Positions 1 through 64,000 of a DNA stretch of 64,000 nt are shown in pieces. Source of the DNA: an uncultured Chloroflexota bacterium (lineage in GTDB: Bacteria > Chloroflexota > UBA11872); the NCBI GenBank assembly GCA_958296175.1, contig OY282448.1:2230127-2294126 (forward strand), read 5' to 3'. The notes under the pieces are model-generated. The model saw nothing but the letters and a program-made list of their open reading frames with translations, was not told where the DNA came from and made no database searches. A program made the translations under genes and the position numbers. Position 1 is the stretch's first letter; the number at the start of each line of letters is the position of its first letter.

Positions 1-2941
<2,941 letters not shown>

Positions 2942-3146
2942 GGGCGGCGGGGCGGGCGTGGGCCGCGCGGCCAACGCGCGGGCCGCAGGCGGCGGCGGCA
3001 TGGTCAAGCATGACCACCAAGCTTAGGCGATGCATCGTTCGTCAGCCGGAGGGAAGCGGCCGCGACGGCTGGCGCGCAGGCGCGAAACCGCCGGCGCACG
3101 GCGCGGCGTCACCCCGACGGCGCATCCGGCCGCGGCGACGGTTCGA

Positions 3147-4514
3147 CTACGCGCCCCACGTCAGGGCGCGGCGCAGGAAGACCATGGGGTCCTCCCGCCA
3201 CTGGGCGTAGCCGATGCGGCGGTTGTCGGTCAGCCAGTCGAGCTTGGCGTCGATGCAGGCTGCCAGCTCCGCGTCGTCCGCGGACAGCGAGAAGCCGCCG
3301 TATTCGACGGCGGGGTCCAAGGCGGTGACCACGAACGCGCCGCCTTCGCCGTGAGCAAAGTCGCGGTTGCCGATTTCGCCGCGCGCCACCGCGTCGATGC
3401 GGCCCTCGCGCAGCGCCTCCAGCAATTCGACGTCGCCGAGTTGCGTTCCCAGATAGATCACCTGCGGCATGTCGGGGCCGGGCGGGGTCAGCCGCAGCCG
3501 CTGTTCCAGGCCGGTCGACCCGCGCGCCGAGGTGATGGTGTAGGCGTCCGTGCCGTCGGCGACCAGTTCGCCCACTGACGTGTGGATGCGCGTGCCGGCG
3601 GTCAGCACGCCGGCGGCGTCGGCCAGTCCCGTCAGCTGCAACAGGCGCCCCTCGCCGGTGGTGCCGGGCAGCACGCCCACGCGGTGGCTGCTGGTCAGGT
3701 CGTCGTGGCTGGTGATCCGTTCGGCGTCTGCGGCGCGCACCAGCAGCGATTGGCGGAAGGTGACGTGGCCGGAGGTGAAGCGAATGGCCGTCTCGCCGGA
3801 GGCGCCGCGCGTGCGCGCGTCGAGGATGGTGATGCCGCCGCCGACCATGTCGAACTGCTCGCCCGCAGGGGCGAGCCAGATGCGGAAGTCGTCGTCGGCC
3901 CAGGTCGGGATGGGATGGCGCACGAACGACAACCCCGCGCCGTCCATGGCTTCCAGGGCGTTCAGCAGGTCGGCCTCGTACCCGCGGTGCTGGCTGAATC
4001 CGGCGGCGTCTGGGTCCGGGTCGGCGCTGTAGCTGATCGGCTCGAAGTACGCGTAGAACCCGTAATTCAAGGGGCGCGTCCCATCCGTGCAGGCCGGCTG
4101 CGGGAACGCCCAGGCGAACCCCTGGCGCGCGTTGCGAAGGTGGTCGTTGCGGCAGGCCTGCTCGGCCAGCTCGCCGTGCACGTACTGATAGATGCCCACG
4201 TTGTGGAAGTTCCCCAGGTGGTGCTCGAACAGGTCGTTGAGTTCCACGCAGCTCATGCTGTCCGTGCGGGCCGTCTGCGGGAACGCCCAGGCGAAGCCCC
4301 GGCGCGCGTCGTGACCGTGGTCGCTGCGGCAGGCCTGCTCGGCCAGCTCGCCGTGCACGCGCTGATAGATGCCCACGTTGTGGAAGTTCTCCAGGCCGCG
4401 CTCGAACAGGTCGTTGAGTTCCACGCAGCTCATGGGCCACTGCGCGGCCGCAGGCGCCGCCGTTCCGGCCAGCGCCAGGCTGACTGCCAATGCTGCGAGT
4501 ATCGCGCGGACCAT
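3147..4514 (-). CDS. Secreted solute-binding protein (amino-acid ABC transporter substrate-binding-protein-like C-terminal domain) with a duplicated N-terminal module of unknown function
   Basis: Start chosen at MVRAILAALAVSLALAGTAAPAAA (signal peptide), with an AGGAGCG ribosome-binding site (RBS) upstream. The C-terminal two thirds resemble periplasmic binding proteins. The N-terminus contains two about 58-aa tandem repeats (MSCVELNDLFE..NFHNVGIYQ.VHGELAEQACR). Confidence 0.6.
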   Translation of the reverse strand: MVRAILAALAVSLALAGTAAPAAAQWPMSCVELNDLFERGLENFHNVGIYQRVHGELAEQACRSDHGHDARRGFAWAFPQTARTDSMSCVELNDLFEHHLGNFHNVGIYQYVHGELAEQACRNDHLRNARQGFAWAFPQPACTDGTRPLNYGFYAYFEPISYSADPDPDAAGFSQHRGYEADLLNALEAMDGAGLSFVRHPIPTWADDDFRIWLAPAGEQFDMVGGGITILDARTRGASGETAIRFTSGHVTFRQSLLVRAADAERITSHDDLTSSHRVGVLPGTTGEGRLLQLTGLADAAGVLTAGTRIHTSVGELVADGTDAYTITSARGSTGLEQRLRLTPPGPDMPQVIYLGTQLGDVELLEALREGRIDAVARGEIGNRDFAHGEGGAFVVTALDPAVEYGGFSLSADDAELAACIDAKLDWLTDNRRIGYAQWREDPMVFLRRALTWGA

Positions 4515-4744
4515 GGATCGCTCCTGACGCGGCGCGAGGCCGTGCGACGATCCCCCGGACCGACGGCGCACGCTACTCGCCACAGCATAGACCACGGTGC
4601 AACGATATGGGCACCGGAGACCTCGGCGCCCATCCGCTCCGCGCGCCCGGCCGCGGCGCGATACGGGGTGAAACGGAAGCTATCCGCGAGCCATCCGCTC
4701 CGCGCGCCCGTCCGCGGCCTTCACCGCGAGCCGCGAGCTGCGGC

Positions 4745-5131
4745 TTACGCCAGCGGCTGATGAAAGTAGTAGCACAACCCGTCCGGCGCCACGACGAAGA
4801 AGACGCGCAGCTTGCGGCCGTCGTGATCGTCCTGGCGCTCGTTTCCGACCTCGATGCCGTTGGCTTCCAGCTCCGTCCGCGCGCGCTCGAGGTCCCCGAC
4901 CCGAATGGCCGCGCCGTCGTTGCTGGCGTCGCCGCCGTTGACGGCAAATCCAAGCTGCACGCCGTCGCGCTCCAGGATGACGGTGGGGACCGGATGCTCC
5001 CGGCGTTCTACCTCGCGCATGCCGAAGGCCCGGCCGTACCAGCGCGCCGCCTGGTCCAGGTCCGTCACCGGCAGCGCCAGCACGTCGTCGCGATAGGGGA
5101 ATGCTGCGTGGAACAGGGGAGCGTTGGGCAT
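4745..5131 (-). CDS. VOC/glyoxalase-bleomycin resistance family protein
   Basis: 128 aa; glyoxalase-like betaalpha-betabetabeta fold signature; typical size. Confidence 0.65.
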   Translation of the reverse strand: MPNAPLFHAAFPYRDDVLALPVTDLDQAARWYGRAFGMREVERREHPVPTVILERDGVQLGFAVNGGDASNDGAAIRVGDLERARTELEANGIEVGNERQDDHDGRKLRVFFVVAPDGLCYYFHQPLA

Positions 5132-5208
5132 GGCGTGGAGACCCTTGGGGGCGCATGCAATGGGCGCATGGGCGCGCGGGGCTTCAGTCTATCCGTCGGC
5201 GCCCGGCC

Positions 5209-5772
5209 TTACACCTCGTCGTACCTGAAGCAGCTCACGACGTGGTCGTTCACCATGCCCGCCGCCTGCATGAAGGCATAGCAGATGGTTGGCCCCACGA
5301 ACTGGAAGCCGCGGCGTCTGAGGCTGCGGCTCATGGCGCGCGACTCGTCGGTCTGCGCCGGGATGTCCGCCAGCGATTGGTACGCGTTCCTGCGCGGGCG
5401 CCCCTGGGCGAACTGCCAGAGCAGCGCGTCCAGCGAGCCGCAGTCCTGGATGGAGCGCAGGGCCGCCTGCGCGTTGCCAACTGCGGCGTGCAGCTTGGCC
5501 CGATGGCGGATGATGCGCGCGTCCAGCAGCCGCGCCTCGATGTCCGCCGGCGTGTAAGCCGCGATGCGCTCCAGGTCGAAGCCGTCGAACACCTTGCGGT
5601 AGCCGTGGCGGCGCCGCAGCACCGTGAGCCAGGACAGGCCTGCCTGCGCGCCTTCCAGCGTCAGCAGTTCGAACAGCGCGCGGTCGTCGTGCAGCGGCAC
5701 GCCCCATTCCCGGTCGTGGTAGTCCCGCAGCAACGGGTCGCCCGCGGCCCAGGCGCAGCGCTGGCGGCTCAC
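5209..5772 (-). CDS. tag: DNA-3-methyladenine glycosylase I
   Basis: Conserved Tag motifs: RCAWAAGDPLLRDYHDREWGVP, then LTLEGAQAGLSW and the C-terminal zinc-cysteine region. The GTG start overlaps the upstream stop as GTGA. Confidence 0.8.
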   Translation of the reverse strand: MSRQRCAWAAGDPLLRDYHDREWGVPLHDDRALFELLTLEGAQAGLSWLTVLRRRHGYRKVFDGFDLERIAAYTPADIEARLLDARIIRHRAKLHAAVGNAQAALRSIQDCGSLDALLWQFAQGRPRRNAYQSLADIPAQTDESRAMSRSLRRRGFQFVGPTICYAFMQAAGMVNDHVVSCFRYDEV

Positions 5773-6308
5773 GACGCGGCGGCCAGCCGGCGCGCGTAGC
5801 GAACCAGCGCCACGGGGCCTTCCAGGTCCAGCGCGTCCTCGCCGCCGTCGGGCGTCCAGCCGGCGGCCGCGTAGAACTGGCGCGCCGCCGGGTTGTCGCG
5901 CAGCGTCCAAAGGATCGCCGCGTCGTATCCCTGCGCGTGCAGCGCGTCGGTTGCCTGCCGCAGCAGCTCGGAACCGACGCCCTGCCGCTGCCAGCGCGGC
6001 GCCACGTAAAGCCCGTGAACCTCGCCCGTGTCCGCGGCCAGGCCGCCGCCGCGCGCCGCGCCGCTGATGACGAACCCGATCACCTCCGCGCCGGCCGCGG
6101 CCACCAGCCTGGCGGCGCGGGGGCGCTGCAATCCCTGGCGAATCCGCTGGACGCGCGCTTCGGTGACGTGCAGCTTGTCCAGATACGCATCGGCCACAAG
6201 GCCGCGAAAGCTCGTGGCCCAGGTCGAGAGCCGCAGCGCTTCCACCGCTGCCGCGTCGTCGTCAGTCATCGGGCGGATGGTCCAGGGGGCAGCGTCCGCG
6301 CGCGTCAC
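5769..6308 (-). CDS. GNAT family N-acetyltransferase
   Basis: Acetyl-CoA binding motif RWQRQGVGSELL; 179 aa; stop overlaps the tag start. Confidence 0.7.
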   Translation of the reverse strand: MTRADAAPWTIRPMTDDDAAAVEALRLSTWATSFRGLVADAYLDKLHVTEARVQRIRQGLQRPRAARLVAAAGAEVIGFVISGAARGGGLAADTGEVHGLYVAPRWQRQGVGSELLRQATDALHAQGYDAAILWTLRDNPAARQFYAAAGWTPDGGEDALDLEGPVALVRYARRLAAAS

Positions 6309-6564
6309 GGGGACGCCGCCAGCGAAGTCGGCGTTGGCAAACAGCGCGTCACGGGGCCGCCCGATCGCGTGATGGCCCGGCGGACGGCGCGGCGGTTGGG
6401 CCGCGGGAACTCAGGTGGGACGGCGGGCGCGCGCGCCCGCCGTCCTGGGCGCAGCCGCGGCGCGAGGTCGATGCACGTGCGCTCGTCCAGTCCATCCTGT
6501 CTGCCAGTATGACGCACGTCATAATCGGCGCTGAGATGCAACTGGCGCCCCCAGGACTCGCCGC

Positions 6565-7935
6565 ATGATGCGACTGCTGCGCGAACGGCTGGAGGCGCGC
6601 GCCGCGGCCGGCCGCCCCGTGACGGTGGCGCTGGCGGGCGCTGGACGGTTCGGCGCCAGCGTTGCGGCGCAGATATCCCAGATCGACGGCCTGCGGCTGG
6701 CGGCGGTGGCCGACCCCAACGCACGCAACGGCGCTGCGGCCCTGCGCGCCGCCGGCTGGACGGACGACCAGGTGCGCCGCTGCGAAGGCCCGGCCGCTGC
6801 CCGCGCGGCGCTGGCGGCCGGCGGCGCCGCGCTCACCCCCGACGCCGACGCGCTGGCAGCCGCGCACGTCGAGGTGTTCGTGGATGCCACCGGGATTCCC
6901 GAAACGGCGGCCCGCAACGCCTGGGCCGCGCTGCGCCTGGGGCGCCACGTGGTGATGGTGACGGTCGAAGCGGACGTCAGCTGCGGCTGGGCGCTGGCGC
7001 GCGAGGCGCGGCGGCAAGGCGTGGTCTACTCGCTGGCGGCCGGCGACCAGCCCATCGCCATCATGGAGCTGTTCGACTGGGCAGCGGCGCTGGGCCTGCG
7101 CGTGATTGCCGTGGGGCGCGGCACGCGGCGCTATCCGTTCGACCGGCACGGCGACCCCGACCAGGCCCTGGCGCGCCTGGGTTACGACGATGCCGCGGCA
7201 CGGCGGCTGCGGCTGAATCCCCAGATGTACAACTCGTTCCGCGACGGCACCAAGGCGCAGATCGAAATGTGCGCCGCGGCCAACATGACAGGGCTGCCGC
7301 CCGACCGCCGCGGCATGCACGAGCCTTCCGCCAGCCTGAACGACCTGCCCAACCTGTTTGCGCCGGCCGACGCCGGCGGCCTGCTGCACCGCGTCGGCGC
7401 GGTCGATCTGGCGAACGCCGTGACGCCCGACGGAGCTTCCGACATCCCCGAGCACGTGGCCGACGGTGTGTGGGCGGTGGTTGGGTCCGACCATCACCGC
7501 GTGCAAGAAGACCTGCGCATCCACGGCACGCGCGTGTCGCGGGACGGACGCCGCATGGCGCTGTTCCGCGAATACCACCTCTGCGGCGTGGAAACTCCGC
7601 TCAGCATTGCCCAGGCCGCCTTGCTGGGCGCTGCGTCAGGCGCGCCGCGCGAAGCGCCCGTCGCCGAAGTGCTGGCCTACGCCAAACGGACTCTGCGACC
7701 CGGCGACACGCTGGACGGTTCCGGCGGCCGTTTGGTCTACGGCCTCGTCGACCGAGCGGAGGCCCTGCAAACCGAGGCCGCGCTCCCGTTGGGCCTGGCG
7801 TACGGCGTCAGGGTGCTCGAGCCCGTGCCCGCCGACCGCCCCATCCCCGCCCATGCCGTGCAGGTCGACCCCAACGCCTTCATCGCCCGCCTGCGCGCCG
7901 CAGCCGCCGAGCCGCCCGCCGCGGCGTTCGGCTGA
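6565..7935 (+). CDS. NAD(P)-binding oxidoreductase with a SAF-like C-terminal domain (homoserine-dehydrogenase-like)
   Basis: N-terminal Rossmann motif VALAGAGRFG; 456 aa. It resembles predicted SAF-domain dehydrogenases. The exact substrate is unknown. Confidence 0.45.
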   Translation: MMRLLRERLEARAAAGRPVTVALAGAGRFGASVAAQISQIDGLRLAAVADPNARNGAAALRAAGWTDDQVRRCEGPAAARAALAAGGAALTPDADALAAAHVEVFVDATGIPETAARNAWAALRLGRHVVMVTVEADVSCGWALAREARRQGVVYSLAAGDQPIAIMELFDWAAALGLRVIAVGRGTRRYPFDRHGDPDQALARLGYDDAAARRLRLNPQMYNSFRDGTKAQIEMCAAANMTGLPPDRRGMHEPSASLNDLPNLFAPADAGGLLHRVGAVDLANAVTPDGASDIPEHVADGVWAVVGSDHHRVQEDLRIHGTRVSRDGRRMALFREYHLCGVETPLSIAQAALLGAASGAPREAPVAEVLAYAKRTLRPGDTLDGSGGRLVYGLVDRAEALQTEAALPLGLAYGVRVLEPVPADRPIPAHAVQVDPNAFIARLRAAAAEPPAAAFG

Positions 7936-8049
7936 CGACCACACGCCCCGCGCCGAGACGCTGCGCCGACCCCGCGCGCTGCCAGCCGCTACGGAGGTTG
8001 TCGAGCTAGATGGCGCGATTGACGATCCGACCCTGCGCGCTGCCAGCCG

Positions 8050-10451
8050 CTACGCCGCCGCCCTCGCGCTCGGCGCCTCGCCATAAACCTGATACGACAC
8101 CGCGCCGCTCTCGGACACCCTGAAATTCAGCGCCGGCACGAACGCAACGTCCCGCCAGGAGCCGGCCCGCCATTCATGCCGCAGCCGCATCCCCAGCACC
8201 CACACGCCCGGTCCCTGCATACCGCCGGACGAAGCCGCCGTAACGAACGCGCCGTGTCCATCCCGGAACCGCAGCCGCGGCGCACGCGCATCGAATTCGT
8301 ACGTGTTGGTCACCGTCCCTTCGCCCGCCGAGATCTGGCTGTCATACCAGTGAGAGCCCCGGAAGTAGTCGGCGCCGTCCACTTCGTCCGGCATACCCCA
8401 GGGCAAGCCGTCGTGCACGGCAATTGCCAACCAATCCTGACTCGTCCACCGCTCGGGGTCCTGGTCGTCCAAGGTTGCCGTGAACGAGACACGCCCATCG
8501 GCAACGCGCACGTCGGTGAGTCGGAGGCTGACAGCCAACGCCGTATCCGTTGGCGGGGGCATGATCGGGTCCACTCCGCCGCGCGGAGCGTAGACGTAGG
8601 CCTCGTCGTTCCACCAGATCGGCCGGCGGCCGTCCGGCGGAAACATCCACGGCAAGAACCACGGCGGGGCCAGCACGAGATCTGGAACATGCGAGCCGAG
8701 CGGCTCGACCTGAAACGGTGGCCGCGTGTGCAACAGCGCCAGGTCGTTGGCGCCAAGCAGCCGAGCGTGGGACACCGCCGCCGCCGCGCGCAAGAAGCCG
8801 ACAGACGTCTGCGCCGGGTGCTGCGGATCGATGAAATCTGCGTACACGTAGACCGAGGCCGAGGCGGGCACGGCCTGCCGGAGCGCCTCGAACGCCGCCG
8901 GCGTCGGCGCCGCGTCCAGCTCCAGAAACTCCGGGCGCACGCGATAGAGCGCCTCGCCGCCGTCGTGGACGAGCAGATCGAACAACCCTGGATCGGCCAG
9001 CCAGCGCGCGGCCCGGTCGGGCAGTTCGGTCACCCAGGCCTCCGTCGCATGCACGTAGGCAATGCCGAGCCGCCGCACGGCCGCGGGTTCGAGATAGTGG
9101 AGAGCGTCGCGGTGTGCCGGTCCTTCGTTTTGCTCCTGGTGAAGTCGTCCGACGAACCCACGCGCGTTGGCGCGTCCCGTCGCAATGGACATCGCGTTCG
9201 GGCTGGGCGAAAGAACGCGCGCGTCGACTGGTGTGCGGTCGCGGATGAACGCGGCGACAGCCGCCGACGTAAACGGCGGGAGCGCATAGCGGTCCATGGG
9301 GCCGACGCCGAACTCGAGCTGCCCCGGCCGAGCGTTGGCAAGCTGCGTCCCGTGCCCAACGGCCAGCCCGAGATTGCGGACCGGCGCTGCCGCGGTTGGC
9401 CAGATGACGAGGGCGGCCACGAGCGCGCCGGCCGCATAGCGCCAGCGCGGCCGCAGGTCGTGCAGCCGAGCGCCGAGCGCAACCATCAGCGCCAGCAATG
9501 CGAAGGTGCGCGCGTGCCCGTCGAACCTGACCACATCGTACGGCGCCGAGCCGTAGCGGACCGTGAGGACGGCCAGCAGGAACAGCGCGCTGCATGCTGC
9601 CAGCGCCAGCGCCAGCGCCAGGCGGTCGCGCCGGGCCAGCAGCGCTGCTGCGGCGGCCGCGGCGACGGGGCCCAGACCCAGCACGCCCAGGCCGCCCGGC
9701 TGCGGGTCGAACGTTCCAAGCAGGCGGCGGCTGCCGGCCTCGTCGGCCCAGCCCAGCGACAGGCCGGACCCGGTTGCGTTGGTCAGGGCGCCGGTGAGCA
9801 CGCCTCCGCCCGCGGCGAGCAACACGAGCGCGAGCGCCGGCCCCGCGGCGGCATGCACCGCCGCAGCGCCGTCGCCACCGCCAGGGCGAAGCTCATCCAG
9901 ATATAGGCGCCCAGCAGCTCCAGGGTGAAGGCCATGTCGGGCCCGACCGGCGGCGCCAGCGCCCCGACCAGCAGGTCGACACCGTGGTGATAGTACGCGG
10001 GTATTCCCGGGTTCCAGGATATTTCTGGAGGGAACACGCCCGCCCGAATCGCGGCGGCCAGCCCAACGTGGAGTTCATGGTCGGGCGTGAACAGCAGTTG
10101 CCGCGCCGCAAGCGCGATCCAAAACAGCAGGACGGCCGCGCCGGCGAACCCGACCGCGACGCGCACGCGCGGCCAGATCGGCCGAGGCGCGCGCCAGGCC
10201 AGCGCGGCGGCCAGCGCCACCGTGACGGCCCACCCCACGGCCGCGCCCGCCAGCCCGGGAACCGCGAACATGACGACGTTGACCAGCAGCCCCCACAGCG
10301 CTGGCCCGACCACCAGCCCCTGCGCCAGCGCCATGGCGTCGTCGTCCTGACGCAAGGCCGTGCGCACGATGACGAACCCGACCGCCGCCAACGCGCAAAG
10401 CTCTGCCGCCAGGATCAGGAGGCCCGGAACGACCGTTGGATCGACACGCAT
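8050..10451 (-). pseudogene. Tandem paralogue (copy A) of a large polytopic membrane protein; it carries an internal deletion of about 170 aa and a frameshift relative to copy B
   Basis: ORFs 9783..10451 (N-terminal part, 222 aa) and 8050..9858 (C-terminal part, 602 aa) sit in different frames and overlap by 76 bp. Both parts align at about 85-90% identity to the single 974-aa ORF of copy B. The first and last 130 bp are nearly identical at the DNA level. Confidence 0.5.
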
Positions 10452-10605
10452 CTAGCGGCGTCTCCAGATCCTTGCCCAACGCCGAATCGACGCGGCCGAA
10501 CGCACGCTGAGCCACGCGCAGGCACAGGGGCGTGCGGCTCGCATGCCTCGTGTCGTGGATCGAGGCGCAAAACCCGTCACCCGCAGGCTCCCGTGCTGCG
10601 GAGGT

Positions 10606-13509
10606 CTACGGGAGGCGCCTGACCGCACGCGGATCTTCGTAAGGAGCATACGCCGCCTCGCCGTCTGCGGAGACCTCGATGCGCAGCACCGGGAGGTAGG
10701 CCGTGTCGCTCCGGGCCTCGGCGCTCGGCTCGCGCCGCAGACGCATTGCCAGCACCCAGACGCCCGGCCCGGGGATCTGGCCGGACGATGCCGCGTCGAC
10801 GAACGTCCCCTGGTCATCGCGCGCGGCAAGCCGGGACGTGCGCGCGTCGAAGTCAAACGTCTGGGGTGCTGGCGCCTCGTCGGGCGGAAAATGACCGGCG
10901 AACCACACCACGTAAATCGGCGTGCGATTGTGCGGGGGGACGGTCCGTGGAAGCGCCCGCGGCGAATCGTCCACGGCCACGACCAGCCAATCCTGTCCAT
11001 CCCAGTGCGTGGCCGTGTCCAGCAGCGTGGCCGTAAACACGGCGCGCCCATCCAGGGTGTGCGCGTCGGACACCCGCACGCTGGCGGCGATGGGCGGCGC
11101 GTCAGGCGGCATGATTGGCGCCACGGCGCCGCGCGGCGCGATGACGGCAAGCTCGTCGTTCCACCAGACTGGCTGGCGGCTGTCCGGCGGAAACATCCAG
11201 GGCAGCAACGGCAGCGGCGCCGCGACGAGGTCGGGCTCGACGCCGCCCAGCGGTTCGATCTGGAAGGGCCGCCGCAGATGCGCCACGCTCGAATCGAGCT
11301 GGCCGACCAGGCGCGCGTGGTCCAGCGACGCGGCGATGCGCACCATGGCCTTCGACTCGAACGGCGCAGGCAGCCAGACGACGGCGGACGCCGGCACGGA
11401 CTGCCGCAGCGCCTCGTACGAGGCGGGCGCTGGCGGCGCATCGATCTGCAGGAACGCCGGGCGCACGCGGTAGAGCGCGTCGGCGCCGTCGCGAACCAGA
11501 AGGTCGAAGTAGCGCGGATTCTCCAGCCGCCGCCGTGCCTGAGCCGGAAGCTCGGCCGCCCAGACGTCCGTGGCATGCACGTAGTCGACCTCCAGCCGGC
11601 GGACGGCGGTCGGATCGAGGAAGCCCGCGGCATCTCGATACGCGGCGCCAGTCATTCTGCCCAGGTGAAATCGTCCGGCAAGCCCAGACACGTTCGGTCG
11701 CCCCGTGGCAAACGTCATCCGATGGGGACTCGGTGAGAGGACTCTCGCGTCGACGGCCGTGCGGTCGCGGATGAATGCGGCGACGTCCGAGCGCGCCAGA
11801 GATCCGACCTGCTGCCGACTGATTGCGTGGATCCTGATCCCCGGCTGCTCCGCTGACGCATTGGAAACCTGCACGCCGTGCCCGACGGACAGCCCGAGAT
11901 TGCGAACCGGCGCCGCCGCGGTTGGCCAGATGACGAGGGCAACCACCACCGCGCCGGCCGCGTAGCGCCAGCGCGGCCGCAGGTCGTGCAGCCGGGCGCT
12001 GAGTGCAACCATCAACGCCAGCACCGCGAAGGTGCGTGCGTGCCCGTCGAATCTGACCAAATCGTGCGACGCCGAGCCGTAGCGGACCGTGAGGACGGCC
12101 AGCAGGAACAGCGCGCTGCCGGCCGCCAGCGCCAGCGCCAGGCGGTCGCGCCGGGCCAGCAGCGCCGCGGCGGCGGCCACGACGACGGGGCCCAGACCCA
12201 GCACGCCCACGCCGCCCGGCTGCGGGTCGAACGTTCCGACCAGCCGCCGATTGCCGGGATCCGCAGGCGCGCCCACGGACAAGCCCGACGCGGCCCCCTC
12301 GGTGAGCATGCCGGTGAGCGTGGAGGTGAAGACGCCCCCGCCCGCGGCAAGCAGGAGGACGGCAAGCGCCGGCCCGGCGGCGGCATGCGCCGCCGGGCGC
12401 AGGCGCCGCGGCATCGCCGCTCGGGTCGACCAAAGCGCCGCGGCCTCGAGCGCCGCCCATAGCGCCAGCACGATAGGCGCAACGGTTTCGTCGGCGAGCC
12501 CCAGGAACCCGACCAGCGCCGCCAACGTCACGGCGGCCGGCCAGCCCCCAGGCCGATTCGCTGCGGCAACGCCGCCGCCGACCACCCGCGCACCGCGCCT
12601 GGTCCCCGGTAGGCCGGCCGCCGCCCGCTCCAACACCACGAGCGCCAGCGCATAGGCCAGCACGAAGAACGGTTTGAACAGATTGGGCGGCGACGGGCCG
12701 TAGCCGTTCATCCCGCGAAATTCCCAGCTCCACGGCGGTTCGGTGGGCCAGTAGATGTCGAGCAGCGACGCGCGCAGGCCGGCGGACGGCACGCCGGCCG
12801 GGACGGGAACGTCCACCACGTGCGCTGGCGTGTAGACCACCAGCGTCCAGGCGCCCGCCGACAGCAGCAGCGGCACGGTGACCAGCACGGCGCCCCAGAA
12901 CGCGCGCGTCCACAGCGCCGTTGCCACGGTCAGCGCCAGGCTCACCCAGATATAGGCGCTCAGCAGCTCCATGGCGAACGCCAGGTCGGGGCCGACCGGC
13001 GGCGCCAACGCGCCCAGCAGCAGATCGGTGCCGTAGTGGTAATTGGCCGGCGCGCCAGGGCTGTAGGGCAGCTCCGGCGGGAACCCGCCCTCGCGAATCG
13101 CAGCGGCCAGCCCCAGGTGGAGGTGCGCGTCCGGCGTGTGCAACTGCTGCCGGGCCGCCAGGGCGACCCAGAAAAGCGCCAGGGCGGCGACGAAGAACCC
13201 GGCCGCAACGCGCGGCTGTGGCAGGAGGCGCGTGCGGCTGCGCCGCGCGCGCCAGGCAAGCGCGGCGGCAAGCGCCAGCATGACGACCCACCCCACGGCG
13301 GCGCCGGCGCGGCCGGGAACTGCGTACATGACGAAGTTGACCAGCAGCCCCCACAGCGCCGGCCCCACCACCAACCCCTGCGCCAGCGCCATGGCGTCGT
13401 CGTCCTGACGCAGGGCCGTGCGCACGATGACGAACCCGACCGCCGCCAGCGCGCAAAGCTCCGCCGCCAGCAGCAGCAGGCCGGGAAGGACGGTTGGGTC
13501 GACGGTCAT
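10606..13509 (-). CDS. Large polytopic membrane protein with an extracytoplasmic C-terminal domain (possible GT-C-type glycosyltransferase; function unknown), copy B
   Basis: Intact 967-aa ORF. Start chosen at MTVDPTVLPGLL by homology to the copy A start MRVDPTVVPGLL. The N-terminal half has 10 or more hydrophobic segments; the C-terminal half is soluble. The alternative 835-aa ORF 11102..13609 is rejected. Confidence 0.4.
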   Translation of the reverse strand: MTVDPTVLPGLLLLAAELCALAAVGFVIVRTALRQDDDAMALAQGLVVGPALWGLLVNFVMYAVPGRAGAAVGWVVMLALAAALAWRARRSRTRLLPQPRVAAGFFVAALALFWVALAARQQLHTPDAHLHLGLAAAIREGGFPPELPYSPGAPANYHYGTDLLLGALAPPVGPDLAFAMELLSAYIWVSLALTVATALWTRAFWGAVLVTVPLLLSAGAWTLVVYTPAHVVDVPVPAGVPSAGLRASLLDIYWPTEPPWSWEFRGMNGYGPSPPNLFKPFFVLAYALALVVLERAAAGLPGTRRGARVVGGGVAAANRPGGWPAAVTLAALVGFLGLADETVAPIVLALWAALEAAALWSTRAAMPRRLRPAAHAAAGPALAVLLLAAGGGVFTSTLTGMLTEGAASGLSVGAPADPGNRRLVGTFDPQPGGVGVLGLGPVVVAAAAALLARRDRLALALAAGSALFLLAVLTVRYGSASHDLVRFDGHARTFAVLALMVALSARLHDLRPRWRYAAGAVVVALVIWPTAAAPVRNLGLSVGHGVQVSNASAEQPGIRIHAISRQQVGSLARSDVAAFIRDRTAVDARVLSPSPHRMTFATGRPNVSGLAGRFHLGRMTGAAYRDAAGFLDPTAVRRLEVDYVHATDVWAAELPAQARRRLENPRYFDLLVRDGADALYRVRPAFLQIDAPPAPASYEALRQSVPASAVVWLPAPFESKAMVRIAASLDHARLVGQLDSSVAHLRRPFQIEPLGGVEPDLVAAPLPLLPWMFPPDSRQPVWWNDELAVIAPRGAVAPIMPPDAPPIAASVRVSDAHTLDGRAVFTATLLDTATHWDGQDWLVVAVDDSPRALPRTVPPHNRTPIYVVWFAGHFPPDEAPAPQTFDFDARTSRLAARDDQGTFVDAASSGQIPGPGVWVLAMRLRREPSAEARSDTAYLPVLRIEVSADGEAAYAPYEDPRAVRRLP

Positions 13510-13701
13510 TGGCGCGCCTGCGGCGGACACTCACACGATGCTGTCGAGCGGGCGCCGCCCGTCGGCAGGTCGATTGGGTCGGGCGCTCGCCGTCGACCAG
13601 AGCCTGCAACGACGGTCAGACGTCCGTGAAACCGACAATCGTGCGTCCTGCCGTTCCGCGCGCCGAGGCGTCGGCGACTGGTAAGAGCTTTCCACGACGG
13701 C

Positions 13702-14157
13702 CTACCGCCGTTGGGCCAAGCGCTCGGTGTCCGCCTGGCGCAGCGGGCGGTGGGCGTCCAGTGTCACGGTGTCGCTGTGGTCGGGCGGGTAAGGCGGGCT
13801 GGTGATGAAGAGCGCGCGGGCCGGAGCGCCGCCGGCGGCTGTCAGTTGCAGCGTGTGTCCCGGCGGGGTGACCACGGATTCACCCGCGGCCGCCGTGCAT
13901 GCGCGCACCGCGCCCAGGTCGGCGTCATAGGTTGCGGCGCGGATGCGGCCGGCCAGCACGTAGGTCACCTGCTCCAGCGTCAGGTGCGCGTGCACGCCGT
14001 AGATGCGCCCGGGTTCGAGGCTGCCCTCGGCCAGCGCCAGATGCGCGCAGGGGCTGACGTCGATCGGACGCACCACAATCCCATCCTGCGCCGTCACGGG
14101 CGGCCCCGGCGTTCGCGTCCCAACGTGCGCACCGACGGCATCCGTGGTTTCGGTCAA
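13702..14157 (-). CDS. Cupin domain protein
   Basis: 151 aa with a cupin two-His motif (GVHAH...). Overlaps the upstream gene by 4 bp. Confidence 0.55.
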   Translation of the reverse strand: MTETTDAVGAHVGTRTPGPPVTAQDGIVVRPIDVSPCAHLALAEGSLEPGRIYGVHAHLTLEQVTYVLAGRIRAATYDADLGAVRACTAAAGESVVTPPGHTLQLTAAGGAPARALFITSPPYPPDHSDTVTLDAHRPLRQADTERLAQRR

Positions 14158-16013
14158 GGCGTCGGGTCGACTGGCCGCGGGCGGTGGAGGTCCGCTGGGG
14201 TTCCGGTCGATAACGGTCCCCCGAACGCGTCGATGACTTCGTCCGAGTCACGGCCTGGGATTGGTTTTCCCATGGCGTCCTCTATGGCGTCCAGCAGCTT
14301 GACCGCGCGGTCGCGGATGAAGCCGCCAAAGTCGTTGCGGCGCAGCAGCTCGGGTTCGATCCAGTGTGTTGCGAGCACCTCGTCCAGGCGATCTCTGCTG
14401 ATGTTCCCGGTGTTCACCAGCCTGTCGAGATATTGACTCGGAGCGCTGCCGCCGAGCATTCGATTGGTCTCGCTGGTGAGCGGCGCTTTGTTCACCACGC
14501 TATTGGAGGTCGAATAATCCACGCCATTATTCGAACACCAAGCCCGCGGGAAAATGTGATGGATGTCGACAGGCAATGAGAACCCCATGGTGTGCGCAAT
14601 CGGATTCGCATTCTTGAAGTCGTGGCTCCCCTGCTTTACCATGAGGGAAAAGAGGCCCTTGTATGCGGCGCTGTTTCGAGTACTGAGGCCAAGCAGCCGC
14701 GTAGGAGCAAAATTCGCGTCGCGAATAGTACGCGGCTCTTCGTTGCCCTCGGTCCACCCAACGACATCCTGGATGTCCATCGTGTAACGAGTTTCGTTGG
14801 CGCCGCCGTACATCTCGCCCAGTACGCCGCACCAGTACCAGCGGGCGAGCTTCGCGAGGACGTCGTGTGCGTCGAGCTGCTTGTCGAGATAGGCGCAAAT
14901 CGCCGCCAAGGGCACGAGCTGAGTTCCGTACGGCAGGTTTCGCCGGTCGAAGACCCTCTCACGGGTCAGCAACTGCGCGGCGCGTTGAAAACCGTGCTCG
15001 ACGGACGAGGCGTTGTCCTTATACTCATCGAGCGTCAGCCGCAGCACGTCGCGGCGCCGGACGCTGACCGCGCTCGTACTTCCCGGCGCGCGGCTGCGCT
15101 TGTAGCTGGCAAGCAGCGTAACCGCCTGCAAGAAGTCGGTGCTGCTCACTCCGCGCAGCACGTTCTGCTCTGCAATCCGCTCACGCCGTTCTGCCCAGTC
15201 GTCCCGCAGGCGGAAGTTGTCAGCGGCGAAGCTGGCCGTCACGAGCTCGAAGACCGACAAGGTGACGCCGCCCGTGTTCACCTTTTCGAATACCTGGCAG
15301 ACGGCCTCTTTGGGAGTTTCCCTCTTTAACTCAATGACTGGAACTTTGTATTTATTAATCGGAAGCCAGATTTTCGCAAGAAACTGGTCGATGAACTCGA
15401 CTTTTCCAGGATTGAACTTGAAGTACTCTTTGTATCCAGAGTTCCATTGAAAAGCCTCGACAGCGTTGAAGATCATCTCCAGCGGGTACAGTCCACGCTC
15501 ATACTCACGCTCGCGCGTTGTTACGTCGAGTACCACCGTGCGCCCAAAATCGGCCGTGCGCACCTTCGATTCAGGAAGCGAGAGAACCGCTTCTTCCCGG
15601 TCCAGGTCGGGGTCGAGGCATTTGGCCATGTCCAGATAATAATACAGTTTGGTTTCCTGGCCTCGCGTCGTTCGCGTGGGGACAGGGCGGCCGCTCATGA
15701 GCGCGAGAAAAAGCGAGGTCAGCCGCTGTTGGCCGTCGAGAACCAGGCCGTTGGGCGAAGTGAGAGAGTCGAGGTGGACGCCTGCGAACGGCCGCGGCAA
15801 GAAACTGCCGCTCTCCCCGCCAGTTTCCAGCACCATCACGGCGCCGATCGGGTAGGAGAGCGTGACACTGGCGATCAGCGAACGAATGTGCGCATCGTCC
15901 CAGATCCAACTGCGCTGAAAATCGGGCAGCTGGATGGCGCCTTTGCCGATGTCACTCAGGAGTTCCGAGAGCAGCGGCTCGTTTGTCTGGAACGTTCCCG
16001 AGGAGAATGCCAT
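14154..16013 (-). CDS. GmrSD-family type IV (modification-dependent) restriction endonuclease; DUF262 (ParB-like NTPase) + DUF1524 (HNH-like)
   Basis: N-terminal DUF262 hallmark LDGQQRLTSL. C-terminal DUF1524 motif DIHHIFPRAWC followed by N..V. 619 aa. The gene lies in a roughly 58% GC stretch against a roughly 70% background. Confidence 0.8.
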   Translation of the reverse strand: MAFSSGTFQTNEPLLSELLSDIGKGAIQLPDFQRSWIWDDAHIRSLIASVTLSYPIGAVMVLETGGESGSFLPRPFAGVHLDSLTSPNGLVLDGQQRLTSLFLALMSGRPVPTRTTRGQETKLYYYLDMAKCLDPDLDREEAVLSLPESKVRTADFGRTVVLDVTTREREYERGLYPLEMIFNAVEAFQWNSGYKEYFKFNPGKVEFIDQFLAKIWLPINKYKVPVIELKRETPKEAVCQVFEKVNTGGVTLSVFELVTASFAADNFRLRDDWAERRERIAEQNVLRGVSSTDFLQAVTLLASYKRSRAPGSTSAVSVRRRDVLRLTLDEYKDNASSVEHGFQRAAQLLTRERVFDRRNLPYGTQLVPLAAICAYLDKQLDAHDVLAKLARWYWCGVLGEMYGGANETRYTMDIQDVVGWTEGNEEPRTIRDANFAPTRLLGLSTRNSAAYKGLFSLMVKQGSHDFKNANPIAHTMGFSLPVDIHHIFPRAWCSNNGVDYSTSNSVVNKAPLTSETNRMLGGSAPSQYLDRLVNTGNISRDRLDEVLATHWIEPELLRRNDFGGFIRDRAVKLLDAIEDAMGKPIPGRDSDEVIDAFGGPLSTGTPADLHRPRPVDPTP

Positions 16014-16136
16014 TGTGTCCGTCCGTTTCCTTTTTACAAGCCACTCGATTGCGGCGCGTGAACTCCTGGCGCGGCGCGCGCCAACCGGCGCGCACCGAGG
16101 CCAGCATGATGACCCAGACTCCAGAATCTTCTGCGG

Positions 16137-16907
16137 CTAGTGCGCCCCTTCCGCCACGGGCACGCCGTGCAGCAGGCCGGCCTGGTGCATCTTTTCCCAG
16201 CGTTCCAGGAAGGTGGCGTTCCACTCGTCGGTGAGCGGGCTGTGCAGCATGTCGCGGAAGACTTCCCAGAAGACGATGATGCCGTCCGCGCCGGCCTGCA
16301 GGGCCGCGTTGGCCACGTCCACCGAGCGCACCAGCGCCGCGGTCACGTAGGGCCGCTGTTCCCAACCCTCCAGCATGTCCACGCACTCGCGCACGTGCCA
16401 CACCGGGTCCACGCCCACGGCTTTGTAGGGTTCGCAGAAGGGCAGGATGTGGGTGGCGCCGGCCTGCGCAACCACCGCCGCCTGCGTCAGGTTGAACGTG
16501 GTGGTGCAAAACGTCTCCACGCCCTCGGCGGCCAGCGCGGCGAAGGCCTCCAGTCCCTGCGCGGCGCAGGGAATCTTGATGACGATCTGCTCCGACATGG
16601 CGGTGAACACGTGCGCCACGTCCAGCAGCTCGGCCGTGGTGTGCCCGTCGATCTCCACCACCACCGGCTTGTCCGTGATGTCCAGATAGCGCCGCACCAC
16701 CTCGGTCAGCTGCCCGTACTTCTGGGTCATGTCGTCCAGCACCACGGTGTTGGTGACGATGCCGTAGCCGCCGCGGGGCAGCCAGACTTTCAGGTCTTCC
16801 GGGTCGCCCGCCAGCCAGATGGCCGGCCCCCGCTCGGTGAGCCGCGCACGGGTCACGGGACCCGCCTCGGCGTCGACGCCGTTTGCCGTAATCGCCATGC
16901 CTGCCAT
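16137..16907 (-). CDS. Transaldolase / fructose-6-phosphate aldolase family protein
   Basis: 256 aa with a TIM-barrel transaldolase signature (KIPCAAQGLEAF, Schiff-base lysine context). The ATG overlaps the upstream stop as ATGA. Confidence 0.75.
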   Translation of the reverse strand: MAGMAITANGVDAEAGPVTRARLTERGPAIWLAGDPEDLKVWLPRGGYGIVTNTVVLDDMTQKYGQLTEVVRRYLDITDKPVVVEIDGHTTAELLDVAHVFTAMSEQIVIKIPCAAQGLEAFAALAAEGVETFCTTTFNLTQAAVVAQAGATHILPFCEPYKAVGVDPVWHVRECVDMLEGWEQRPYVTAALVRSVDVANAALQAGADGIIVFWEVFRDMLHSPLTDEWNATFLERWEKMHQAGLLHGVPVAEGAH

Positions 16908-17320
16908 CAGAGCCGCTCCCCGTCAACCAGCTGCAACCCCACGCCCAGCGTGGCGTCGGTGTCCAAGAACGTGATGCGCCAGTCCGACGAGCTGACGATC
17001 GGCGCGGTGCCCGCAATGCCCAGCTCCTCGCCGAGCGTGCGCAGCGTGGCGTCGAAGTCGTCGTCCCGAAACGCCACGTGGTGCACGCTGGGCCCGTGCT
17101 CCTTCAGGTGCGCGGCAAACGCGCTGACCTCGTCGTTGGTGGGGCAGATGATTTCCAGGTAGCTGCCCGTCTGGCCGATCTGCAGCGCCGCGTAGGCGTT
17201 GCCCTCGGCCTCCGACTCCCAGATTTTCGCGGCCGTCATGCCCAGCTTGTCGCGAAACAGGGCCAGCGCCGCCTCGCGGTCGGGCACGACGTAGGCGATG
17301 TGATGAACCGCGTCGAACAT
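16907..17320 (-). CDS. VOC family protein (methylmalonyl-CoA epimerase/glyoxalase-like)
   Basis: 137 aa (MFDAVHHIAYVVPD...), with the typical VOC N-terminal H..Y motif. The RBS AGGAGGAGCC lies 6 bp upstream. It is the true gene inside the over-extended ORF 16907..18004. Confidence 0.6.
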   Translation of the reverse strand: MFDAVHHIAYVVPDREAALALFRDKLGMTAAKIWESEAEGNAYAALQIGQTGSYLEIICPTNDEVSAFAAHLKEHGPSVHHVAFRDDDFDATLRTLGEELGIAGTAPIVSSSDWRITFLDTDATLGVGLQLVDGERL

Positions 17321-17550
17321 GGCTCCTCCTTCTGCCGTTCCGCCAATCCGCCGAACGGCGCGACCCTCGACCTGGAACCGCGCCGCCCGCCGTCCGGGCA
17401 GGCCGCGGCCCGCGGACGCACCCGACCCCTTCGGACGAAGACCGCCCGCGCCGTGTGCTACCGTTCCCCGCGGCACAGCACAGCGGGCGCACCGGATCGT
17501 CTCGGGCCGAGGCGCTGCGTCCGCCGTATGGTTGCACACGGAAGGTGGCC

Positions 17551-18052
17551 GATGCGGATCCGCCGCGCTGCGTGGTGGTGCGCAGCCCTGCTGCTGGCGG
17601 CGGTGCTCGTCATGGGCGCGTCCTGCGAGCCGGCGCCCCCGCTGCCTGACACCACGGCCAGCGCCGTTATGGCCTACCTGGCCGACGTCGATTACCAGCA
17701 GTCCTGGGAACTCTGGCCCGAGCTGGGCGAGCTGTACGAGAGCGAAGAGCCTCACGGCTTGCTGCTGACCACCTATCTCAACCGCGCCGCCTCCGAGGCC
17801 CTGGCTGACAAAGCGGGCGTCATGCCCGACGGCGCAATCATCGTGAAGGAGAACTACACCGCCGCCGGCGTTTTCGATTCCACCACCGTCATGTACAAGC
17901 GGGCGGGATACAACCCGGACCACAACGACTGGTTCTGGGCCAAAGTCGCCGCCGACGGCGCGGTGCTGAAGGAAGGCCGTGTGGAGGGCTGCCAGAACTG
18001 CCACGGCGACGCCAGCGGCAACGACTACGTGATGACGGACTACCTGCGCTAA
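17551..18052 (+). CDS. Cytochrome P460 family protein (secreted c-type heme protein)
   Basis: Signal peptide MRIRRAAWWCAALLLAAVLVMGASC. CxxCH heme motif CQNCHG near the C-terminus. 167 aa, typical of P460/c'-beta. Confidence 0.6.
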
Positions 18053-18275
18053 CCGAACCCGCCCGCGCTCCCACCCGCCGCGCCCCGCGTTCCGAAGCGC
18101 CTTTGGCCTCTCTCGTCAGCGGTCTGAGAAAACGCCGCGGGCGGCAGGGCTGCGGGGTGTCTGTCGAGCAGGCGGGCTTGTCCACGCGGAAACCGCCGCG
18201 GGCGGGCCGCGGATGGCCGACACCGTTTGCACAGATGGCCGACATGAAACCGGCGCGGCCGGCCGGGCCGCGGCC

Positions 18276-19400
18276 CTACTCGATGAAGGTTCGCCAGGCG
18301 TAGGCTGGCTCCGGCCCGCCCGGCTCGTCCTCCAGCGCGCTGAGGTTCAGGTCGCCGAACCCCAGGCCGGGTTCGTCGCTGAGATACATGTAGCCGTCCT
18401 GCACCTCCAGCGCCTCGCCTGCCACCTGGCAGCGCAGGTCGGCTTCCGGGAAGGCGGTTTCCAGCACCCAGAAGTTGGGCGCAACCGCCGCCGCCTGCAG
18501 GGCCATCGCCGCCGACACCGGGCCGCCGGAATTGTGCGGCGCCAGCTGGACGGCATACGTCTCGGCGGCGGCCGCAATCTTGCGCACCTCCGTGATGCCG
18601 CCCGCGTGGGTCAGGTCCGGCTGAACGAACGCCGCCCCCTGCCCCTCCAGCAGCTCGCGGAAGTCCTGGCGGCTGAACAGCTTCTCGCCGCAGGCAATCG
18701 GCACGGCCATGCGCGGCGCAAGCGCACACGTGGCCTTCACGTTCTCGGCTGGAATCGGTTCCTCCATCCAAACCGGGTCGAACGGCGCCAGCGCCTGCGC
18801 GGCCTGGATCGCGTGCCGCGGAGTCAGCCGCTCGGCGCACTCGACATAAATCTCGAAGTCAGGCCCGGCCGCGTCCCGAATGCCCTGCAGCATCTCGGCG
18901 GCGAAACGGATGGCCTGCGTCTCGGTGCGGCGGCCGGGCGCGCCAAACGGCGTGACCTTCACGCCGCGGTAGCCCTGCGCCTGCGCGCGCAGCGCGCCGT
19001 CCACGTGGTCGGCCGTCGAGTCCATCCAGCGCGACACCCCGCCCGCGTACACCCGCGCCCGCCGGCGCAGCGGGCCGCCCAGCAGCCGCCAGACGGGAAC
19101 CCCGTGTCGCTTGCCGTGCAGGTCCCACAGCGCGCCGTCGATGGCCGAAATGGCGCTGCTGACGATCGGGCCGCCGCGCCAGCCCGTGCAGAGGTCGCGC
19201 CAGATCAGCTCGATTGCCGACGAGTCGCGCCCCAGCAGCCGCGGCGTGAAGTGCTGAATCGCCCCGGCCACCGCCCGCCCCCGGTCGGAGGTGGACCCCT
19301 CGCCCCAGCCGTGCAGCCCTTCGTCCGTCGACACGCGCACGAACAGCCACTCGCGCCAGCGCACGTACTTCGAAAAAACTTCGATGCCCGTAATCGTCAT
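18276..19400 (-). CDS. Enolase-superfamily enzyme (mandelate racemase / muconate lactonising enzyme family; D-galactonate-dehydratase-like)
   Basis: 374 aa. Motifs include KVTPFG, the metal ligand context D..E..D, and a GxKLxxxGG-like region (ACGEKLFS). Confidence 0.75.
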   Translation of the reverse strand: MTITGIEVFSKYVRWREWLFVRVSTDEGLHGWGEGSTSDRGRAVAGAIQHFTPRLLGRDSSAIELIWRDLCTGWRGGPIVSSAISAIDGALWDLHGKRHGVPVWRLLGGPLRRRARVYAGGVSRWMDSTADHVDGALRAQAQGYRGVKVTPFGAPGRRTETQAIRFAAEMLQGIRDAAGPDFEIYVECAERLTPRHAIQAAQALAPFDPVWMEEPIPAENVKATCALAPRMAVPIACGEKLFSRQDFRELLEGQGAAFVQPDLTHAGGITEVRKIAAAAETYAVQLAPHNSGGPVSAAMALQAAAVAPNFWVLETAFPEADLRCQVAGEALEVQDGYMYLSDEPGLGFGDLNLSALEDEPGGPEPAYAWRTFIE

Positions 19401-19470
19401 GCAGCCCTTCCGTCGTTCCGCGCGGCGCGCGCCGCCGGTGCCGTGCGGACCGCGGCGCCGCCGACCGCCG

Positions 19471-20229
19471 TCACGCCGCGGCCGTCCGAAACGGCGACAC
19501 CGCCGGACGCGCCGGCGAGGTGGACGACGGGCAAACGTCGTTCAGCGTGCAGCCGTCGCAGTCCGGCCGCCGCGCGTCGCAGACCCGCCGCCCGTGCCAG
19601 ATGACGGCCGTGCCGGCAAAAATCCAGGCGCCGCGGTCCAGGGTGTCCATCAGGTCGCGTTCGATCGTGACCGGGTCCGCCGCGCGCGTCAGCCCCAGCC
19701 GCTGCGAGAGCCGCTTGACGTGCGTATCCACCACCACGCCGCTGGCCACGCCAAAGGCTTCGCCCAGCACCACGTTGGCGCTCTTGCGCGCCACGCCGCG
19801 CAGGCGCAGCAAGTCCTCCATGCGGCGCGGCACCTCGCCGTCGAACTCGTGCACCAGCTGCGCCGCCGTTTCTCGAATGGCGCGCGCCTTGCTGCGGAAG
19901 AAGCCCGTCGGGTGGATCAGCGCTTCCACTTCCAGCTGCGAGGCCGCCGCCAGCGCCTGCGGCGTGGGAAAGCGCCCGAACAAGGCCGGCGTCACCCGGT
20001 TCACCGTCACGTCGGTGGTCTGCGCCGACAAGATCACCGCAATCAGGAACTGAAACGGCGAGCGGTAGTCGAGTTCCGCCGCCGCGTCCGGATACAGCGC
20101 GCGCAGCCGCCGCACGATCTCCGCCGCCCGCGCGCGCCGCGCCGCTTTCGACTCCCGCCAGCGCCGAACCACCAACGCCGGCCGCCCCGCGCGCCCCCGA
20201 GTCCTCCTCCCAGCCATACCCAGCAGCAT
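19471..20229 (-). CDS. nth: Endonuclease III (DNA glycosylase/AP lyase)
   Basis: HhH-GPD motifs: FQFLIAVILSAQTTD, LRLRGVARKSANVVLGEAFG (catalytic Lys), VDTHV. Fe-S cluster C-x6-C-x2-C-x5-C at the C-terminus. The exact start is uncertain. Confidence 0.85.
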   Translation of the reverse strand: MLLGMAGRRTRGRAGRPALVVRRWRESKAARRARAAEIVRRLRALYPDAAAELDYRSPFQFLIAVILSAQTTDVTVNRVTPALFGRFPTPQALAAASQLEVEALIHPTGFFRSKARAIRETAAQLVHEFDGEVPRRMEDLLRLRGVARKSANVVLGEAFGVASGVVVDTHVKRLSQRLGLTRAADPVTIERDLMDTLDRGAWIFAGTAVIWHGRRVCDARRPDCDGCTLNDVCPSSTSPARPAVSPFRTAAA

Positions 20230-20454
20230 ATCCACCCCACCGCGCCGGCGGCCACAAGGCCGAAAGACCGGCATAAGCAGTCAGCGGCCAGGGGCCGAGG
20301 GCGCGGGACGTGCGGCAAGCGCCGCGCTTGCCGCTCCCCCGGCCAAGGACGCCGCCGCGGCCGCAGCGCAGGCGGCCCACGGCCAGCCCACGGCCGGCCC
20401 ACGGGCGGCCCCTGCGCCTATAATCCCAGCGGCCGCCGCGCCCGGACGCCCTCC

Positions 20455-23400
20455 GTGCCCATCGCCAACCTCGACGACGCCTACGAGCTCGACCAAGCCG
20501 TCGGGCGCATCCTGCGCGCGCCCGACCCGCGCCAGCGTGCGGAAGCCGTCCGGCGGCTGTTCGTCGAGGTGCTGGACTTCCATTCGCAGTCCGGCCAGGT
20601 TTCGTTGCGGCCGCCGCCCGCCGGTGCGCAGCTTCCCGCCGCTGCCGAGCGCGTCGCGGTGTTGGACGGCGTGCACGTCTGTTACGTCGCGCTCCAGGCG
20701 CCGGAAAACGACCGCGTGCGCACGGCCGAAGCGTCCGCCGCGGCGCGGCGGCTGGCCGACCAGCTGGGCGACGACCTGCTGCTGGCCGTCTCCAACGCCT
20801 CCGGCCGCCAGCTGCACCTCATCCATCCGCGCGTACAGGGTGCGCGGCCCACGCTGCGCCGTCTGGTGTTCGAACAAGGCCTGCCGCGCCGCACCGCCGT
20901 CCAGCAGGCCGCCAACATCTACGCCGAATACCGCGCGTCCCGCAGCATCCGCGCCGCCCTGGACGCCGCCTTCGACGTCGAGCCGGTCACGCGGCGCTTC
21001 TTCAGCGACTACAAGAAAGTGTTCACCCAGGCCGAACGACTGGTCACCGGCTTCGGCCCCGACCAGGCCGACGACAAGCGCCTGTTCGTGCAGACGCTCT
21101 TCAACCGGCTCATGTTCGTGCACTTCCTCTCGCGCAAAGGCTGGCTGACCTTCCAGGGCAAGAACGAATACGTGCAAGCGCTTTGGGACAGCTACCAGTC
21201 CCGCCGCCCCAGCGAAACCAACTTCTACCGCGACCGTCTGCACCCCCTGTTCTTCTGCGGCCTCAACAACCCGTCGGGCACGGACGTGAACGGTCGCTAC
21301 ATGCGGAAGGTCTACGGCGACGCGCCGTTCCTGAACGGCGGCCTGTTCGAGCAAAGCGCACTGGACCGGCGGCCAGGCGTGCAGGTGCCCGACGAAGCCA
21401 TCGCACCCGTCGTGCAAGCGCGCAGCGGCTTGTTCCAGCGCTTCAACTTCACCGTCATGGAATCCACGCCCTACGACGTGGAAGTGGCCGTGGACCCGGA
21501 AATGCTGGGCAAAGTGTTCGAGGAACTGGTCAACGAACGCCACGCCAGCGGCGCCTACTACACGCCGCGCCCCGTGGTGGCCTTCATGTGCCGCGAGGCG
21601 CTGAAAGGCTTTCTGGAACACCGCGTGGACGAGTTGGACGCTCAGACTGTGGAAGACTTCGTGGACCGGCGCGACCCCTCCCGCGCCACGCTGGCGCAGG
21701 CGATCCAGCTGAGCAGCGCGCTGGACGACGTCACCGTCATCGACCCTGCCTGCGGTTCCGGCGCCTACCTGCTGGGCATGCTGCAGGAACTGCTGGAGCT
21801 GCAAACCACGCTCTACAGCCAGAAGCTGCGCCGCGACGCGCGCACCTTCTACCAGCTGAAACTGCACGTCATCCAGCGCAACCTCTACGGCGTCGACGTC
21901 GACCCGTTCGCCGTCAACATCGCCAAGCTGCGCCTCTGGCTCTCCCTGGCCATCGACTACGACGGCGACAAACCCGAGCCGCTGCCCAACCTGGACTTCA
22001 AGATCGTCTGCGGCGACAGCCTGCTCGGGCCGGAGCCGGTGCTGCACCTCTCGGCAAAGAAGTCGGAACTCGGCGAGTTGAAGGGCAAGTTCATGCTCGC
22101 CACGGCGCAAAAGGAAAAAGACGAGCTGCGCGGGGGCATCGCGGCTGAGCGCGCTCGGGTCGAGCAGGTGCTGGCGGGCGCATCCGCACCCGAAGGCGCG
22201 GTGAACTGGCGCCTGGACTTTGCCGAAGTGTTCGAGAAGCCCGGCAGCTTCGACATCGCCATTGCAAACCCGCCCTACGTGCGGCAGGAAAAGATCGGTC
22301 CCAGCAAAGCAAGGCTCGTTCGGCAATACGCCGGAGCCGTGAACGCCCGCTCGGACCTGTATTGCTATTTCTACGCGCGTGCGCTGCAACTGCTGCGGCG
22401 CGGCGGCCAACACGTCTTTATCTGCTCCAATAGCTGGCTGGACGTTGGATACGGCGCGCGGCTCCAGGATTTCCTGCTCTACAACGCGCACGTTCGCGCC
22501 ATCTACGAAAGCGCGGTGGAACGGCAATTTTCGACCGCCCAAATCAACACCGTCATCAGCGTCATCGAAAAGAACGGTGTCTGCGACGAGAGTCCGACGC
22601 GGTTCGTGTCGCTGCGGGGCGAGTTCGAGCAGGCGATGGCCGACCCGACGCTTCGCCGCCAGATTACCAAGACCCGCCGGGAACTGCTGGACGCCGCAAC
22701 GAGCGGCGTCGACAGCCGAGGACACGCCAAATTCGTGGGCGACAAGTGGGGCGGCAAGTATCTGCGCGCCCCGGACATCTATCACCACATCCTGACAACG
22801 TATAGCGACAAGTTCGTGCGGCTGGGCGATATCGCGACAGTGAGATTTGGTATAAAGACCGGCGCCAATGCGTTTTTCTTTCTCGACGAGGCGCGCATCC
22901 AGCAGTGGAACATCGAAGAAGAGTACCTTGCTCCCGTAATGACCAGCCCCCAAGAGTCCCGCAGCATCCTCGTCGACCCCGACACGCTTCCGAAGAAGCT
23001 CTTTGTGTGCCACAAGGAGAAAGACGAGCTTAGACACACGGGAGCGCTGGCGTACATTCAATGGGGTGAGACGAATGAGTACCACAAGCGGCGCAGCATG
23101 GTTTCGCGAAAGAGATGGTACGATCTGGGAATACGAGACGGGGTATATCTGGCAATGAATTTGTTAGTGCATGCGAACGCAAGAACGTATCTTTATAAAG
23201 AAGCGGTGTTTTGCAGCAACAACTTTCATGTATTTGCTTCAAAGCATAAGAATGCTAGTGTGTGCACATCACTTAATTCCACGCTTTCTCAGCTTAGCAT
23301 CAACGTGGAGTCACGATCCAATTTTGGCGAAGGTGTTCTGGAGATACAAACATATGAAACCGCTAATTTGCGGATTGTAAAGCCTGAACATATTACGACC

Positions 23401-23628
23401 ATAGATGAGTGTCTGTTCACTTCATCGGACCTTGACATTGTAAGCCGAGAGAATGGCGATCCAGCTTGGCAAGTTGACGATGTATCTGCGAATCGTCGCG
23501 CTATAGACGATGTAGTGTTTGACGTGCTTGGCCTGACCCAAGACGAACGTGACGCAGTGTACGAAAGCGTTATCGAACTAATCAGCAACCGCCTCAGCCG
23601 CGCAAGCAGCGTGCATACCACGAGGTGA
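20455..23628 (+). CDS. MmeI/Eco57I-family (COG1002) N6-adenine DNA methyltransferase, about 1057 aa. The N-terminal PD-(D/E)xK catalytic residues appear lost, so it is probably methyltransferase-only, as in DrmMI or PglX. The C-terminal target-recognition part is sharply low in GC.
   Basis: Motifs: helical-domain PFLNGGLFEQ, GAYYTPRPVV, motif I VIDPACGSGAYLLG, motif IV NPPY (IAIANPPYVRQE). GTG start at 20455. The upstream part of ORF 19291..23628 is antisense to nth and the enolase gene and is rejected. GC falls from about 68% to about 40% after roughly 23050. Confidence 0.85.
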   Translation: MPIANLDDAYELDQAVGRILRAPDPRQRAEAVRRLFVEVLDFHSQSGQVSLRPPPAGAQLPAAAERVAVLDGVHVCYVALQAPENDRVRTAEASAAARRLADQLGDDLLLAVSNASGRQLHLIHPRVQGARPTLRRLVFEQGLPRRTAVQQAANIYAEYRASRSIRAALDAAFDVEPVTRRFFSDYKKVFTQAERLVTGFGPDQADDKRLFVQTLFNRLMFVHFLSRKGWLTFQGKNEYVQALWDSYQSRRPSETNFYRDRLHPLFFCGLNNPSGTDVNGRYMRKVYGDAPFLNGGLFEQSALDRRPGVQVPDEAIAPVVQARSGLFQRFNFTVMESTPYDVEVAVDPEMLGKVFEELVNERHASGAYYTPRPVVAFMCREALKGFLEHRVDELDAQTVEDFVDRRDPSRATLAQAIQLSSALDDVTVIDPACGSGAYLLGMLQELLELQTTLYSQKLRRDARTFYQLKLHVIQRNLYGVDVDPFAVNIAKLRLWLSLAIDYDGDKPEPLPNLDFKIVCGDSLLGPEPVLHLSAKKSELGELKGKFMLATAQKEKDELRGGIAAERARVEQVLAGASAPEGAVNWRLDFAEVFEKPGSFDIAIANPPYVRQEKIGPSKARLVRQYAGAVNARSDLYCYFYARALQLLRRGGQHVFICSNSWLDVGYGARLQDFLLYNAHVRAIYESAVERQFSTAQINTVISVIEKNGVCDESPTRFVSLRGEFEQAMADPTLRRQITKTRRELLDAATSGVDSRGHAKFVGDKWGGKYLRAPDIYHHILTTYSDKFVRLGDIATVRFGIKTGANAFFFLDEARIQQWNIEEEYLAPVMTSPQESRSILVDPDTLPKKLFVCHKEKDELRHTGALAYIQWGETNEYHKRRSMVSRKRWYDLGIRDGVYLAMNLLVHANARTYLYKEAVFCSNNFHVFASKHKNASVCTSLNSTLSQLSINVESRSNFGEGVLEIQTYETANLRIVKPEHITTIDECLFTSSDLDIVSRENGDPAWQVDDVSANRRAIDDVVFDVLGLTQDERDAVYESVIELISNRLSRASSVHTTR

Positions 23629-23766
23629 TATATTCCTGGGAGCGTCGAAAAATACAAAGGACTATATGAATCATATCTATGATTTCACGAAGGATCACCC
23701 AACAAAAGCTAGTCCATATATTTTCAGTTTGCCCGGCAGTCGATGAGTGATTTGACTGGCCGAAAT

Positions 23767-24750
23767 TCACATGAGCATTGACATGTTTAGACCTTGCATG
23801 TCTTCCTTGACGGGGACTTCGAGTTTTGTGACAAAGTACCGTGGCGCACTCAATTTTACGCGTTGAATGCGTACGCTGATGCGCACTCGCTGCTTCAACA
23901 GCGCGTTTATCGGCTTTTCCTCGGCAACGGTGCGCTCGACTTTGGCCTGAATCACTTCCCCCTTACCGCCGTCTGGTGATTGGCCCGCTGGCTCGTCAAC
24001 GACAAATTCCGCTAACTGCCGCTTTGGTAAGTAGCCTTGAAAGTATCCGACCAGTGTGATGTGTTCCTCAGGGATTGGTTTCTGACTCAAACGCTTCACG
24101 CTGGCCTGAACTTGGCTCACGTCACGAAATGCAAACACGCCGCCCTTGAATCTCAGGCGGCATGTGGCCTCTTTGGAATGCAGCACGTCAACGAATTTTC
24201 GTATGGCGTTTACCGCGCGTTCGTCGGTTTCATCCCAAATATGAGCCATTGCATCGTCGCTCTCGACCGATGCCTTCAGGATGTCCTGCGTCCGCGCAAT
24301 CGCCGCCTCGACGTGACTCAGCATCGACTCGAACGCCGTCTGTGAGGACGCGCCCTCGAGTTGGAACCCAAATGACCCCCGCACGACGTCCGTAATCATG
24401 AGCCGGTAGTCTTCTCGATTCGGGATGCGGTCGAGTGCGCCCAAATCGGCTGCCGAATGCTGGCTTGCCCCGACGGCGGCGACGGCGTTTTCAAACGTCC
24501 GGACGGCGTCCCCGCCAAATCCAGCGTCGATGCCTTGTCGGCCCGCGACGGGTTTCCCCTCGAAGCTAAGAAGCGCTTCTGTGGGTTGGGCGGGAAGTAC
24601 CGCAGGGTAGTCGAGGAGTTCCGCCTCGACCTCGGCAAGCCGCTGTGTCAGCGTGTGTTGCCGGATCGCACTTTCCGGTGCCGTGCGGTCGAGCATGTCT
24701 TTCAGCGCGGCTTGTTCGGAAAGCAGAAAACTATGTTCGCGCCTGCTCAT
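23767..24750 (-). CDS. Hypothetical protein (327 aa), second gene of a two-gene operon inside the defence locus
   Basis: No motif recognised. Its start ATG overlaps the upstream stop (TAATG), and a strong RBS AGGAGGACAGTA lies in the upstream gene's 3' end. Moderately reduced GC. Confidence 0.5.
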   Translation of the reverse strand: MSRREHSFLLSEQAALKDMLDRTAPESAIRQHTLTQRLAEVEAELLDYPAVLPAQPTEALLSFEGKPVAGRQGIDAGFGGDAVRTFENAVAAVGASQHSAADLGALDRIPNREDYRLMITDVVRGSFGFQLEGASSQTAFESMLSHVEAAIARTQDILKASVESDDAMAHIWDETDERAVNAIRKFVDVLHSKEATCRLRFKGGVFAFRDVSQVQASVKRLSQKPIPEEHITLVGYFQGYLPKRQLAEFVVDEPAGQSPDGGKGEVIQAKVERTVAEEKPINALLKQRVRISVRIQRVKLSAPRYFVTKLEVPVKEDMQGLNMSMLM

Positions 24751-25367
24751 TACTGTCCTCCTTCACGGTCGAGTTTGTCGAGTTCGGACCTGGCTGCGTG
24801 ATCTTCACCCTCAGCCAGATCGATTCGCACGTAGCCTTTCCACACGCCGTCGCGCGTGTGCGACCACAGGCTATACCAATACGTCAGATCATCCACTAAC
24901 TCATCGATCTTTGCCGGATTCATAACGACGTGGTACGCGTGTAAGCCGTGGATCTTACGAATGGTGTTTGGCTCGAATAAATCTGGATATTGTTCGAGCA
25001 CATCCATTTCCTGTTGATCGTCTGTCACGTGGATGAATGTAATCACGTCAATGTCCCCAGGTGGCCGGCCTTCCGTCTGCTCGACGTCTTCGACGAAGCT
25101 TCCGTCGACCCACTGAAAGCCCCGGGTCAGGCCGGCCGCGTGCAGCCTTTCTCGGTATTCCAGTAGTCCCTGCAGCAGCTTCCGTCTGTTGGGCGTGCGT
25201 CCGAATTTTGCAACCGTGTCGAGAAGGGACGCGCGGTACGGAGATCGACGCCGAGCTGTGGGATTCTTCGGGTCGACGGCGGGAAGCAACCCCGTAAGGC
25301 GCCACGCGGGAATCTGGCTGACGATGATTTCGCTTCTGAACCGATGGCGGCGCACGCCTGTGTGCAT
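24750..25367 (-). CDS. Hypothetical protein (205 aa) with a possible minimal nucleotidyltransferase motif (GS-x16-DIDV)
   Basis: Motif WVDGSFVEDVEQTEGRPPGDIDVITF resembles a pol-beta-type NTase hG[GS]...DxD. First gene of the two-gene operon, divergent from the PLD-SNF2 gene. Confidence 0.45.
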   Translation of the reverse strand: MHTGVRRHRFRSEIIVSQIPAWRLTGLLPAVDPKNPTARRRSPYRASLLDTVAKFGRTPNRRKLLQGLLEYRERLHAAGLTRGFQWVDGSFVEDVEQTEGRPPGDIDVITFIHVTDDQQEMDVLEQYPDLFEPNTIRKIHGLHAYHVVMNPAKIDELVDDLTYWYSLWSHTRDGVWKGYVRIDLAEGEDHAARSELDKLDREGGQ

Positions 25368-25414
25368 TTCGAGTCTAGCATCGCGTCCGCTTCAGACTGC
25401 TCGACCACGACCGA

Positions 25415-25526
25415 TTGTTTGACCGTTGTTTGATTGGACAGGCCAAAAACTCCCGAAAACGGTACTGGTCGATGGTCGGTGAACCTGTTAGGCGGTTCTG
25501 CGGTTGTTTGACCGTTGTTTGATTGG
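25415..25526. promoter_or_regulatory. Divergent promoter region with two perfect 23-bp direct repeats TTGTTTGACCGTTGTTTGATTGG (25415-25437 and 25504-25526). Each repeat contains a tandem TTGTTTGA, giving four sites in all; a putative operator array.
   Basis: Exact repeats read directly in the 302-bp intergenic region between the divergently transcribed hypothetical operon and the PLD-SNF2 gene. Confidence 0.4.
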
Positions 25527-25668
25527 CGGGCGGGTTCGCTGCTCGTGAACGCGTGCTACGCTCGCGTTACAGTATTGACTTGGCGCGGCGCTCGATGAAT
25601 ATGCACGGGTTCGGGTCTACGCCAACGCGCGCGCGCGTGCGGGGCGCGGCGTTCGCCAGGTCGGCGTC

Positions 25669-28600
25669 GTGAACATCTTGCACGCCGGGACCGAACCGCC
25701 GCTGCTGGAGCGGCTGCAGGAGATGCTGGGCAGTTCCGCGCGGGCGGACATTGCCGTGGGCTACTTCTTCATGAGCGGGTTTGCGCAGGTGGCGGACGCC
25801 CTGGCCGGCCTGCAGCGGGTGCGCATTCTGGTTGGCCGCACGGACCGGCGCGTGTTGGACGATGTGGCGCGGGGGTTGCAGCAGGCGCAGGCGCTGAGCG
25901 CGCGGCTGGAGGCCGACGAGCTTACGCCGCGCGGCCAGCGGCCGGCCATCGTGCGAAACGCCGCGGCCAGCATTGCGGAAGGCGTGGCGCTGCTGCCGCA
26001 GGACGACGGCTCGCAAGCCGCGGTGATGCGCCTGCGGGACATGATTGCCGCGGGCCAGGCGGAGGTGCGCGCCTATCCGCGCGGCCCGCTGCACGCCAAG
26101 GCCTATCTGTGCTGGTACGCCAACCACGCGGAACCGGGCGCGGCCGTGGTGGGGTCGTCCAACTTTACGCTGGCGGGGTTTACGGGCAACACCGAGCTCA
26201 ACGTGCGCGTGACCGGGGACGCCGAGATGGCCGAACTGCGGAGGTGGTTCGAAGACTTGTGGCGCGATTCGCAGGACGTCGGCGCGGCGCTGCTGACCGA
26301 ACTGAACCGCTCGTGGGCGCTGGCGCGCACGCCGCCCTACCACGTGTATCTGAAGGCGCTGTACGAGCTGTATTTCACGCCCGTCGGAGACCCCGACCTC
26401 ACGCTGGCGCAGCCCGCGGAGGAGCTGGCCAATTTCCAACTGGACGCGGTGCGGCGCGGGCTGGCCATGATCGAGACGCACGGCGGCTGTTACATCGGCG
26501 ACGTGGTGGGGCTGGGCAAGACCTACGTGGGGGCCGAGCTGCTGCGCCAACTGCGCCAGAGTTATCCGAACGACGGCCCGCCGCTGATCATCTGTCCGGC
26601 TGGATTGCGGCCCATGTGGCGGCATTTCAACGAACGTTTCGGCCTGGGCGCGGAGGTCATTTCGCACAGCAGCATCCGTCCCGCGCCCGCTCCGCAGTTC
26701 GACGAAGCGCTTGGCCGGTTCGTCGACCCCGAGCCGGACGGTCGCAGCGGCGTGGTGCTGCACGACGAATATCCGAACCGCGGGCCGGTGCTGGTGGACG
26801 AGGCGCACAGCTTCCGCAACGTCAACCAGCGCTCGACCGGCTTGCAGTCCTATCTGGACGCCGGCGACCACAAGGTGGTCTTGCTCAGCGCCACGCCGCA
26901 GAACCTGGGTCCGATGGACATTTATCGACAACTGCGGCTGTTTCTGGACGATCTGGACCACGGCCTGAACATCGAGCCGCTCAATTTGGAGGAGTATTTC
27001 CACAACGCGCGGCGCTGGATGGATTACCGCACGGCGGACGAGAATTACAAGACCGAATACGCGGCCTGGCGTGAGGGCGGATCGCGCGGCGCGCCGCCCA
27101 TGGACAAACCCAAGCCGCCTCCCGTGCCCCGCGCCGACGTGCAGCAGGTGCTGGCGCCGCTGTTCATCCGCCGCCGCCGCCGCGACATCCGCGAGCTGTA
27201 CGGCGACACGGCCACCGTGGACGGCGCCCCGGTGCGTTTCCCGGATCCGGTGCTGCGCAACGTGGAGTATCGGTTGGACAAGGTGTACGCCAAGGCCGGA
27301 TCACTGGAGGACTTGCTTGCGCGCTTGAAAGAACATCGAGCGGCCAGATACCGCGCTACCAAGTATTTGCTGGCTGAGGCCAAGGACAACGACGAGTACC
27401 GGGACTTGTTCAGAGCGGGGGACCGCATTCCGCGGCTGATGCGCGGGCTGCTGCTCAAGCGGCTGGAATCCAGCATCGAGGCGTTTCGCTCTACCTTGAA
27501 GTCGCTGCTGCGCAGCAACCGCAACTTTCGCACGGCGCTGGAGGCCGGCTACGTGCCGGTTGGCGCCACGGCGACGCGTCTGCTGGCCGGGGAGATCTTC
27601 GACGCCGACGAGGCGTTGCACGCTCTCCATGCGGAGGAAAGACGGCGGCAAAACCAGGACGTTCGGCGCCTGCTGGATGATCTTCCGCATGCCGAGCGGT
27701 ACGAGCGCGCGCGCCGCCTGCTCGACGACGACGCCGGCGGGCGTCAGCCCCAGGCGGCCAAGCGTTCCACGCTGGTGCATTCCGTGGCGGACTTCGACGC
27801 CGATCGGTGGCTGGCGGACGTGGACGCGGATTTCGAGGTTCTGCGCGGCATTGCGGACCGGGTCGAAGGCATCGGGCCGGGCGACGACGACAAATTGCGC
27901 ACGCTGCGCCGCTTTTTGCAGCAGCCGGAGGCGGCGGCGGACAAGGTGCTGATCTTTTCCGAAGCCGAGACGACGATCGACTACCTGTATCGAGAGTTGA
28001 ACCCGGACGAACGAGACCCGACCTTCGCCCGCTTGACGGGTGCGACGGGCAACGCGGCGGAGGTCATCCGACGCTTTGCGCCGCGCTCGAACCTTGGACG
28101 GAACGCTCCGCGCCCGGCGGTCGAAATCCGCGTGCTGCTGGCCACCGACGTCGTGTCCGAGGGCCAGAACCTGCAAGACTGCGCCCGCGTGCTGAATTAT
28201 GACCTGCACTGGAATCCGGTGCGGCTGATCCAGCGCTTCGGTCGCGTCGACCGCATCGGGTCCGAGCACTCGGTCATCCACTTGCACAACATGTGGCCCG
28301 ACACCGCGGTGGACGCCGAGCTGGAGCTGACGGAGCGGCTCGGCAACCGCATTCAGACGTTCCACGACTCGATTGGGCTGGACAGCAAGCTGCTGTCGGA
28401 CACGGAGCGCCTGAACGCGGCGGACATGTACCGCATCTACGCCGAAGGGCGCCTGCCGGACGAGGACGACGAGCTGGACGAGGTGGCGGTCAATCAGCGC
28501 GCCGTGGCGCTCTTGCAGCGGATTCAGCGCGGCGACCCCGAACTGTGGCGCACGGTGACGACCCTGCCCGACGGGGTTCGCTCGGCGCTGAGCGGCGGCG

Positions 28601-29265
28601 GCGAGCCCGCGGACGACGACGGCGCCGCGGTTCGCCTGCAGCAGGTGCTGGAAGTTCCCGGCATGCAGATGCCGCTGGTGTCGCCGGACGAGTCGGATGC
28701 GGAACTCTCGCCCTTCGACCCTCCGCGGCCCGGCGAGACGCTGGTGCTGCTGAGCGCGGGCAAGGTCAAGGGCTGCTACGCCGCGGCGGACGGACGGGAC
28801 CCGCGGCAGATCAGCCCGGCCCAGTTCGCGCGCGCGGCTGAATGCGCCCCGGATACGCCGGGTCGGCCGCTGCCGTCCACCACCAACCAGCGCGTGATGA
28901 GCGCTTTCGAGACGTTCCGGGCCGACGTCCAGCAGCGGCTGGGCCGCGCCCGGCGTCCGCGCGATACGCAGACGCGCCGCTATGTGTCCCGCGGTCTCCG
29001 AAACGCCAGGAACGATCTCGAAGCGTCGCCGGAGGACGCGCAACGGATCGACGTGCTGCAGCGCGTGTTCTACGCCGACCTGCCGCCGCGGGTGGAAGAC
29101 GCCCTGGCTGATATCCGGCGGTTGGGGTTGCAGGGGGAGGCGTTAGTGCGGCGTCTGGAAGCGCTGCGCGAGTTTCACCGACTCAATCCCCCCGACGCTT
29201 CCGTCGAGCCGGCGCGCCCCGCAGCGCAGGTCATCCGCATCGTCTGCTCCGACGGCCTGGTCTAA
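25669..29265 (+). CDS. Fusion protein: N-terminal phospholipase-D-family (single HKD) nuclease domain + SNF2/RAD54-family helicase (SNF2_N + helicase_C), 1198 aa
   Basis: PLD HKD motif HAKAYLCW...GSSNFT. SNF2 motifs: I GDVVGLGKTYVG, II VLVDEAHSFRN (DEAH), III LLSATPQN, V LLATDVVSEGQNLQ, VI QRFGRVDRIG. GTG start at 25669. The antisense ORFs 25567..27003 and 27301..29043 are rejected. Confidence 0.85.
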   Translation: MNILHAGTEPPLLERLQEMLGSSARADIAVGYFFMSGFAQVADALAGLQRVRILVGRTDRRVLDDVARGLQQAQALSARLEADELTPRGQRPAIVRNAAASIAEGVALLPQDDGSQAAVMRLRDMIAAGQAEVRAYPRGPLHAKAYLCWYANHAEPGAAVVGSSNFTLAGFTGNTELNVRVTGDAEMAELRRWFEDLWRDSQDVGAALLTELNRSWALARTPPYHVYLKALYELYFTPVGDPDLTLAQPAEELANFQLDAVRRGLAMIETHGGCYIGDVVGLGKTYVGAELLRQLRQSYPNDGPPLIICPAGLRPMWRHFNERFGLGAEVISHSSIRPAPAPQFDEALGRFVDPEPDGRSGVVLHDEYPNRGPVLVDEAHSFRNVNQRSTGLQSYLDAGDHKVVLLSATPQNLGPMDIYRQLRLFLDDLDHGLNIEPLNLEEYFHNARRWMDYRTADENYKTEYAAWREGGSRGAPPMDKPKPPPVPRADVQQVLAPLFIRRRRRDIRELYGDTATVDGAPVRFPDPVLRNVEYRLDKVYAKAGSLEDLLARLKEHRAARYRATKYLLAEAKDNDEYRDLFRAGDRIPRLMRGLLLKRLESSIEAFRSTLKSLLRSNRNFRTALEAGYVPVGATATRLLAGEIFDADEALHALHAEERRRQNQDVRRLLDDLPHAERYERARRLLDDDAGGRQPQAAKRSTLVHSVADFDADRWLADVDADFEVLRGIADRVEGIGPGDDDKLRTLRRFLQQPEAAADKVLIFSEAETTIDYLYRELNPDERDPTFARLTGATGNAAEVIRRFAPRSNLGRNAPRPAVEIRVLLATDVVSEGQNLQDCARVLNYDLHWNPVRLIQRFGRVDRIGSEHSVIHLHNMWPDTAVDAELELTERLGNRIQTFHDSIGLDSKLLSDTERLNAADMYRIYAEGRLPDEDDELDEVAVNQRAVALLQRIQRGDPELWRTVTTLPDGVRSALSGGGEPADDDGAAVRLQQVLEVPGMQMPLVSPDESDAELSPFDPPRPGETLVLLSAGKVKGCYAAADGRDPRQISPAQFARAAECAPDTPGRPLPSTTNQRVMSAFETFRADVQQRLGRARRPRDTQTRRYVSRGLRNARNDLEASPEDAQRIDVLQRVFYADLPPRVEDALADIRRLGLQGEALVRRLEALREFHRLNPPDASVEPARPAAQVIRIVCSDGLV

Positions 29266-29423
29266 AGCCCCTGCCCCCCACATAGAAGCTTCCGCCGTCT
29301 CCCGCGCGGCATCCAGCGCCCGTTCCCAGGACCCTTGCTCCCACAGAAGTCCCGCTTCTGCCCCTTGCTCCTGCGCGCCCTCTGGTTTGCCGCGCCTTGC
29401 GGCAGGGGTGAGGGGCGCTGTGG

Positions 29424-31352
29424 ATGGGGGACGGGGGATGGCTAGACTGGATGCGAAGGGGGCGTGACGTTGGTGGGGCGTTGGGTGTGAATCGGCGGAC
29501 GTTGTTGGGTGCTGGGATTGGGGCGGCGGCGGCTGCGGCGCCGGCGGCGCTGGCGGGGACGCTGCTCGTTGGGCGGTCGTCTGCGTTGCCGCGCGGCGTG
29601 AGCGTGGGCGGTGTCGACGTGGGCGGGTTGACGGCGGACGAGGCGTTGGGGCGGCTGCAGGCCCGCTGGGGCGCGTTTCTGGCCGGCCCGGCCGAGTTTC
29701 AGTTGGGCGGGCGTTCCTGGCGGCCGGCGGCCCAGGACATTGGCGTGCGCGCGGACTTCCAGGCGTCCTTGCGCGCGGTGGTGGTGGCGCAGCCGGCGGG
29801 CGGGCTGCTGGATCTGCTGACGGGCGAGGCGTCGGCGCCGCCCGCGGCACCGCCCGTGATCGCCTACGACCGCGGCACCGCGCGGCGATTCCTGGAGGCA
29901 TTGGGGGCGGGATTCGACCAGCCGGCCACCGACGCGGGGTTGCGCATGCGGGGCGACGGGCGCCTGGAGCTTTCGCCCGGCCAGCCGGGGCGCGTGGTGG
30001 ACGTGGAGCAGGCGCTGCGCGACCTGGAGGCGGGCTTGTCGCGCGCCGCGCCCGGGCACGTGGTGCATCTGCGGTTCCGCGAGGATCGGCCCGCGGTGTC
30101 CACCGAGGCCGCCGAGGCCGCCGCCGCAGCGGCGCGGCGCGTGGTTGGCCAGCCGATCTGGCTGATGCGCGGGAACCGCGGCTGGGTGATAGAGCCAGAG
30201 CATCTGCGCAACGCGCTGGTGATCGACGCCAGCGGCCGCGGCATTGCCGTCGAGATCGAGTTCACCCGCTTCAACGACCTCTTCCACACTATCGAGGACA
30301 CGCTGACGGCCGAGCCTGTCGAAGGCGTGTTCGAAATGAACGAGCGCCAGGATCGCGTGACGGCTTTCAAGCCTGGCAATCCCGGGCAGCGCCTGGACCG
30401 CGCGCAGCTGGAACGCCGCATCCTGGCCGCGGCGCAGCGCGAGGATCAGCGGCGGGTCGACGTGCCGCTCGTCATCTTGAACAAGGAATACGACACCGCG
30501 GCCAACCCCATGGGCATTCGGGATCTGCTGGCCACGGGGTCGTCGGTGTACAAAGGCTCGGCGGACTACCGCGACCACAACATTGCCAACGGGGCGCGCA
30601 AGCTGGACGGCGCGATCGTGCGCCCCGGCGAGACGTTTTCGTTCAACGAGCGCGTGGGCGCGTTCACGCTGGCGCAGGGCTGGGTGGCGGGCAGCGTCAT
30701 CGTGGAAGACCGCACCGAGCAGGGTATCGGCGGCGGCATCTGCCAGGTGTCCACCACGCTGTTTCGGGCCGCGATGGCCGCCGGGCTGCCCATCGAAGAG
30801 CGCTGGCCGCACCTTTACCGCGTGCGGTATTACGAGATGGGGAAGTTCCCGATCGGGTACGACGCCACCATCTTCTCGCCCGGCCCCGACTTGAAGTTCA
30901 CCAACAACTACCAACACCCCATCATGCTGCGCGCGCGGCTCGACCGCCGCCTGTCGACGCTGGACTTCGAAATCTGGGGCGTGAGCGACGGGCGCGAGGT
31001 AACGCTGTCCGAACCGCGCCTGTGGGACTGGGTGGAGCCGCCGCCGGACGAGGCGGTGGTGGACTCGGAGGAAGACCCGGACTACGAAAAGCAGATCGAG
31101 TTTGCCAAGGACGGCGTGAACGCCGAGATTCGGCGCACGATCGCGCGCGCCGACGGCACGCAAACCAGCAGCACGTTTCGATCCACGTATACGGCCTGGC
31201 CCAACCGCTACATCGTGGGCATCGACCAGGCCAAAGAGCGGTTTCCAACCTCGTTCAACACGTGGGTCGACAAAAACCCTGACGAAGCCGCCCGCTGGGG
31301 CGTTACGCGCGTGCCGGGGGCGCCTTCCGACCCCAGCGCGCCGTCGGGCTGA
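29424..31352 (+). CDS. VanW family protein (secreted; Tat-like signal)
   Basis: Tat-like signal RRTLLGAGIGAAAAAA. VanW domain signature GGGICQVSTTLF and a YD...G region. 642 aa. Confidence 0.75.
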   Translation: MGDGGWLDWMRRGRDVGGALGVNRRTLLGAGIGAAAAAAPAALAGTLLVGRSSALPRGVSVGGVDVGGLTADEALGRLQARWGAFLAGPAEFQLGGRSWRPAAQDIGVRADFQASLRAVVVAQPAGGLLDLLTGEASAPPAAPPVIAYDRGTARRFLEALGAGFDQPATDAGLRMRGDGRLELSPGQPGRVVDVEQALRDLEAGLSRAAPGHVVHLRFREDRPAVSTEAAEAAAAAARRVVGQPIWLMRGNRGWVIEPEHLRNALVIDASGRGIAVEIEFTRFNDLFHTIEDTLTAEPVEGVFEMNERQDRVTAFKPGNPGQRLDRAQLERRILAAAQREDQRRVDVPLVILNKEYDTAANPMGIRDLLATGSSVYKGSADYRDHNIANGARKLDGAIVRPGETFSFNERVGAFTLAQGWVAGSVIVEDRTEQGIGGGICQVSTTLFRAAMAAGLPIEERWPHLYRVRYYEMGKFPIGYDATIFSPGPDLKFTNNYQHPIMLRARLDRRLSTLDFEIWGVSDGREVTLSEPRLWDWVEPPPDEAVVDSEEDPDYEKQIEFAKDGVNAEIRRTIARADGTQTSSTFRSTYTAWPNRYIVGIDQAKERFPTSFNTWVDKNPDEAARWGVTRVPGAPSDPSAPSG

Positions 31353-31501
31353 GCGGCCGCGGACCCTCGGCCGCTGACTCGCGCTGCCGGGGCAGCGCGA
31401 ATGGTTATTCTCAGTGGACGATTCGCGAGCTCCCGCCATTCCGGCATCCGCCGGCATCCAGCGGGCGCCCACGTGGATTTTCTAGATACGACCGCCCAGC
31501 G

Positions 31502-31578
31502 CGGGGAGTGGCGCAGCCTGGCAGCGCGCGGCGTTTGGGACGCCGAGGCCGCGAGTTCGAATCTCGCCTCCCCGACCA
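31502..31578 (+). tRNA. tRNA-Pro (anticodon TGG)
   Basis: Manual cloverleaf. Acceptor CGGGGAG/CTCCCCG, D-stem GCGC/GCGC, anticodon stem CGGCG/CGCCG with loop TTTGGGA, T-loop TTCGAAT. Encoded CCA. Confidence 0.85.
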
Positions 31579-31634
31579 GCCCGCGGCCGCCGATCTGGCG
31601 AGCGTGACGGTGACGCGCGCGCCGCGGCGGTTCG

Positions 31635-32252
31635 TCAGCTGCCGGCGAGCGGTTTTTCCATCTGCCGAACTTCGGCCGATCCGGTGGCCAGCCGCAGCAG
31701 GAACCCCCGCTGCGTGCGCGTGGTTCGGTATCCCAGCCGTTCGTACAGCCGGATAGCGCCGTGGTTTTCGGCGATGACGCCCAGCAGCATGCGGCGCACG
31801 CCCATCGCGCGGGCCGCCGCCTCGGCCTGCCGCAGCAGCGCCGTCCCGACGCCCATGCCCCGGGCGGAACGGTCGACGGCCAGCGTCTCCACGATGAACG
31901 CGTCGGCCGGGCCGTCTTCGTCCAGCAGCAGCAGGTTGACCAGCACGAGGACGGCGCGGAGCGGCGAGAACCTGGTGACCAGCGCGGCGGCGCGCAGGTG
32001 AAAAAACTCGCGTCCCCCGGCCTGGAAGGTCAAGAGTCCCACGCAGCGCCCGTCGGCGATGGCCGAGAAGCAGCTGGTGCGGTCGACCGAGTCGTGGAAC
32101 AGCCGCACCAGGTCGTTGGCGTCCCGAAAGCCAATGCGTAACTTTGCGGCAAACGCCGCATAGAACATGCGCAGAGCGCCGCTCACGCAGCGCTCGTCGA
32201 TGCCCTCGACGATGTCGAAGTCCCGGGGCGTCACGGCCATGTTTCTGCTCAT
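31635..32252 (-). CDS. GNAT family N-acetyltransferase
   Basis: 205 aa. Acetyl-CoA binding motif RSARGMGVGTALL. It is the true gene in the over-extended ORF 31635..33476. Confidence 0.65.
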   Translation of the reverse strand: MSRNMAVTPRDFDIVEGIDERCVSGALRMFYAAFAAKLRIGFRDANDLVRLFHDSVDRTSCFSAIADGRCVGLLTFQAGGREFFHLRAAALVTRFSPLRAVLVLVNLLLLDEDGPADAFIVETLAVDRSARGMGVGTALLRQAEAAARAMGVRRMLLGVIAENHGAIRLYERLGYRTTRTQRGFLLRLATGSAEVRQMEKPLAGS

Positions 32253-32284
32253 CGCATCGTGCAGCGCAGGTGGACGGCCCGGGT

Positions 32285-33145
32285 TCAGCCGATTAGACCG
32301 CGCAGATAGGCGAGGTCGTCGACTTCGCCGCGGGCGCGCAGCGCGATGGCTTCGGGGGTGTATTCGCCCGCGCCGACCTCGGCGATCACATCCTGGTCGG
32401 TGGTGTATTCGGTGTGGACGGTGATGGGGCCGTCGAACTGCCAGGCGCGCAGCAGCGCGATGGCTTCCGGCCACTCGGCGGCGCCCTGACCCAGCATGAC
32501 GAACCCGTCGGCGTAGGCGGCGCGGCGGGTGGGGCGCTGGTCGCGGACGTGGCGCGCGTCCTTGCCGCCCACCGCAGCCAGGCGCTCGCGCAGCATGGGC
32601 AGTCCCAGCTGCACGTCTTCGCCGTTGATCGCCAGGTGGCCCAGGTCGACGTACGCGCCGACCTCGCGCGGGTCGAGGTCCTGCAACAGGTGCCGCATCC
32701 CGGCGCAGTTGGAGCCCAGGCAACTGCCGCTGTGGGTGTGGTACATGGCCTGCACGCCAGTCCGGCGGCTCAGGCGCGCGAACCCCGCCAGACGGCGTTG
32801 GGCGTCCGACCAGACGGCCTCGAAGTCCTGGCCCGGCTCGTATTTGAAGTAACCGATCTTGATGCGCGGGACGCCTGCCGCGGCCGCGGCCTCGAAGAGC
32901 TCGACGGCCTGCGCGGCCGTGGGGTCCGTCAGGCTGGTGGCCGAGGAGATCATGGGGCAGTCGACGCCCAGGCCCCGCCAGGCGCGCACCGCCGCCGGCA
33001 GCTCGCGGGCCGCGTTGCCAGGGTCGATCGCGTGGCCCTCCCGAACGGCCAGGTCCAGGCCGTCGTAGCCCAGGCTGCGCGCCCGTTCGCCCAGCTCGCG
33101 GGCACTGAGGCCGTCCCAAAACTTCGTGAACCGCACGAGCTGCAT
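32285..33145 (-). CDS. Sugar phosphate isomerase/epimerase (xylose-isomerase-like TIM barrel)
   Basis: 286 aa. AP-endonuclease-2/xylose-isomerase-like TIM barrel signature, with conserved His/Asp/Glu metal ligands in MYHTHSG...DLGH. Confidence 0.65.
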   Translation of the reverse strand: MQLVRFTKFWDGLSARELGERARSLGYDGLDLAVREGHAIDPGNAARELPAAVRAWRGLGVDCPMISSATSLTDPTAAQAVELFEAAAAAGVPRIKIGYFKYEPGQDFEAVWSDAQRRLAGFARLSRRTGVQAMYHTHSGSCLGSNCAGMRHLLQDLDPREVGAYVDLGHLAINGEDVQLGLPMLRERLAAVGGKDARHVRDQRPTRRAAYADGFVMLGQGAAEWPEAIALLRAWQFDGPITVHTEYTTDQDVIAEVGAGEYTPEAIALRARGEVDDLAYLRGLIG

Positions 33146-33267
33146 GTCGGGTCCAATCGCCGAGGCGGATGCGCGCCGCCAAGCATCCCACGGCGCGGCG
33201 CGGCGCGTTTAGTATGGGGCCGCCCGGTCCGAACTGCGCAGCGCCCGCGAACGGGCGGCGGTCTTCG

Positions 33268-33570
33268 ATGGCAAACACCCGACAACAGATTCTGATCCTG
33301 CATCTGGCCGAACCCGACCTCGGCGCCGCCACTGTGGCGTGGGCGCTGTTCGACGGAACCCGGCCCGCCGGTGACCAGCAGATGCAGGCGGGCGACCAGG
33401 CGCAGCCGCCGTATGCCTCGGTGGTGGACGCCATGTACCACGGCTGGCGCGTGCTGCAAACGCCGCGGCTGCCCACCTATCCGCGCGGCGCCGAATACGA
33501 GACCGGGCCGCTGCCGTGGGAATATGTGCTGGAACGTTTCGCGGCGGCGGACAATGCCAATGACGACTGA
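33268..33570 (+). CDS. Hypothetical protein (100 aa)
   Basis: ATG-initiated ORF whose stop overlaps the downstream start (ATGACGACTGA). No motifs recognised. Confidence 0.3.
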   Translation: MANTRQQILILHLAEPDLGAATVAWALFDGTRPAGDQQMQAGDQAQPPYASVVDAMYHGWRVLQTPRLPTYPRGAEYETGPLPWEYVLERFAAADNANDD

Positions 33571-34339
33571 CACTCTGGCCGCGCCGCGTCTGTCGGCGGG
33601 CGACATGGCGCGGTTCGTCGTGGATGGATTCCTGGAGTTCGGGGACCTGGTCCCCGCCGACCTGAACGCGCAGGTCCACGCTGACGCGCTGGCCTATCCC
33701 ACCGACAGGCCCTACGACCCCAACAAGCCCCGGGAGTTCTGGGACGCCTCGCCCGCGGTGCGCGAGGTGTTCGACCTGCCGGCCGTGCGGGGCGTGGTGG
33801 AGAGCCTGGTCGGCCCGGAGGCCGTGCACGACCATTCCTATCTGCACACGGTGCCGCCCGGCAAGCGCGAGGCGCAGCGCTGGCACGTGGACTCGAGCCT
33901 GGCGGCCGACCATCCCCGCCAGTTCGACGTGCTGGTCTGCTATTTCCCGCACGACGCGCCGCCGGCCATGGGCCCGACGATGGTGCTGCCGGGGTCGCAC
34001 CTGCGCCGCGTGAGCTATCACGACGTGACGCGCTACAAGAACTTCGTGGGGCAGCGGCAGCTGCACGGCCCGGGCGGCCGCATCGCGTTCTTGCACGAGT
34101 CGCTCTGGCACTGCGCGCAGCCCAACCGCACCGACCGGTGGCGGTTCATGTTCAAGATTCGCTATCTGCCGCGCGTGCCGCAGCAGGGGCTGTTCGACAC
34201 CGACGGCTGGGACGCCGCCGGCATCGACGCGTTCTACAACGACGCGCGGCGGCGGCACCCCTGGGTTGGCGACGGCTTCGCCGCCATGGGGCCGGAACGG
34301 CGGAAGTGGTGGCGCTACCTGGCGGGCGCGCCGGCCTGA
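33560..34339 (+). CDS. Phytanoyl-CoA dioxygenase (PhyH) family Fe(II)/2-oxoglutarate oxygenase
   Basis: 259 aa with the H-x-D ... H facial triad context (RWHVDSS ... LWHCAQPN). Confidence 0.65.
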   Translation: MTTDTLAAPRLSAGDMARFVVDGFLEFGDLVPADLNAQVHADALAYPTDRPYDPNKPREFWDASPAVREVFDLPAVRGVVESLVGPEAVHDHSYLHTVPPGKREAQRWHVDSSLAADHPRQFDVLVCYFPHDAPPAMGPTMVLPGSHLRRVSYHDVTRYKNFVGQRQLHGPGGRIAFLHESLWHCAQPNRTDRWRFMFKIRYLPRVPQQGLFDTDGWDAAGIDAFYNDARRRHPWVGDGFAAMGPERRKWWRYLAGAPA

Positions 34340-34352
34340 GGCGCGCGCCGGC

Positions 34353-35297
34353 TCAGACGGGTTCCGACGCGACTTTCTGGGCGATGACCCCGTACCAGAG
34401 CCGCGGCACCACGTCGAACCGAATCCGATCCACCGCGGCGCAGAGCGCGTCGCTCAGTTCGGCCATGCTGAAGTCGTTGGCGAACGTCAGGTCCCTGGCC
34501 ATGCCGCGCACGAACTCGGGGTAGCGCGATATCGCCTTGAGCGCGGCTTTGGTCAGCTGCACTTCGCTGTCTTCTTCGTGCACGACCTGGAATCCGGCGT
34601 CGGCGATCATCTGCTTGTAGTCCGCGGGCGTGCGGTAGGCCAGCGTCTCGATATGGCGGTTGCGCTTGGCGCCGGTCAGGCGCACGAAGTGCAGCTTCCA
34701 CTCGCCGTGCCCGCGCATCGAATTGCCCACGGCCATCGAGGTGGAGGTGAAGGAGCTGTTGATGGACAGGAACGCGCCGCTGCGCGCCACGTCGGCCAGC
34801 GCGGCGAACACACGGCGCTGGCCTTCTTCGCCTTCGATTTCGTGAATGGCGTCGTGGATACTCACGGAGTCCACGCCCTCCGGCGGCAGGTATTCCTGCA
34901 CCGCCGCCCGCACGTCGCGCGCGTCGCCCTGCACGAAGGTCACGCTGACGTCCTCCGTCGACGGCGTGGCCTTCCGCGCCAGTTCCAGCGCCTGTTCGTC
35001 GTAGTCGAGCGCGATGACGCGGCCGCGGTAGCCGCGCGCCTTGGCTTCTTCGATGATGAGCTGCGGAACTAGACCGGCGCCGGTTGCCACGTCCAGGTGC
35101 ACGAACGGGTTCGGGATGCGTTCCAGCAGCCGCGCCACCAGGTCACGGTTGACCGCGCGGTATTCCGGGATGGCGGAAAAATGGCCGAAGTTCAGATTGA
35201 TCACGAGCGCGGCGTCAGCATGGTCGCGGGCATTGAATGGCACGTCCCTCCATCGAGCGCGGCGAACGGCGTTGGCGTCAGGCCGCGGCGCGCTCAC
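34353..35297 (-). CDS. Class I SAM-dependent methyltransferase
   Basis: SAM-binding motif I LDVATGAGLV. 314 aa. Confidence 0.65.
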   Translation of the reverse strand: MSAPRPDANAVRRARWRDVPFNARDHADAALVINLNFGHFSAIPEYRAVNRDLVARLLERIPNPFVHLDVATGAGLVPQLIIEEAKARGYRGRVIALDYDEQALELARKATPSTEDVSVTFVQGDARDVRAAVQEYLPPEGVDSVSIHDAIHEIEGEEGQRRVFAALADVARSGAFLSINSSFTSTSMAVGNSMRGHGEWKLHFVRLTGAKRNRHIETLAYRTPADYKQMIADAGFQVVHEEDSEVQLTKAALKAISRYPEFVRGMARDLTFANDFSMAELSDALCAAVDRIRFDVVPRLWYGVIAQKVASEPV

Positions 35298-35517
35298 GTC
35301 TCCCCGTATGGTAACGGATGCAAGGTTCGCGGCAGGAGCACTCGGGGCAATTTCTGCACCTCCGCGCGCGGCGCGCCGGCGGGGGCGCGGCGTCCAGGCC
35401 GCCGCTGCCGCGGGCAGCCGCGCCCGCGGCGTTTCGGTACGATCGGCGCGGCGCGGTCGACGGACGTGCGCGGCGCGCGGTTCCCGCCAGAACCGCAGGC
35501 GCCGGGTCGACCGGTTG

Positions 35518-35593
35518 GCGGGGGTAGCTCAGTTGGTAGAGCGCTAGCCTTCCAAGCTGGATGCCGCGGGTTCGAGTCCCGTCCCCCGCTCCC
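35518..35593 (+). tRNA. tRNA-Gly (anticodon TCC)
   Basis: Manual cloverleaf. Acceptor GCGGGGG/CCCCCGC, D-arm GCTCAGTTGGTAGAGC, anticodon loop CTTCCAA, T-arm GCGGGTTCGAGTCCCGT. Encoded CCA. Confidence 0.85.
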
Positions 35594-35726
35594 ATGGCTC
35601 GGCGGCCGCGAGGCGCCGCCGCACGTCCGGCCGGCGGCGCTCGGTATCATGCCCGCGCCAGCGGTGCCGGCCGCACGAGCGCGGCCGGCGCCGCGAACCG
35701 CTCGTCACAAACAGAAGGCGCCGGCC

Positions 35727-36731
35727 ATGCGCACCGTTCCCCGCGTCGTGTTCACGCCCGACGGCGCCGCCGCGCTGGATTCGGTCCAGGTCGGCGGCCC
35801 GGCGTCAGGCCAGGTGCTGGTCGACATCCGTACGACCCAAGTCAGCGCCGGGTCCGAGCGCAATGCATTCGAGTCGCCGAGGGACGCGCCCGCCTCGACG
35901 GGTTACACCGCCGTCGGCGTGGTCGCAGAGGTTGGCGCCGGCGTCAGCAGCTACGCGCCAGGCGAGCGGGTGTTGGTCATTGCACCGCACCAGGGCGCCG
36001 TCGCGGTCGACGTGGGCGATCCCGACGACTGGCATGCCTACGTCGGCCGCATTCCCAACGGCGTCACCGACGCGCAGGCGACGTTTGCCGTGCTGGGCGA
36101 CGTGGCCTTGCACGGCGTGCGGCGCGCCCGGCCCTCGTTGGGCGAGTCCGTCGCCGTCTTTGGCCAGGGTCTGGTTGGCCAGCTGACGACCTATTTCGCC
36201 GCCAAGGCCGGCGCGTATCCGGTGATTGCGGTCGACCTGTTGGACGAACGCCTGCAGCACAGCGTGCGCAGCGGCGCGACCCACACGGTCAACGCCGGCC
36301 GCGGCGATCCCGTCCAAGCCGTGCGCGACCTCACCGGCGGCGGTGCGCGGGTGGTCGTCATGGCGGCGCGCGCGGCGGCAGTGTTTGCCGACTGTCTCAA
36401 GGCGGCGGCGCGCGGCGGCACGGTGTGCCTGTCCGGCAGTCCGCCGGGGACGGTGGAAGTCGCGCTGCAGCCCGAACTCCTGCGCCATGAGCTGGACGTC
36501 GTCGGCAACTACCAGCTCGACTATCCGGCGCACCCCTACCATCGATTCCAGTGGACGCGCGCCGCCAACCGCGCCTACGTGTTCGATCTCATTGCCCGGG
36601 GCGAACTGGACGTGGACCACCTGGTTACTCATAACGTGAGCTACCGGGACGCGCCGCGCGTGTACGACATGATCGCGCGCGGCCCCGAAGGCTGGCTCGG
36701 CGTGCTCTTCGACTGGACCGGGCAGGCCTAG
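35727..36731 (+). CDS. Zinc-binding alcohol dehydrogenase family (MDR) oxidoreductase
   Basis: 334 aa. Rossmann motif VAVFGQGLVGQL. GroES-like N-terminal domain. It is the true gene in ORF 35097..36731. Confidence 0.7.
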   Translation: MRTVPRVVFTPDGAAALDSVQVGGPASGQVLVDIRTTQVSAGSERNAFESPRDAPASTGYTAVGVVAEVGAGVSSYAPGERVLVIAPHQGAVAVDVGDPDDWHAYVGRIPNGVTDAQATFAVLGDVALHGVRRARPSLGESVAVFGQGLVGQLTTYFAAKAGAYPVIAVDLLDERLQHSVRSGATHTVNAGRGDPVQAVRDLTGGGARVVVMAARAAAVFADCLKAAARGGTVCLSGSPPGTVEVALQPELLRHELDVVGNYQLDYPAHPYHRFQWTRAANRAYVFDLIARGELDVDHLVTHNVSYRDAPRVYDMIARGPEGWLGVLFDWTGQA

Positions 36732-37066
36732 CGGCGGGCCGCCGGGCGGCAACGCGAACGCGCAGCGCCTCGACGAACGGCTCGTCCGTGCGCGTGCTCG
36801 CGTTCGACGGTCCGGGAACTCGGCCGCAGCTGCGCGCCGTGCCGCGGCCAGACGTTCCCTCCCGCGGCGCGCTCGTACGCGCCTCGGCCTGCGGGGTGTG
36901 TGGAACCGATCTGCACGTCCTGCGCGGCCGCGTTGGGGTCGGACGGGTTCGCGGCAGGCTGCTCGGTCGTCACCAAGGGTCAGGCAAGGGTCAGGGCCGA
37001 TCGGCGTGCTGGCGCTGACGACGGCCAGGCAACGCAAGGCATACACTGAAACCTCGACGGGCGCGC

Positions 37067-37142
37067 GCCCGGGTAGCTCAACCGGCAGAGCGGCGGTTTT
37101 GTAAACCGCAGGTTGTGGGTTCGAGTCCCACCCTGGGCTCCA
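37067..37142 (+). tRNA. tRNA-Thr (anticodon TGT)
   Basis: Manual cloverleaf. Acceptor GCCCGGG/CCTGGGC (one G-T pair), anticodon stem GCGGT/ACCGC with loop TTTGTAA, T-loop TTCGAGT. Encoded CCA. Confidence 0.8.
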
Positions 37143-37270
37143 GGCCCCGCCGCGGCCCGACGGGTCGTCCGCCGACGCACCAGCTGCCCAAGCGGCTGCG
37201 GCATACTCGGGGAATGTCCGGCGTCCGCGGGCGTCTGGCGGCAGTGTGAACCGCGTCGAAGGGAAGGCAG

Positions 37271-37457
37271 AATGCACGAACAGACCCAGCGCACGCTCAC
37301 CCGCCGTCGGTTCGGGCGAGCCCTTGCCGTCGGGGTCATGGTCCTTGCGCTCACCAGCGGCGCGTGCGGCGGCGGTTCCGATGGGAGCGCGGGCAGCCGC
37401 GACGACCCGTTCCCCTACAAAGACCCGAACAGCCGCTGCGGCAACGTGAGCTGCTGA
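37271..37457 (+). CDS. Small putative secreted/lipoprotein-like protein (62 aa)
   Basis: Hydrophobic N-terminus with a possible lipobox LTSGAC and a Cys-containing C-terminus. Weak support. Confidence 0.2.
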
Positions 37458-37466
37458 CCCGGCGAA

Positions 37467-38018
37467 TCAAACCGCCGCGTCGTCCAACGTCTGCCAGCCC
37501 AGCCCGCGGCGGTGGTCGAAGAACGCGAGCTGCACGGGCGCGCGCGGCGCGGCGCCCCGCACCAGCGCCGGCGCCAACGCGGGCAGCTCGGGCGGCGAGA
37601 ATTCATCCGTCGACCGCCGCAAGGCCTCCATCGACCACCAGCGATGCCCGTCCACGATGTCCTGCTCCAGGCCGCCCATCCCAGAGCAATCGATGCTCGG
37701 CACGCCTGGCGCGCGCGCCAGGAAGTAGCGCTCCCGGCTGAAGATGTCGCGTCCGTGGAGCGACCACAAGCTCTCGCCCGTCCAGACGCACGGCCCGACC
37801 AGGTCGCCGGAGACGCCCGTTTCTTCGACGAGCTCGCGCCGCGCGGCGTCCTCGAAGCTCTCGCCTGGTTCCAGCGCGCCGCCAGGCAACAGCCAAAAGG
37901 CCGGGGGAGTCTCGATGCGAAACAGCAGCACCTCGCCGCGGCCGTTCAGCAGCACCACCCGAGCGCCGGGCCGGTCCACAGGCTCGGGCTGCGGCATGGG
38001 GTCGGGTCTCGTCCGCAT
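37467..38018 (-). CDS. NUDIX hydrolase
   Basis: Nudix box GGALEPGESFEDAARRELVEETG. 183 aa. Confidence 0.8.
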   Translation of the reverse strand: MRTRPDPMPQPEPVDRPGARVVLLNGRGEVLLFRIETPPAFWLLPGGALEPGESFEDAARRELVEETGVSGDLVGPCVWTGESLWSLHGRDIFSRERYFLARAPGVPSIDCSGMGGLEQDIVDGHRWWSMEALRRSTDEFSPPELPALAPALVRGAAPRAPVQLAFFDHRRGLGWQTLDDAAV

Positions 38019-38170
38019 GGCGAACCCAGGCTACAGCGCGCCGCCGCCGGGCGCGGGAAGCTGCGGTCGAACGGAACCATGCGTCCTGCGGGTAGAATCC
38101 CGCGAGTATGCTGGCGCGGGCCTGGCGTGCGGCGGCGCGCGTGCCATCGATGGAGTGCACTGAGCAGCCC

Positions 38171-39196
38171 ATGCGTGTATTGGTGACAGGCGGGGCCGGG
38201 TTCATGGGCAGCCATGCCGTGGACCGCCTGCTGGCCGCCGGCCATCAGGTTACCGCCGCCGACAGTCTGGTCGGCGGCTACCGCGAGAACGTCGACCCTG
38301 CGGCCGCGTTCGTCGTCTGTGACCTGGCCGACCGCCAGGCCGCCGCCGACCTGATCGAAGCGTCGGCGCCAGAGGTCGTCTTTCACTACGCGGCCGACGC
38401 CACGGAAGGCCGCAGCCAGTTCACGCCGCTGAGTTCCACGGACAACAACATCGTGGCCTACATGAACACGCTGGTGCCCGCCATCGACCAGGGCCTGAAG
38501 AAAGTCGTGCTCGTCAGCTCCATGAGCGTGTACGGCGCGCAAGAGCCGCCGTTCGTCGAGACCATGCGGCGCATGCCCGAGGACGTGTACGCCGCCATGA
38601 AATCCGCCATGGAAGCGTCCACCGAGCACCTGTCGGCCGTCCACGGATTCGACTACGCCATCTTCCGCCCCCACAACGTCTACGGCGAGCGGCAAAACCT
38701 GGCCGACCCCTACCGCAACGTGGTGGCGATCTTCATCAACGCGCTGCTGCGCGGGCGCGCCATTCACATCTACGGCGACGGCGAGCAGCGCCGTGCGTAC
38801 TCCTACATCGGCGACGTCACCCCCGCCATCGTCGACGGCGGGTTGAGCGACCGCTCCAACGGCCAGATCTTCAACGTCGGCTCCTCGGAAGACGTCTCGA
38901 TCAATCAACTGGCCGACGTGGTGCGCGACGTGTTCTTCGACGGCGGCCCTTGGCCCGCAGGTCAGGAGCCGCAATCGCTCCCGCCCCGCCCGCTCGAAGT
39001 CAAGAACGCCTACTGCTCTCACGCAGCGGCGGAGCGCCGCCTCGGCTTCGTCAACGCCACCACGCTGCGCGCAGGCGTCCAGGCCATGGTCCACTGGGCC
39101 CGCACCACCGGCCCTCGCGAACCCGCCTACCTCCCCAACAACCTGGAAATCGGCGCCGACCGCGCCCCGGCCACCTGGGTCGAGAAGCTGATCTAG
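38171..39196 (+). CDS. NAD-dependent epimerase/dehydratase (UDP-glucose-4-epimerase-like SDR)
   Basis: N-terminal VLVTGGAGFMGSH. Catalytic YxxxK (YAAMK). 341 aa. Confidence 0.8.
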   Translation: MRVLVTGGAGFMGSHAVDRLLAAGHQVTAADSLVGGYRENVDPAAAFVVCDLADRQAAADLIEASAPEVVFHYAADATEGRSQFTPLSSTDNNIVAYMNTLVPAIDQGLKKVVLVSSMSVYGAQEPPFVETMRRMPEDVYAAMKSAMEASTEHLSAVHGFDYAIFRPHNVYGERQNLADPYRNVVAIFINALLRGRAIHIYGDGEQRRAYSYIGDVTPAIVDGGLSDRSNGQIFNVGSSEDVSINQLADVVRDVFFDGGPWPAGQEPQSLPPRPLEVKNAYCSHAAAERRLGFVNATTLRAGVQAMVHWARTTGPREPAYLPNNLEIGADRAPATWVEKLI

Positions 39197-39507
39197 GGCC
39201 TGTTCACACCATCGCAGCACATCGACGATCAGGACGAAGACCAGGAAGCCTCGTATAGCACGTCCAGCTTGTCGAAGCGGACGAAGAGCCGCCGATACCC
39301 CTTCCGACCGACGAATCAGGCGCTCGGTCTCATTCCGGCGTTTGTACACGCCGCGGTTGTAGGTCCATGGGGGGCACCCGATGCCGCAGGGGCGGCACGA
39401 CGGGCCGTGTCCCCCAAGGCGAGCGCCGCTGTGCGCCTCGCGGGTCGAGGCGGCGTCTAGGGGCGGTTGGTCTGGCTGCCCAACCGACTCGGCCATCAGG
39501 CCGCATG

Positions 39508-42500
39508 TCAGGGCCGCGGCAGCGACAGGTGGTAGGTCTGGCCGGGGGCTAGGGGTGCGGCGGGCGCGAAGGGGGGCAGTGTGCGCCAGGTCTCGTCTGG
39601 GTAGCGGCGGTCGCGCACCGCGTCGCCCAGCAGCGCTAGTTTCACCGGCTGCCCGCGGTCGCCCGGGTGGTACTCCAGCACTCCCGCCTGGAAGTATTGC
39701 CGCACGAACCCCGCCGCCGCCCCAGGCAGCCGCAGCTCCGCCTGCGGGTGCGCGTCGGTGCGCGCCTCGGTCTTCGGATAGCCGAAGAACTCCACCCCGC
39801 CCGCCATGTCGAAGAAGTCCCGGAAGCCCGTCCAGGTCCCGTCCACGGCGTAGTTCGACACGCGGTTCCCCCAGGGGCCGAGCAGCGCGCCGGGCTGCTC
39901 GGACACCAGACCGGGTTCGACGCCCAGGTCGGGCGCGCCGGCCAGGCCGCCGCCGAGCTCGTCCCACACCAGACGGCGTTCGATCACCCAGCCGTCCCCC
40001 TGCGGGCGGCAGTCGATCACGCCCCGCTGAAAGTACTGGCTCAGCACGCCGGGCCGTTCCACGAAGACTTCCGAGATGGCGTGCCCCCAGCAGGGCAGCC
40101 CGCCGGTGGCGTCGTAGTGCGCCAGAAACCCGCAGAGCGACGCGCGGCCGTCGGGGGTATCCACGCGCAGGTCGGGGATGTTGTGCGCCAGATGTGCGTC
40201 GGGAACGCTGTGGCGGACGCGCTCGACGACCGGCGTCCAGGCAGGCAGCAGCGCAGGCGTCGGAGCAGGCGTGGGCGTCGGGCTTGGCGTCGGGGTCGGG
40301 GTCGGTTCGACCGCCACGGCCGCGGCCGCGGCCGCGGCCAGCGTGGTCAGGTGCACGGCGGAGGGGTCGTCCGTCTGGTCGCTGTCGCCGTAGAACGTGA
40401 CCTGCAGCGGGCCGGGCAGATGCTCCGCCGTAACCGTCAGGCCGGTCGTGACGATGGCTTCCGCGCCCGGCGCCAGCGCGCCGCTGCCGACGTCCCGGCG
40501 GGCTACCCCCAACTCCGGCGAGCGCCAGAACACCCCCGTCAGCGGCACGTTGCCGCTGTTCCGCAGGGTGAACGTGTAGCCAATCCGCCCGCCCACCGCC
40601 ACCGGCCCGGCGTCGCCGCTCAGCGCCACCGCCAGGCGGGGATGTTTGGCCGACGTCGCCGTCGCTCGCGGCGACGCGGCGCCCTGCACGACTAGCACGG
40701 TCACCTCGATGCTGGCCTCGCCGCCGTTGTTGGCCGGCGTCACGCCGTCGGAGGCGCTGACCGTGACCTGGTAGCGGTTGTCTCCGTCGGCGTCGGCCGG
40801 CGCGCCGACGGACAGCACGGTCACGGGTTGCAGGTAGCCCGTGGCCGTGTCGCGGGTGAAGGCGGCGGCGTCGGGACCGCTCAAGGCGTAGGCGATCGTC
40901 TGCGTGCCGGCCAGCGGCTGGTTGTCCGGGTCGGTCGCGACGAAGGGGTCGCCCAGGTCTTCTCCGGCCGCGGCCGTGCCCATGACCGTGATCTCCGCCG
41001 CGGCGGGGGCGAACGCCGGCGGGCCGCACCAGGAAGCGGCGGGGAGGTGGCCGCTGCGCGCCGCGCCGGTCAGCCGCACGCGGCTGGTCAGGCTGGCGTC
41101 GAGCGGCGTGGTGACGGGGTTGCCCTGCAGCCAGACCTGCACGTCGACCGGCGTGTTGGGCAGGTTGTCCAGTTGCGTCGGCACGACACCGCTCAGGCGG
41201 TTGCACTGCAGGCTGAGTGGGTATGACGGGTGCAGCCTCGACAGATTGCCGAGCTCGGCGGGGATGCTGCCGCTCAATTGGTTGTGGTTGAGAAAAAGGG
41301 CGTAGAGCCTCGTCAGATTGCCGAGTTGTGACGGGATCGGTCCGCTCAACTGGTTGTGATGGAGATAGAGCCACTGGAGATTCGAAAGGTTGCCAAGTTG
41401 TGATGGGATCGATCCGCTCAAGTCATTGTCATAGAGATAGAGCCGCTGGAGATTCGAGAGATTGCCAAGTCGAGACGGGATCGGCCCACTCAAATTATTG
41501 TCGTAGAGATAGAGCCGCAGGAGATTCGAGAGATTGCCAAGTTGAGACGGGATCTGTCCGCTCAAATTATTGTTGTAGAGAAAGAGGATCTGGAGGCTCG
41601 ATAGGCTGCCCAGTTCGGCGGGGATGCTCCCGGTCAGTTGATTGTTATGGAGCTGTAAGTTCGTGAGACTCGACAGACTGTCCAGCTGCTTGGGAATAGA
41701 TCCGCTCAATGCATTGTCCTGCACAGCGATAGCTCTGAGGCTCGACAAGTTGCCCAACTCGGCGGGAATCGCCCCGCTCAGCTGGTTGCCCGAGAGCCCG
41801 AGCGACGTGAGGTTCGCCAGGCTGCCCAACTCTTTGGGGATGCCGCCGCTCAATTGGTTGCTGAAGAGCTGGAGGTTTCCGAGGTTCGACAGATCGCCCA
41901 GCTCTTTGGGGATCGTGCCGGTCAACTGGTTGCGCGCGAGGTGGAGGTGCCTGAGATTCGACAGGTTGCCCAACTCTTTGGGGATTGTGCCGTCGAACTG
42001 GTTGCGGTCGAGGTGGAGGTTCGTGAGCTTCGACAGATTGGCCAGCGCGACGGGAATCGTCCCGCTCAACTGGTTGTTGTCGAGCCAGAGCTGTGTGAGT
42101 TCGGACAGACCGCTCAGCGCGGGCGGCGCCGCGCCGGTCAGCGACTTGTTCCGGAGGAAGAGTCTCGTGACGCCTTTGGTGGAATCGACGGTGACGCCGG
42201 TCCAGCCGGTCATGGCCGTCCCCACCGCCCAGTTCAGCGTGGTGGCCGTGCCGCGCAGCGCGTCCTTGCTGTCCAGCAGCGTTTCGCAGTCACGGGCGAC
42301 GTTGGCGTGCGCGCCGCTGGCCGAGGCGGTGGGGTTCGAGGCCGCGCAGCCGTGCGTCACCGTCACCGCCATCGCCTGATCCACGCTGTCGCTGGCGTCG
42401 CTGGCGGTGACGGTGACCGTGGCGCTGCCCGTGCCCGCGGGCGTGAGCGTGACGGTCGAACCGCTGACGCCGATGGTGACTACGTCGGTGTCGCCGGAAG

Positions 42501-42696
42501 TGGCCGCGTAGGTCAGCGTGTCCATGTCGGCGTCGGTGAAGTAGGCGGCGACGTCCACGGTGGCGGCGCTGCCGCCGCCGACCAGCGCCTGGGCGGGGAT
42601 GGTTCCCACAGCCGTCGGCGCGGCGGCGAAGGCACGGCTCAGACCGAGAACTGCAAGGAGCGTAAGCAGCAGCAGCGCCGGTACCGCACGGCGCAT
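39508..42696 (-). CDS. Large secreted leucine-rich-repeat protein (about 15 plant-type 24-residue LRRs) with Ig/cadherin-like and Pro/Thr-linker regions and a C-terminal domain of unknown function
   Basis: Signal peptide MRRAVPALLLLTLLAVLGLSRAFA. Repeats follow the pattern LxxLxxLxLxxNQLSGxIPxELGNLSN. Linker TPTPTPSPTPTPAPTP. The alternative 1142-aa ORF 37946..41374 is rejected. Confidence 0.75.
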   Translation of the reverse strand: MRRAVPALLLLTLLAVLGLSRAFAAAPTAVGTIPAQALVGGGSAATVDVAAYFTDADMDTLTYAATSGDTDVVTIGVSGSTVTLTPAGTGSATVTVTASDASDSVDQAMAVTVTHGCAASNPTASASGAHANVARDCETLLDSKDALRGTATTLNWAVGTAMTGWTGVTVDSTKGVTRLFLRNKSLTGAAPPALSGLSELTQLWLDNNQLSGTIPVALANLSKLTNLHLDRNQFDGTIPKELGNLSNLRHLHLARNQLTGTIPKELGDLSNLGNLQLFSNQLSGGIPKELGSLANLTSLGLSGNQLSGAIPAELGNLSSLRAIAVQDNALSGSIPKQLDSLSSLTNLQLHNNQLTGSIPAELGSLSSLQILFLYNNNLSGQIPSQLGNLSNLLRLYLYDNNLSGPIPSRLGNLSNLQRLYLYDNDLSGSIPSQLGNLSNLQWLYLHHNQLSGPIPSQLGNLTRLYALFLNHNQLSGSIPAELGNLSRLHPSYPLSLQCNRLSGVVPTQLDNLPNTPVDVQVWLQGNPVTTPLDASLTSRVRLTGAARSGHLPAASWCGPPAFAPAAAEITVMGTAAAGEDLGDPFVATDPDNQPLAGTQTIAYALSGPDAAAFTRDTATGYLQPVTVLSVGAPADADGDNRYQVTVSASDGVTPANNGGEASIEVTVLVVQGAASPRATATSAKHPRLAVALSGDAGPVAVGGRIGYTFTLRNSGNVPLTGVFWRSPELGVARRDVGSGALAPGAEAIVTTGLTVTAEHLPGPLQVTFYGDSDQTDDPSAVHLTTLAAAAAAAVAVEPTPTPTPSPTPTPAPTPALLPAWTPVVERVRHSVPDAHLAHNIPDLRVDTPDGRASLCGFLAHYDATGGLPCWGHAISEVFVERPGVLSQYFQRGVIDCRPQGDGWVIERRLVWDELGGGLAGAPDLGVEPGLVSEQPGALLGPWGNRVSNYAVDGTWTGFRDFFDMAGGVEFFGYPKTEARTDAHPQAELRLPGAAAGFVRQYFQAGVLEYHPGDRGQPVKLALLGDAVRDRRYPDETWRTLPPFAPAAPLAPGQTYHLSLPRP
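41060..42150. repeat. Tandem array of about 72-bp units encoding the LRR modules
   Basis: Periodic DNA repeats visible (e.g. recurring ...gattgccaagt/ctcgacag... units), matching the 24-aa protein periodicity. Confidence 0.7.
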
Positions 42697-42953
42697 CAGA
42701 CGCGCTGCGTACTCGGATTACTTACGGAGGGAAGATTGCGCACGTCTTGAAGACACAAAACCTATACGGCGGGCAGCGGCGTCCCGCCCAGGAGCAGACG
42801 GCGCAGAGCGTACCTAGTTGAATGTGTGGCGGACAGTATCACGTCTCGCCCACGCGCGCACGGCGCACGTCGGTCGTACTACTCCTGCGTGAGTTCCAGC
42901 CCCAACCTGCCAGATGCAAGCACGTAGCGTGAATAGGCTCTATGGCGCCTGTG

Positions 42954-43751
42954 TTACGCCGCCAGCCAGCCGCCGTCCACGGGGAGGACGTGGCCGGTGA
43001 TGTAGGCCGCGGCGTCGGAGGCGAGGAAGACGGCGGTTCCGGCGATGTCGTCGGGGACGCCGCGGCGGCCCTGGGGGATGCGGCTCATGATCCAGGCGCG
43101 GGTTTCGGGGTCTTCGAACCGCGGTCGGGTGAGTTCGGTGTAGACGTACCCGGGCGCGATGGCGTTCACGGTGATGCCGGCCGCGGCAAACTCCACGGCC
43201 AGCGCCTTGGTCAGCTGCGCCACGCCGCCCTTGGTGGCCCCGTACACCGACACCGGGCTGAATCCCAGGAACGACGTGAGGGAGGCGGTGTTGATGACGC
43301 GGCCATAGCCCTGCCCGACCATGCGTCGGATGCCGTGCTGACAGGCGAAGTACAGGCTGCGCAGGTTCAGGTTCGCCACCCGGTCCCACTCGGCGGGCGT
43401 CACGTCCAGGAGCGGCGTTCTGATTGCAGCGCCGGCGTTGTTGCACAGGATGTCGAGCCGCCCGAACTCGGCGTCCACTTGCTCGAACACGCCGGCCAGC
43501 GCCTCCAGGTCGGCCAGGTCGGCCGGCAGCGCCAGCGCCCGGCGGCCGCACGCCTGAATGTCCGCGCACACCGCGTCCAGCTGGTCGGCGGAGCGGGCGG
43601 CCACGGCCACGTCGGCACCCGCGCCCGCCAGAGCCAGCGCCATAGCGCGGCCGATCCCGCGCCCGCCGCCGCTGACCAGGGCGGCCCGGCCGCTCAGGTC
43701 GAAGGGGGCGGCGCTCGGCGCGTCAGCCAATGGAGGCGCTCCTGGGAACAA
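42954..43751 (-). CDS. SDR family oxidoreductase (3-oxoacyl-ACP-reductase-like)
   Basis: TGxxxGIG motif SGGGRGIGRA. NNAG. Catalytic YGATK. Confidence 0.85.
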   Translation of the reverse strand: MFPGAPPLADAPSAAPFDLSGRAALVSGGGRGIGRAMALALAGAGADVAVAARSADQLDAVCADIQACGRRALALPADLADLEALAGVFEQVDAEFGRLDILCNNAGAAIRTPLLDVTPAEWDRVANLNLRSLYFACQHGIRRMVGQGYGRVINTASLTSFLGFSPVSVYGATKGGVAQLTKALAVEFAAAGITVNAIAPGYVYTELTRPRFEDPETRAWIMSRIPQGRRGVPDDIAGTAVFLASDAAAYITGHVLPVDGGWLAA

Positions 43752-44034
43752 GACCGTCGCGCCATACTAGCCGCACCGCGCGCCGGGCGCGCGGCCCGCC
43801 CCGATCAAGGTCGACGATGCCCCTCTGGCGAGCGGTGCTGCACGCCTGATCGCTCGGCCCGGGCGGCGCGGGATGGGCGCGCGCGCGTCTCGGCCGGGGC
43901 TGGCGGCGGAGAATTCTCGATACCAGCACGGTGGGCGTCCTTCGCACGGCTCGGCCAGAGCGCCCGACGGATTCGCGGCTGGCGGACGGCTGTCGCACAA
44001 TGGCGCGCCGACCCAGCGCCGCCGAGCGTGCCCC

Positions 44035-44505
44035 ATGCCCATGCCATCCCCTGGAGACCCCGCGCCCGATTTCACCCTCACCGCAACCGACGGGTCGCAC
44101 GTCAGCCTCGAGGAACGCCGCGGCCGGCGGGTCGTGCTCTATTTCTACCCGCGCGACGACACCCCGGGGTGCACCATCGAGGCGTGCAGCTTTCGCGACC
44201 ACCTGCACGAGCTGACCTCGCGCGGGGTCGACGTCTTCGGGGTCAGCACCGACGACGCCGCATCGCACCGGAAGTTCACCGAGAAGTACTCGCTGAACTT
44301 CCCCCTCCTGGCCGACACCGAGCACCAGACCAGCGAGGCCTACGGCGTCTGGGGCGAGCGGACTCGGTTCGGGCGCACGTTCATGGGCACGCAGCGCGCC
44401 ACCTTCCTGATCGGCGCCGACGGCACGGTCGAGCGCGTATGGCCCGACGTGAACCCGAACGAGCACGTTGCCGAAATCCTGGCCGCGCTCGACGCAGACG
44501 CCTAG
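44035..44505 (+). CDS. bcp: Peroxiredoxin Bcp (thiol peroxidase, AhpC/TSA family)
   Basis: Motif FYPRDDTPGCTIEAC (peroxidatic Cys with the CxxxxC resolving Cys). 156 aa. It is the true gene within ORF 43873..44505. Confidence 0.85.
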   Translation: MPMPSPGDPAPDFTLTATDGSHVSLEERRGRRVVLYFYPRDDTPGCTIEACSFRDHLHELTSRGVDVFGVSTDDAASHRKFTEKYSLNFPLLADTEHQTSEAYGVWGERTRFGRTFMGTQRATFLIGADGTVERVWPDVNPNEHVAEILAALDADA

Positions 44506-44608
44506 ACCCAGGGCCGCTGGCGGCCGCGCCGCACGTGCGGCGCGGCCGGTTCGCGCAGGTACCATCGGGGCGTACACTCGGACCACCGGCCCCCGCCGCC
44601 CCACGCCG

Positions 44609-44681
44609 GCCCACATAGCTCAGTCGGTAGAGCGCGTTCTTGGTAAGAACGAGGTCTCCGGTTCAAATCCGGATGTGGGCT
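44609..44681 (+). tRNA. tRNA-Thr (anticodon GGT); CCA not encoded
   Basis: Manual cloverleaf. Acceptor GCCCACA/TGTGGGC, D-arm GCTCAGTCGGTAGAGC, anticodon stem CGTTC/GAACG with loop TTGGTAA, T-arm TCCGGTTCAAATCCGGA. Confidence 0.8.
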
Positions 44682-44748
44682 CCCAAGGCCATCCCGCCCA
44701 GACCGAGCTGCGGCCTCGACGCCGCGCGGCTCTCGCCAATTGCCGCTG

Positions 44749-45840
44749 TCAGCCCGCCGGGTCGAGGTCGGAGAGGCGCGGCATGACTTGGGTGGCGAGC
44801 AGGTCGAGCGAGCGCTTCCAGCCGTCCTGGGGAATCCACTCGTGCGCCATGGCCAGCAGGACGCCGAAGCCGCCCACGCGGGCGTGCAGGTCGCGGATGC
44901 GGCGTTCGACCTCGTCGGGGTCGCCGACGATCCACACCTCGTCCATGAGGTAGTCGAGAGTCACGTCCTCGTCGGGCATGTCGGGCGAGGTTTTGAAGAG
45001 GTCGAACATTTTGGCCAGGGGCAGCAGGCGGAAGAAATAGTCGGTGAAGTCGCGCCCGATGCTGCCGTTGGCGGCTTCTTGGCGCGCCGCGGCCGTCGTG
45101 TCGGCGACGTACATGGTGCGGGCGATGCGCCAGCGGGAACGGTCGGGCGTCAACCCCTGCGTCGCCGCGCCTTCTTCCACGGCGGTCCAATGCGTTTCGA
45201 GCGTCACGGGAGGCACGATGTTGATCGACATTGGGATCCATCCGCGCTCGCCGGCAATGCGCAGCGTGGCCGACGACGGCGACACGCCCGCGACCCCGAT
45301 GGGCGGATGCGGCTTTTGGTAAGGCGTCAGGTGCACGCGCAACCCGATGGAATCTACCTCTTTGGGGATCCCGTACTCCCAGTATTTCGACGTATAGCGC
45401 CCGGCCGGCTGTCCGTTCCAAATGTCGAGCACCGCTTGAACGGTCTCGCGGGTCATCTCGCGGTTTTTGCCCGACGTGAGATCGAATCCAAAGGCCTCCA
45501 GATCGCCAGGGAACCCGCCGGCGCCGATGCCCCAGAGGAAGCGGCCCTGCGCCATGTGGTCGAGCTGGGCGATGCGGTGCGCAAGGCTGAACGGATGGTG
45601 GTTTGGCATGCAGGTAACGCCGGTGCCAAGCGCAATGTTCTTGGTGCGACCAAGCGCCTGGGCAATCAACAGGTCCGGCGCGGGAATGTTCTCCCACTCG
45701 GCGGTAAAGTGCTCGCCAATCCAATACTCGGTGAAGCCCAGACGGTCGGCGGCGACGATCTGCTCCAAGTCGGCGGCGATCGTGTCGGTGAAGCTGCTCC
45801 CCGGTGGATGCAGGGGCATCATGAACCCGCCCAGTTTCAC
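44749..45840 (-). CDS. LLM-class flavin-dependent oxidoreductase (luciferase-like monooxygenase)
   Basis: 363 aa. Bacterial luciferase-like TIM barrel signature (EHF..EW, NHHP). Confidence 0.75.
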   Translation of the reverse strand: MKLGGFMMPLHPPGSSFTDTIAADLEQIVAADRLGFTEYWIGEHFTAEWENIPAPDLLIAQALGRTKNIALGTGVTCMPNHHPFSLAHRIAQLDHMAQGRFLWGIGAGGFPGDLEAFGFDLTSGKNREMTRETVQAVLDIWNGQPAGRYTSKYWEYGIPKEVDSIGLRVHLTPYQKPHPPIGVAGVSPSSATLRIAGERGWIPMSINIVPPVTLETHWTAVEEGAATQGLTPDRSRWRIARTMYVADTTAAARQEAANGSIGRDFTDYFFRLLPLAKMFDLFKTSPDMPDEDVTLDYLMDEVWIVGDPDEVERRIRDLHARVGGFGVLLAMAHEWIPQDGWKRSLDLLATQVMPRLSDLDPAG

Positions 45841-46202
45841 GTGCGGTCTCCTCTATCGCCTATTGCCGCGCCGGCGCCTCCGACGGAAAGCGTAGGCGGC
45901 CCAGGCCGTGACGTCAACGACGGGCGGGCGGCCAGCGCTGCGGATTACCCGTCCGGGGCCGGTATCGATCGACCGCCGTTTCGCCGCGCGGCGGAGTCGA
46001 GCTGCGGATCATCCGCCCAGAGGCGGCACGTCGATCCCTGCGGTTGTACCTCTGAGGGATTGCGCCCCACACGGACCGCGCGCGCGGCCAAAGCGCCGTC
46101 GCCTTGCGAGATTCCTATCGCGCTGGTTCGGAGAAACGAACGTGCATCGAAGCGAAGCGCCGAACGTCGTTCGTTTTCTGTGAAGAACCCGCGCGGGGCG
46201 CG

Positions 46203-47240
46203 CTAGCTCGAATCGCTCACGGCGGCTGCGTCGACGCCGAGTTTGCCCGCGGTGTCCAGCAGCGCGCGGCGCGTGGCCTCGCTGACTTCGACGCCTGACT
46301 TGGCGCGCTCGGCCCGCGACCTGCGCTCGGGCTCGCCGGGAAGCATGACTTCTGCGAATCCGGGAGCCGGCGGGACGCTGGTAATGCGGTCGAACAGCGC
46401 ATCGACGGCGCCGCCAAACTCGGCGCGAGGACGAAAGATCGCGGGATCGATGCCAATGATCGTTGCGCCCAGCTTCCAGCGGCGGGTCGATTGCTCGGCG
46501 CCGGTCAATCCGCTCGACAGCGCGTCGATCAGGACGGACAGCGCCGAGCCCTTGTGCGCGCCAAACGGCAGCAGCATGCCGCCGTCGAAGAAGTCGCTGG
46601 GACTGGTGCTTGGCTGCCCCTGGTCGTCGAGGATTGCGCCTGCCGGCAGCGCGTCGCCGCGCGCTTTGGCCACGTGAATCTTGCCCACGGCCAGCATGGT
46701 GGTGGCAAAGTCCATGACGAGCGGGTCGCGCTGGCCGGCGGGCACGCCGGCGGAGATGGGGTTGGTGCTCAGCGCGGGCCGCGCGCCGCCGAAGGGCGCA
46801 CCCACCACGTCGGAGCCGCCGCCCACGGTCATGATCGCGATCACGTCCGCGGCCGCCGCGCGCTCGGACCATTCGCCCAGACGCCCCACGTGGTTGCAGT
46901 CGATCACGCTGACCAGCGCGATGCCTGCGGTTTTGGCCATGGCCGCCGCCTGGTCGACGGCTTCCGCGGCCGCAATCTGTCCGAACCCCCAGTTGCCGCT
47001 CAGGAGCATGGTGCTCGGCGTCTGGCGCAAGATCGTGGGCGTGGCGGTGGGGTCGACGTCGCCGGCTTCGATCAGGTCGACATAACTCGGCACGCGCAGC
47101 ACGCCGTGCGACGGGTGGCCCGAAAGGTCGGCCGACACCAGCGAGCGGACGACCTGCCCGGCAATGGCGGCGGGCGCACCGGCCGCCTCGAACACCGCCT
47201 GGCCAAACTGCTCCAGAGCGTCGCGCGTGAAGGTGGGCAT
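46203..47240 (-). CDS. Ldh_2 family oxidoreductase (malate/L-lactate/L-sulfolactate dehydrogenase type 2)
   Basis: Conserved LSGHPSHG and HKGSALS motifs. The start is probably MPTFTRD rather than the most upstream codon. Confidence 0.6.
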   Translation of the reverse strand: MPTFTRDALEQFGQAVFEAAGAPAAIAGQVVRSLVSADLSGHPSHGVLRVPSYVDLIEAGDVDPTATPTILRQTPSTMLLSGNWGFGQIAAAEAVDQAAAMAKTAGIALVSVIDCNHVGRLGEWSERAAAADVIAIMTVGGGSDVVGAPFGGARPALSTNPISAGVPAGQRDPLVMDFATTMLAVGKIHVAKARGDALPAGAILDDQGQPSTSPSDFFDGGMLLPFGAHKGSALSVLIDALSSGLTGAEQSTRRWKLGATIIGIDPAIFRPRAEFGGAVDALFDRITSVPPAPGFAEVMLPGEPERRSRAERAKSGVEVSEATRRALLDTAGKLGVDAAAVSDSS

Positions 47241-47396
47241 TCGCAGCCTCGGCTGGGCGGCGGTCAATCGAGCGCAGCGTACTCCCACCGCCGGGCAAAA
47301 ACCAAGAACGCGGCGGGCCGGCGCGCGGCGCTCGGGCCGGCGAAGCGGGCCGCACGCGGGCGAGGTCCCGCGGCGGCCGTGCGCGCCGGCAGGGGG

Positions 47397-50551
<3,155 letters not shown>

Positions 50552-50617
50552 GGCGGGCCGCCGCTCACGGCGCGCGGGAAACGGCGCACGACGTCAGCGC
50601 CGCACCCATCGCGGTGG

Positions 50618-51625
50618 TCACGGCCTGGAACGCGGCGGGCCTCGCGTCACAGGCGCCCAGCCGTCCAGATCGCGCGATGTTTCGATGGCCAAACCCGCGG
50701 CGTGGTGGTCGATCAGACAGGCGGCGTCGGTGGGACTGGGCGCAGCGCCGCTGACGGCGTCCAGGAAGGCGGACACGCTCTCGTGCATGCCGGGCCAGCC
50801 GGCGATTGGTTCGACAGGCGGAATCCGATGGGAGACCCAGTCCCCGCGCACTTCGGAGCGCACGCGCAGCTCGCCGTTCATCACGTCGACGCGCAAGTCG
50901 CCGCTGGCGCCGGCCACGCGCAGCTCGATCTCCGTGGAAGCAAACGCGCCCAGCCGCACCCCGAACGAGGCCGTCGCGCGTCCGTAGTCCAGCAACGTCA
51001 ATGCATGCAGCTGCTGCTGGCTGCCGCGGTCGGGTTCGGGTGCGGACAGCACGCGCCGCGGCCGCGCACCAATGACGCGGTTCAAAACGTCCACGTACCA
51101 GGGCGCCAACATGTGCGCGACGGCGAGCTGGTCGGCATCCGGAGGATGCCAGGCCCCGCTGAGGTCGATGGATGCGCGCAGCACGCGTCCGACCTCGCCC
51201 GACCGAACCAGTTCGACCGCGCGCACGACCACGGGCAGATAGCTCAGTTCCAGGTCGGCGTGCACCAGCGTCGTCGAGGCGGCCAGCAGCTCCAACATCG
51301 CCGGAACGCGCGAGCGCGAGGCGGCCACCGGCGGCTCGAACATGATGGGCATGCGGGCGTCCAGCGCGGCCCGCAGCACTTGTTCGTGCGCGGGTTCCGA
51401 CACCGCCGCCATCACGGCGTCCACGCCGCCGGCGCGCAAAAGCTCGGCCGCGCTGGCGTACACGGCCACCGAGGCGCCCAGCTCCTCGCCGATGCGCCGC
51501 CGGGTGGCCGCGCTTGGCGCCGCGGCCGCCACGATGCGCGCCCGCCCGTCGCGCCGCACCGCCGGCACGTACGCCTGCCGCGTCCAGCTTCCGAACCCAA
51601 TCAACCCCAGCCGCAGTTCAGCCAT
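50618..51625 (-). CDS. Gfo/Idh/MocA family oxidoreductase
   Basis: N-terminal Rossmann motif LGLIGFGSW. 335 aa. Confidence 0.65.
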   Translation of the reverse strand: MAELRLGLIGFGSWTRQAYVPAVRRDGRARIVAAAAPSAATRRRIGEELGASVAVYASAAELLRAGGVDAVMAAVSEPAHEQVLRAALDARMPIMFEPPVAASRSRVPAMLELLAASTTLVHADLELSYLPVVVRAVELVRSGEVGRVLRASIDLSGAWHPPDADQLAVAHMLAPWYVDVLNRVIGARPRRVLSAPEPDRGSQQQLHALTLLDYGRATASFGVRLGAFASTEIELRVAGASGDLRVDVMNGELRVRSEVRGDWVSHRIPPVEPIAGWPGMHESVSAFLDAVSGAAPSPTDAACLIDHHAAGLAIETSRDLDGWAPVTRGPPRSRP

Positions 51626-51682
51626 GGCGCCATGCTATCCAACCCGCCGCGCCACTCCGTGGGTTTTCTTTTCTCGCCTGCG

Positions 51683-52516
51683 TCAGCCGAAGGTCAGATT
51701 CTTGAGCTGCCTGGCCTGTTCTTCGATGGCGGTTTCGGTTGGCAGGCGTTCCACGCTGGAGGCGCCAAAGAAGCCGACGATGCCGCGGGTGCGGTCGAGC
51801 ACGTACTGCGCGTCCGCGGGTTCGGCGATGGGGCCGCCGTGGCAGAGCACCAACGCGTCGGGGTTGACCGCCGCGGCGGCGTCGTGCATGGCCTGCACCT
51901 GTTGGACGGCGTCGTCGAGCGTCATGGCGGTGTTGGCGCCGATGGCGCCTTTGGTGGTCAAGCCCACGTGCGGCACCAGCACGTCGGCGCCGGCCGCCGC
52001 CATGCGTTCGGCTTCGCGCGGCGTGAACACGTAGGGGCAGGTCAGCATGTCCATCTGGTGGGCGGCGGCGATCATGTCGATCTCGAGGTCGTAACTCATG
52101 CCCGTTTCTTCGAGGTTTTGGCGGAAGAGGCCGTCGATCAGCCCCACGGTGGGAAAGTTCTGGACGCCGTCGAACCCCATGTCTTTGAGCTGGCGCAAGA
52201 ACACGGGCATCAGGCGAAACGGGTCGGTGCCGTTGACGCCGGCCAGCACCATGGTGTCCTGCACGATGGGCAGCACCTCGCGCGCCATGTCGACCACGAT
52301 GCCGTTGGCGTCGCCGTAGGCCAGCACCCCCGACAAGCTGCCGCGGCCGGCCATGCGGTAGCGGCCGGAGTTGTAGATGATGATGAGATCGACGCCGCCG
52401 CGTTCGGCGAACTTGGCGGTCAGTCCAATGCCGGCGCCCGCGCCAACCACCGGCCGCCCGGCGGCAACCTGGCCGCGCAGTCGGGCCAGCGCGTCGCTGC
52501 GTGAAATGAACGGCAC
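51683..52516 (-). CDS. TIM-barrel signal-transduction / phosphoenolpyruvate-hydrolase-like protein (partner of UPF0261)
   Basis: 277 aa. Characteristic [34 protein letters not shown]-terminus of the PF09370-like family. Confidence 0.6.
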
Positions 52517-52750
52517 GAGAAGAGCTCCTCAATCAGGCCGTTGCAACGTCAACGGATGGCGGAATGTCGATGGCCGCACGTGGATGAACCGGGCACGGCT
52601 GGCGGGCGCGCTGGAACGCCGCGAACACGCGCCGGTACCTGCCTTCGCCGCGCCCCCGCACACAGGAACGCGAGTGAACCGCTGCATTCCTGCCGCGGTC
52701 CACGCTGCACTCCCTGCGGTCCCCGGCCGCGAGCTCCAGGTCACTGGCCG

Positions 52751-53149
52751 CTACGTCCGCAGGTCTTTCCACGGCGCTTCGCTCGCCGCGTCCACCAGTT
52801 CGTAGCCGATCTCGCCGACGCAGGGCCCCAGGATGGCGATGACGGCGGCTGGTTCGTCCCCATCGTTGAAGGTGGCGTGCACCTGGTCGGCCTGGATGAA
52901 CACCGAGTCGCCCGGCGACAGCATGCGCCGTTCCGTATCGACCCACTGCTCGACCACGCCTTTGACGCACACGATGACTTCTTCCTGGTCGGGGTGCTTG
53001 TGAAAGTCGTGGCCGTTGCCGGGCAGCAATTCCACGTCGATGACGGTCAGGAACTTGCTGCCCGTCGACGGTGGATTGCTCAGCCAGCCCAGGCTGCCCC
53101 AGTCCAGCACGTCGCGGGGCGTGTCCGACTTGATGGCGAATCTGCGCAT
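52751..53149 (-). CDS. Cupin domain protein
   Basis: 132 aa. Cupin motifs GNGHDFHKHPDQEEVI and PGDSVFI...HA. RBS AGGAGA upstream. It is the true gene in ORF 52751..53644. Confidence 0.6.
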   Translation of the reverse strand: MRRFAIKSDTPRDVLDWGSLGWLSNPPSTGSKFLTVIDVELLPGNGHDFHKHPDQEEVIVCVKGVVEQWVDTERRMLSPGDSVFIQADQVHATFNDGDEPAAVIAILGPCVGEIGYELVDAASEAPWKDLRT

Positions 53150-53160
53150 GGGCGTGTCTC

Positions 53161-54378
53161 CTATGCGGGCCGTGGAAGCCATGCCAGCAGGCGGTCGGCC
53201 ATGGCGCGGGCGAAGGCGGGGTCGTTGACGTGCAGGTCCAGTTCGACCAGGTCGACCGTGTCGGTGTCGAGCTCGTCCCGCAGCGCCTGGAAGAGCCTCC
53301 GGTCCGCCTCGGGGTCGTGAAACGGCTGCCCGTCGGCGTCGATCATGCTGACGCCGCGCAGGGGAACGAAGAGGCAGGTTGGCCCGACGGCTCGATTCAG
53401 TTTGCCGGCGATGATGCGCCCGAGCTGCGCGCACTCGTCGGCTGTGGTGCGCATGAGCGTGACCTGCGGGTTGTGCACGTACAAGGTGCGGTTGCGAAAC
53501 CGCGCCGGAACGCTTGCGCGCGGGCCGAAGTTGACCATGTCCAGCGCGCCCAGCGACACGACCTGCGGGACGCCCGCGGCCGCGGCAGCGTCCAGGCGCG
53601 CGGGGCCGGCGGAGAGCACCCCGCCGACCAGCTCGTCGCACCATTCGGTCGTGGTGACGTCCGCCACGCCGGCGAAGTAGCCGTCGGCAATCAGCCCTTC
53701 CATGGCGCGCCCGCCGCTGCCGGTGGCGTGAAAGACCAGCACTTCGTACCCCGCGGTTTCCAGCGCCTGCCGCACGGCGGTGACGCAGGGCGTGGTGACG
53801 CCGAACATGCTGGCGGCAATCAGGGGCGTGTCGTCCGCCGCCGGCGCGGCCTGTTCGACCATGCCGCAGACGGCGCCCGCGGCGTTGGCAAAGACCCGGC
53901 GCGAGATGCGGTTGAGGCCGGCCACGTCCACCACCGAATACATCAGGGTGACGTCTTTCACGCCGACGTACGGCGCCGCGTCGCCGGCGGCCATGGTGGA
54001 CACCACTACTTTGGGCACGCCGACCGGCAGGACGCGCATGGCAGCCGCGGCGATCGAGGTGCCGCCCGATCCGCCGAGCGCCAGCAAGCCGTCGATCGTG
54101 CGCTGGCCGTACGCCCGCAGCGTCAGGCGGGCGGCGCCGGCGGCCATGGCGGTCAGCGCCGCGCCGCGGTCGCCGGCGGCGCGCAGCTCCTGCAGCGACG
54201 CCCCGCCGGCGCGAGCGACCTCCGCCGCGCCGACGTCGGGTTCGAACGACGGCTCGCCGGCCACGCCGGCGTCCATGACCAACGTGCGATGGCCGCGCGC
54301 GTGAATGAGGTCGCGCACGTAGGCGTATTCAGCGCCTTTGGTGTCCAGTGTTCCAACCAGCAGGATCGTGCGGGTCAC
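53161..54378 (-). CDS. UPF0261 (Tm-1-like) family protein
   Basis: About 405 aa from a GTG start (VTRTILLVGTLDTKG...), a typical UPF0261 N-terminus. It is paired with the TIM-barrel partner downstream. Confidence 0.6.
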   Translation of the reverse strand: MTRTILLVGTLDTKGAEYAYVRDLIHARGHRTLVMDAGVAGEPSFEPDVGAAEVARAGGASLQELRAAGDRGAALTAMAAGAARLTLRAYGQRTIDGLLALGGSGGTSIAAAAMRVLPVGVPKVVVSTMAAGDAAPYVGVKDVTLMYSVVDVAGLNRISRRVFANAAGAVCGMVEQAAPAADDTPLIAASMFGVTTPCVTAVRQALETAGYEVLVFHATGSGGRAMEGLIADGYFAGVADVTTTEWCDELVGGVLSAGPARLDAAAAAGVPQVVSLGALDMVNFGPRASVPARFRNRTLYVHNPQVTLMRTTADECAQLGRIIAGKLNRAVGPTCLFVPLRGVSMIDADGQPFHDPEADRRLFQALRDELDTDTVDLVELDLHVNDPAFARAMADRLLAWLPRPA

Positions 54379-54811
54379 GTCATCGGCGCCTGGTGGAACC
54401 GTGGCCTGGTGCGTGCGGTGTGCGCGGCGTGTGCGTCGAAGGGGAAAGTGGGCCCGGCGGGAAGCGCTGGGCGCGGCGTGCTGCGCGGAGCGTTGGGCGC
54501 GAGGCGTGCACAGGTTGCAGTGGCGGGGTGCATCGCTGTCTCTTCCGCGCGCGGGACGCCTGCGCCGCCCATCATCCCCCAATCGCCGGCCGCTGGCGAG
54601 CCACGGCGGCCTTCGACCGTCCGTTCCGAGTCCATGACACCGCCCCCGCCGCTCCCGCGGCCGCTGGCGCTCGGCGGCGGCAGTTCGCAGGTTCGGGGCA
54701 TGGACCGCGTCGGAACGGCAACGGCTCGACGGCGGTCCATGCGATGGCGCTCGGCCGGAAGCGGTAGGGTGAGGGCCGTCATTGCCTGGCGCGTGAGCGG
54801 GATCGGCACCC

Positions 54812-55843
54812 ATGCGATCGGTTATCTGCGTGCACGAGCGGTTCGACGCCGAATGGCCGTTTGCGGCCGACTACTGGCGCGATTGCTGGCAGCGGCGCGG
54901 GGGCTGCGAGCTGTACCGCACCGACGACCCCGACGCGCGCGCCCCGCGGCTCGTTCCCGACCCGGCGTCCGTCACCCGCCTGGCGCTGCTGGGTTTTCAC
55001 GCCGCCGCGCAGGACCTGGAGCCGTTCACGGCGCTGGAGGAGTGCTTCCATCCGTCCTACGGGCTGAAATGGAACGACCCGCGCCTGTCGATGGCGGGAA
55101 TCGAGGCCGCGAAGGCGCGCGGCGTGCGGTTCGTTCCTCACCGGCTCGACGTCTACTGGGGGCAGTCGGTGGCGGAGTTCGCCTTGGGCCTCACCATCGC
55201 TGCGCTGCGCCGCATTCCGCAGACCTCAGCCGCCATGACGCAGAGTCACGATCCCTGGCGCTACCAGCCGGCGGTGGGACGGCCCGGACGCCGAGGCGCG
55301 CAGTTCGGCGACGACCCGAATTTTGTCAACGGCACGGTGGCGGGCAAGCGCGTGCGCGTGGTCGGCGCGGGGAACATTGGGGCGCGCTATGCCTCCTGGT
55401 GCGCGGCGCTCGGAGCGCAGGTCGCGGTCTGGGACCCGTTCGCGCCCGACGCAACCTTCACGGCTGCCCGCGTCAGCCGCTGTTTCCACCTGTCCGAACT
55501 CGTGCGGGACGCGCAGATATTCACGGCCATGCTGCCGCTCACCGATTCCACGCGCGGCTTGGTTACGGCCGACCTCATCGAGGCGCTGCCGCGCGGGGCG
55601 CTGGTGGTGCAAGCCACGCGCGCGGCCATTTGCGACACCCAGGCGCTGTACCGGCGTGTGCTGAACGACGAACTGGCGCTGGCGGCCGACGTGTTCGACG
55701 TGGAGCCGCTGCCGCTGGATTCCCCGCTCCTGGGCCGTCACAACGTGGTGCACACGCCGCACAACGCCGGGCGCACGCTGGACGCCAACCGCGCCTGGGT
55801 GGACGACCAGATTGCGCGGTTCCGTCCGCGCGGACAGGAGTGA
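54812..55843 (+). CDS. D-isomer-specific 2-hydroxyacid dehydrogenase family, NAD-binding
   Basis: NAD motif VRVVGAGNIGARYA. Catalytic His context VVHTPHNAG. Confidence 0.75.
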   Translation: MRSVICVHERFDAEWPFAADYWRDCWQRRGGCELYRTDDPDARAPRLVPDPASVTRLALLGFHAAAQDLEPFTALEECFHPSYGLKWNDPRLSMAGIEAAKARGVRFVPHRLDVYWGQSVAEFALGLTIAALRRIPQTSAAMTQSHDPWRYQPAVGRPGRRGAQFGDDPNFVNGTVAGKRVRVVGAGNIGARYASWCAALGAQVAVWDPFAPDATFTAARVSRCFHLSELVRDAQIFTAMLPLTDSTRGLVTADLIEALPRGALVVQATRAAICDTQALYRRVLNDELALAADVFDVEPLPLDSPLLGRHNVVHTPHNAGRTLDANRAWVDDQIARFRPRGQE

Positions 55844-55984
55844 CGGGCCGCGGCGGGTCGTGTCCCGGCTGGGGAACGCGCACGCGGCCGCGGCCGGCCG
55901 TGTAGTCCAGCAATCGTTACCATGCAGCAAATGTCCTTGTGCCACGCTGCAATCCATCAGGCCGTGCGAACTACCGGGGGCGCG

Positions 55985-58063
55985 ATGATCCACGCGCGAC
56001 GCGCGACGACGAGGGTGGCGTCCGTGCGGCGCATAGCCGCGCGGCCTTGGCCGTTCGCCGGTCTCGTGCTTGCGGCGGCGGCGCTGGCCGCCGTCTGGCT
56101 CACGCCCGCCGCGGCGCAGACGCCGGTCATTGCGCCCGTGGGCGGCGCGCTGTCCGGCCGCGTCATCCAGGTCGTCGCCTCGCCGCTGTACGTCTTCGAC
56201 CGCAACGTCTGGCTGCTGGCCGACGGGGCCGGGGTGTACCGCAGCACGGACGGCGGGCGCGCCTATGCGGCCTCGAACAGCGGCCTGGACGATCTGAACG
56301 TGCGCGCGCTGGCCGCCGCGCCGCATGACTCGTCCGCCGGCGTCCTGCTGGTCGGCACGGACAGCGGCGTGTTCCGATCCACCGATTACGGCGCGACCTG
56401 GGCAGCGGCCAGCGGCCTGCCGCCCGGCGCCGTGCACGGCGTCGTGTTTTCGCCGCGGCCCGACACGACGCCTACCGCCTACGCCCTCGTGCGCGGGCAA
56501 GGGCTGTTCGCATCGGGCGACCACGGGCAGACCTGGACTCGCTACGCCGCCGCCGGGTTGCTCGACAAGCGCTTTCTGGGCATTGCCGCCGCAAAGCACG
56601 TCGACAACCAGGTCGCGCTGATCGCGTGGACGCCGGCGCACGTCTACGTCAGCCACACTTGGGGGTCGATCTTTCGCGACGCGCTGCGGGAGTCGCGCGG
56701 CGAGACCTTCCCAACCGAGGGTGAGGTCACCTGGGCCGGGTTCTTGCCGACCGACGGTACCAACCGCAACCTGCTGGTCGGAACCCGCGCCCACGGCTTG
56801 TATGGGTCCGATTCCCACGGGCGCTGGTGGACGCGCACGCTCGACGGTGTGGGGGTCGTGCGTGGCTTGGCCTATTCGCCCGCTTACGGAACCGACCGGA
56901 CCGTCTTTGCCGCCACCTCCAGCGGCGGCGTGATGCGCAGCACCGACGAGGGACGCACCTGGGCAGGAGTGAACGTGGGTCTCGGCTTCACGGACGTTGC
57001 CGGGGTATCGCTGAGCAACGGCTTCAACGACGACGGCGCCGTGGTGGCCGTTGGCGCTGAGGGCCGCGCCGCCGCGTCGTCCACGCGCGGGAACGACTGG
57101 TGGACGCCGGACTGGCAGATGACGGCCGCGCGGGTGCTTGGCGTCGGCCTGTCGGGCCGCTTTGCCGCCGACGCCACGCTGGCCGCCGTCTCGCAGCAAG
57201 GGTTTCACGTCAGCTCGGACGCCGGCGCGTCGTGGGAACGGCGCAACGCCCAACTGCCCTCGCTGGACGTCAGCGCGTTCGCCTTGTCGCCGCGCTACGC
57301 CGACGACGGCATTGCCATCGTGGGGATTCGCGGGCGCGGCGTCTTCCGCACGCCGTCCGCAGGCGCTTACTGGCGCGAGCAAAACGACGGCTTGCCCGCA
57401 ACGCTCACGGCAAACCCGCGCGTGTTTGCATATTCGCCGCGGCTGGAGGTCGACAACACGGTGTTCGTGGGCGGTCCGGGCGGCGTGTTCCGCTCGCGCA
57501 CCGGCGGCAGTTCCTGGGAACCGTCGCAGCTACGCATCGCGCCGTGGGACGAGGTGACCGCGCTGGCCGTGGCGGACACCGGAGGGGCAGCGTCGACCAT
57601 CTTCGCCGGCACGCGTGTGGGCGCCGTCTACCGCTCGACGGACCAGGGCGACCGCTGGACGCGGCTGTTTGCCGCGCCGTCGGGCCAGGTGCGCGCCCTC
57701 GCGGTATCCCCGGACTACGCAACCGACACGACCGTGGTCATCGCCTCGGCCAGCGGCCTGTTCGTCTCCAGCGACGGCGGGGCGTCCTGGTCGCCGGCGG
57801 GCGGTGTGACCGACGCAACGGCGGCGGCATTCTCCCCGGCCTACGCGGACGACGGCGTGATTGCGGCGGCGAGCGCCGGCCCGCAGCCGCGGGTCTACCT
57901 GAGCCGCGACCGCGGCGCCGCGTGGTCGCCGCTTGGCGACCCGCTGCCGGCCGCGGCCGTGACGACCCTGGTCCCCGCACCAGAGTTCGACGGCGCAGGT
58001 TGGATCTTCGTCGGCACGCAGAACGCCGGGGTGTTCCGCGCGGTCGTTGGCCCCGCGGCTTAG
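55985..58063 (+). CDS. Secreted BNR/Asp-box repeat beta-propeller protein (Ycf48-like / sialidase-repeat family)
   Basis: Signal peptide, then multiple S-x-D-x-G-x-T-W repeats (STDGGRAY, STDYGATW, SGDHGQTW, STDEGRTW, SSDAGASW, SRTGGSSW, STDQGDRW, SSDGGASW). Confidence 0.55.
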   Translation: MIHARRATTRVASVRRIAARPWPFAGLVLAAAALAAVWLTPAAAQTPVIAPVGGALSGRVIQVVASPLYVFDRNVWLLADGAGVYRSTDGGRAYAASNSGLDDLNVRALAAAPHDSSAGVLLVGTDSGVFRSTDYGATWAAASGLPPGAVHGVVFSPRPDTTPTAYALVRGQGLFASGDHGQTWTRYAAAGLLDKRFLGIAAAKHVDNQVALIAWTPAHVYVSHTWGSIFRDALRESRGETFPTEGEVTWAGFLPTDGTNRNLLVGTRAHGLYGSDSHGRWWTRTLDGVGVVRGLAYSPAYGTDRTVFAATSSGGVMRSTDEGRTWAGVNVGLGFTDVAGVSLSNGFNDDGAVVAVGAEGRAAASSTRGNDWWTPDWQMTAARVLGVGLSGRFAADATLAAVSQQGFHVSSDAGASWERRNAQLPSLDVSAFALSPRYADDGIAIVGIRGRGVFRTPSAGAYWREQNDGLPATLTANPRVFAYSPRLEVDNTVFVGGPGGVFRSRTGGSSWEPSQLRIAPWDEVTALAVADTGGAASTIFAGTRVGAVYRSTDQGDRWTRLFAAPSGQVRALAVSPDYATDTTVVIASASGLFVSSDGGASWSPAGGVTDATAAAFSPAYADDGVIAAASAGPQPRVYLSRDRGAAWSPLGDPLPAAAVTTLVPAPEFDGAGWIFVGTQNAGVFRAVVGPAA

Positions 58064-58171
58064 TCGTTCTCCCTGCGGCTGCACGCGGCCGCCGCCCTGC
58101 GGCTGCGCTGTCTGGCGCAACGCGCGCCCGTCGGCGATGATGCCGCCGGGCGACGCCGCGGAGGATTGTGA

Positions 58172-59566
58172 ATGGCCCAGCCGAACATCGTGCTGATCGT
58201 GGCCGACGACATGGGCTACGGCGATTTTGGCCTGTTCAACGATGGGCCGGCGCGCACGCCCACGCTGGACGGCCTGGCCGCGGAGAGCGTCTGCCTGACC
58301 CAGCACTACTCCGGCTCCTGCGTCTGCGCGCCGGCGCGCGCGGCGCTGCTGACGGGCCGCTACCCGCACCGCACCGGTGCCATCGACACGCTGGAGGGCC
58401 TGGGACTCGACCGCCTGGCGCTGCGGGAAGTCACCCTGGCCGACCGCTGCAAAGCCGCCGGCTACGCCACCGGCATGGTGGGCAAGTGGCACCTGGGCGC
58501 GTTGGACCCCAGATACCACCCCAACGCGCGCGGGTTCGACGAGTTCGTGGGCTTCCGCGGCGGGTGGGCCGACTACTACCGCTGGCGCATCGACCGCAAC
58601 GGCGCCGTCGAGCATTCGGATGGGCGCTATTTGACCGACGTATTCGCGGCCGAGGCGGCAGGGTTCATCCAGCGCAACGCCAGCCGTCCGTTCTTTCTGC
58701 ACGCGGCCTTCAACGCGCCGCACACGCCGCTGCAAGCGCCCGACGCTCTGGTGCAGCCTTACCTGGACGCCGGCCTGACGCGCGGCGTTGCGCTGATTTA
58801 CGCCATGAACCAGCGCATGGACGCGGGCGTGGCGCAGATTCTGGACGCGCTGGAGCGCAGCGGGTGCGCCTCGAACACCATCGTCATGTTCACCAGCGAC
58901 AACGGGCCGCACATGGCGCGCGGCTACGACGCGCTGACCGACGAGGACATCGACACGCACCGCTTCAACTGCAACTTCAACGGCCACAAAGGCCGCGTCT
59001 ACGAAGGCGGCATCCGCGTGCCCATGCTGGTCCGCTGGCCGGACGGGCTGCCAGCGGGGCGCCGCAGCGACGCGCTGGTGCATTACGTGGACTGGCTCCC
59101 CACGCTGCTGGCGGCGGCGGAGGCGCCCGTCGGCGATGGGCCGCCGCTGGACGGCGTCAGCGTCCTGGACGTGCTGCGCGGCGAGCTGCCCCAGGAAGCG
59201 CCGCGCCGCCACTGGCAGTGGAACCGCTATTCGCCGCTGGTCGAGTGCAACGCGGCCATCCGCGCCGGCCGCTGGAAGCTGGTGCGCCCGCGCATCGACG
59301 AGGTCATGCACGTCGAACCCGAACACCTCCAGATGGACCGCGACCTGAAGTACCACCCCGAGCGGCAGCAGGCGGCCGTCCTGGGGGCGGAACCCGAACG
59401 CGAGGCGCCGCCCCCGCCGCCGCCCGAACTCTTCGACGTCGAGACCGATCCGGGCGAACAGCACGACCTGGCGGACGCGGAGCCGCTGCGCGCGGCCAGG
59501 CTCCTGCGCGAGCTGGAAACGTGGTTCGAGAGCGTCGAACGCGAGCGGCGGACGATCGCGGACTGA
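58172..59566 (+). CDS. Sulfatase (arylsulfatase A family; formylglycine-dependent)
   Basis: N-terminal LIVADDMGYGD. Formylglycine motif CAPARAALLTGR. KWHLG. Confidence 0.85.
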   Translation: MAQPNIVLIVADDMGYGDFGLFNDGPARTPTLDGLAAESVCLTQHYSGSCVCAPARAALLTGRYPHRTGAIDTLEGLGLDRLALREVTLADRCKAAGYATGMVGKWHLGALDPRYHPNARGFDEFVGFRGGWADYYRWRIDRNGAVEHSDGRYLTDVFAAEAAGFIQRNASRPFFLHAAFNAPHTPLQAPDALVQPYLDAGLTRGVALIYAMNQRMDAGVAQILDALERSGCASNTIVMFTSDNGPHMARGYDALTDEDIDTHRFNCNFNGHKGRVYEGGIRVPMLVRWPDGLPAGRRSDALVHYVDWLPTLLAAAEAPVGDGPPLDGVSVLDVLRGELPQEAPRRHWQWNRYSPLVECNAAIRAGRWKLVRPRIDEVMHVEPEHLQMDRDLKYHPERQQAAVLGAEPEREAPPPPPPELFDVETDPGEQHDLADAEPLRAARLLRELETWFESVERERRTIAD

Positions 59567-59685
59567 GCGTTGGTCGTCCCGCCCCGCGGACGTCGACCCC
59601 GGATGCGCGCGCTCGCGGACATGACGGGGAGCAGAGGAATGACGGCGAGGGACGGAGCGCCGGGCCAAGCGCCTTGCCGGTGCAG

Positions 59686-61188
59686 CTAGGCGCCGCGCCC
59701 CGCCGCCGCGAAGCCGAACCCGAACAACCGCGCGCCGCCGTGAATGCCGAACCGCAATCGGAATCGCCGACCCGCAGGCAGCGCGCGGCCGTCGGGCCAG
59801 ACGACCGGCACGTCCGATCCGTCCGTGGCGATTCGCGCCGCGGGCCATGGGCCGAGCGGCGATCCGTCCGCGGCCAGCGCCTGCACGTCCAGACAGTTGC
59901 GCCCCGGCAGCGCGTTGCCCCAGGACACGCGCAGCTCGACGGGCGCGGTCCACGGCTCGATGGGAATCGTCGTCACCGCGCCGGGCGTCTCGCCGTCCAA
60001 GGTCTCCAGCGCCGCGAACCCGTCCAGCGGCAGCGCGGCCAGCCCGGTTTGCGATGGATATACGCTGCCGGCGCTGTGCGGCCATGCGCCGCGGTTCTCG
60101 GCCGGCCAGTTCGTCCAGCTGGCGGGCTGGCCGGCGTAGAACACCTGAATCTCGTGCGCACGCACCACCACGTCGCTCGAGGTCACCAGGAATCCGCCGT
60201 CCCACGCTCCCGGCCCGCCGCGCCGCACCAGGGGGTGATGCGGCTGCACCCGCCGAAAGACCTCGCCGTCGCGGCTGACCGCCAGGCGCACGTCAGCGGC
60301 GTACACCGAGTCGTGCGGCGTGATCCAGCCGTACTCGTACAGCATCACGTACAACCCCTTGTACGGCAGCACCGAGATGAAGTGAATCTGCGACTCGTGG
60401 CCGTCGTCGGGGTCGATGATCGGGTTGTGCGGCGATCGGGTCCAGGTCCAGGGGTCTGGGCCGTAGGCGAGCCCGCCTTTGCGGATGGCCCAGGAACCGC
60501 GCTGCGCCGACATCTGGCCGTAGGCCTTGTAGCGCCGCGCCGGGTTCGGGTCCTGCGGGTCGTAGAGCAACTGGTGCACGTCGAACCAGACCTGCGGGTC
60601 CGGCAGCCGCCGCCTGGCGCCGTCGGCGGCCGGCGGGCTGACGATGCTCGGCGCGCCCTCGCGCGTGAAGTGCAGCCCGTCAGGGGAGTTCCAGATCTCG
60701 CGGTCCTGACGCTCGTCGAAGAGCAGCAGCTTGTAGCGCCGCGCGGGGTCGGCGTCGCCGAGGTCCTTCAGCGCGGGGCCGTTGGTTTTGCGTCCAGGCA
60801 ACAGCGCCACCAGGTTGTTGCGGCGCGAACCGGCGTACGCGTACGCGCCCACGAGCGGCTTCTCCCAGGTCACGCCGTCCGGGCTGACGGCATATCCCAC
60901 ACGCGGCAGTTGCCGGCCGCTTTCGGCGGCGTCCATGCCCATGTACCAGGCCTTGTAATGCCCGGCCTCCGCGTCCCACATCACCGTGCCTTGCCAGGGG
61001 CAGGCCTGCATCGAATCCCAGGCGACGAGCGGTCCGGTGCGGATGACCGGGTTGGCCGGATGCTTGACGGCGGGCCGCACCACCTGACGCGCGCGGTGCA
61101 GCTGGTCGACTTCCAGCAGGTCGAGGAAAAGCACCGACGCCCCCGGCCGGGCGGCGAGGTCTACGCGCGACGGATACGGCGCTGCCAT
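59686..61188 (-). CDS. Beta-propeller glycoside hydrolase family protein (GH43/GH130-like)
   Basis: 500-aa C-terminal part of ORF 59686..62397, starting MAAPYPSRV. PANPVI and WDS-type propeller blades. Placement is by context between two sulfatases. The family assignment is uncertain. Confidence 0.45.
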   Translation of the reverse strand: MAAPYPSRVDLAARPGASVLFLDLLEVDQLHRARQVVRPAVKHPANPVIRTGPLVAWDSMQACPWQGTVMWDAEAGHYKAWYMGMDAAESGRQLPRVGYAVSPDGVTWEKPLVGAYAYAGSRRNNLVALLPGRKTNGPALKDLGDADPARRYKLLLFDERQDREIWNSPDGLHFTREGAPSIVSPPAADGARRRLPDPQVWFDVHQLLYDPQDPNPARRYKAYGQMSAQRGSWAIRKGGLAYGPDPWTWTRSPHNPIIDPDDGHESQIHFISVLPYKGLYVMLYEYGWITPHDSVYAADVRLAVSRDGEVFRRVQPHHPLVRRGGPGAWDGGFLVTSSDVVVRAHEIQVFYAGQPASWTNWPAENRGAWPHSAGSVYPSQTGLAALPLDGFAALETLDGETPGAVTTIPIEPWTAPVELRVSWGNALPGRNCLDVQALAADGSPLGPWPAARIATDGSDVPVVWPDGRALPAGRRFRLRFGIHGGARLFGFGFAAAGRGA

Positions 61189-61214
61189 CGGTGGCCGCCC
61201 GGCTACACGACCGG

Positions 61215-62696
61215 CTACACGACCGGCAGCGGGGCCGCGTCGCCGGTCTGCGTCTGCCAGGCGCGGATGCGGCCGAGCAGGCCGCGGACGCGGCCGCGCT
61301 GCGCCGGGTCGTCGAAACGGTTCGTCAGCTCGTGCGGGTCGGCGGTGAGGTCGAACAGCTCGGACTGGTCGGAGGCGCTGGCGTTGAGTTTCCAGCCGTC
61401 GCGGCTGAGGATCGAGCGCCAGGGGTCGGCTTCGATGCGCTGCGCCTCGGGCGGCGCGTCGGGCGGCCAGACGCAGGAATTGTGGCTGCCGTTCCATTCC
61501 ACGATCACGTCGTTGTCGGCCAGGTCGGCCGCGCCGCGCAGCACGTCGGCGCGGCTGACGCCCTGCACGTCGGCCGGCGCGTCGACCCCCATCAAGTCGA
61601 GCAGCGTCGGAACCAGATCGACCAGGCTCATCGCGCCGTCGATGCGCCGCCCGCTGTCGGACAGCCAGGGCACGCGCAGCAGCAGCGGCACGCGCATGGC
61701 TTCTTCGTAGAGCGTGCACTTCGCCAGGATGTTGTGGTCGCCCATCATGTCGCCGTGGTCGGAGGTGAAGACCACGATGGTGCGGTCGGCCTGGCCCGAC
61801 GCTTCCACCGCCGCCAGGATGCGGCCCACGGCGCGGTCGACCAGCGTCACCAGACCCCAGTAATTGCGGCGCAGCGTGCGCCAGCCGGCCTCGCCGCGCA
61901 GGTCGTACCCGCGCCAGTCGGTCGATCCGTAATACGCCGCCAGCGTCCGATGCACCAGCGAGGCGTCGGCGTCCGGCGGACGCAGAAAGGCCGGGCCGGT
62001 TTCCAGGTTGGCCGGGTCGTGCAGGTCGTTCAGCGGGCCGTCGAAGGGCATGTGCGGTTCGAGGAAGTTGACATAATGAATCCACGGCGTGTGGGCGTGC
62101 GCCTCGATGAACGCTGCCGACCGCGCCCCCAGAAAGCTCGCCTTCGTGAACGGCTCGGGCATCTCGGCGGCCGTCTGACGCGAAAACGTGCGCAGCGCGC
62201 CGGAATCCGCCGCCGATCTTCCGTGCGCTGCTTTGCCGCCGTCCGGTTCGAAGCCGTTCGCCAGCAGGAAGTGGTGATAGTCGCTCAGGCGGCTGGCGGC
62301 CTCGGTCGCATCGGCATAGTGCGCCCGATAGCCGTCTTCGATCCCCGCGAACTCCGAGAACCCGCGCTGCGGCACCAGCTCGCTGCCCAGATGCCATTTA
62401 CCGTAGTAGGTGCAGGTGTAGTCGTCGGGCGCGCGCTCGGCCAGTGTCAGATGTTCGGGCCGCAATGGGTCGTTGTTCTCGATACAGCCCGTCGTGTGCG
62501 GGTAATAGCCCGTCATGATCGACGAGCGCGACGGCGTGCAGACAGGCTGCGTGCAGTACGCGCGCTCCACCACGAAGCTCTGCGCAGCCAGGCGGTTCAG
62601 GTTCGGCGCCTGGATCGTCGTGTTGCCGTAACACGCCAGGGTGTCGGCGCGCTGCTCGTCGGTGAAAATGAACAGCAGGTTGGGACGCTGCGCCAT
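61215..62696 (-). CDS. Sulfatase (formylglycine-dependent)
   Basis: LLFIFTDEQR. CTPSRSSIMTG formylglycine motif. GKWHLG. 493 aa. Confidence 0.85.
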   Translation of the reverse strand: MAQRPNLLFIFTDEQRADTLACYGNTTIQAPNLNRLAAQSFVVERAYCTQPVCTPSRSSIMTGYYPHTTGCIENNDPLRPEHLTLAERAPDDYTCTYYGKWHLGSELVPQRGFSEFAGIEDGYRAHYADATEAASRLSDYHHFLLANGFEPDGGKAAHGRSAADSGALRTFSRQTAAEMPEPFTKASFLGARSAAFIEAHAHTPWIHYVNFLEPHMPFDGPLNDLHDPANLETGPAFLRPPDADASLVHRTLAAYYGSTDWRGYDLRGEAGWRTLRRNYWGLVTLVDRAVGRILAAVEASGQADRTIVVFTSDHGDMMGDHNILAKCTLYEEAMRVPLLLRVPWLSDSGRRIDGAMSLVDLVPTLLDLMGVDAPADVQGVSRADVLRGAADLADNDVIVEWNGSHNSCVWPPDAPPEAQRIEADPWRSILSRDGWKLNASASDQSELFDLTADPHELTNRFDDPAQRGRVRGLLGRIRAWQTQTGDAAPLPVV

Positions 62697-62815
62697 ACCG
62701 CTCCTCCTTCAGCGTGCGCGCCCGCCCGGCGCGTCATGTCTCCGCCGGCGCAGGCGCGGCCGACGGCCGCGCGCAGCAGCGGGCGGCGGGGCCTGGCGCC
62801 GGGAGCGCCCGCGCG

Positions 62816-63133
62816 TCACGCGCCGCCCGCCGCCGTTGGCTCGGCCTGGGCCTTGGCTTTTTGCTGCGCTTCCCACTGCTGCCGCAGCCGCGCGTGTTCT
62901 TCGTCGGACAGATAGCGCCCGCTTTGCGAGCTCGTGCGCGGGAACGAATAGCCCTCGAAGGCGCTCTCCGAATCGCCGCAGCTCGGCAGCAGCAGCGTAC
63001 CCGCCAGGGCGCCGGCGCCGCCAGCCAGCCGCAGCACCGCCCGCCGGCCGCAGACCAGACGCCAGGGAGCGGGCGCCCAGGCAAAGTCCCTCGCCGGCCG
63101 GCAGGCGCGGCCAGGCAACGCCGCGCCCGCCAA
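62816..63133 (-). CDS. Hypothetical small protein (possible lipoprotein)
   Basis: 105-aa ORF with a possible lipobox LLLPSC. Weak support. Confidence 0.2.
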   Translation of the reverse strand: MAGAALPGRACRPARDFAWAPAPWRLVCGRRAVLRLAGGAGALAGTLLLPSCGDSESAFEGYSFPRTSSQSGRYLSDEEHARLRQQWEAQQKAKAQAEPTAAGGA

Positions 63134-63149
63134 CCGGTGCCGGCCGCCC

Positions 63150-64000
63150 TTAGATCCAGCCGCGATTGCGCATCTCCTCGATCTGCAACGCCTGGTTGGC
63201 CTCGGCGGCGGTCTTGACGTTGGCGATCATTTCCTCCAGCGCCGCCTCGCCCAGCATGTAGCGCTGCTCCAGGGCAATCCAGCTTTGGTACCACTCGACC
63301 CAGTTGGGAATGCGGTATTGCCGGTGCCGGTTTTCCGTGCCGTCGGCGTATTGCTTGAGCAGGTGCATATTGTTGGGCGGGCCGGCCTGCGCCTCGGTGG
63401 TTTCCAGCGCCGGGCGCCACATGGGCAGGTGGCCGCGGTCCACGCCAGCCACACGGTGCTGCACCTCGGTGCCGAAGTACAGGCACACCTCGGCGGTCTC
63501 TTCCACGTTGCCGCGCGCCTCCGCGCCGTTGGTGACGGCGTGGAACTGGCACGACCAGAACGTGCCCGACTTGCCGCTGGCCGGGTTCACCGGCACGGGC
63601 GCCAGCGACCACTCGAAGCGGTCCTTGATCTGCACCAGCGGCCGCGCGGTCTGGCGCACCCGTTCGGTCAGGTAATACGCCTGGAGGCCGGCCGTGAACG
63701 GGGAGCTGAACTCGCCGCGCACCTCAGTGATTTCGGCGACGGGCACGGCCACCTCGTGCTCGAACACTGCGTCGTGAATCCACTGGATGCCGTCGCTGCC
63801 GCCGTTGTCGTACAGCGTGAACTGCGTGTCGTCGTAGCTGCGGAAGAGTTCCTGGTTACCCGACCAGATCAGCGGGTGCCAGGAATACCAGTTCCCCCCG
63901 CCGTCCAAGCCCCAGATGCCGCGTTCGGGGTCGGTGGTCTTCTGCGCGTTCTCCAGCAGGTCGTCCCAGGTCCAGCTGTCGTCGGGATGCCCGGCGCCCA
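63150..64000 (-). CDS. Extracellular solute-binding protein (sugar ABC transporter substrate-binding protein); N-terminus lies beyond the window end
   Basis: The frame stays open to 64000 (...DDSWTWDDLLENAQKTTDPERGIWGLDGGGNWYSW...), typical of family-1 binding proteins. The track ORF 63150..63908 begins at an internal TTG. Confidence 0.6.
   Translation of the reverse strand, partial: GAGHPDDSWTWDDLLENAQKTTDPERGIWGLDGGGNWYSWHPLIWSGNQELFRSYDDTQFTLYDNGGSDGIQWIHDAVFEHEVAVPVAEITEVRGEFSSPFTAGLQAYYLTERVRQTARPLVQIKDRFEWSLAPVPVNPASGKSGTFWSCQFHAVTNGAEARGNVEETAEVCLYFGTEVQHRVAGVDRGHLPMWRPALETTEAQAGPPNNMHLLKQYADGTENRHRQYRIPNWVEWYQSWIALEQRYMLGEAALEEMIANVKTAAEANQALQIEEMRNRGWI

Follow-up and report, generated by a model that had tools for sequence, protein, structure and literature searches.

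What is the role of a protein that carries a PLD nuclease domain and a SNF2 motor in a single chain, and does it work with a neighbouring gene? Such a protein is encoded in the window, the whole 64,000-nucleotide stretch of DNA from an uncultured Chloroflexota bacterium that was analysed here. An earlier note on this DNA had described the in-frame PLD-SNF2 fusion, which was recovered at exactly the coordinates reported then (25669–29265). From the sequence, this HKD-SNF2 protein probably provides the restriction subunit of an ATP-dependent restriction-modification system made up of two genes, the other being the methylase gene at 20455–23628.

Architecture of the HKD-SNF2 protein

The gene and the domains identified within it are as follows.

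25669–29265, + strand: HKD-SNF2 gene, 1198 amino acids, GTG start, predicted restriction (nuclease and motor) subunit
25696–26313, + strand: N-terminal PLD (HKD) nuclease-type domain, residues ∼10–215, with a helical insertion at ∼60–127 (Pfam, family profile and AF2 model)
26092–26163, + strand: catalytic half-site H142-x-K144 ... G162-S-S-N165, the sole such motif in the protein
26431–28368, + strand: SNF2 ATPase core, residues ∼255–900
26509–26523, + strand: Walker A motif of SNF2 lobe 1
26797–26808, + strand: DEAH motif of SNF2 lobe 1
27655–27759, + strand: private insertion of ∼32–35 amino acids, residues ∼663–697, in the inter-lobe helical region
27892–28260, + strand: lobe 2 (Helicase_C), including motif VI
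28369–29262, + strand: family-specific C-terminal region, residues ∼900–1198

The gene is real and intact, far beyond chance. Its GC content by codon position (0.73/0.46/0.87) is the coding pattern of the source genome (70% GC), and the identical protein is a called gene in a public collection (P0001). The protein has more than 6500 homologues, and its catalytic residues do not vary in any of 76 sequences drawn from many phyla. The full architecture, one nuclease-type PLD/HKD motif at the N-terminus and a complete SNF2 ATPase in the same chain, was treated as unusual in the earlier note, but it is already catalogued and very widespread. The window protein matches the PADLOC profile PDLC01075 C3a139, which has no curated cutoff, at E 8.9e-50 (residues 15–898 on profile positions 14–762 of 948). 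Its label, ‘HKD+Snf2’, was traced to Shah 2018, and the C3a139 family was first flagged beside type III cas cassettes in four genomes. CDSs combining PLD cd09178 and SNF are also listed next to Cj0031-like methylases (PMC9881135, 2023), and an analogue, MtsD, has been studied structurally. The family is patchy across phyla and also plasmid-borne; no activity measurement for any member was found in the literature searched.

The PLD domain is recognised above cutoff by two Pfam families, PLDc_2 (PF13091, residues 22–198, 42.7 bits, cutoff 27) and the RE_NgoFVII PLD (PF09565, residues 136–200, 24.8 bits, cutoff 23.8), and the HxK...GSxN motif occurs once in the protein, confirming the single-HKD assignment made previously. 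The motif, LHAKAYLCW...VVGSSNFT, is present as claimed, but at residues 141–167, slightly upstream of the ∼150–200 given before. I also considered the concern, raised in the same place, that these residues might be degenerate in orthologues. They are not: H142-A-K144 ... G162-S-S-N165 is invariant in alignments of 29, 48, 76 and 107 sequences, of which the set of 29 comprises close homologues and the set of 76 diverse ones (26–72% identity), spanning Chloroflexota, Bacteroidota, Proteobacteria, Cyanobacteria, Verrucomicrobiota and others. Across the latter, the invariant positions are H142, K144, GSSN, E176, N178, GLGK, DE.H and Q.RxGRxDR. That the HKD residues have stayed invariant over such deep divergence speaks for an essential nuclease and not an auxiliary one. 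Among solved PLDs, the family profile matches only that of SauUSI (7clg, E 6.9e-5). A single half-site per chain suggests a dimeric active site, which would be arranged as in Nuc, BfiI, SauUSI and MtsD.

All SNF2 motifs, including DEAH, are present, complete and conserved, as had been noted: GLGKT (281–285), DEAH (377–380), SAT (407–409), SEGQNLQD (830–837) and QRFGRVDRIG (855–864), representing helicase motifs I, II (DExH), III, V and VI, are invariant in both the 29 and the 76 homologues. The protein has a SNF2-type fold with two RecA lobes and helical insertions, one of which (∼270 amino acids) lies between the two lobes. Pfam scores for the motor are below cutoff in the window protein (SNF2-rel_dom, 22.4 bits against 24.9; ResIII, 14.5 against 22.5), and many homologues carry PF00176 in precomputed annotation. 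In the AF2 model the PLD fold ends at ∼215, followed by a linker helix at 223–235, a low-confidence stretch at 238–243 and lobe 1 from 255, so that the domain boundary previously placed near residue 230 is correct. The private insertion is found in none of the close homologues aligned, and model confidence is low within or near it (residues 688–700); a tandem duplication was considered as its origin, and ruled out on checking.

The last element of the C-terminal region is a conserved beta-strand bearing (I/V)-C-S-x-G, in which Cys1193 is retained by 74 of 76 sequences; the region as a whole is a candidate for methylase docking. Beyond residue 864, no Pfam match was obtained at E ≤ 0.1, including DUF3427, SRA and EVE-type readers, and the protein has no recognisable DNA-sequence or modified-base reader.

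The partner methylase and the conserved pair

The second component, and a possible promoter element, are located upstream on the same strand.

20419–20424, + strand: TATAAT hexamer, a possible −10 element on weak evidence, 31 nt before the GTG start of the methylase
20455–23628, + strand: partner methylase, 1057 amino acids; a called gene of identical sequence confirms its start and length
∼22819–23394, + strand: C-terminal target-recognition domain (TRD; M_Eco57I_C) of the methylase

The hexamer was missed by a two-hexamer scan. The methylase is a gamma-class N6-adenine DNA methyltransferase (DPACGSGAYL, NPPY) of the Eco57I/MmeI/PglX/DrmMI type, with Pfam matches to Eco57I (4e-33), MmeI_Mtase, N6_Mtase and M_Eco57I_C, and PADLOC matches to REase_MTase_IIG (1e-78) and DrmMI (3e-31). 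In a conservation profile of 46 homologues, the C-terminal 350 residues (the TRD) are hypervariable, while the N-terminal 180 residues are unconserved and show no match to the nuclease part of Type IIG profiles. On this sequence evidence, the methylase carries the only sequence-reading part of the pair, a hypervariable and sometimes invertible TRD, and no conserved nuclease motif. Conserved nuclease residues are found only in the HKD-SNF2 protein, together with a complete motor.

In the window, the methylase lies upstream of the HKD-SNF2 gene, 2 kb away. I compared this arrangement with 80 related loci, and a methylase homologue is found within the flank in 69 of these, adjacent and on the same strand in 65. 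Among the loci with at least 4.5 kb of flank on both sides (informative loci), the methylase is present in 37 of 38; in the one exception (L006), the HKD-SNF2 gene has an in-frame stop and has lost its N-terminus. The order is HKD-SNF2 gene then methylase in 43 loci, with a gap of −37 to +28 nt in 27 of them. Clustering of all flanking ORFs from the 80 loci yielded no third gene conserved with the pair. The two genes are a conserved pair across many phyla, and the suggestion that the fusion could be the effector arm of its locus fits with this tie. In one relative (L007), an inverted TaqI_C-type TRD cassette, a 145-nt inverted repeat and an integrase are found between the two genes; programmed inversions have been reported in the same PLD+SNF/methylase pairing (PMC9881135).

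A homologous pair is present on Synechocystis pSYSX (29% identity, E 3e-86, and 28%), where the HKD-SNF2 gene is SGL_RS01585. Its methylase, slr6050 (M.Ssp6803IV), has been assigned GA(m6A)AGGC, and the slr6050 knockout failed to segregate, an observation that the authors did not link to the helicase gene (PMC6105098). Non-segregation is the expected outcome if the adjoining nuclease is active; other causes are possible, such as polar effects or the VapBC module that sits inside this pair.

In the window, an imported low-GC block of ∼2 kb, holding the TRD end of the methylase and two opposite-strand cargo genes, splits the pair.

23767–24750, − strand: cargo gene 1, 327 amino acids, low GC, no family assignment
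24750–25367, − strand: cargo gene 2, 205-amino-acid DUF6932 protein (Pfam DUF6932, 3.8e-29)
25412–25437 and 25501–25526, + strand: two copies of a 26-nt element, CG(A/G)TTGTTTGACCGTTGTTTGATTGG, in the 301-nt spacer upstream of the HKD-SNF2 gene

With the cargo on the opposite strand, the methylase and HKD-SNF2 genes cannot share a transcript. Cargo gene 1 has no Pfam, PADLOC or NCBIfam match except a sub-threshold one to ARPP-2, and is not a spare TRD cassette. Cargo gene 2 also matches the PADLOC defence-candidate component PDC-M63A (2.7e-11). Both are absent from all 80 related loci. The 26-nt element, with two copies found against none expected by chance, is absent from 82 related loci, and is possibly an operator.

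Alternative readings

The next-best profile matches of the pair (DrmD, BrxHI/BrxHII and DpdE for the motor, DrmMI and PglX for the methylase) raise the possibility of a BREX- or DISARM-like exclusion module, in which the SNF2 protein and PglX-like methylase would block replication of foreign DNA without classical cleavage, with the PLD domain as an auxiliary or back-up effector. In Class 1 DISARM the system can do without its PLD protein, DrmC, and losing the methylases is not toxic; a PLD beside a SNF2 protein and a PglX-like methylase is therefore no guarantee of classical restriction. DrmD and BrxHII, proposed earlier as comparators, are valid as such, but all these PADLOC and NCBIfam matches are far below membership cutoffs: the DISARM equivalogs NF038317 (DrmD) and NF038318 score 138.6 bits against 610 and 78.6 against 950, respectively. 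The other BREX, DISARM and Dpd genes (PglZ, BrxC, DrmA, DrmB) are neither in the window nor conserved in the 80 loci, and both the invariance of the HKD residues and the failure of the slr6050 knockout to segregate speak against this reading, which is unlikely. The window copy could also be uncoupled or impaired, by the 2 kb of foreign DNA splitting the pair or by its private 32-amino-acid insertion. Taken further, it would be a decaying remnant, in which either insertion inactivated restriction to leave an orphan methylase and an inert helicase, and decay is known in this family (L006). I consider this quite improbable: the ORF is full length with all catalytic residues intact, its native codon-position GC argues against recent drift, and the 32-amino-acid insertion is located between the ATPase lobes, where the helical region is variable. 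Furthermore, relatives with intact genes commonly carry cargo between the two, with gaps of 0.5–5.5 kb and in both gene orders.

Two further readings would separate the protein from its neighbour. It shares the order of PLD then SF2 ATPase with SauUSI, whose PLD region its family profile matches, and a GmrSD-type Type IV gene is found 10 kb away, as might be expected of a stand-alone modification-dependent (Type IV) enzyme next to an unrelated methylase. The lack of a Pfam-recognised reader in the C-terminal region makes this very unlikely, as does the near-constant presence of the methylase in informative loci, with the genes often overlapping or nearly touching, which is inexplicable for an independent enzyme. 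Least probable of all, in my estimate, is a housekeeping or CRISPR-associated function, either as a RapA-like ATPase for RNA polymerase recycling or repair, or as an accessory protein of type III CRISPR. RapA is indeed the best PDB sequence match for lobe 2, a HhH-GPD glycosylase gene lies upstream of the methylase, and C3a139 was first noticed near type III cas cassettes; but cas genes are missing both from the window neighbourhood and from the conserved neighbours in the 80 loci, the patchy and partly plasmid-borne distribution is that of accessory defence genes, and a RapA-type function has no need of a fused conserved nuclease or a TRD-bearing methylase.

Proposed mechanism and relation to known systems

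Returning to the restriction-modification reading, I infer its steps, including translocation-coupled cleavage, from what is known of these protein families. The methylase, through its TRD, would bind a short asymmetric site and methylate one adenine on one strand, thereby marking self DNA; its homologues methylate one strand at GAAGGC (M.Ssp6803IV) and ACACAG (DrmMI of Class 1 DISARM). At unmethylated sites it would recruit or license the HKD-SNF2 subunit, whose SNF2 core would consume ATP to translocate along double-stranded DNA. Because each chain has only half a PLD active site, cutting would need two chains, either as a standing dimer (as for SauUSI and MtsD) or as motors converging from inverted sites (as for Type III and Type ISP). 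The composite HKD site would then cut both strands in turn, without metal and through a phosphohistidine intermediate, as in BfiI and Nuc.

In Type III (EcoP15I) and Type ISP (LlaGI, LlaBIII) enzymes, a methylase-TRD marks one strand of an asymmetric site, and an ATP-driven SF2 motor and nuclease need inter-site communication. The window system is best read as resembling these in its logic, here split by two imported low-GC genes. It differs in its nuclease, which is a PLD rather than PD-(D/E)xK or Mrr, and in its motor, which is of the SNF2 family rather than of the Res or Type ISP type. It also consists of two polypeptides, whereas Type ISP has one, and its methylase is gamma-class and Eco57I-like, in contrast to the Type III Mod.

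A close analogue of the effector is MtsD of MANTIS/BR type 2 (Gao_RL), for which a cryo-EM structure is available, with an N-terminal single-HKD PLD likewise fused to an SF2/Swi2-Snf2-type ATPase. Two MtsD chains dimerise around a single composite active site, and restriction needs the ATPase and favours inverted sites, although its authors were unable to reconstitute cleavage in vitro (MANTIS paper). As predicted for the window pair, MANTIS acts against unmethylated DNA, with an N6-adenine methylase that hemimethylates asymmetric sites. It requires, however, MtsA (DUF499 AAA+) and MtsB (DUF3780) for methylation and restriction, and a scan of the window's likely coding ORFs from 6.5 to 42.7 kb matched neither DUF499 nor DUF3780; nor is either of them conserved across the 80 loci. 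DUF499 operons have been described with a COG1743-type methylase (PMC7641849), whereas that of the window is of the Eco57I/PglX type with its own TRD. The window protein is also ∼300 amino acids longer than MtsD, and scores 121 bits against a cutoff of 1100 with the NCBIfam PLD-helicase anti-phage model NF042964.

More speculatively, the family could be an unrecognised minimal class of ATP-dependent restriction-modification systems, made of two proteins, a PglX/Eco57I-like methylase-TRD and a SNF2 motor with half a PLD site. Cutting would occur only when motors from inverted unmethylated sites meet and so complete one HKD site, and the spacer between the genes would be a recurrent landing pad for toxin-antitoxin modules, other defence cargo and TRD shufflons. 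If true, converging-motor cutting would overcome the problem of hemimethylation with no need for the DUF499 loader on which MANTIS depends.

Several other systems share individual features with the pair. In Class 1 DISARM, the SNF2 helicase DrmD adjoins the Eco57I-type N6A methylase DrmMI, both among the best secondary profile matches of the window pair, and a PLD protein is part of the system. That PLD is the separate and dispensable DrmC, whereas in the window family it is fused to the motor with invariant catalytic residues; the DrmA helicase and DrmB (DUF1998) are absent from window scans and from the conserved neighbours in the 80 loci. SauUSI and the CglI/NgoAVII enzymes, the precedent class cited in the MANTIS paper, also restrict DNA by means of a PLD nuclease acting together with an SF2 ATPase motor. 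In SauUSI, methylated cytosine is recognised by the enzyme's C-terminal TRD and no methylase is required, whereas no reader domain was found in the window protein. In CglI and NgoAVII the PLD and the helicase-like subunit are two unfused proteins, and the methylase is a C5 enzyme. BfiI and Nuc likewise have one HxK...GSxN half-site per chain, with the active site at the dimer interface and metal-independent catalysis via phosphohistidine, but neither has a motor, depends on ATP or follows the logic of a methylase partner; BfiI has a B3-like DNA reader of its own. HmaA, a PADLOC match of the HKD-SNF2 protein (2.6e-21), and ZorD are bacterial Swi2/Snf2 ATPases fused to a nuclease and used against phage, but in both the nuclease is a PD-(D/E)xK domain at the C-terminus, and their partners are HmaB/HmaC and ZorA/ZorB/ZorC, respectively.

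Architecture and conservation of the HKD-SNF2 protein

The HKD-SNF2 protein is encoded by a single open reading frame, at 25669..29265 on the plus strand, which begins with GTG and translates to 1198 amino acids (ORF listing). Its GC content by codon position (0.73/0.46/0.87) is the coding signature of a 70% GC genome, the same measure identifies the ORFs overlapping it in other frames as shadows, and the identical sequence is present as a called gene in a public protein collection. Pfam places a PLDc_2 domain at residues 22–198 (42.7 bits, cutoff 27), an NgoFVII restriction-enzyme PLD domain at residues 136–200 and a Helicase_C domain at residues 742–864; an SNF2-related stretch at residues 270–319 scores 22.4 bits, just below the 24.9 cutoff. 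The catalytic string LHAKAYLCW...VVGSSNFT spans residues 141–167, and a motif search found one copy only of the HxK...GSxN motif in the whole chain. The helicase motif set is complete (GLGKT, residues 281–285; DEAH, 377–380; SAT, 407–409; SEGQNLQD, 830–837; QRFGRVDRIG, 855–864). The earlier note had described a PLD domain fused in one ORF to a complete SNF2 translocase, and the intact frame, the Pfam domains and the full motif set confirm this.

More than 6500 homologues were identified in a first search, the best 120 of which are full length and 63–74% identical. A one-genome-per-species scan gave at least 599 loci, and those listed span Chloroflexota, Bacteroidota, Proteobacteria, Cyanobacteria, Verrucomicrobiota, Acidobacteriota, Planctomycetota, Nitrospirota and others. 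Genes of this type are also found on plasmids of model organisms, and are absent from 50,697 phage records. The possibility, raised with the original observation, that the PLD motif is degenerate in orthologues was tested in 76 full-length homologues (26–72% identity) and does not hold: the nuclease residues H142, K144, G162-S-S-N165, E176 and N178 are invariant. So are, in the same sequences, the motor residues GLGK, D377-E378, H380, Q855, R856, G858, R859, D861 and R862. I also searched with the PLD region alone (residues 1–250) against 1.84 billion cluster representatives (50% identity), which gave 663 clusters at E ≤ 1e-10. About 60 of the 150 listed are proteins of 1040–1230 amino acids with the PLD domain at the extreme N-terminus, and the remainder are mostly contig-end fragments, indicating that the fusion is the rule for this PLD subfamily.

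A structural model was generated with AF2. A shallow alignment (29 sequences, 65–74% identity) gave a pLDDT of 49.5 and that model was discarded; the repeat, on 107 diverse sequences, reached a pLDDT of 72.9 and a pTM of 0.61. In the latter, the PLD fold covers approximately residues 10–215, with a helical insertion at 60–127, and is followed by a linker helix (223–235) and by the first SNF2 lobe, beginning at residue 255. A helical insertion of ∼270 residues separates this from the second lobe (∼703–900), and the family-specific C-terminal region closes in a conserved beta-strand. This strand, (I/V)-C-S-x-G at residues 1192–1197 (29245–29262), is conserved family-wide, with Cys1193 kept in 74 of the 76 sequences across phyla, and is a candidate site for methylase docking. 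A search of the PDB with the PLD region as a single sequence returned only spurious designed Kelch proteins, and SauUSI was matched only by the family profile.

The inter-lobe helical region also contains a private insertion of ∼32–35 amino acids (residues ∼663–697, 27655–27759; it contains ..QDVRRLLDDLPHAERYERARRLLDDDAGGRQPQAA..), found in no aligned homologue. It is not a tandem duplication: the peptide RRLLDD is present twice within it, but the DNA contains no tandem repeat.

A methylase partner with a variable recognition domain

The HKD-SNF2 gene is preceded on the same strand by a methylase gene of 1057 codons, and two minus-strand cargo genes occupy the spacer between them:

20455–23628, plus strand: the partner methylase gene
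∼22819–23394, plus strand: M_Eco57I_C target-recognition domain (TRD) of the methylase (Pfam), at the start of a low-GC block
23767–24750, minus strand: cargo gene, a 327-amino acid ORF with no family
24750–25367, minus strand: second cargo gene, a DUF6932 protein with a match to the PADLOC candidate PDC-M63A

The methylase start was set by frame-specific GC, and the exact sequence exists as a called gene. Pfam identifies Eco57I, MmeI_Mtase, N6_Mtase and M_Eco57I_C domains, and the motifs DPACGSGAYL and NPPY are present. In PADLOC it matches REase_MTase_IIG, DrmMI and PglX; its NCBIfam matches are to PglX only, all sub-threshold. In an alignment of 46 homologues the catalytic core is conserved, the N-terminal 180 residues are unconserved and lack any invariant acidic or lysine pattern, and the C-terminal 350 residues, forming the TRD, are hypervariable. 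The nuclease part of Type IIG profiles has no counterpart in the first ∼165 residues. The methylase therefore provides sequence reading and no conserved nuclease.

I queried 80 related loci with methylase sequences, using tblastn. A methylase homologue is present in 69 of these, and in 37 of the 38 flanked by 4.5 kb or more on each side. It lies on the HKD-SNF2 strand in 65 loci (43 nuclease-first, 22 methylase-first). Of the 43 nuclease-first pairs, 27 overlap or are no more than 28 nt apart. All-against-all clustering of 2968 flanking ORFs revealed no other gene in more than 14 loci, antisense shadow ORFs aside. The 14-locus cluster is DprA-like (PF02481, DNA_processg_A; 150–250 amino acids), and recurs 3' of the methylase, in the same orientation, in 14 of the 80 loci (for example L071, 16655–17350, and L013, 12508–13134); one subclade may use it as an optional third component. 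The sole locus with ample flank and no methylase is L006 (9986–13363), where the HKD-SNF2 gene is broken by an in-frame stop (963 + 160 amino acids) and is missing its first 44 residues, and is therefore a probable pseudogene. Its decay agrees with the rule that restriction genes are not kept once their methylase is gone.

In the window, GC content drops from 0.70 to 0.41–0.55 exactly at the start of the TRD (∼22850), and stays low through both cargo genes to ∼25450. The specificity domain and the spacer thus look like a single imported segment, and the composition suggests that recognition specificity was probably swapped recently. In the wider family, the TRD is freely variable and can be switched. 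At locus L007, whose nuclease is 61% identical to the HKD-SNF2 protein, the interval 4721–8845 looks like a TRD shufflon: an inverted TaqI_C-type cassette and a tyrosine recombinase lie between the two genes, the methylase ORF appears truncated (727 amino acids), and a 145-nt inverted repeat is shared with the methylase gene (6136–6280 and 7552–7696, 77% complementary). Programmed inversions have been listed independently in "Type II RM CDS (Cj0031-like)" genes, with an adjacent CDS described as having a "phospholipase D (cd09178) domain and a SNF helicase domain" (PMC9881135).

A homologous pair, interrupted by a VapBC module, is also found on plasmid pSYSX of Synechocystis PCC 6803. Its nuclease shares 29% identity (E 3e-86) with the HKD-SNF2 protein and keeps all motifs; identity between the two methylases is 28%. 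The Synechocystis methylase, slr6050, is M.Ssp6803IV, assigned the asymmetric motif GA(m6A)AGGC; its knockout never segregated and the authors deemed it essential, with the neighbouring helicase gene going unmentioned (PMC6105098). An active HKD-SNF2 nuclease next door would explain the non-segregation, although other causes are possible.

Relation to known systems and a proposed mechanism

The best PADLOC model for the HKD-SNF2 protein is PDLC01075, "C3a139, HKD+Snf2" (E 8.9e-50, residues 15–898), and the fusion is therefore already catalogued and no discovery. The label goes back to a screen of genes beside type III CRISPR cassettes, with four occurrences (Shah 2018). The CRISPR type III accessory role that it implies was rejected, since no cas gene is present in the window neighbourhood or conserved in the related loci. 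Among studied systems, MANTIS (BR type 2) is the closest: its effector, MtsD, known from a 2.2 Å cryo-EM structure, likewise combines HKD and SF2 domains. However, MANTIS depends on two proteins missing here, a DUF499 ATPase and a DUF3780 protein, and DUF499 operons have been described with a COG1743 methylase (PMC7641849), in contrast to the Eco57I-type enzyme of this pair. Domain scans of the window neighbourhood found no DUF499, DUF3780, DrmA/DrmB, PglZ or cas around the pair. Class 1 DISARM and Dpd place the same three activities on separate proteins and add further core genes, and their equivalog scores are all far under cutoff (NCBIfam). SauUSI, CglI/NgoAVII, Type III, Type ISP, HmaA and ZorD are each partly alike in logic, but each is missing a defining feature. 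Membership of MANTIS, DISARM, SauUSI-type or Type III systems was thus rejected, with defining components missing or scores sub-threshold. In the searchable literature, I found no paper naming or testing the two-gene methylase and HKD-SNF2 system.

On sequence grounds, the HKD-SNF2 protein is probably the restriction subunit of this system. The earlier suggestion that the fusion could act as an effector is supported by the invariant catalytic residues and by the methylase-linked loci. Gamma-class methylases (Eco57I, MmeI, PglX, DrmMI) hemimethylate short asymmetric sites, and SNF2 ATPases move along duplex DNA. Single-HKD nucleases (BfiI, Nuc, SauUSI, MtsD) are dimers with one composite metal-independent site, cutting the strands in turn. 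Taking anatomy, conservation and linkage as observed, and drawing the remaining steps from this knowledge of the families, the most economical model would be a split enzyme along the lines of Type III and Type ISP. Through its TRD, the methylase would locate an unmethylated site and license the motor. The motor would translocate, and two PLD halves would join and cut the DNA. The PLD dimer could be constitutive, as in MtsD, or assembled on collision. Assembly on collision would deal with the daughter duplex that replication leaves unmarked, and would fit the preference of Type III enzymes and MANTIS for inverted sites.

The family appears to represent a minimal form of motor-driven restriction-modification, very common and built on an SNF2 and PglX-like methylase pair, a pair that also underlies BREX type 3, DISARM class 1, ARMADA and BR systems. 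If so, it would be the simplest known SNF2-based build of a motor-driven, hemimethylation-based restriction system, and a natural reference point for the far larger BREX, DISARM, Dpd, ARMADA and MANTIS, in which this pair is reused and whose mechanisms are debated; it would also account for the unexplained "essential" methylase of Synechocystis. This is relevant to annotation, as family members appear at NCBI under the names "NgoFVII family restriction endonuclease", "phospholipase D-like domain-containing protein" or "helicase-related protein", and the partner methylases are currently labelled "Type IIG". The window adds one intact member to the family; its TRD was probably swapped, cargo is inserted between the two genes, and the motor carries a private insertion of 32 amino acids.

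Spacer cargo and neighbourhood

The gap between methylase and nuclease is repeatedly occupied by foreign cargo (L005, L007, L008, L003 and pSYSX, 10487–11120): TPR proteins, toxin-antitoxin modules of the PIN/VapC type, and an inverted TRD cassette accompanied by an integrase. Whichever gene comes first, intervals of 0.5–5.5 kb are seen, and the spacer behaves as an insertion hotspot. The cargo pair of the window is absent from all 80 related loci; the stop and start codons of its two genes overlap, the DUF6932 protein carries a GDIDV nucleotidyltransferase-like motif, and the two may form a toxin-antitoxin or small defence pair. That the 327-amino acid gene is an inverted spare TRD, as at L007, was rejected, as it has no similarity to the methylase and the window contains no long inverted repeat. 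On the Anabaena cylindrica plasmid pANACY.05 (20 kb; L082, 7503–9301), ATP-binding and DUF4276 proteins are encoded directly 3' of the methylase of a homologous pair, a further example of defence-type genes clustering with it.

The spacer upstream of the HKD-SNF2 start also holds two copies of a 26-nt element (25412–25437 and 25501–25526; 2 matches observed, 0 expected), each containing TTGTTTGA twice. It is absent from 82 related loci and may be bound by a regulator.

The wider neighbourhood is metabolic, apart from two genes. An HhH-GPD base-excision glycosylase gene (19471–20274, minus strand) is divergent from the methylase, a proximity that is probably coincidental. A GmrSD_N (DUF262) Type IV-restriction-like gene (14154–16013, minus strand) occupies a patch of lower GC (0.61) some 4 kb upstream of the methylase gene, with metabolic genes in between; at L003, a GmrSD_N gene also adjoins the HKD-SNF2 gene.
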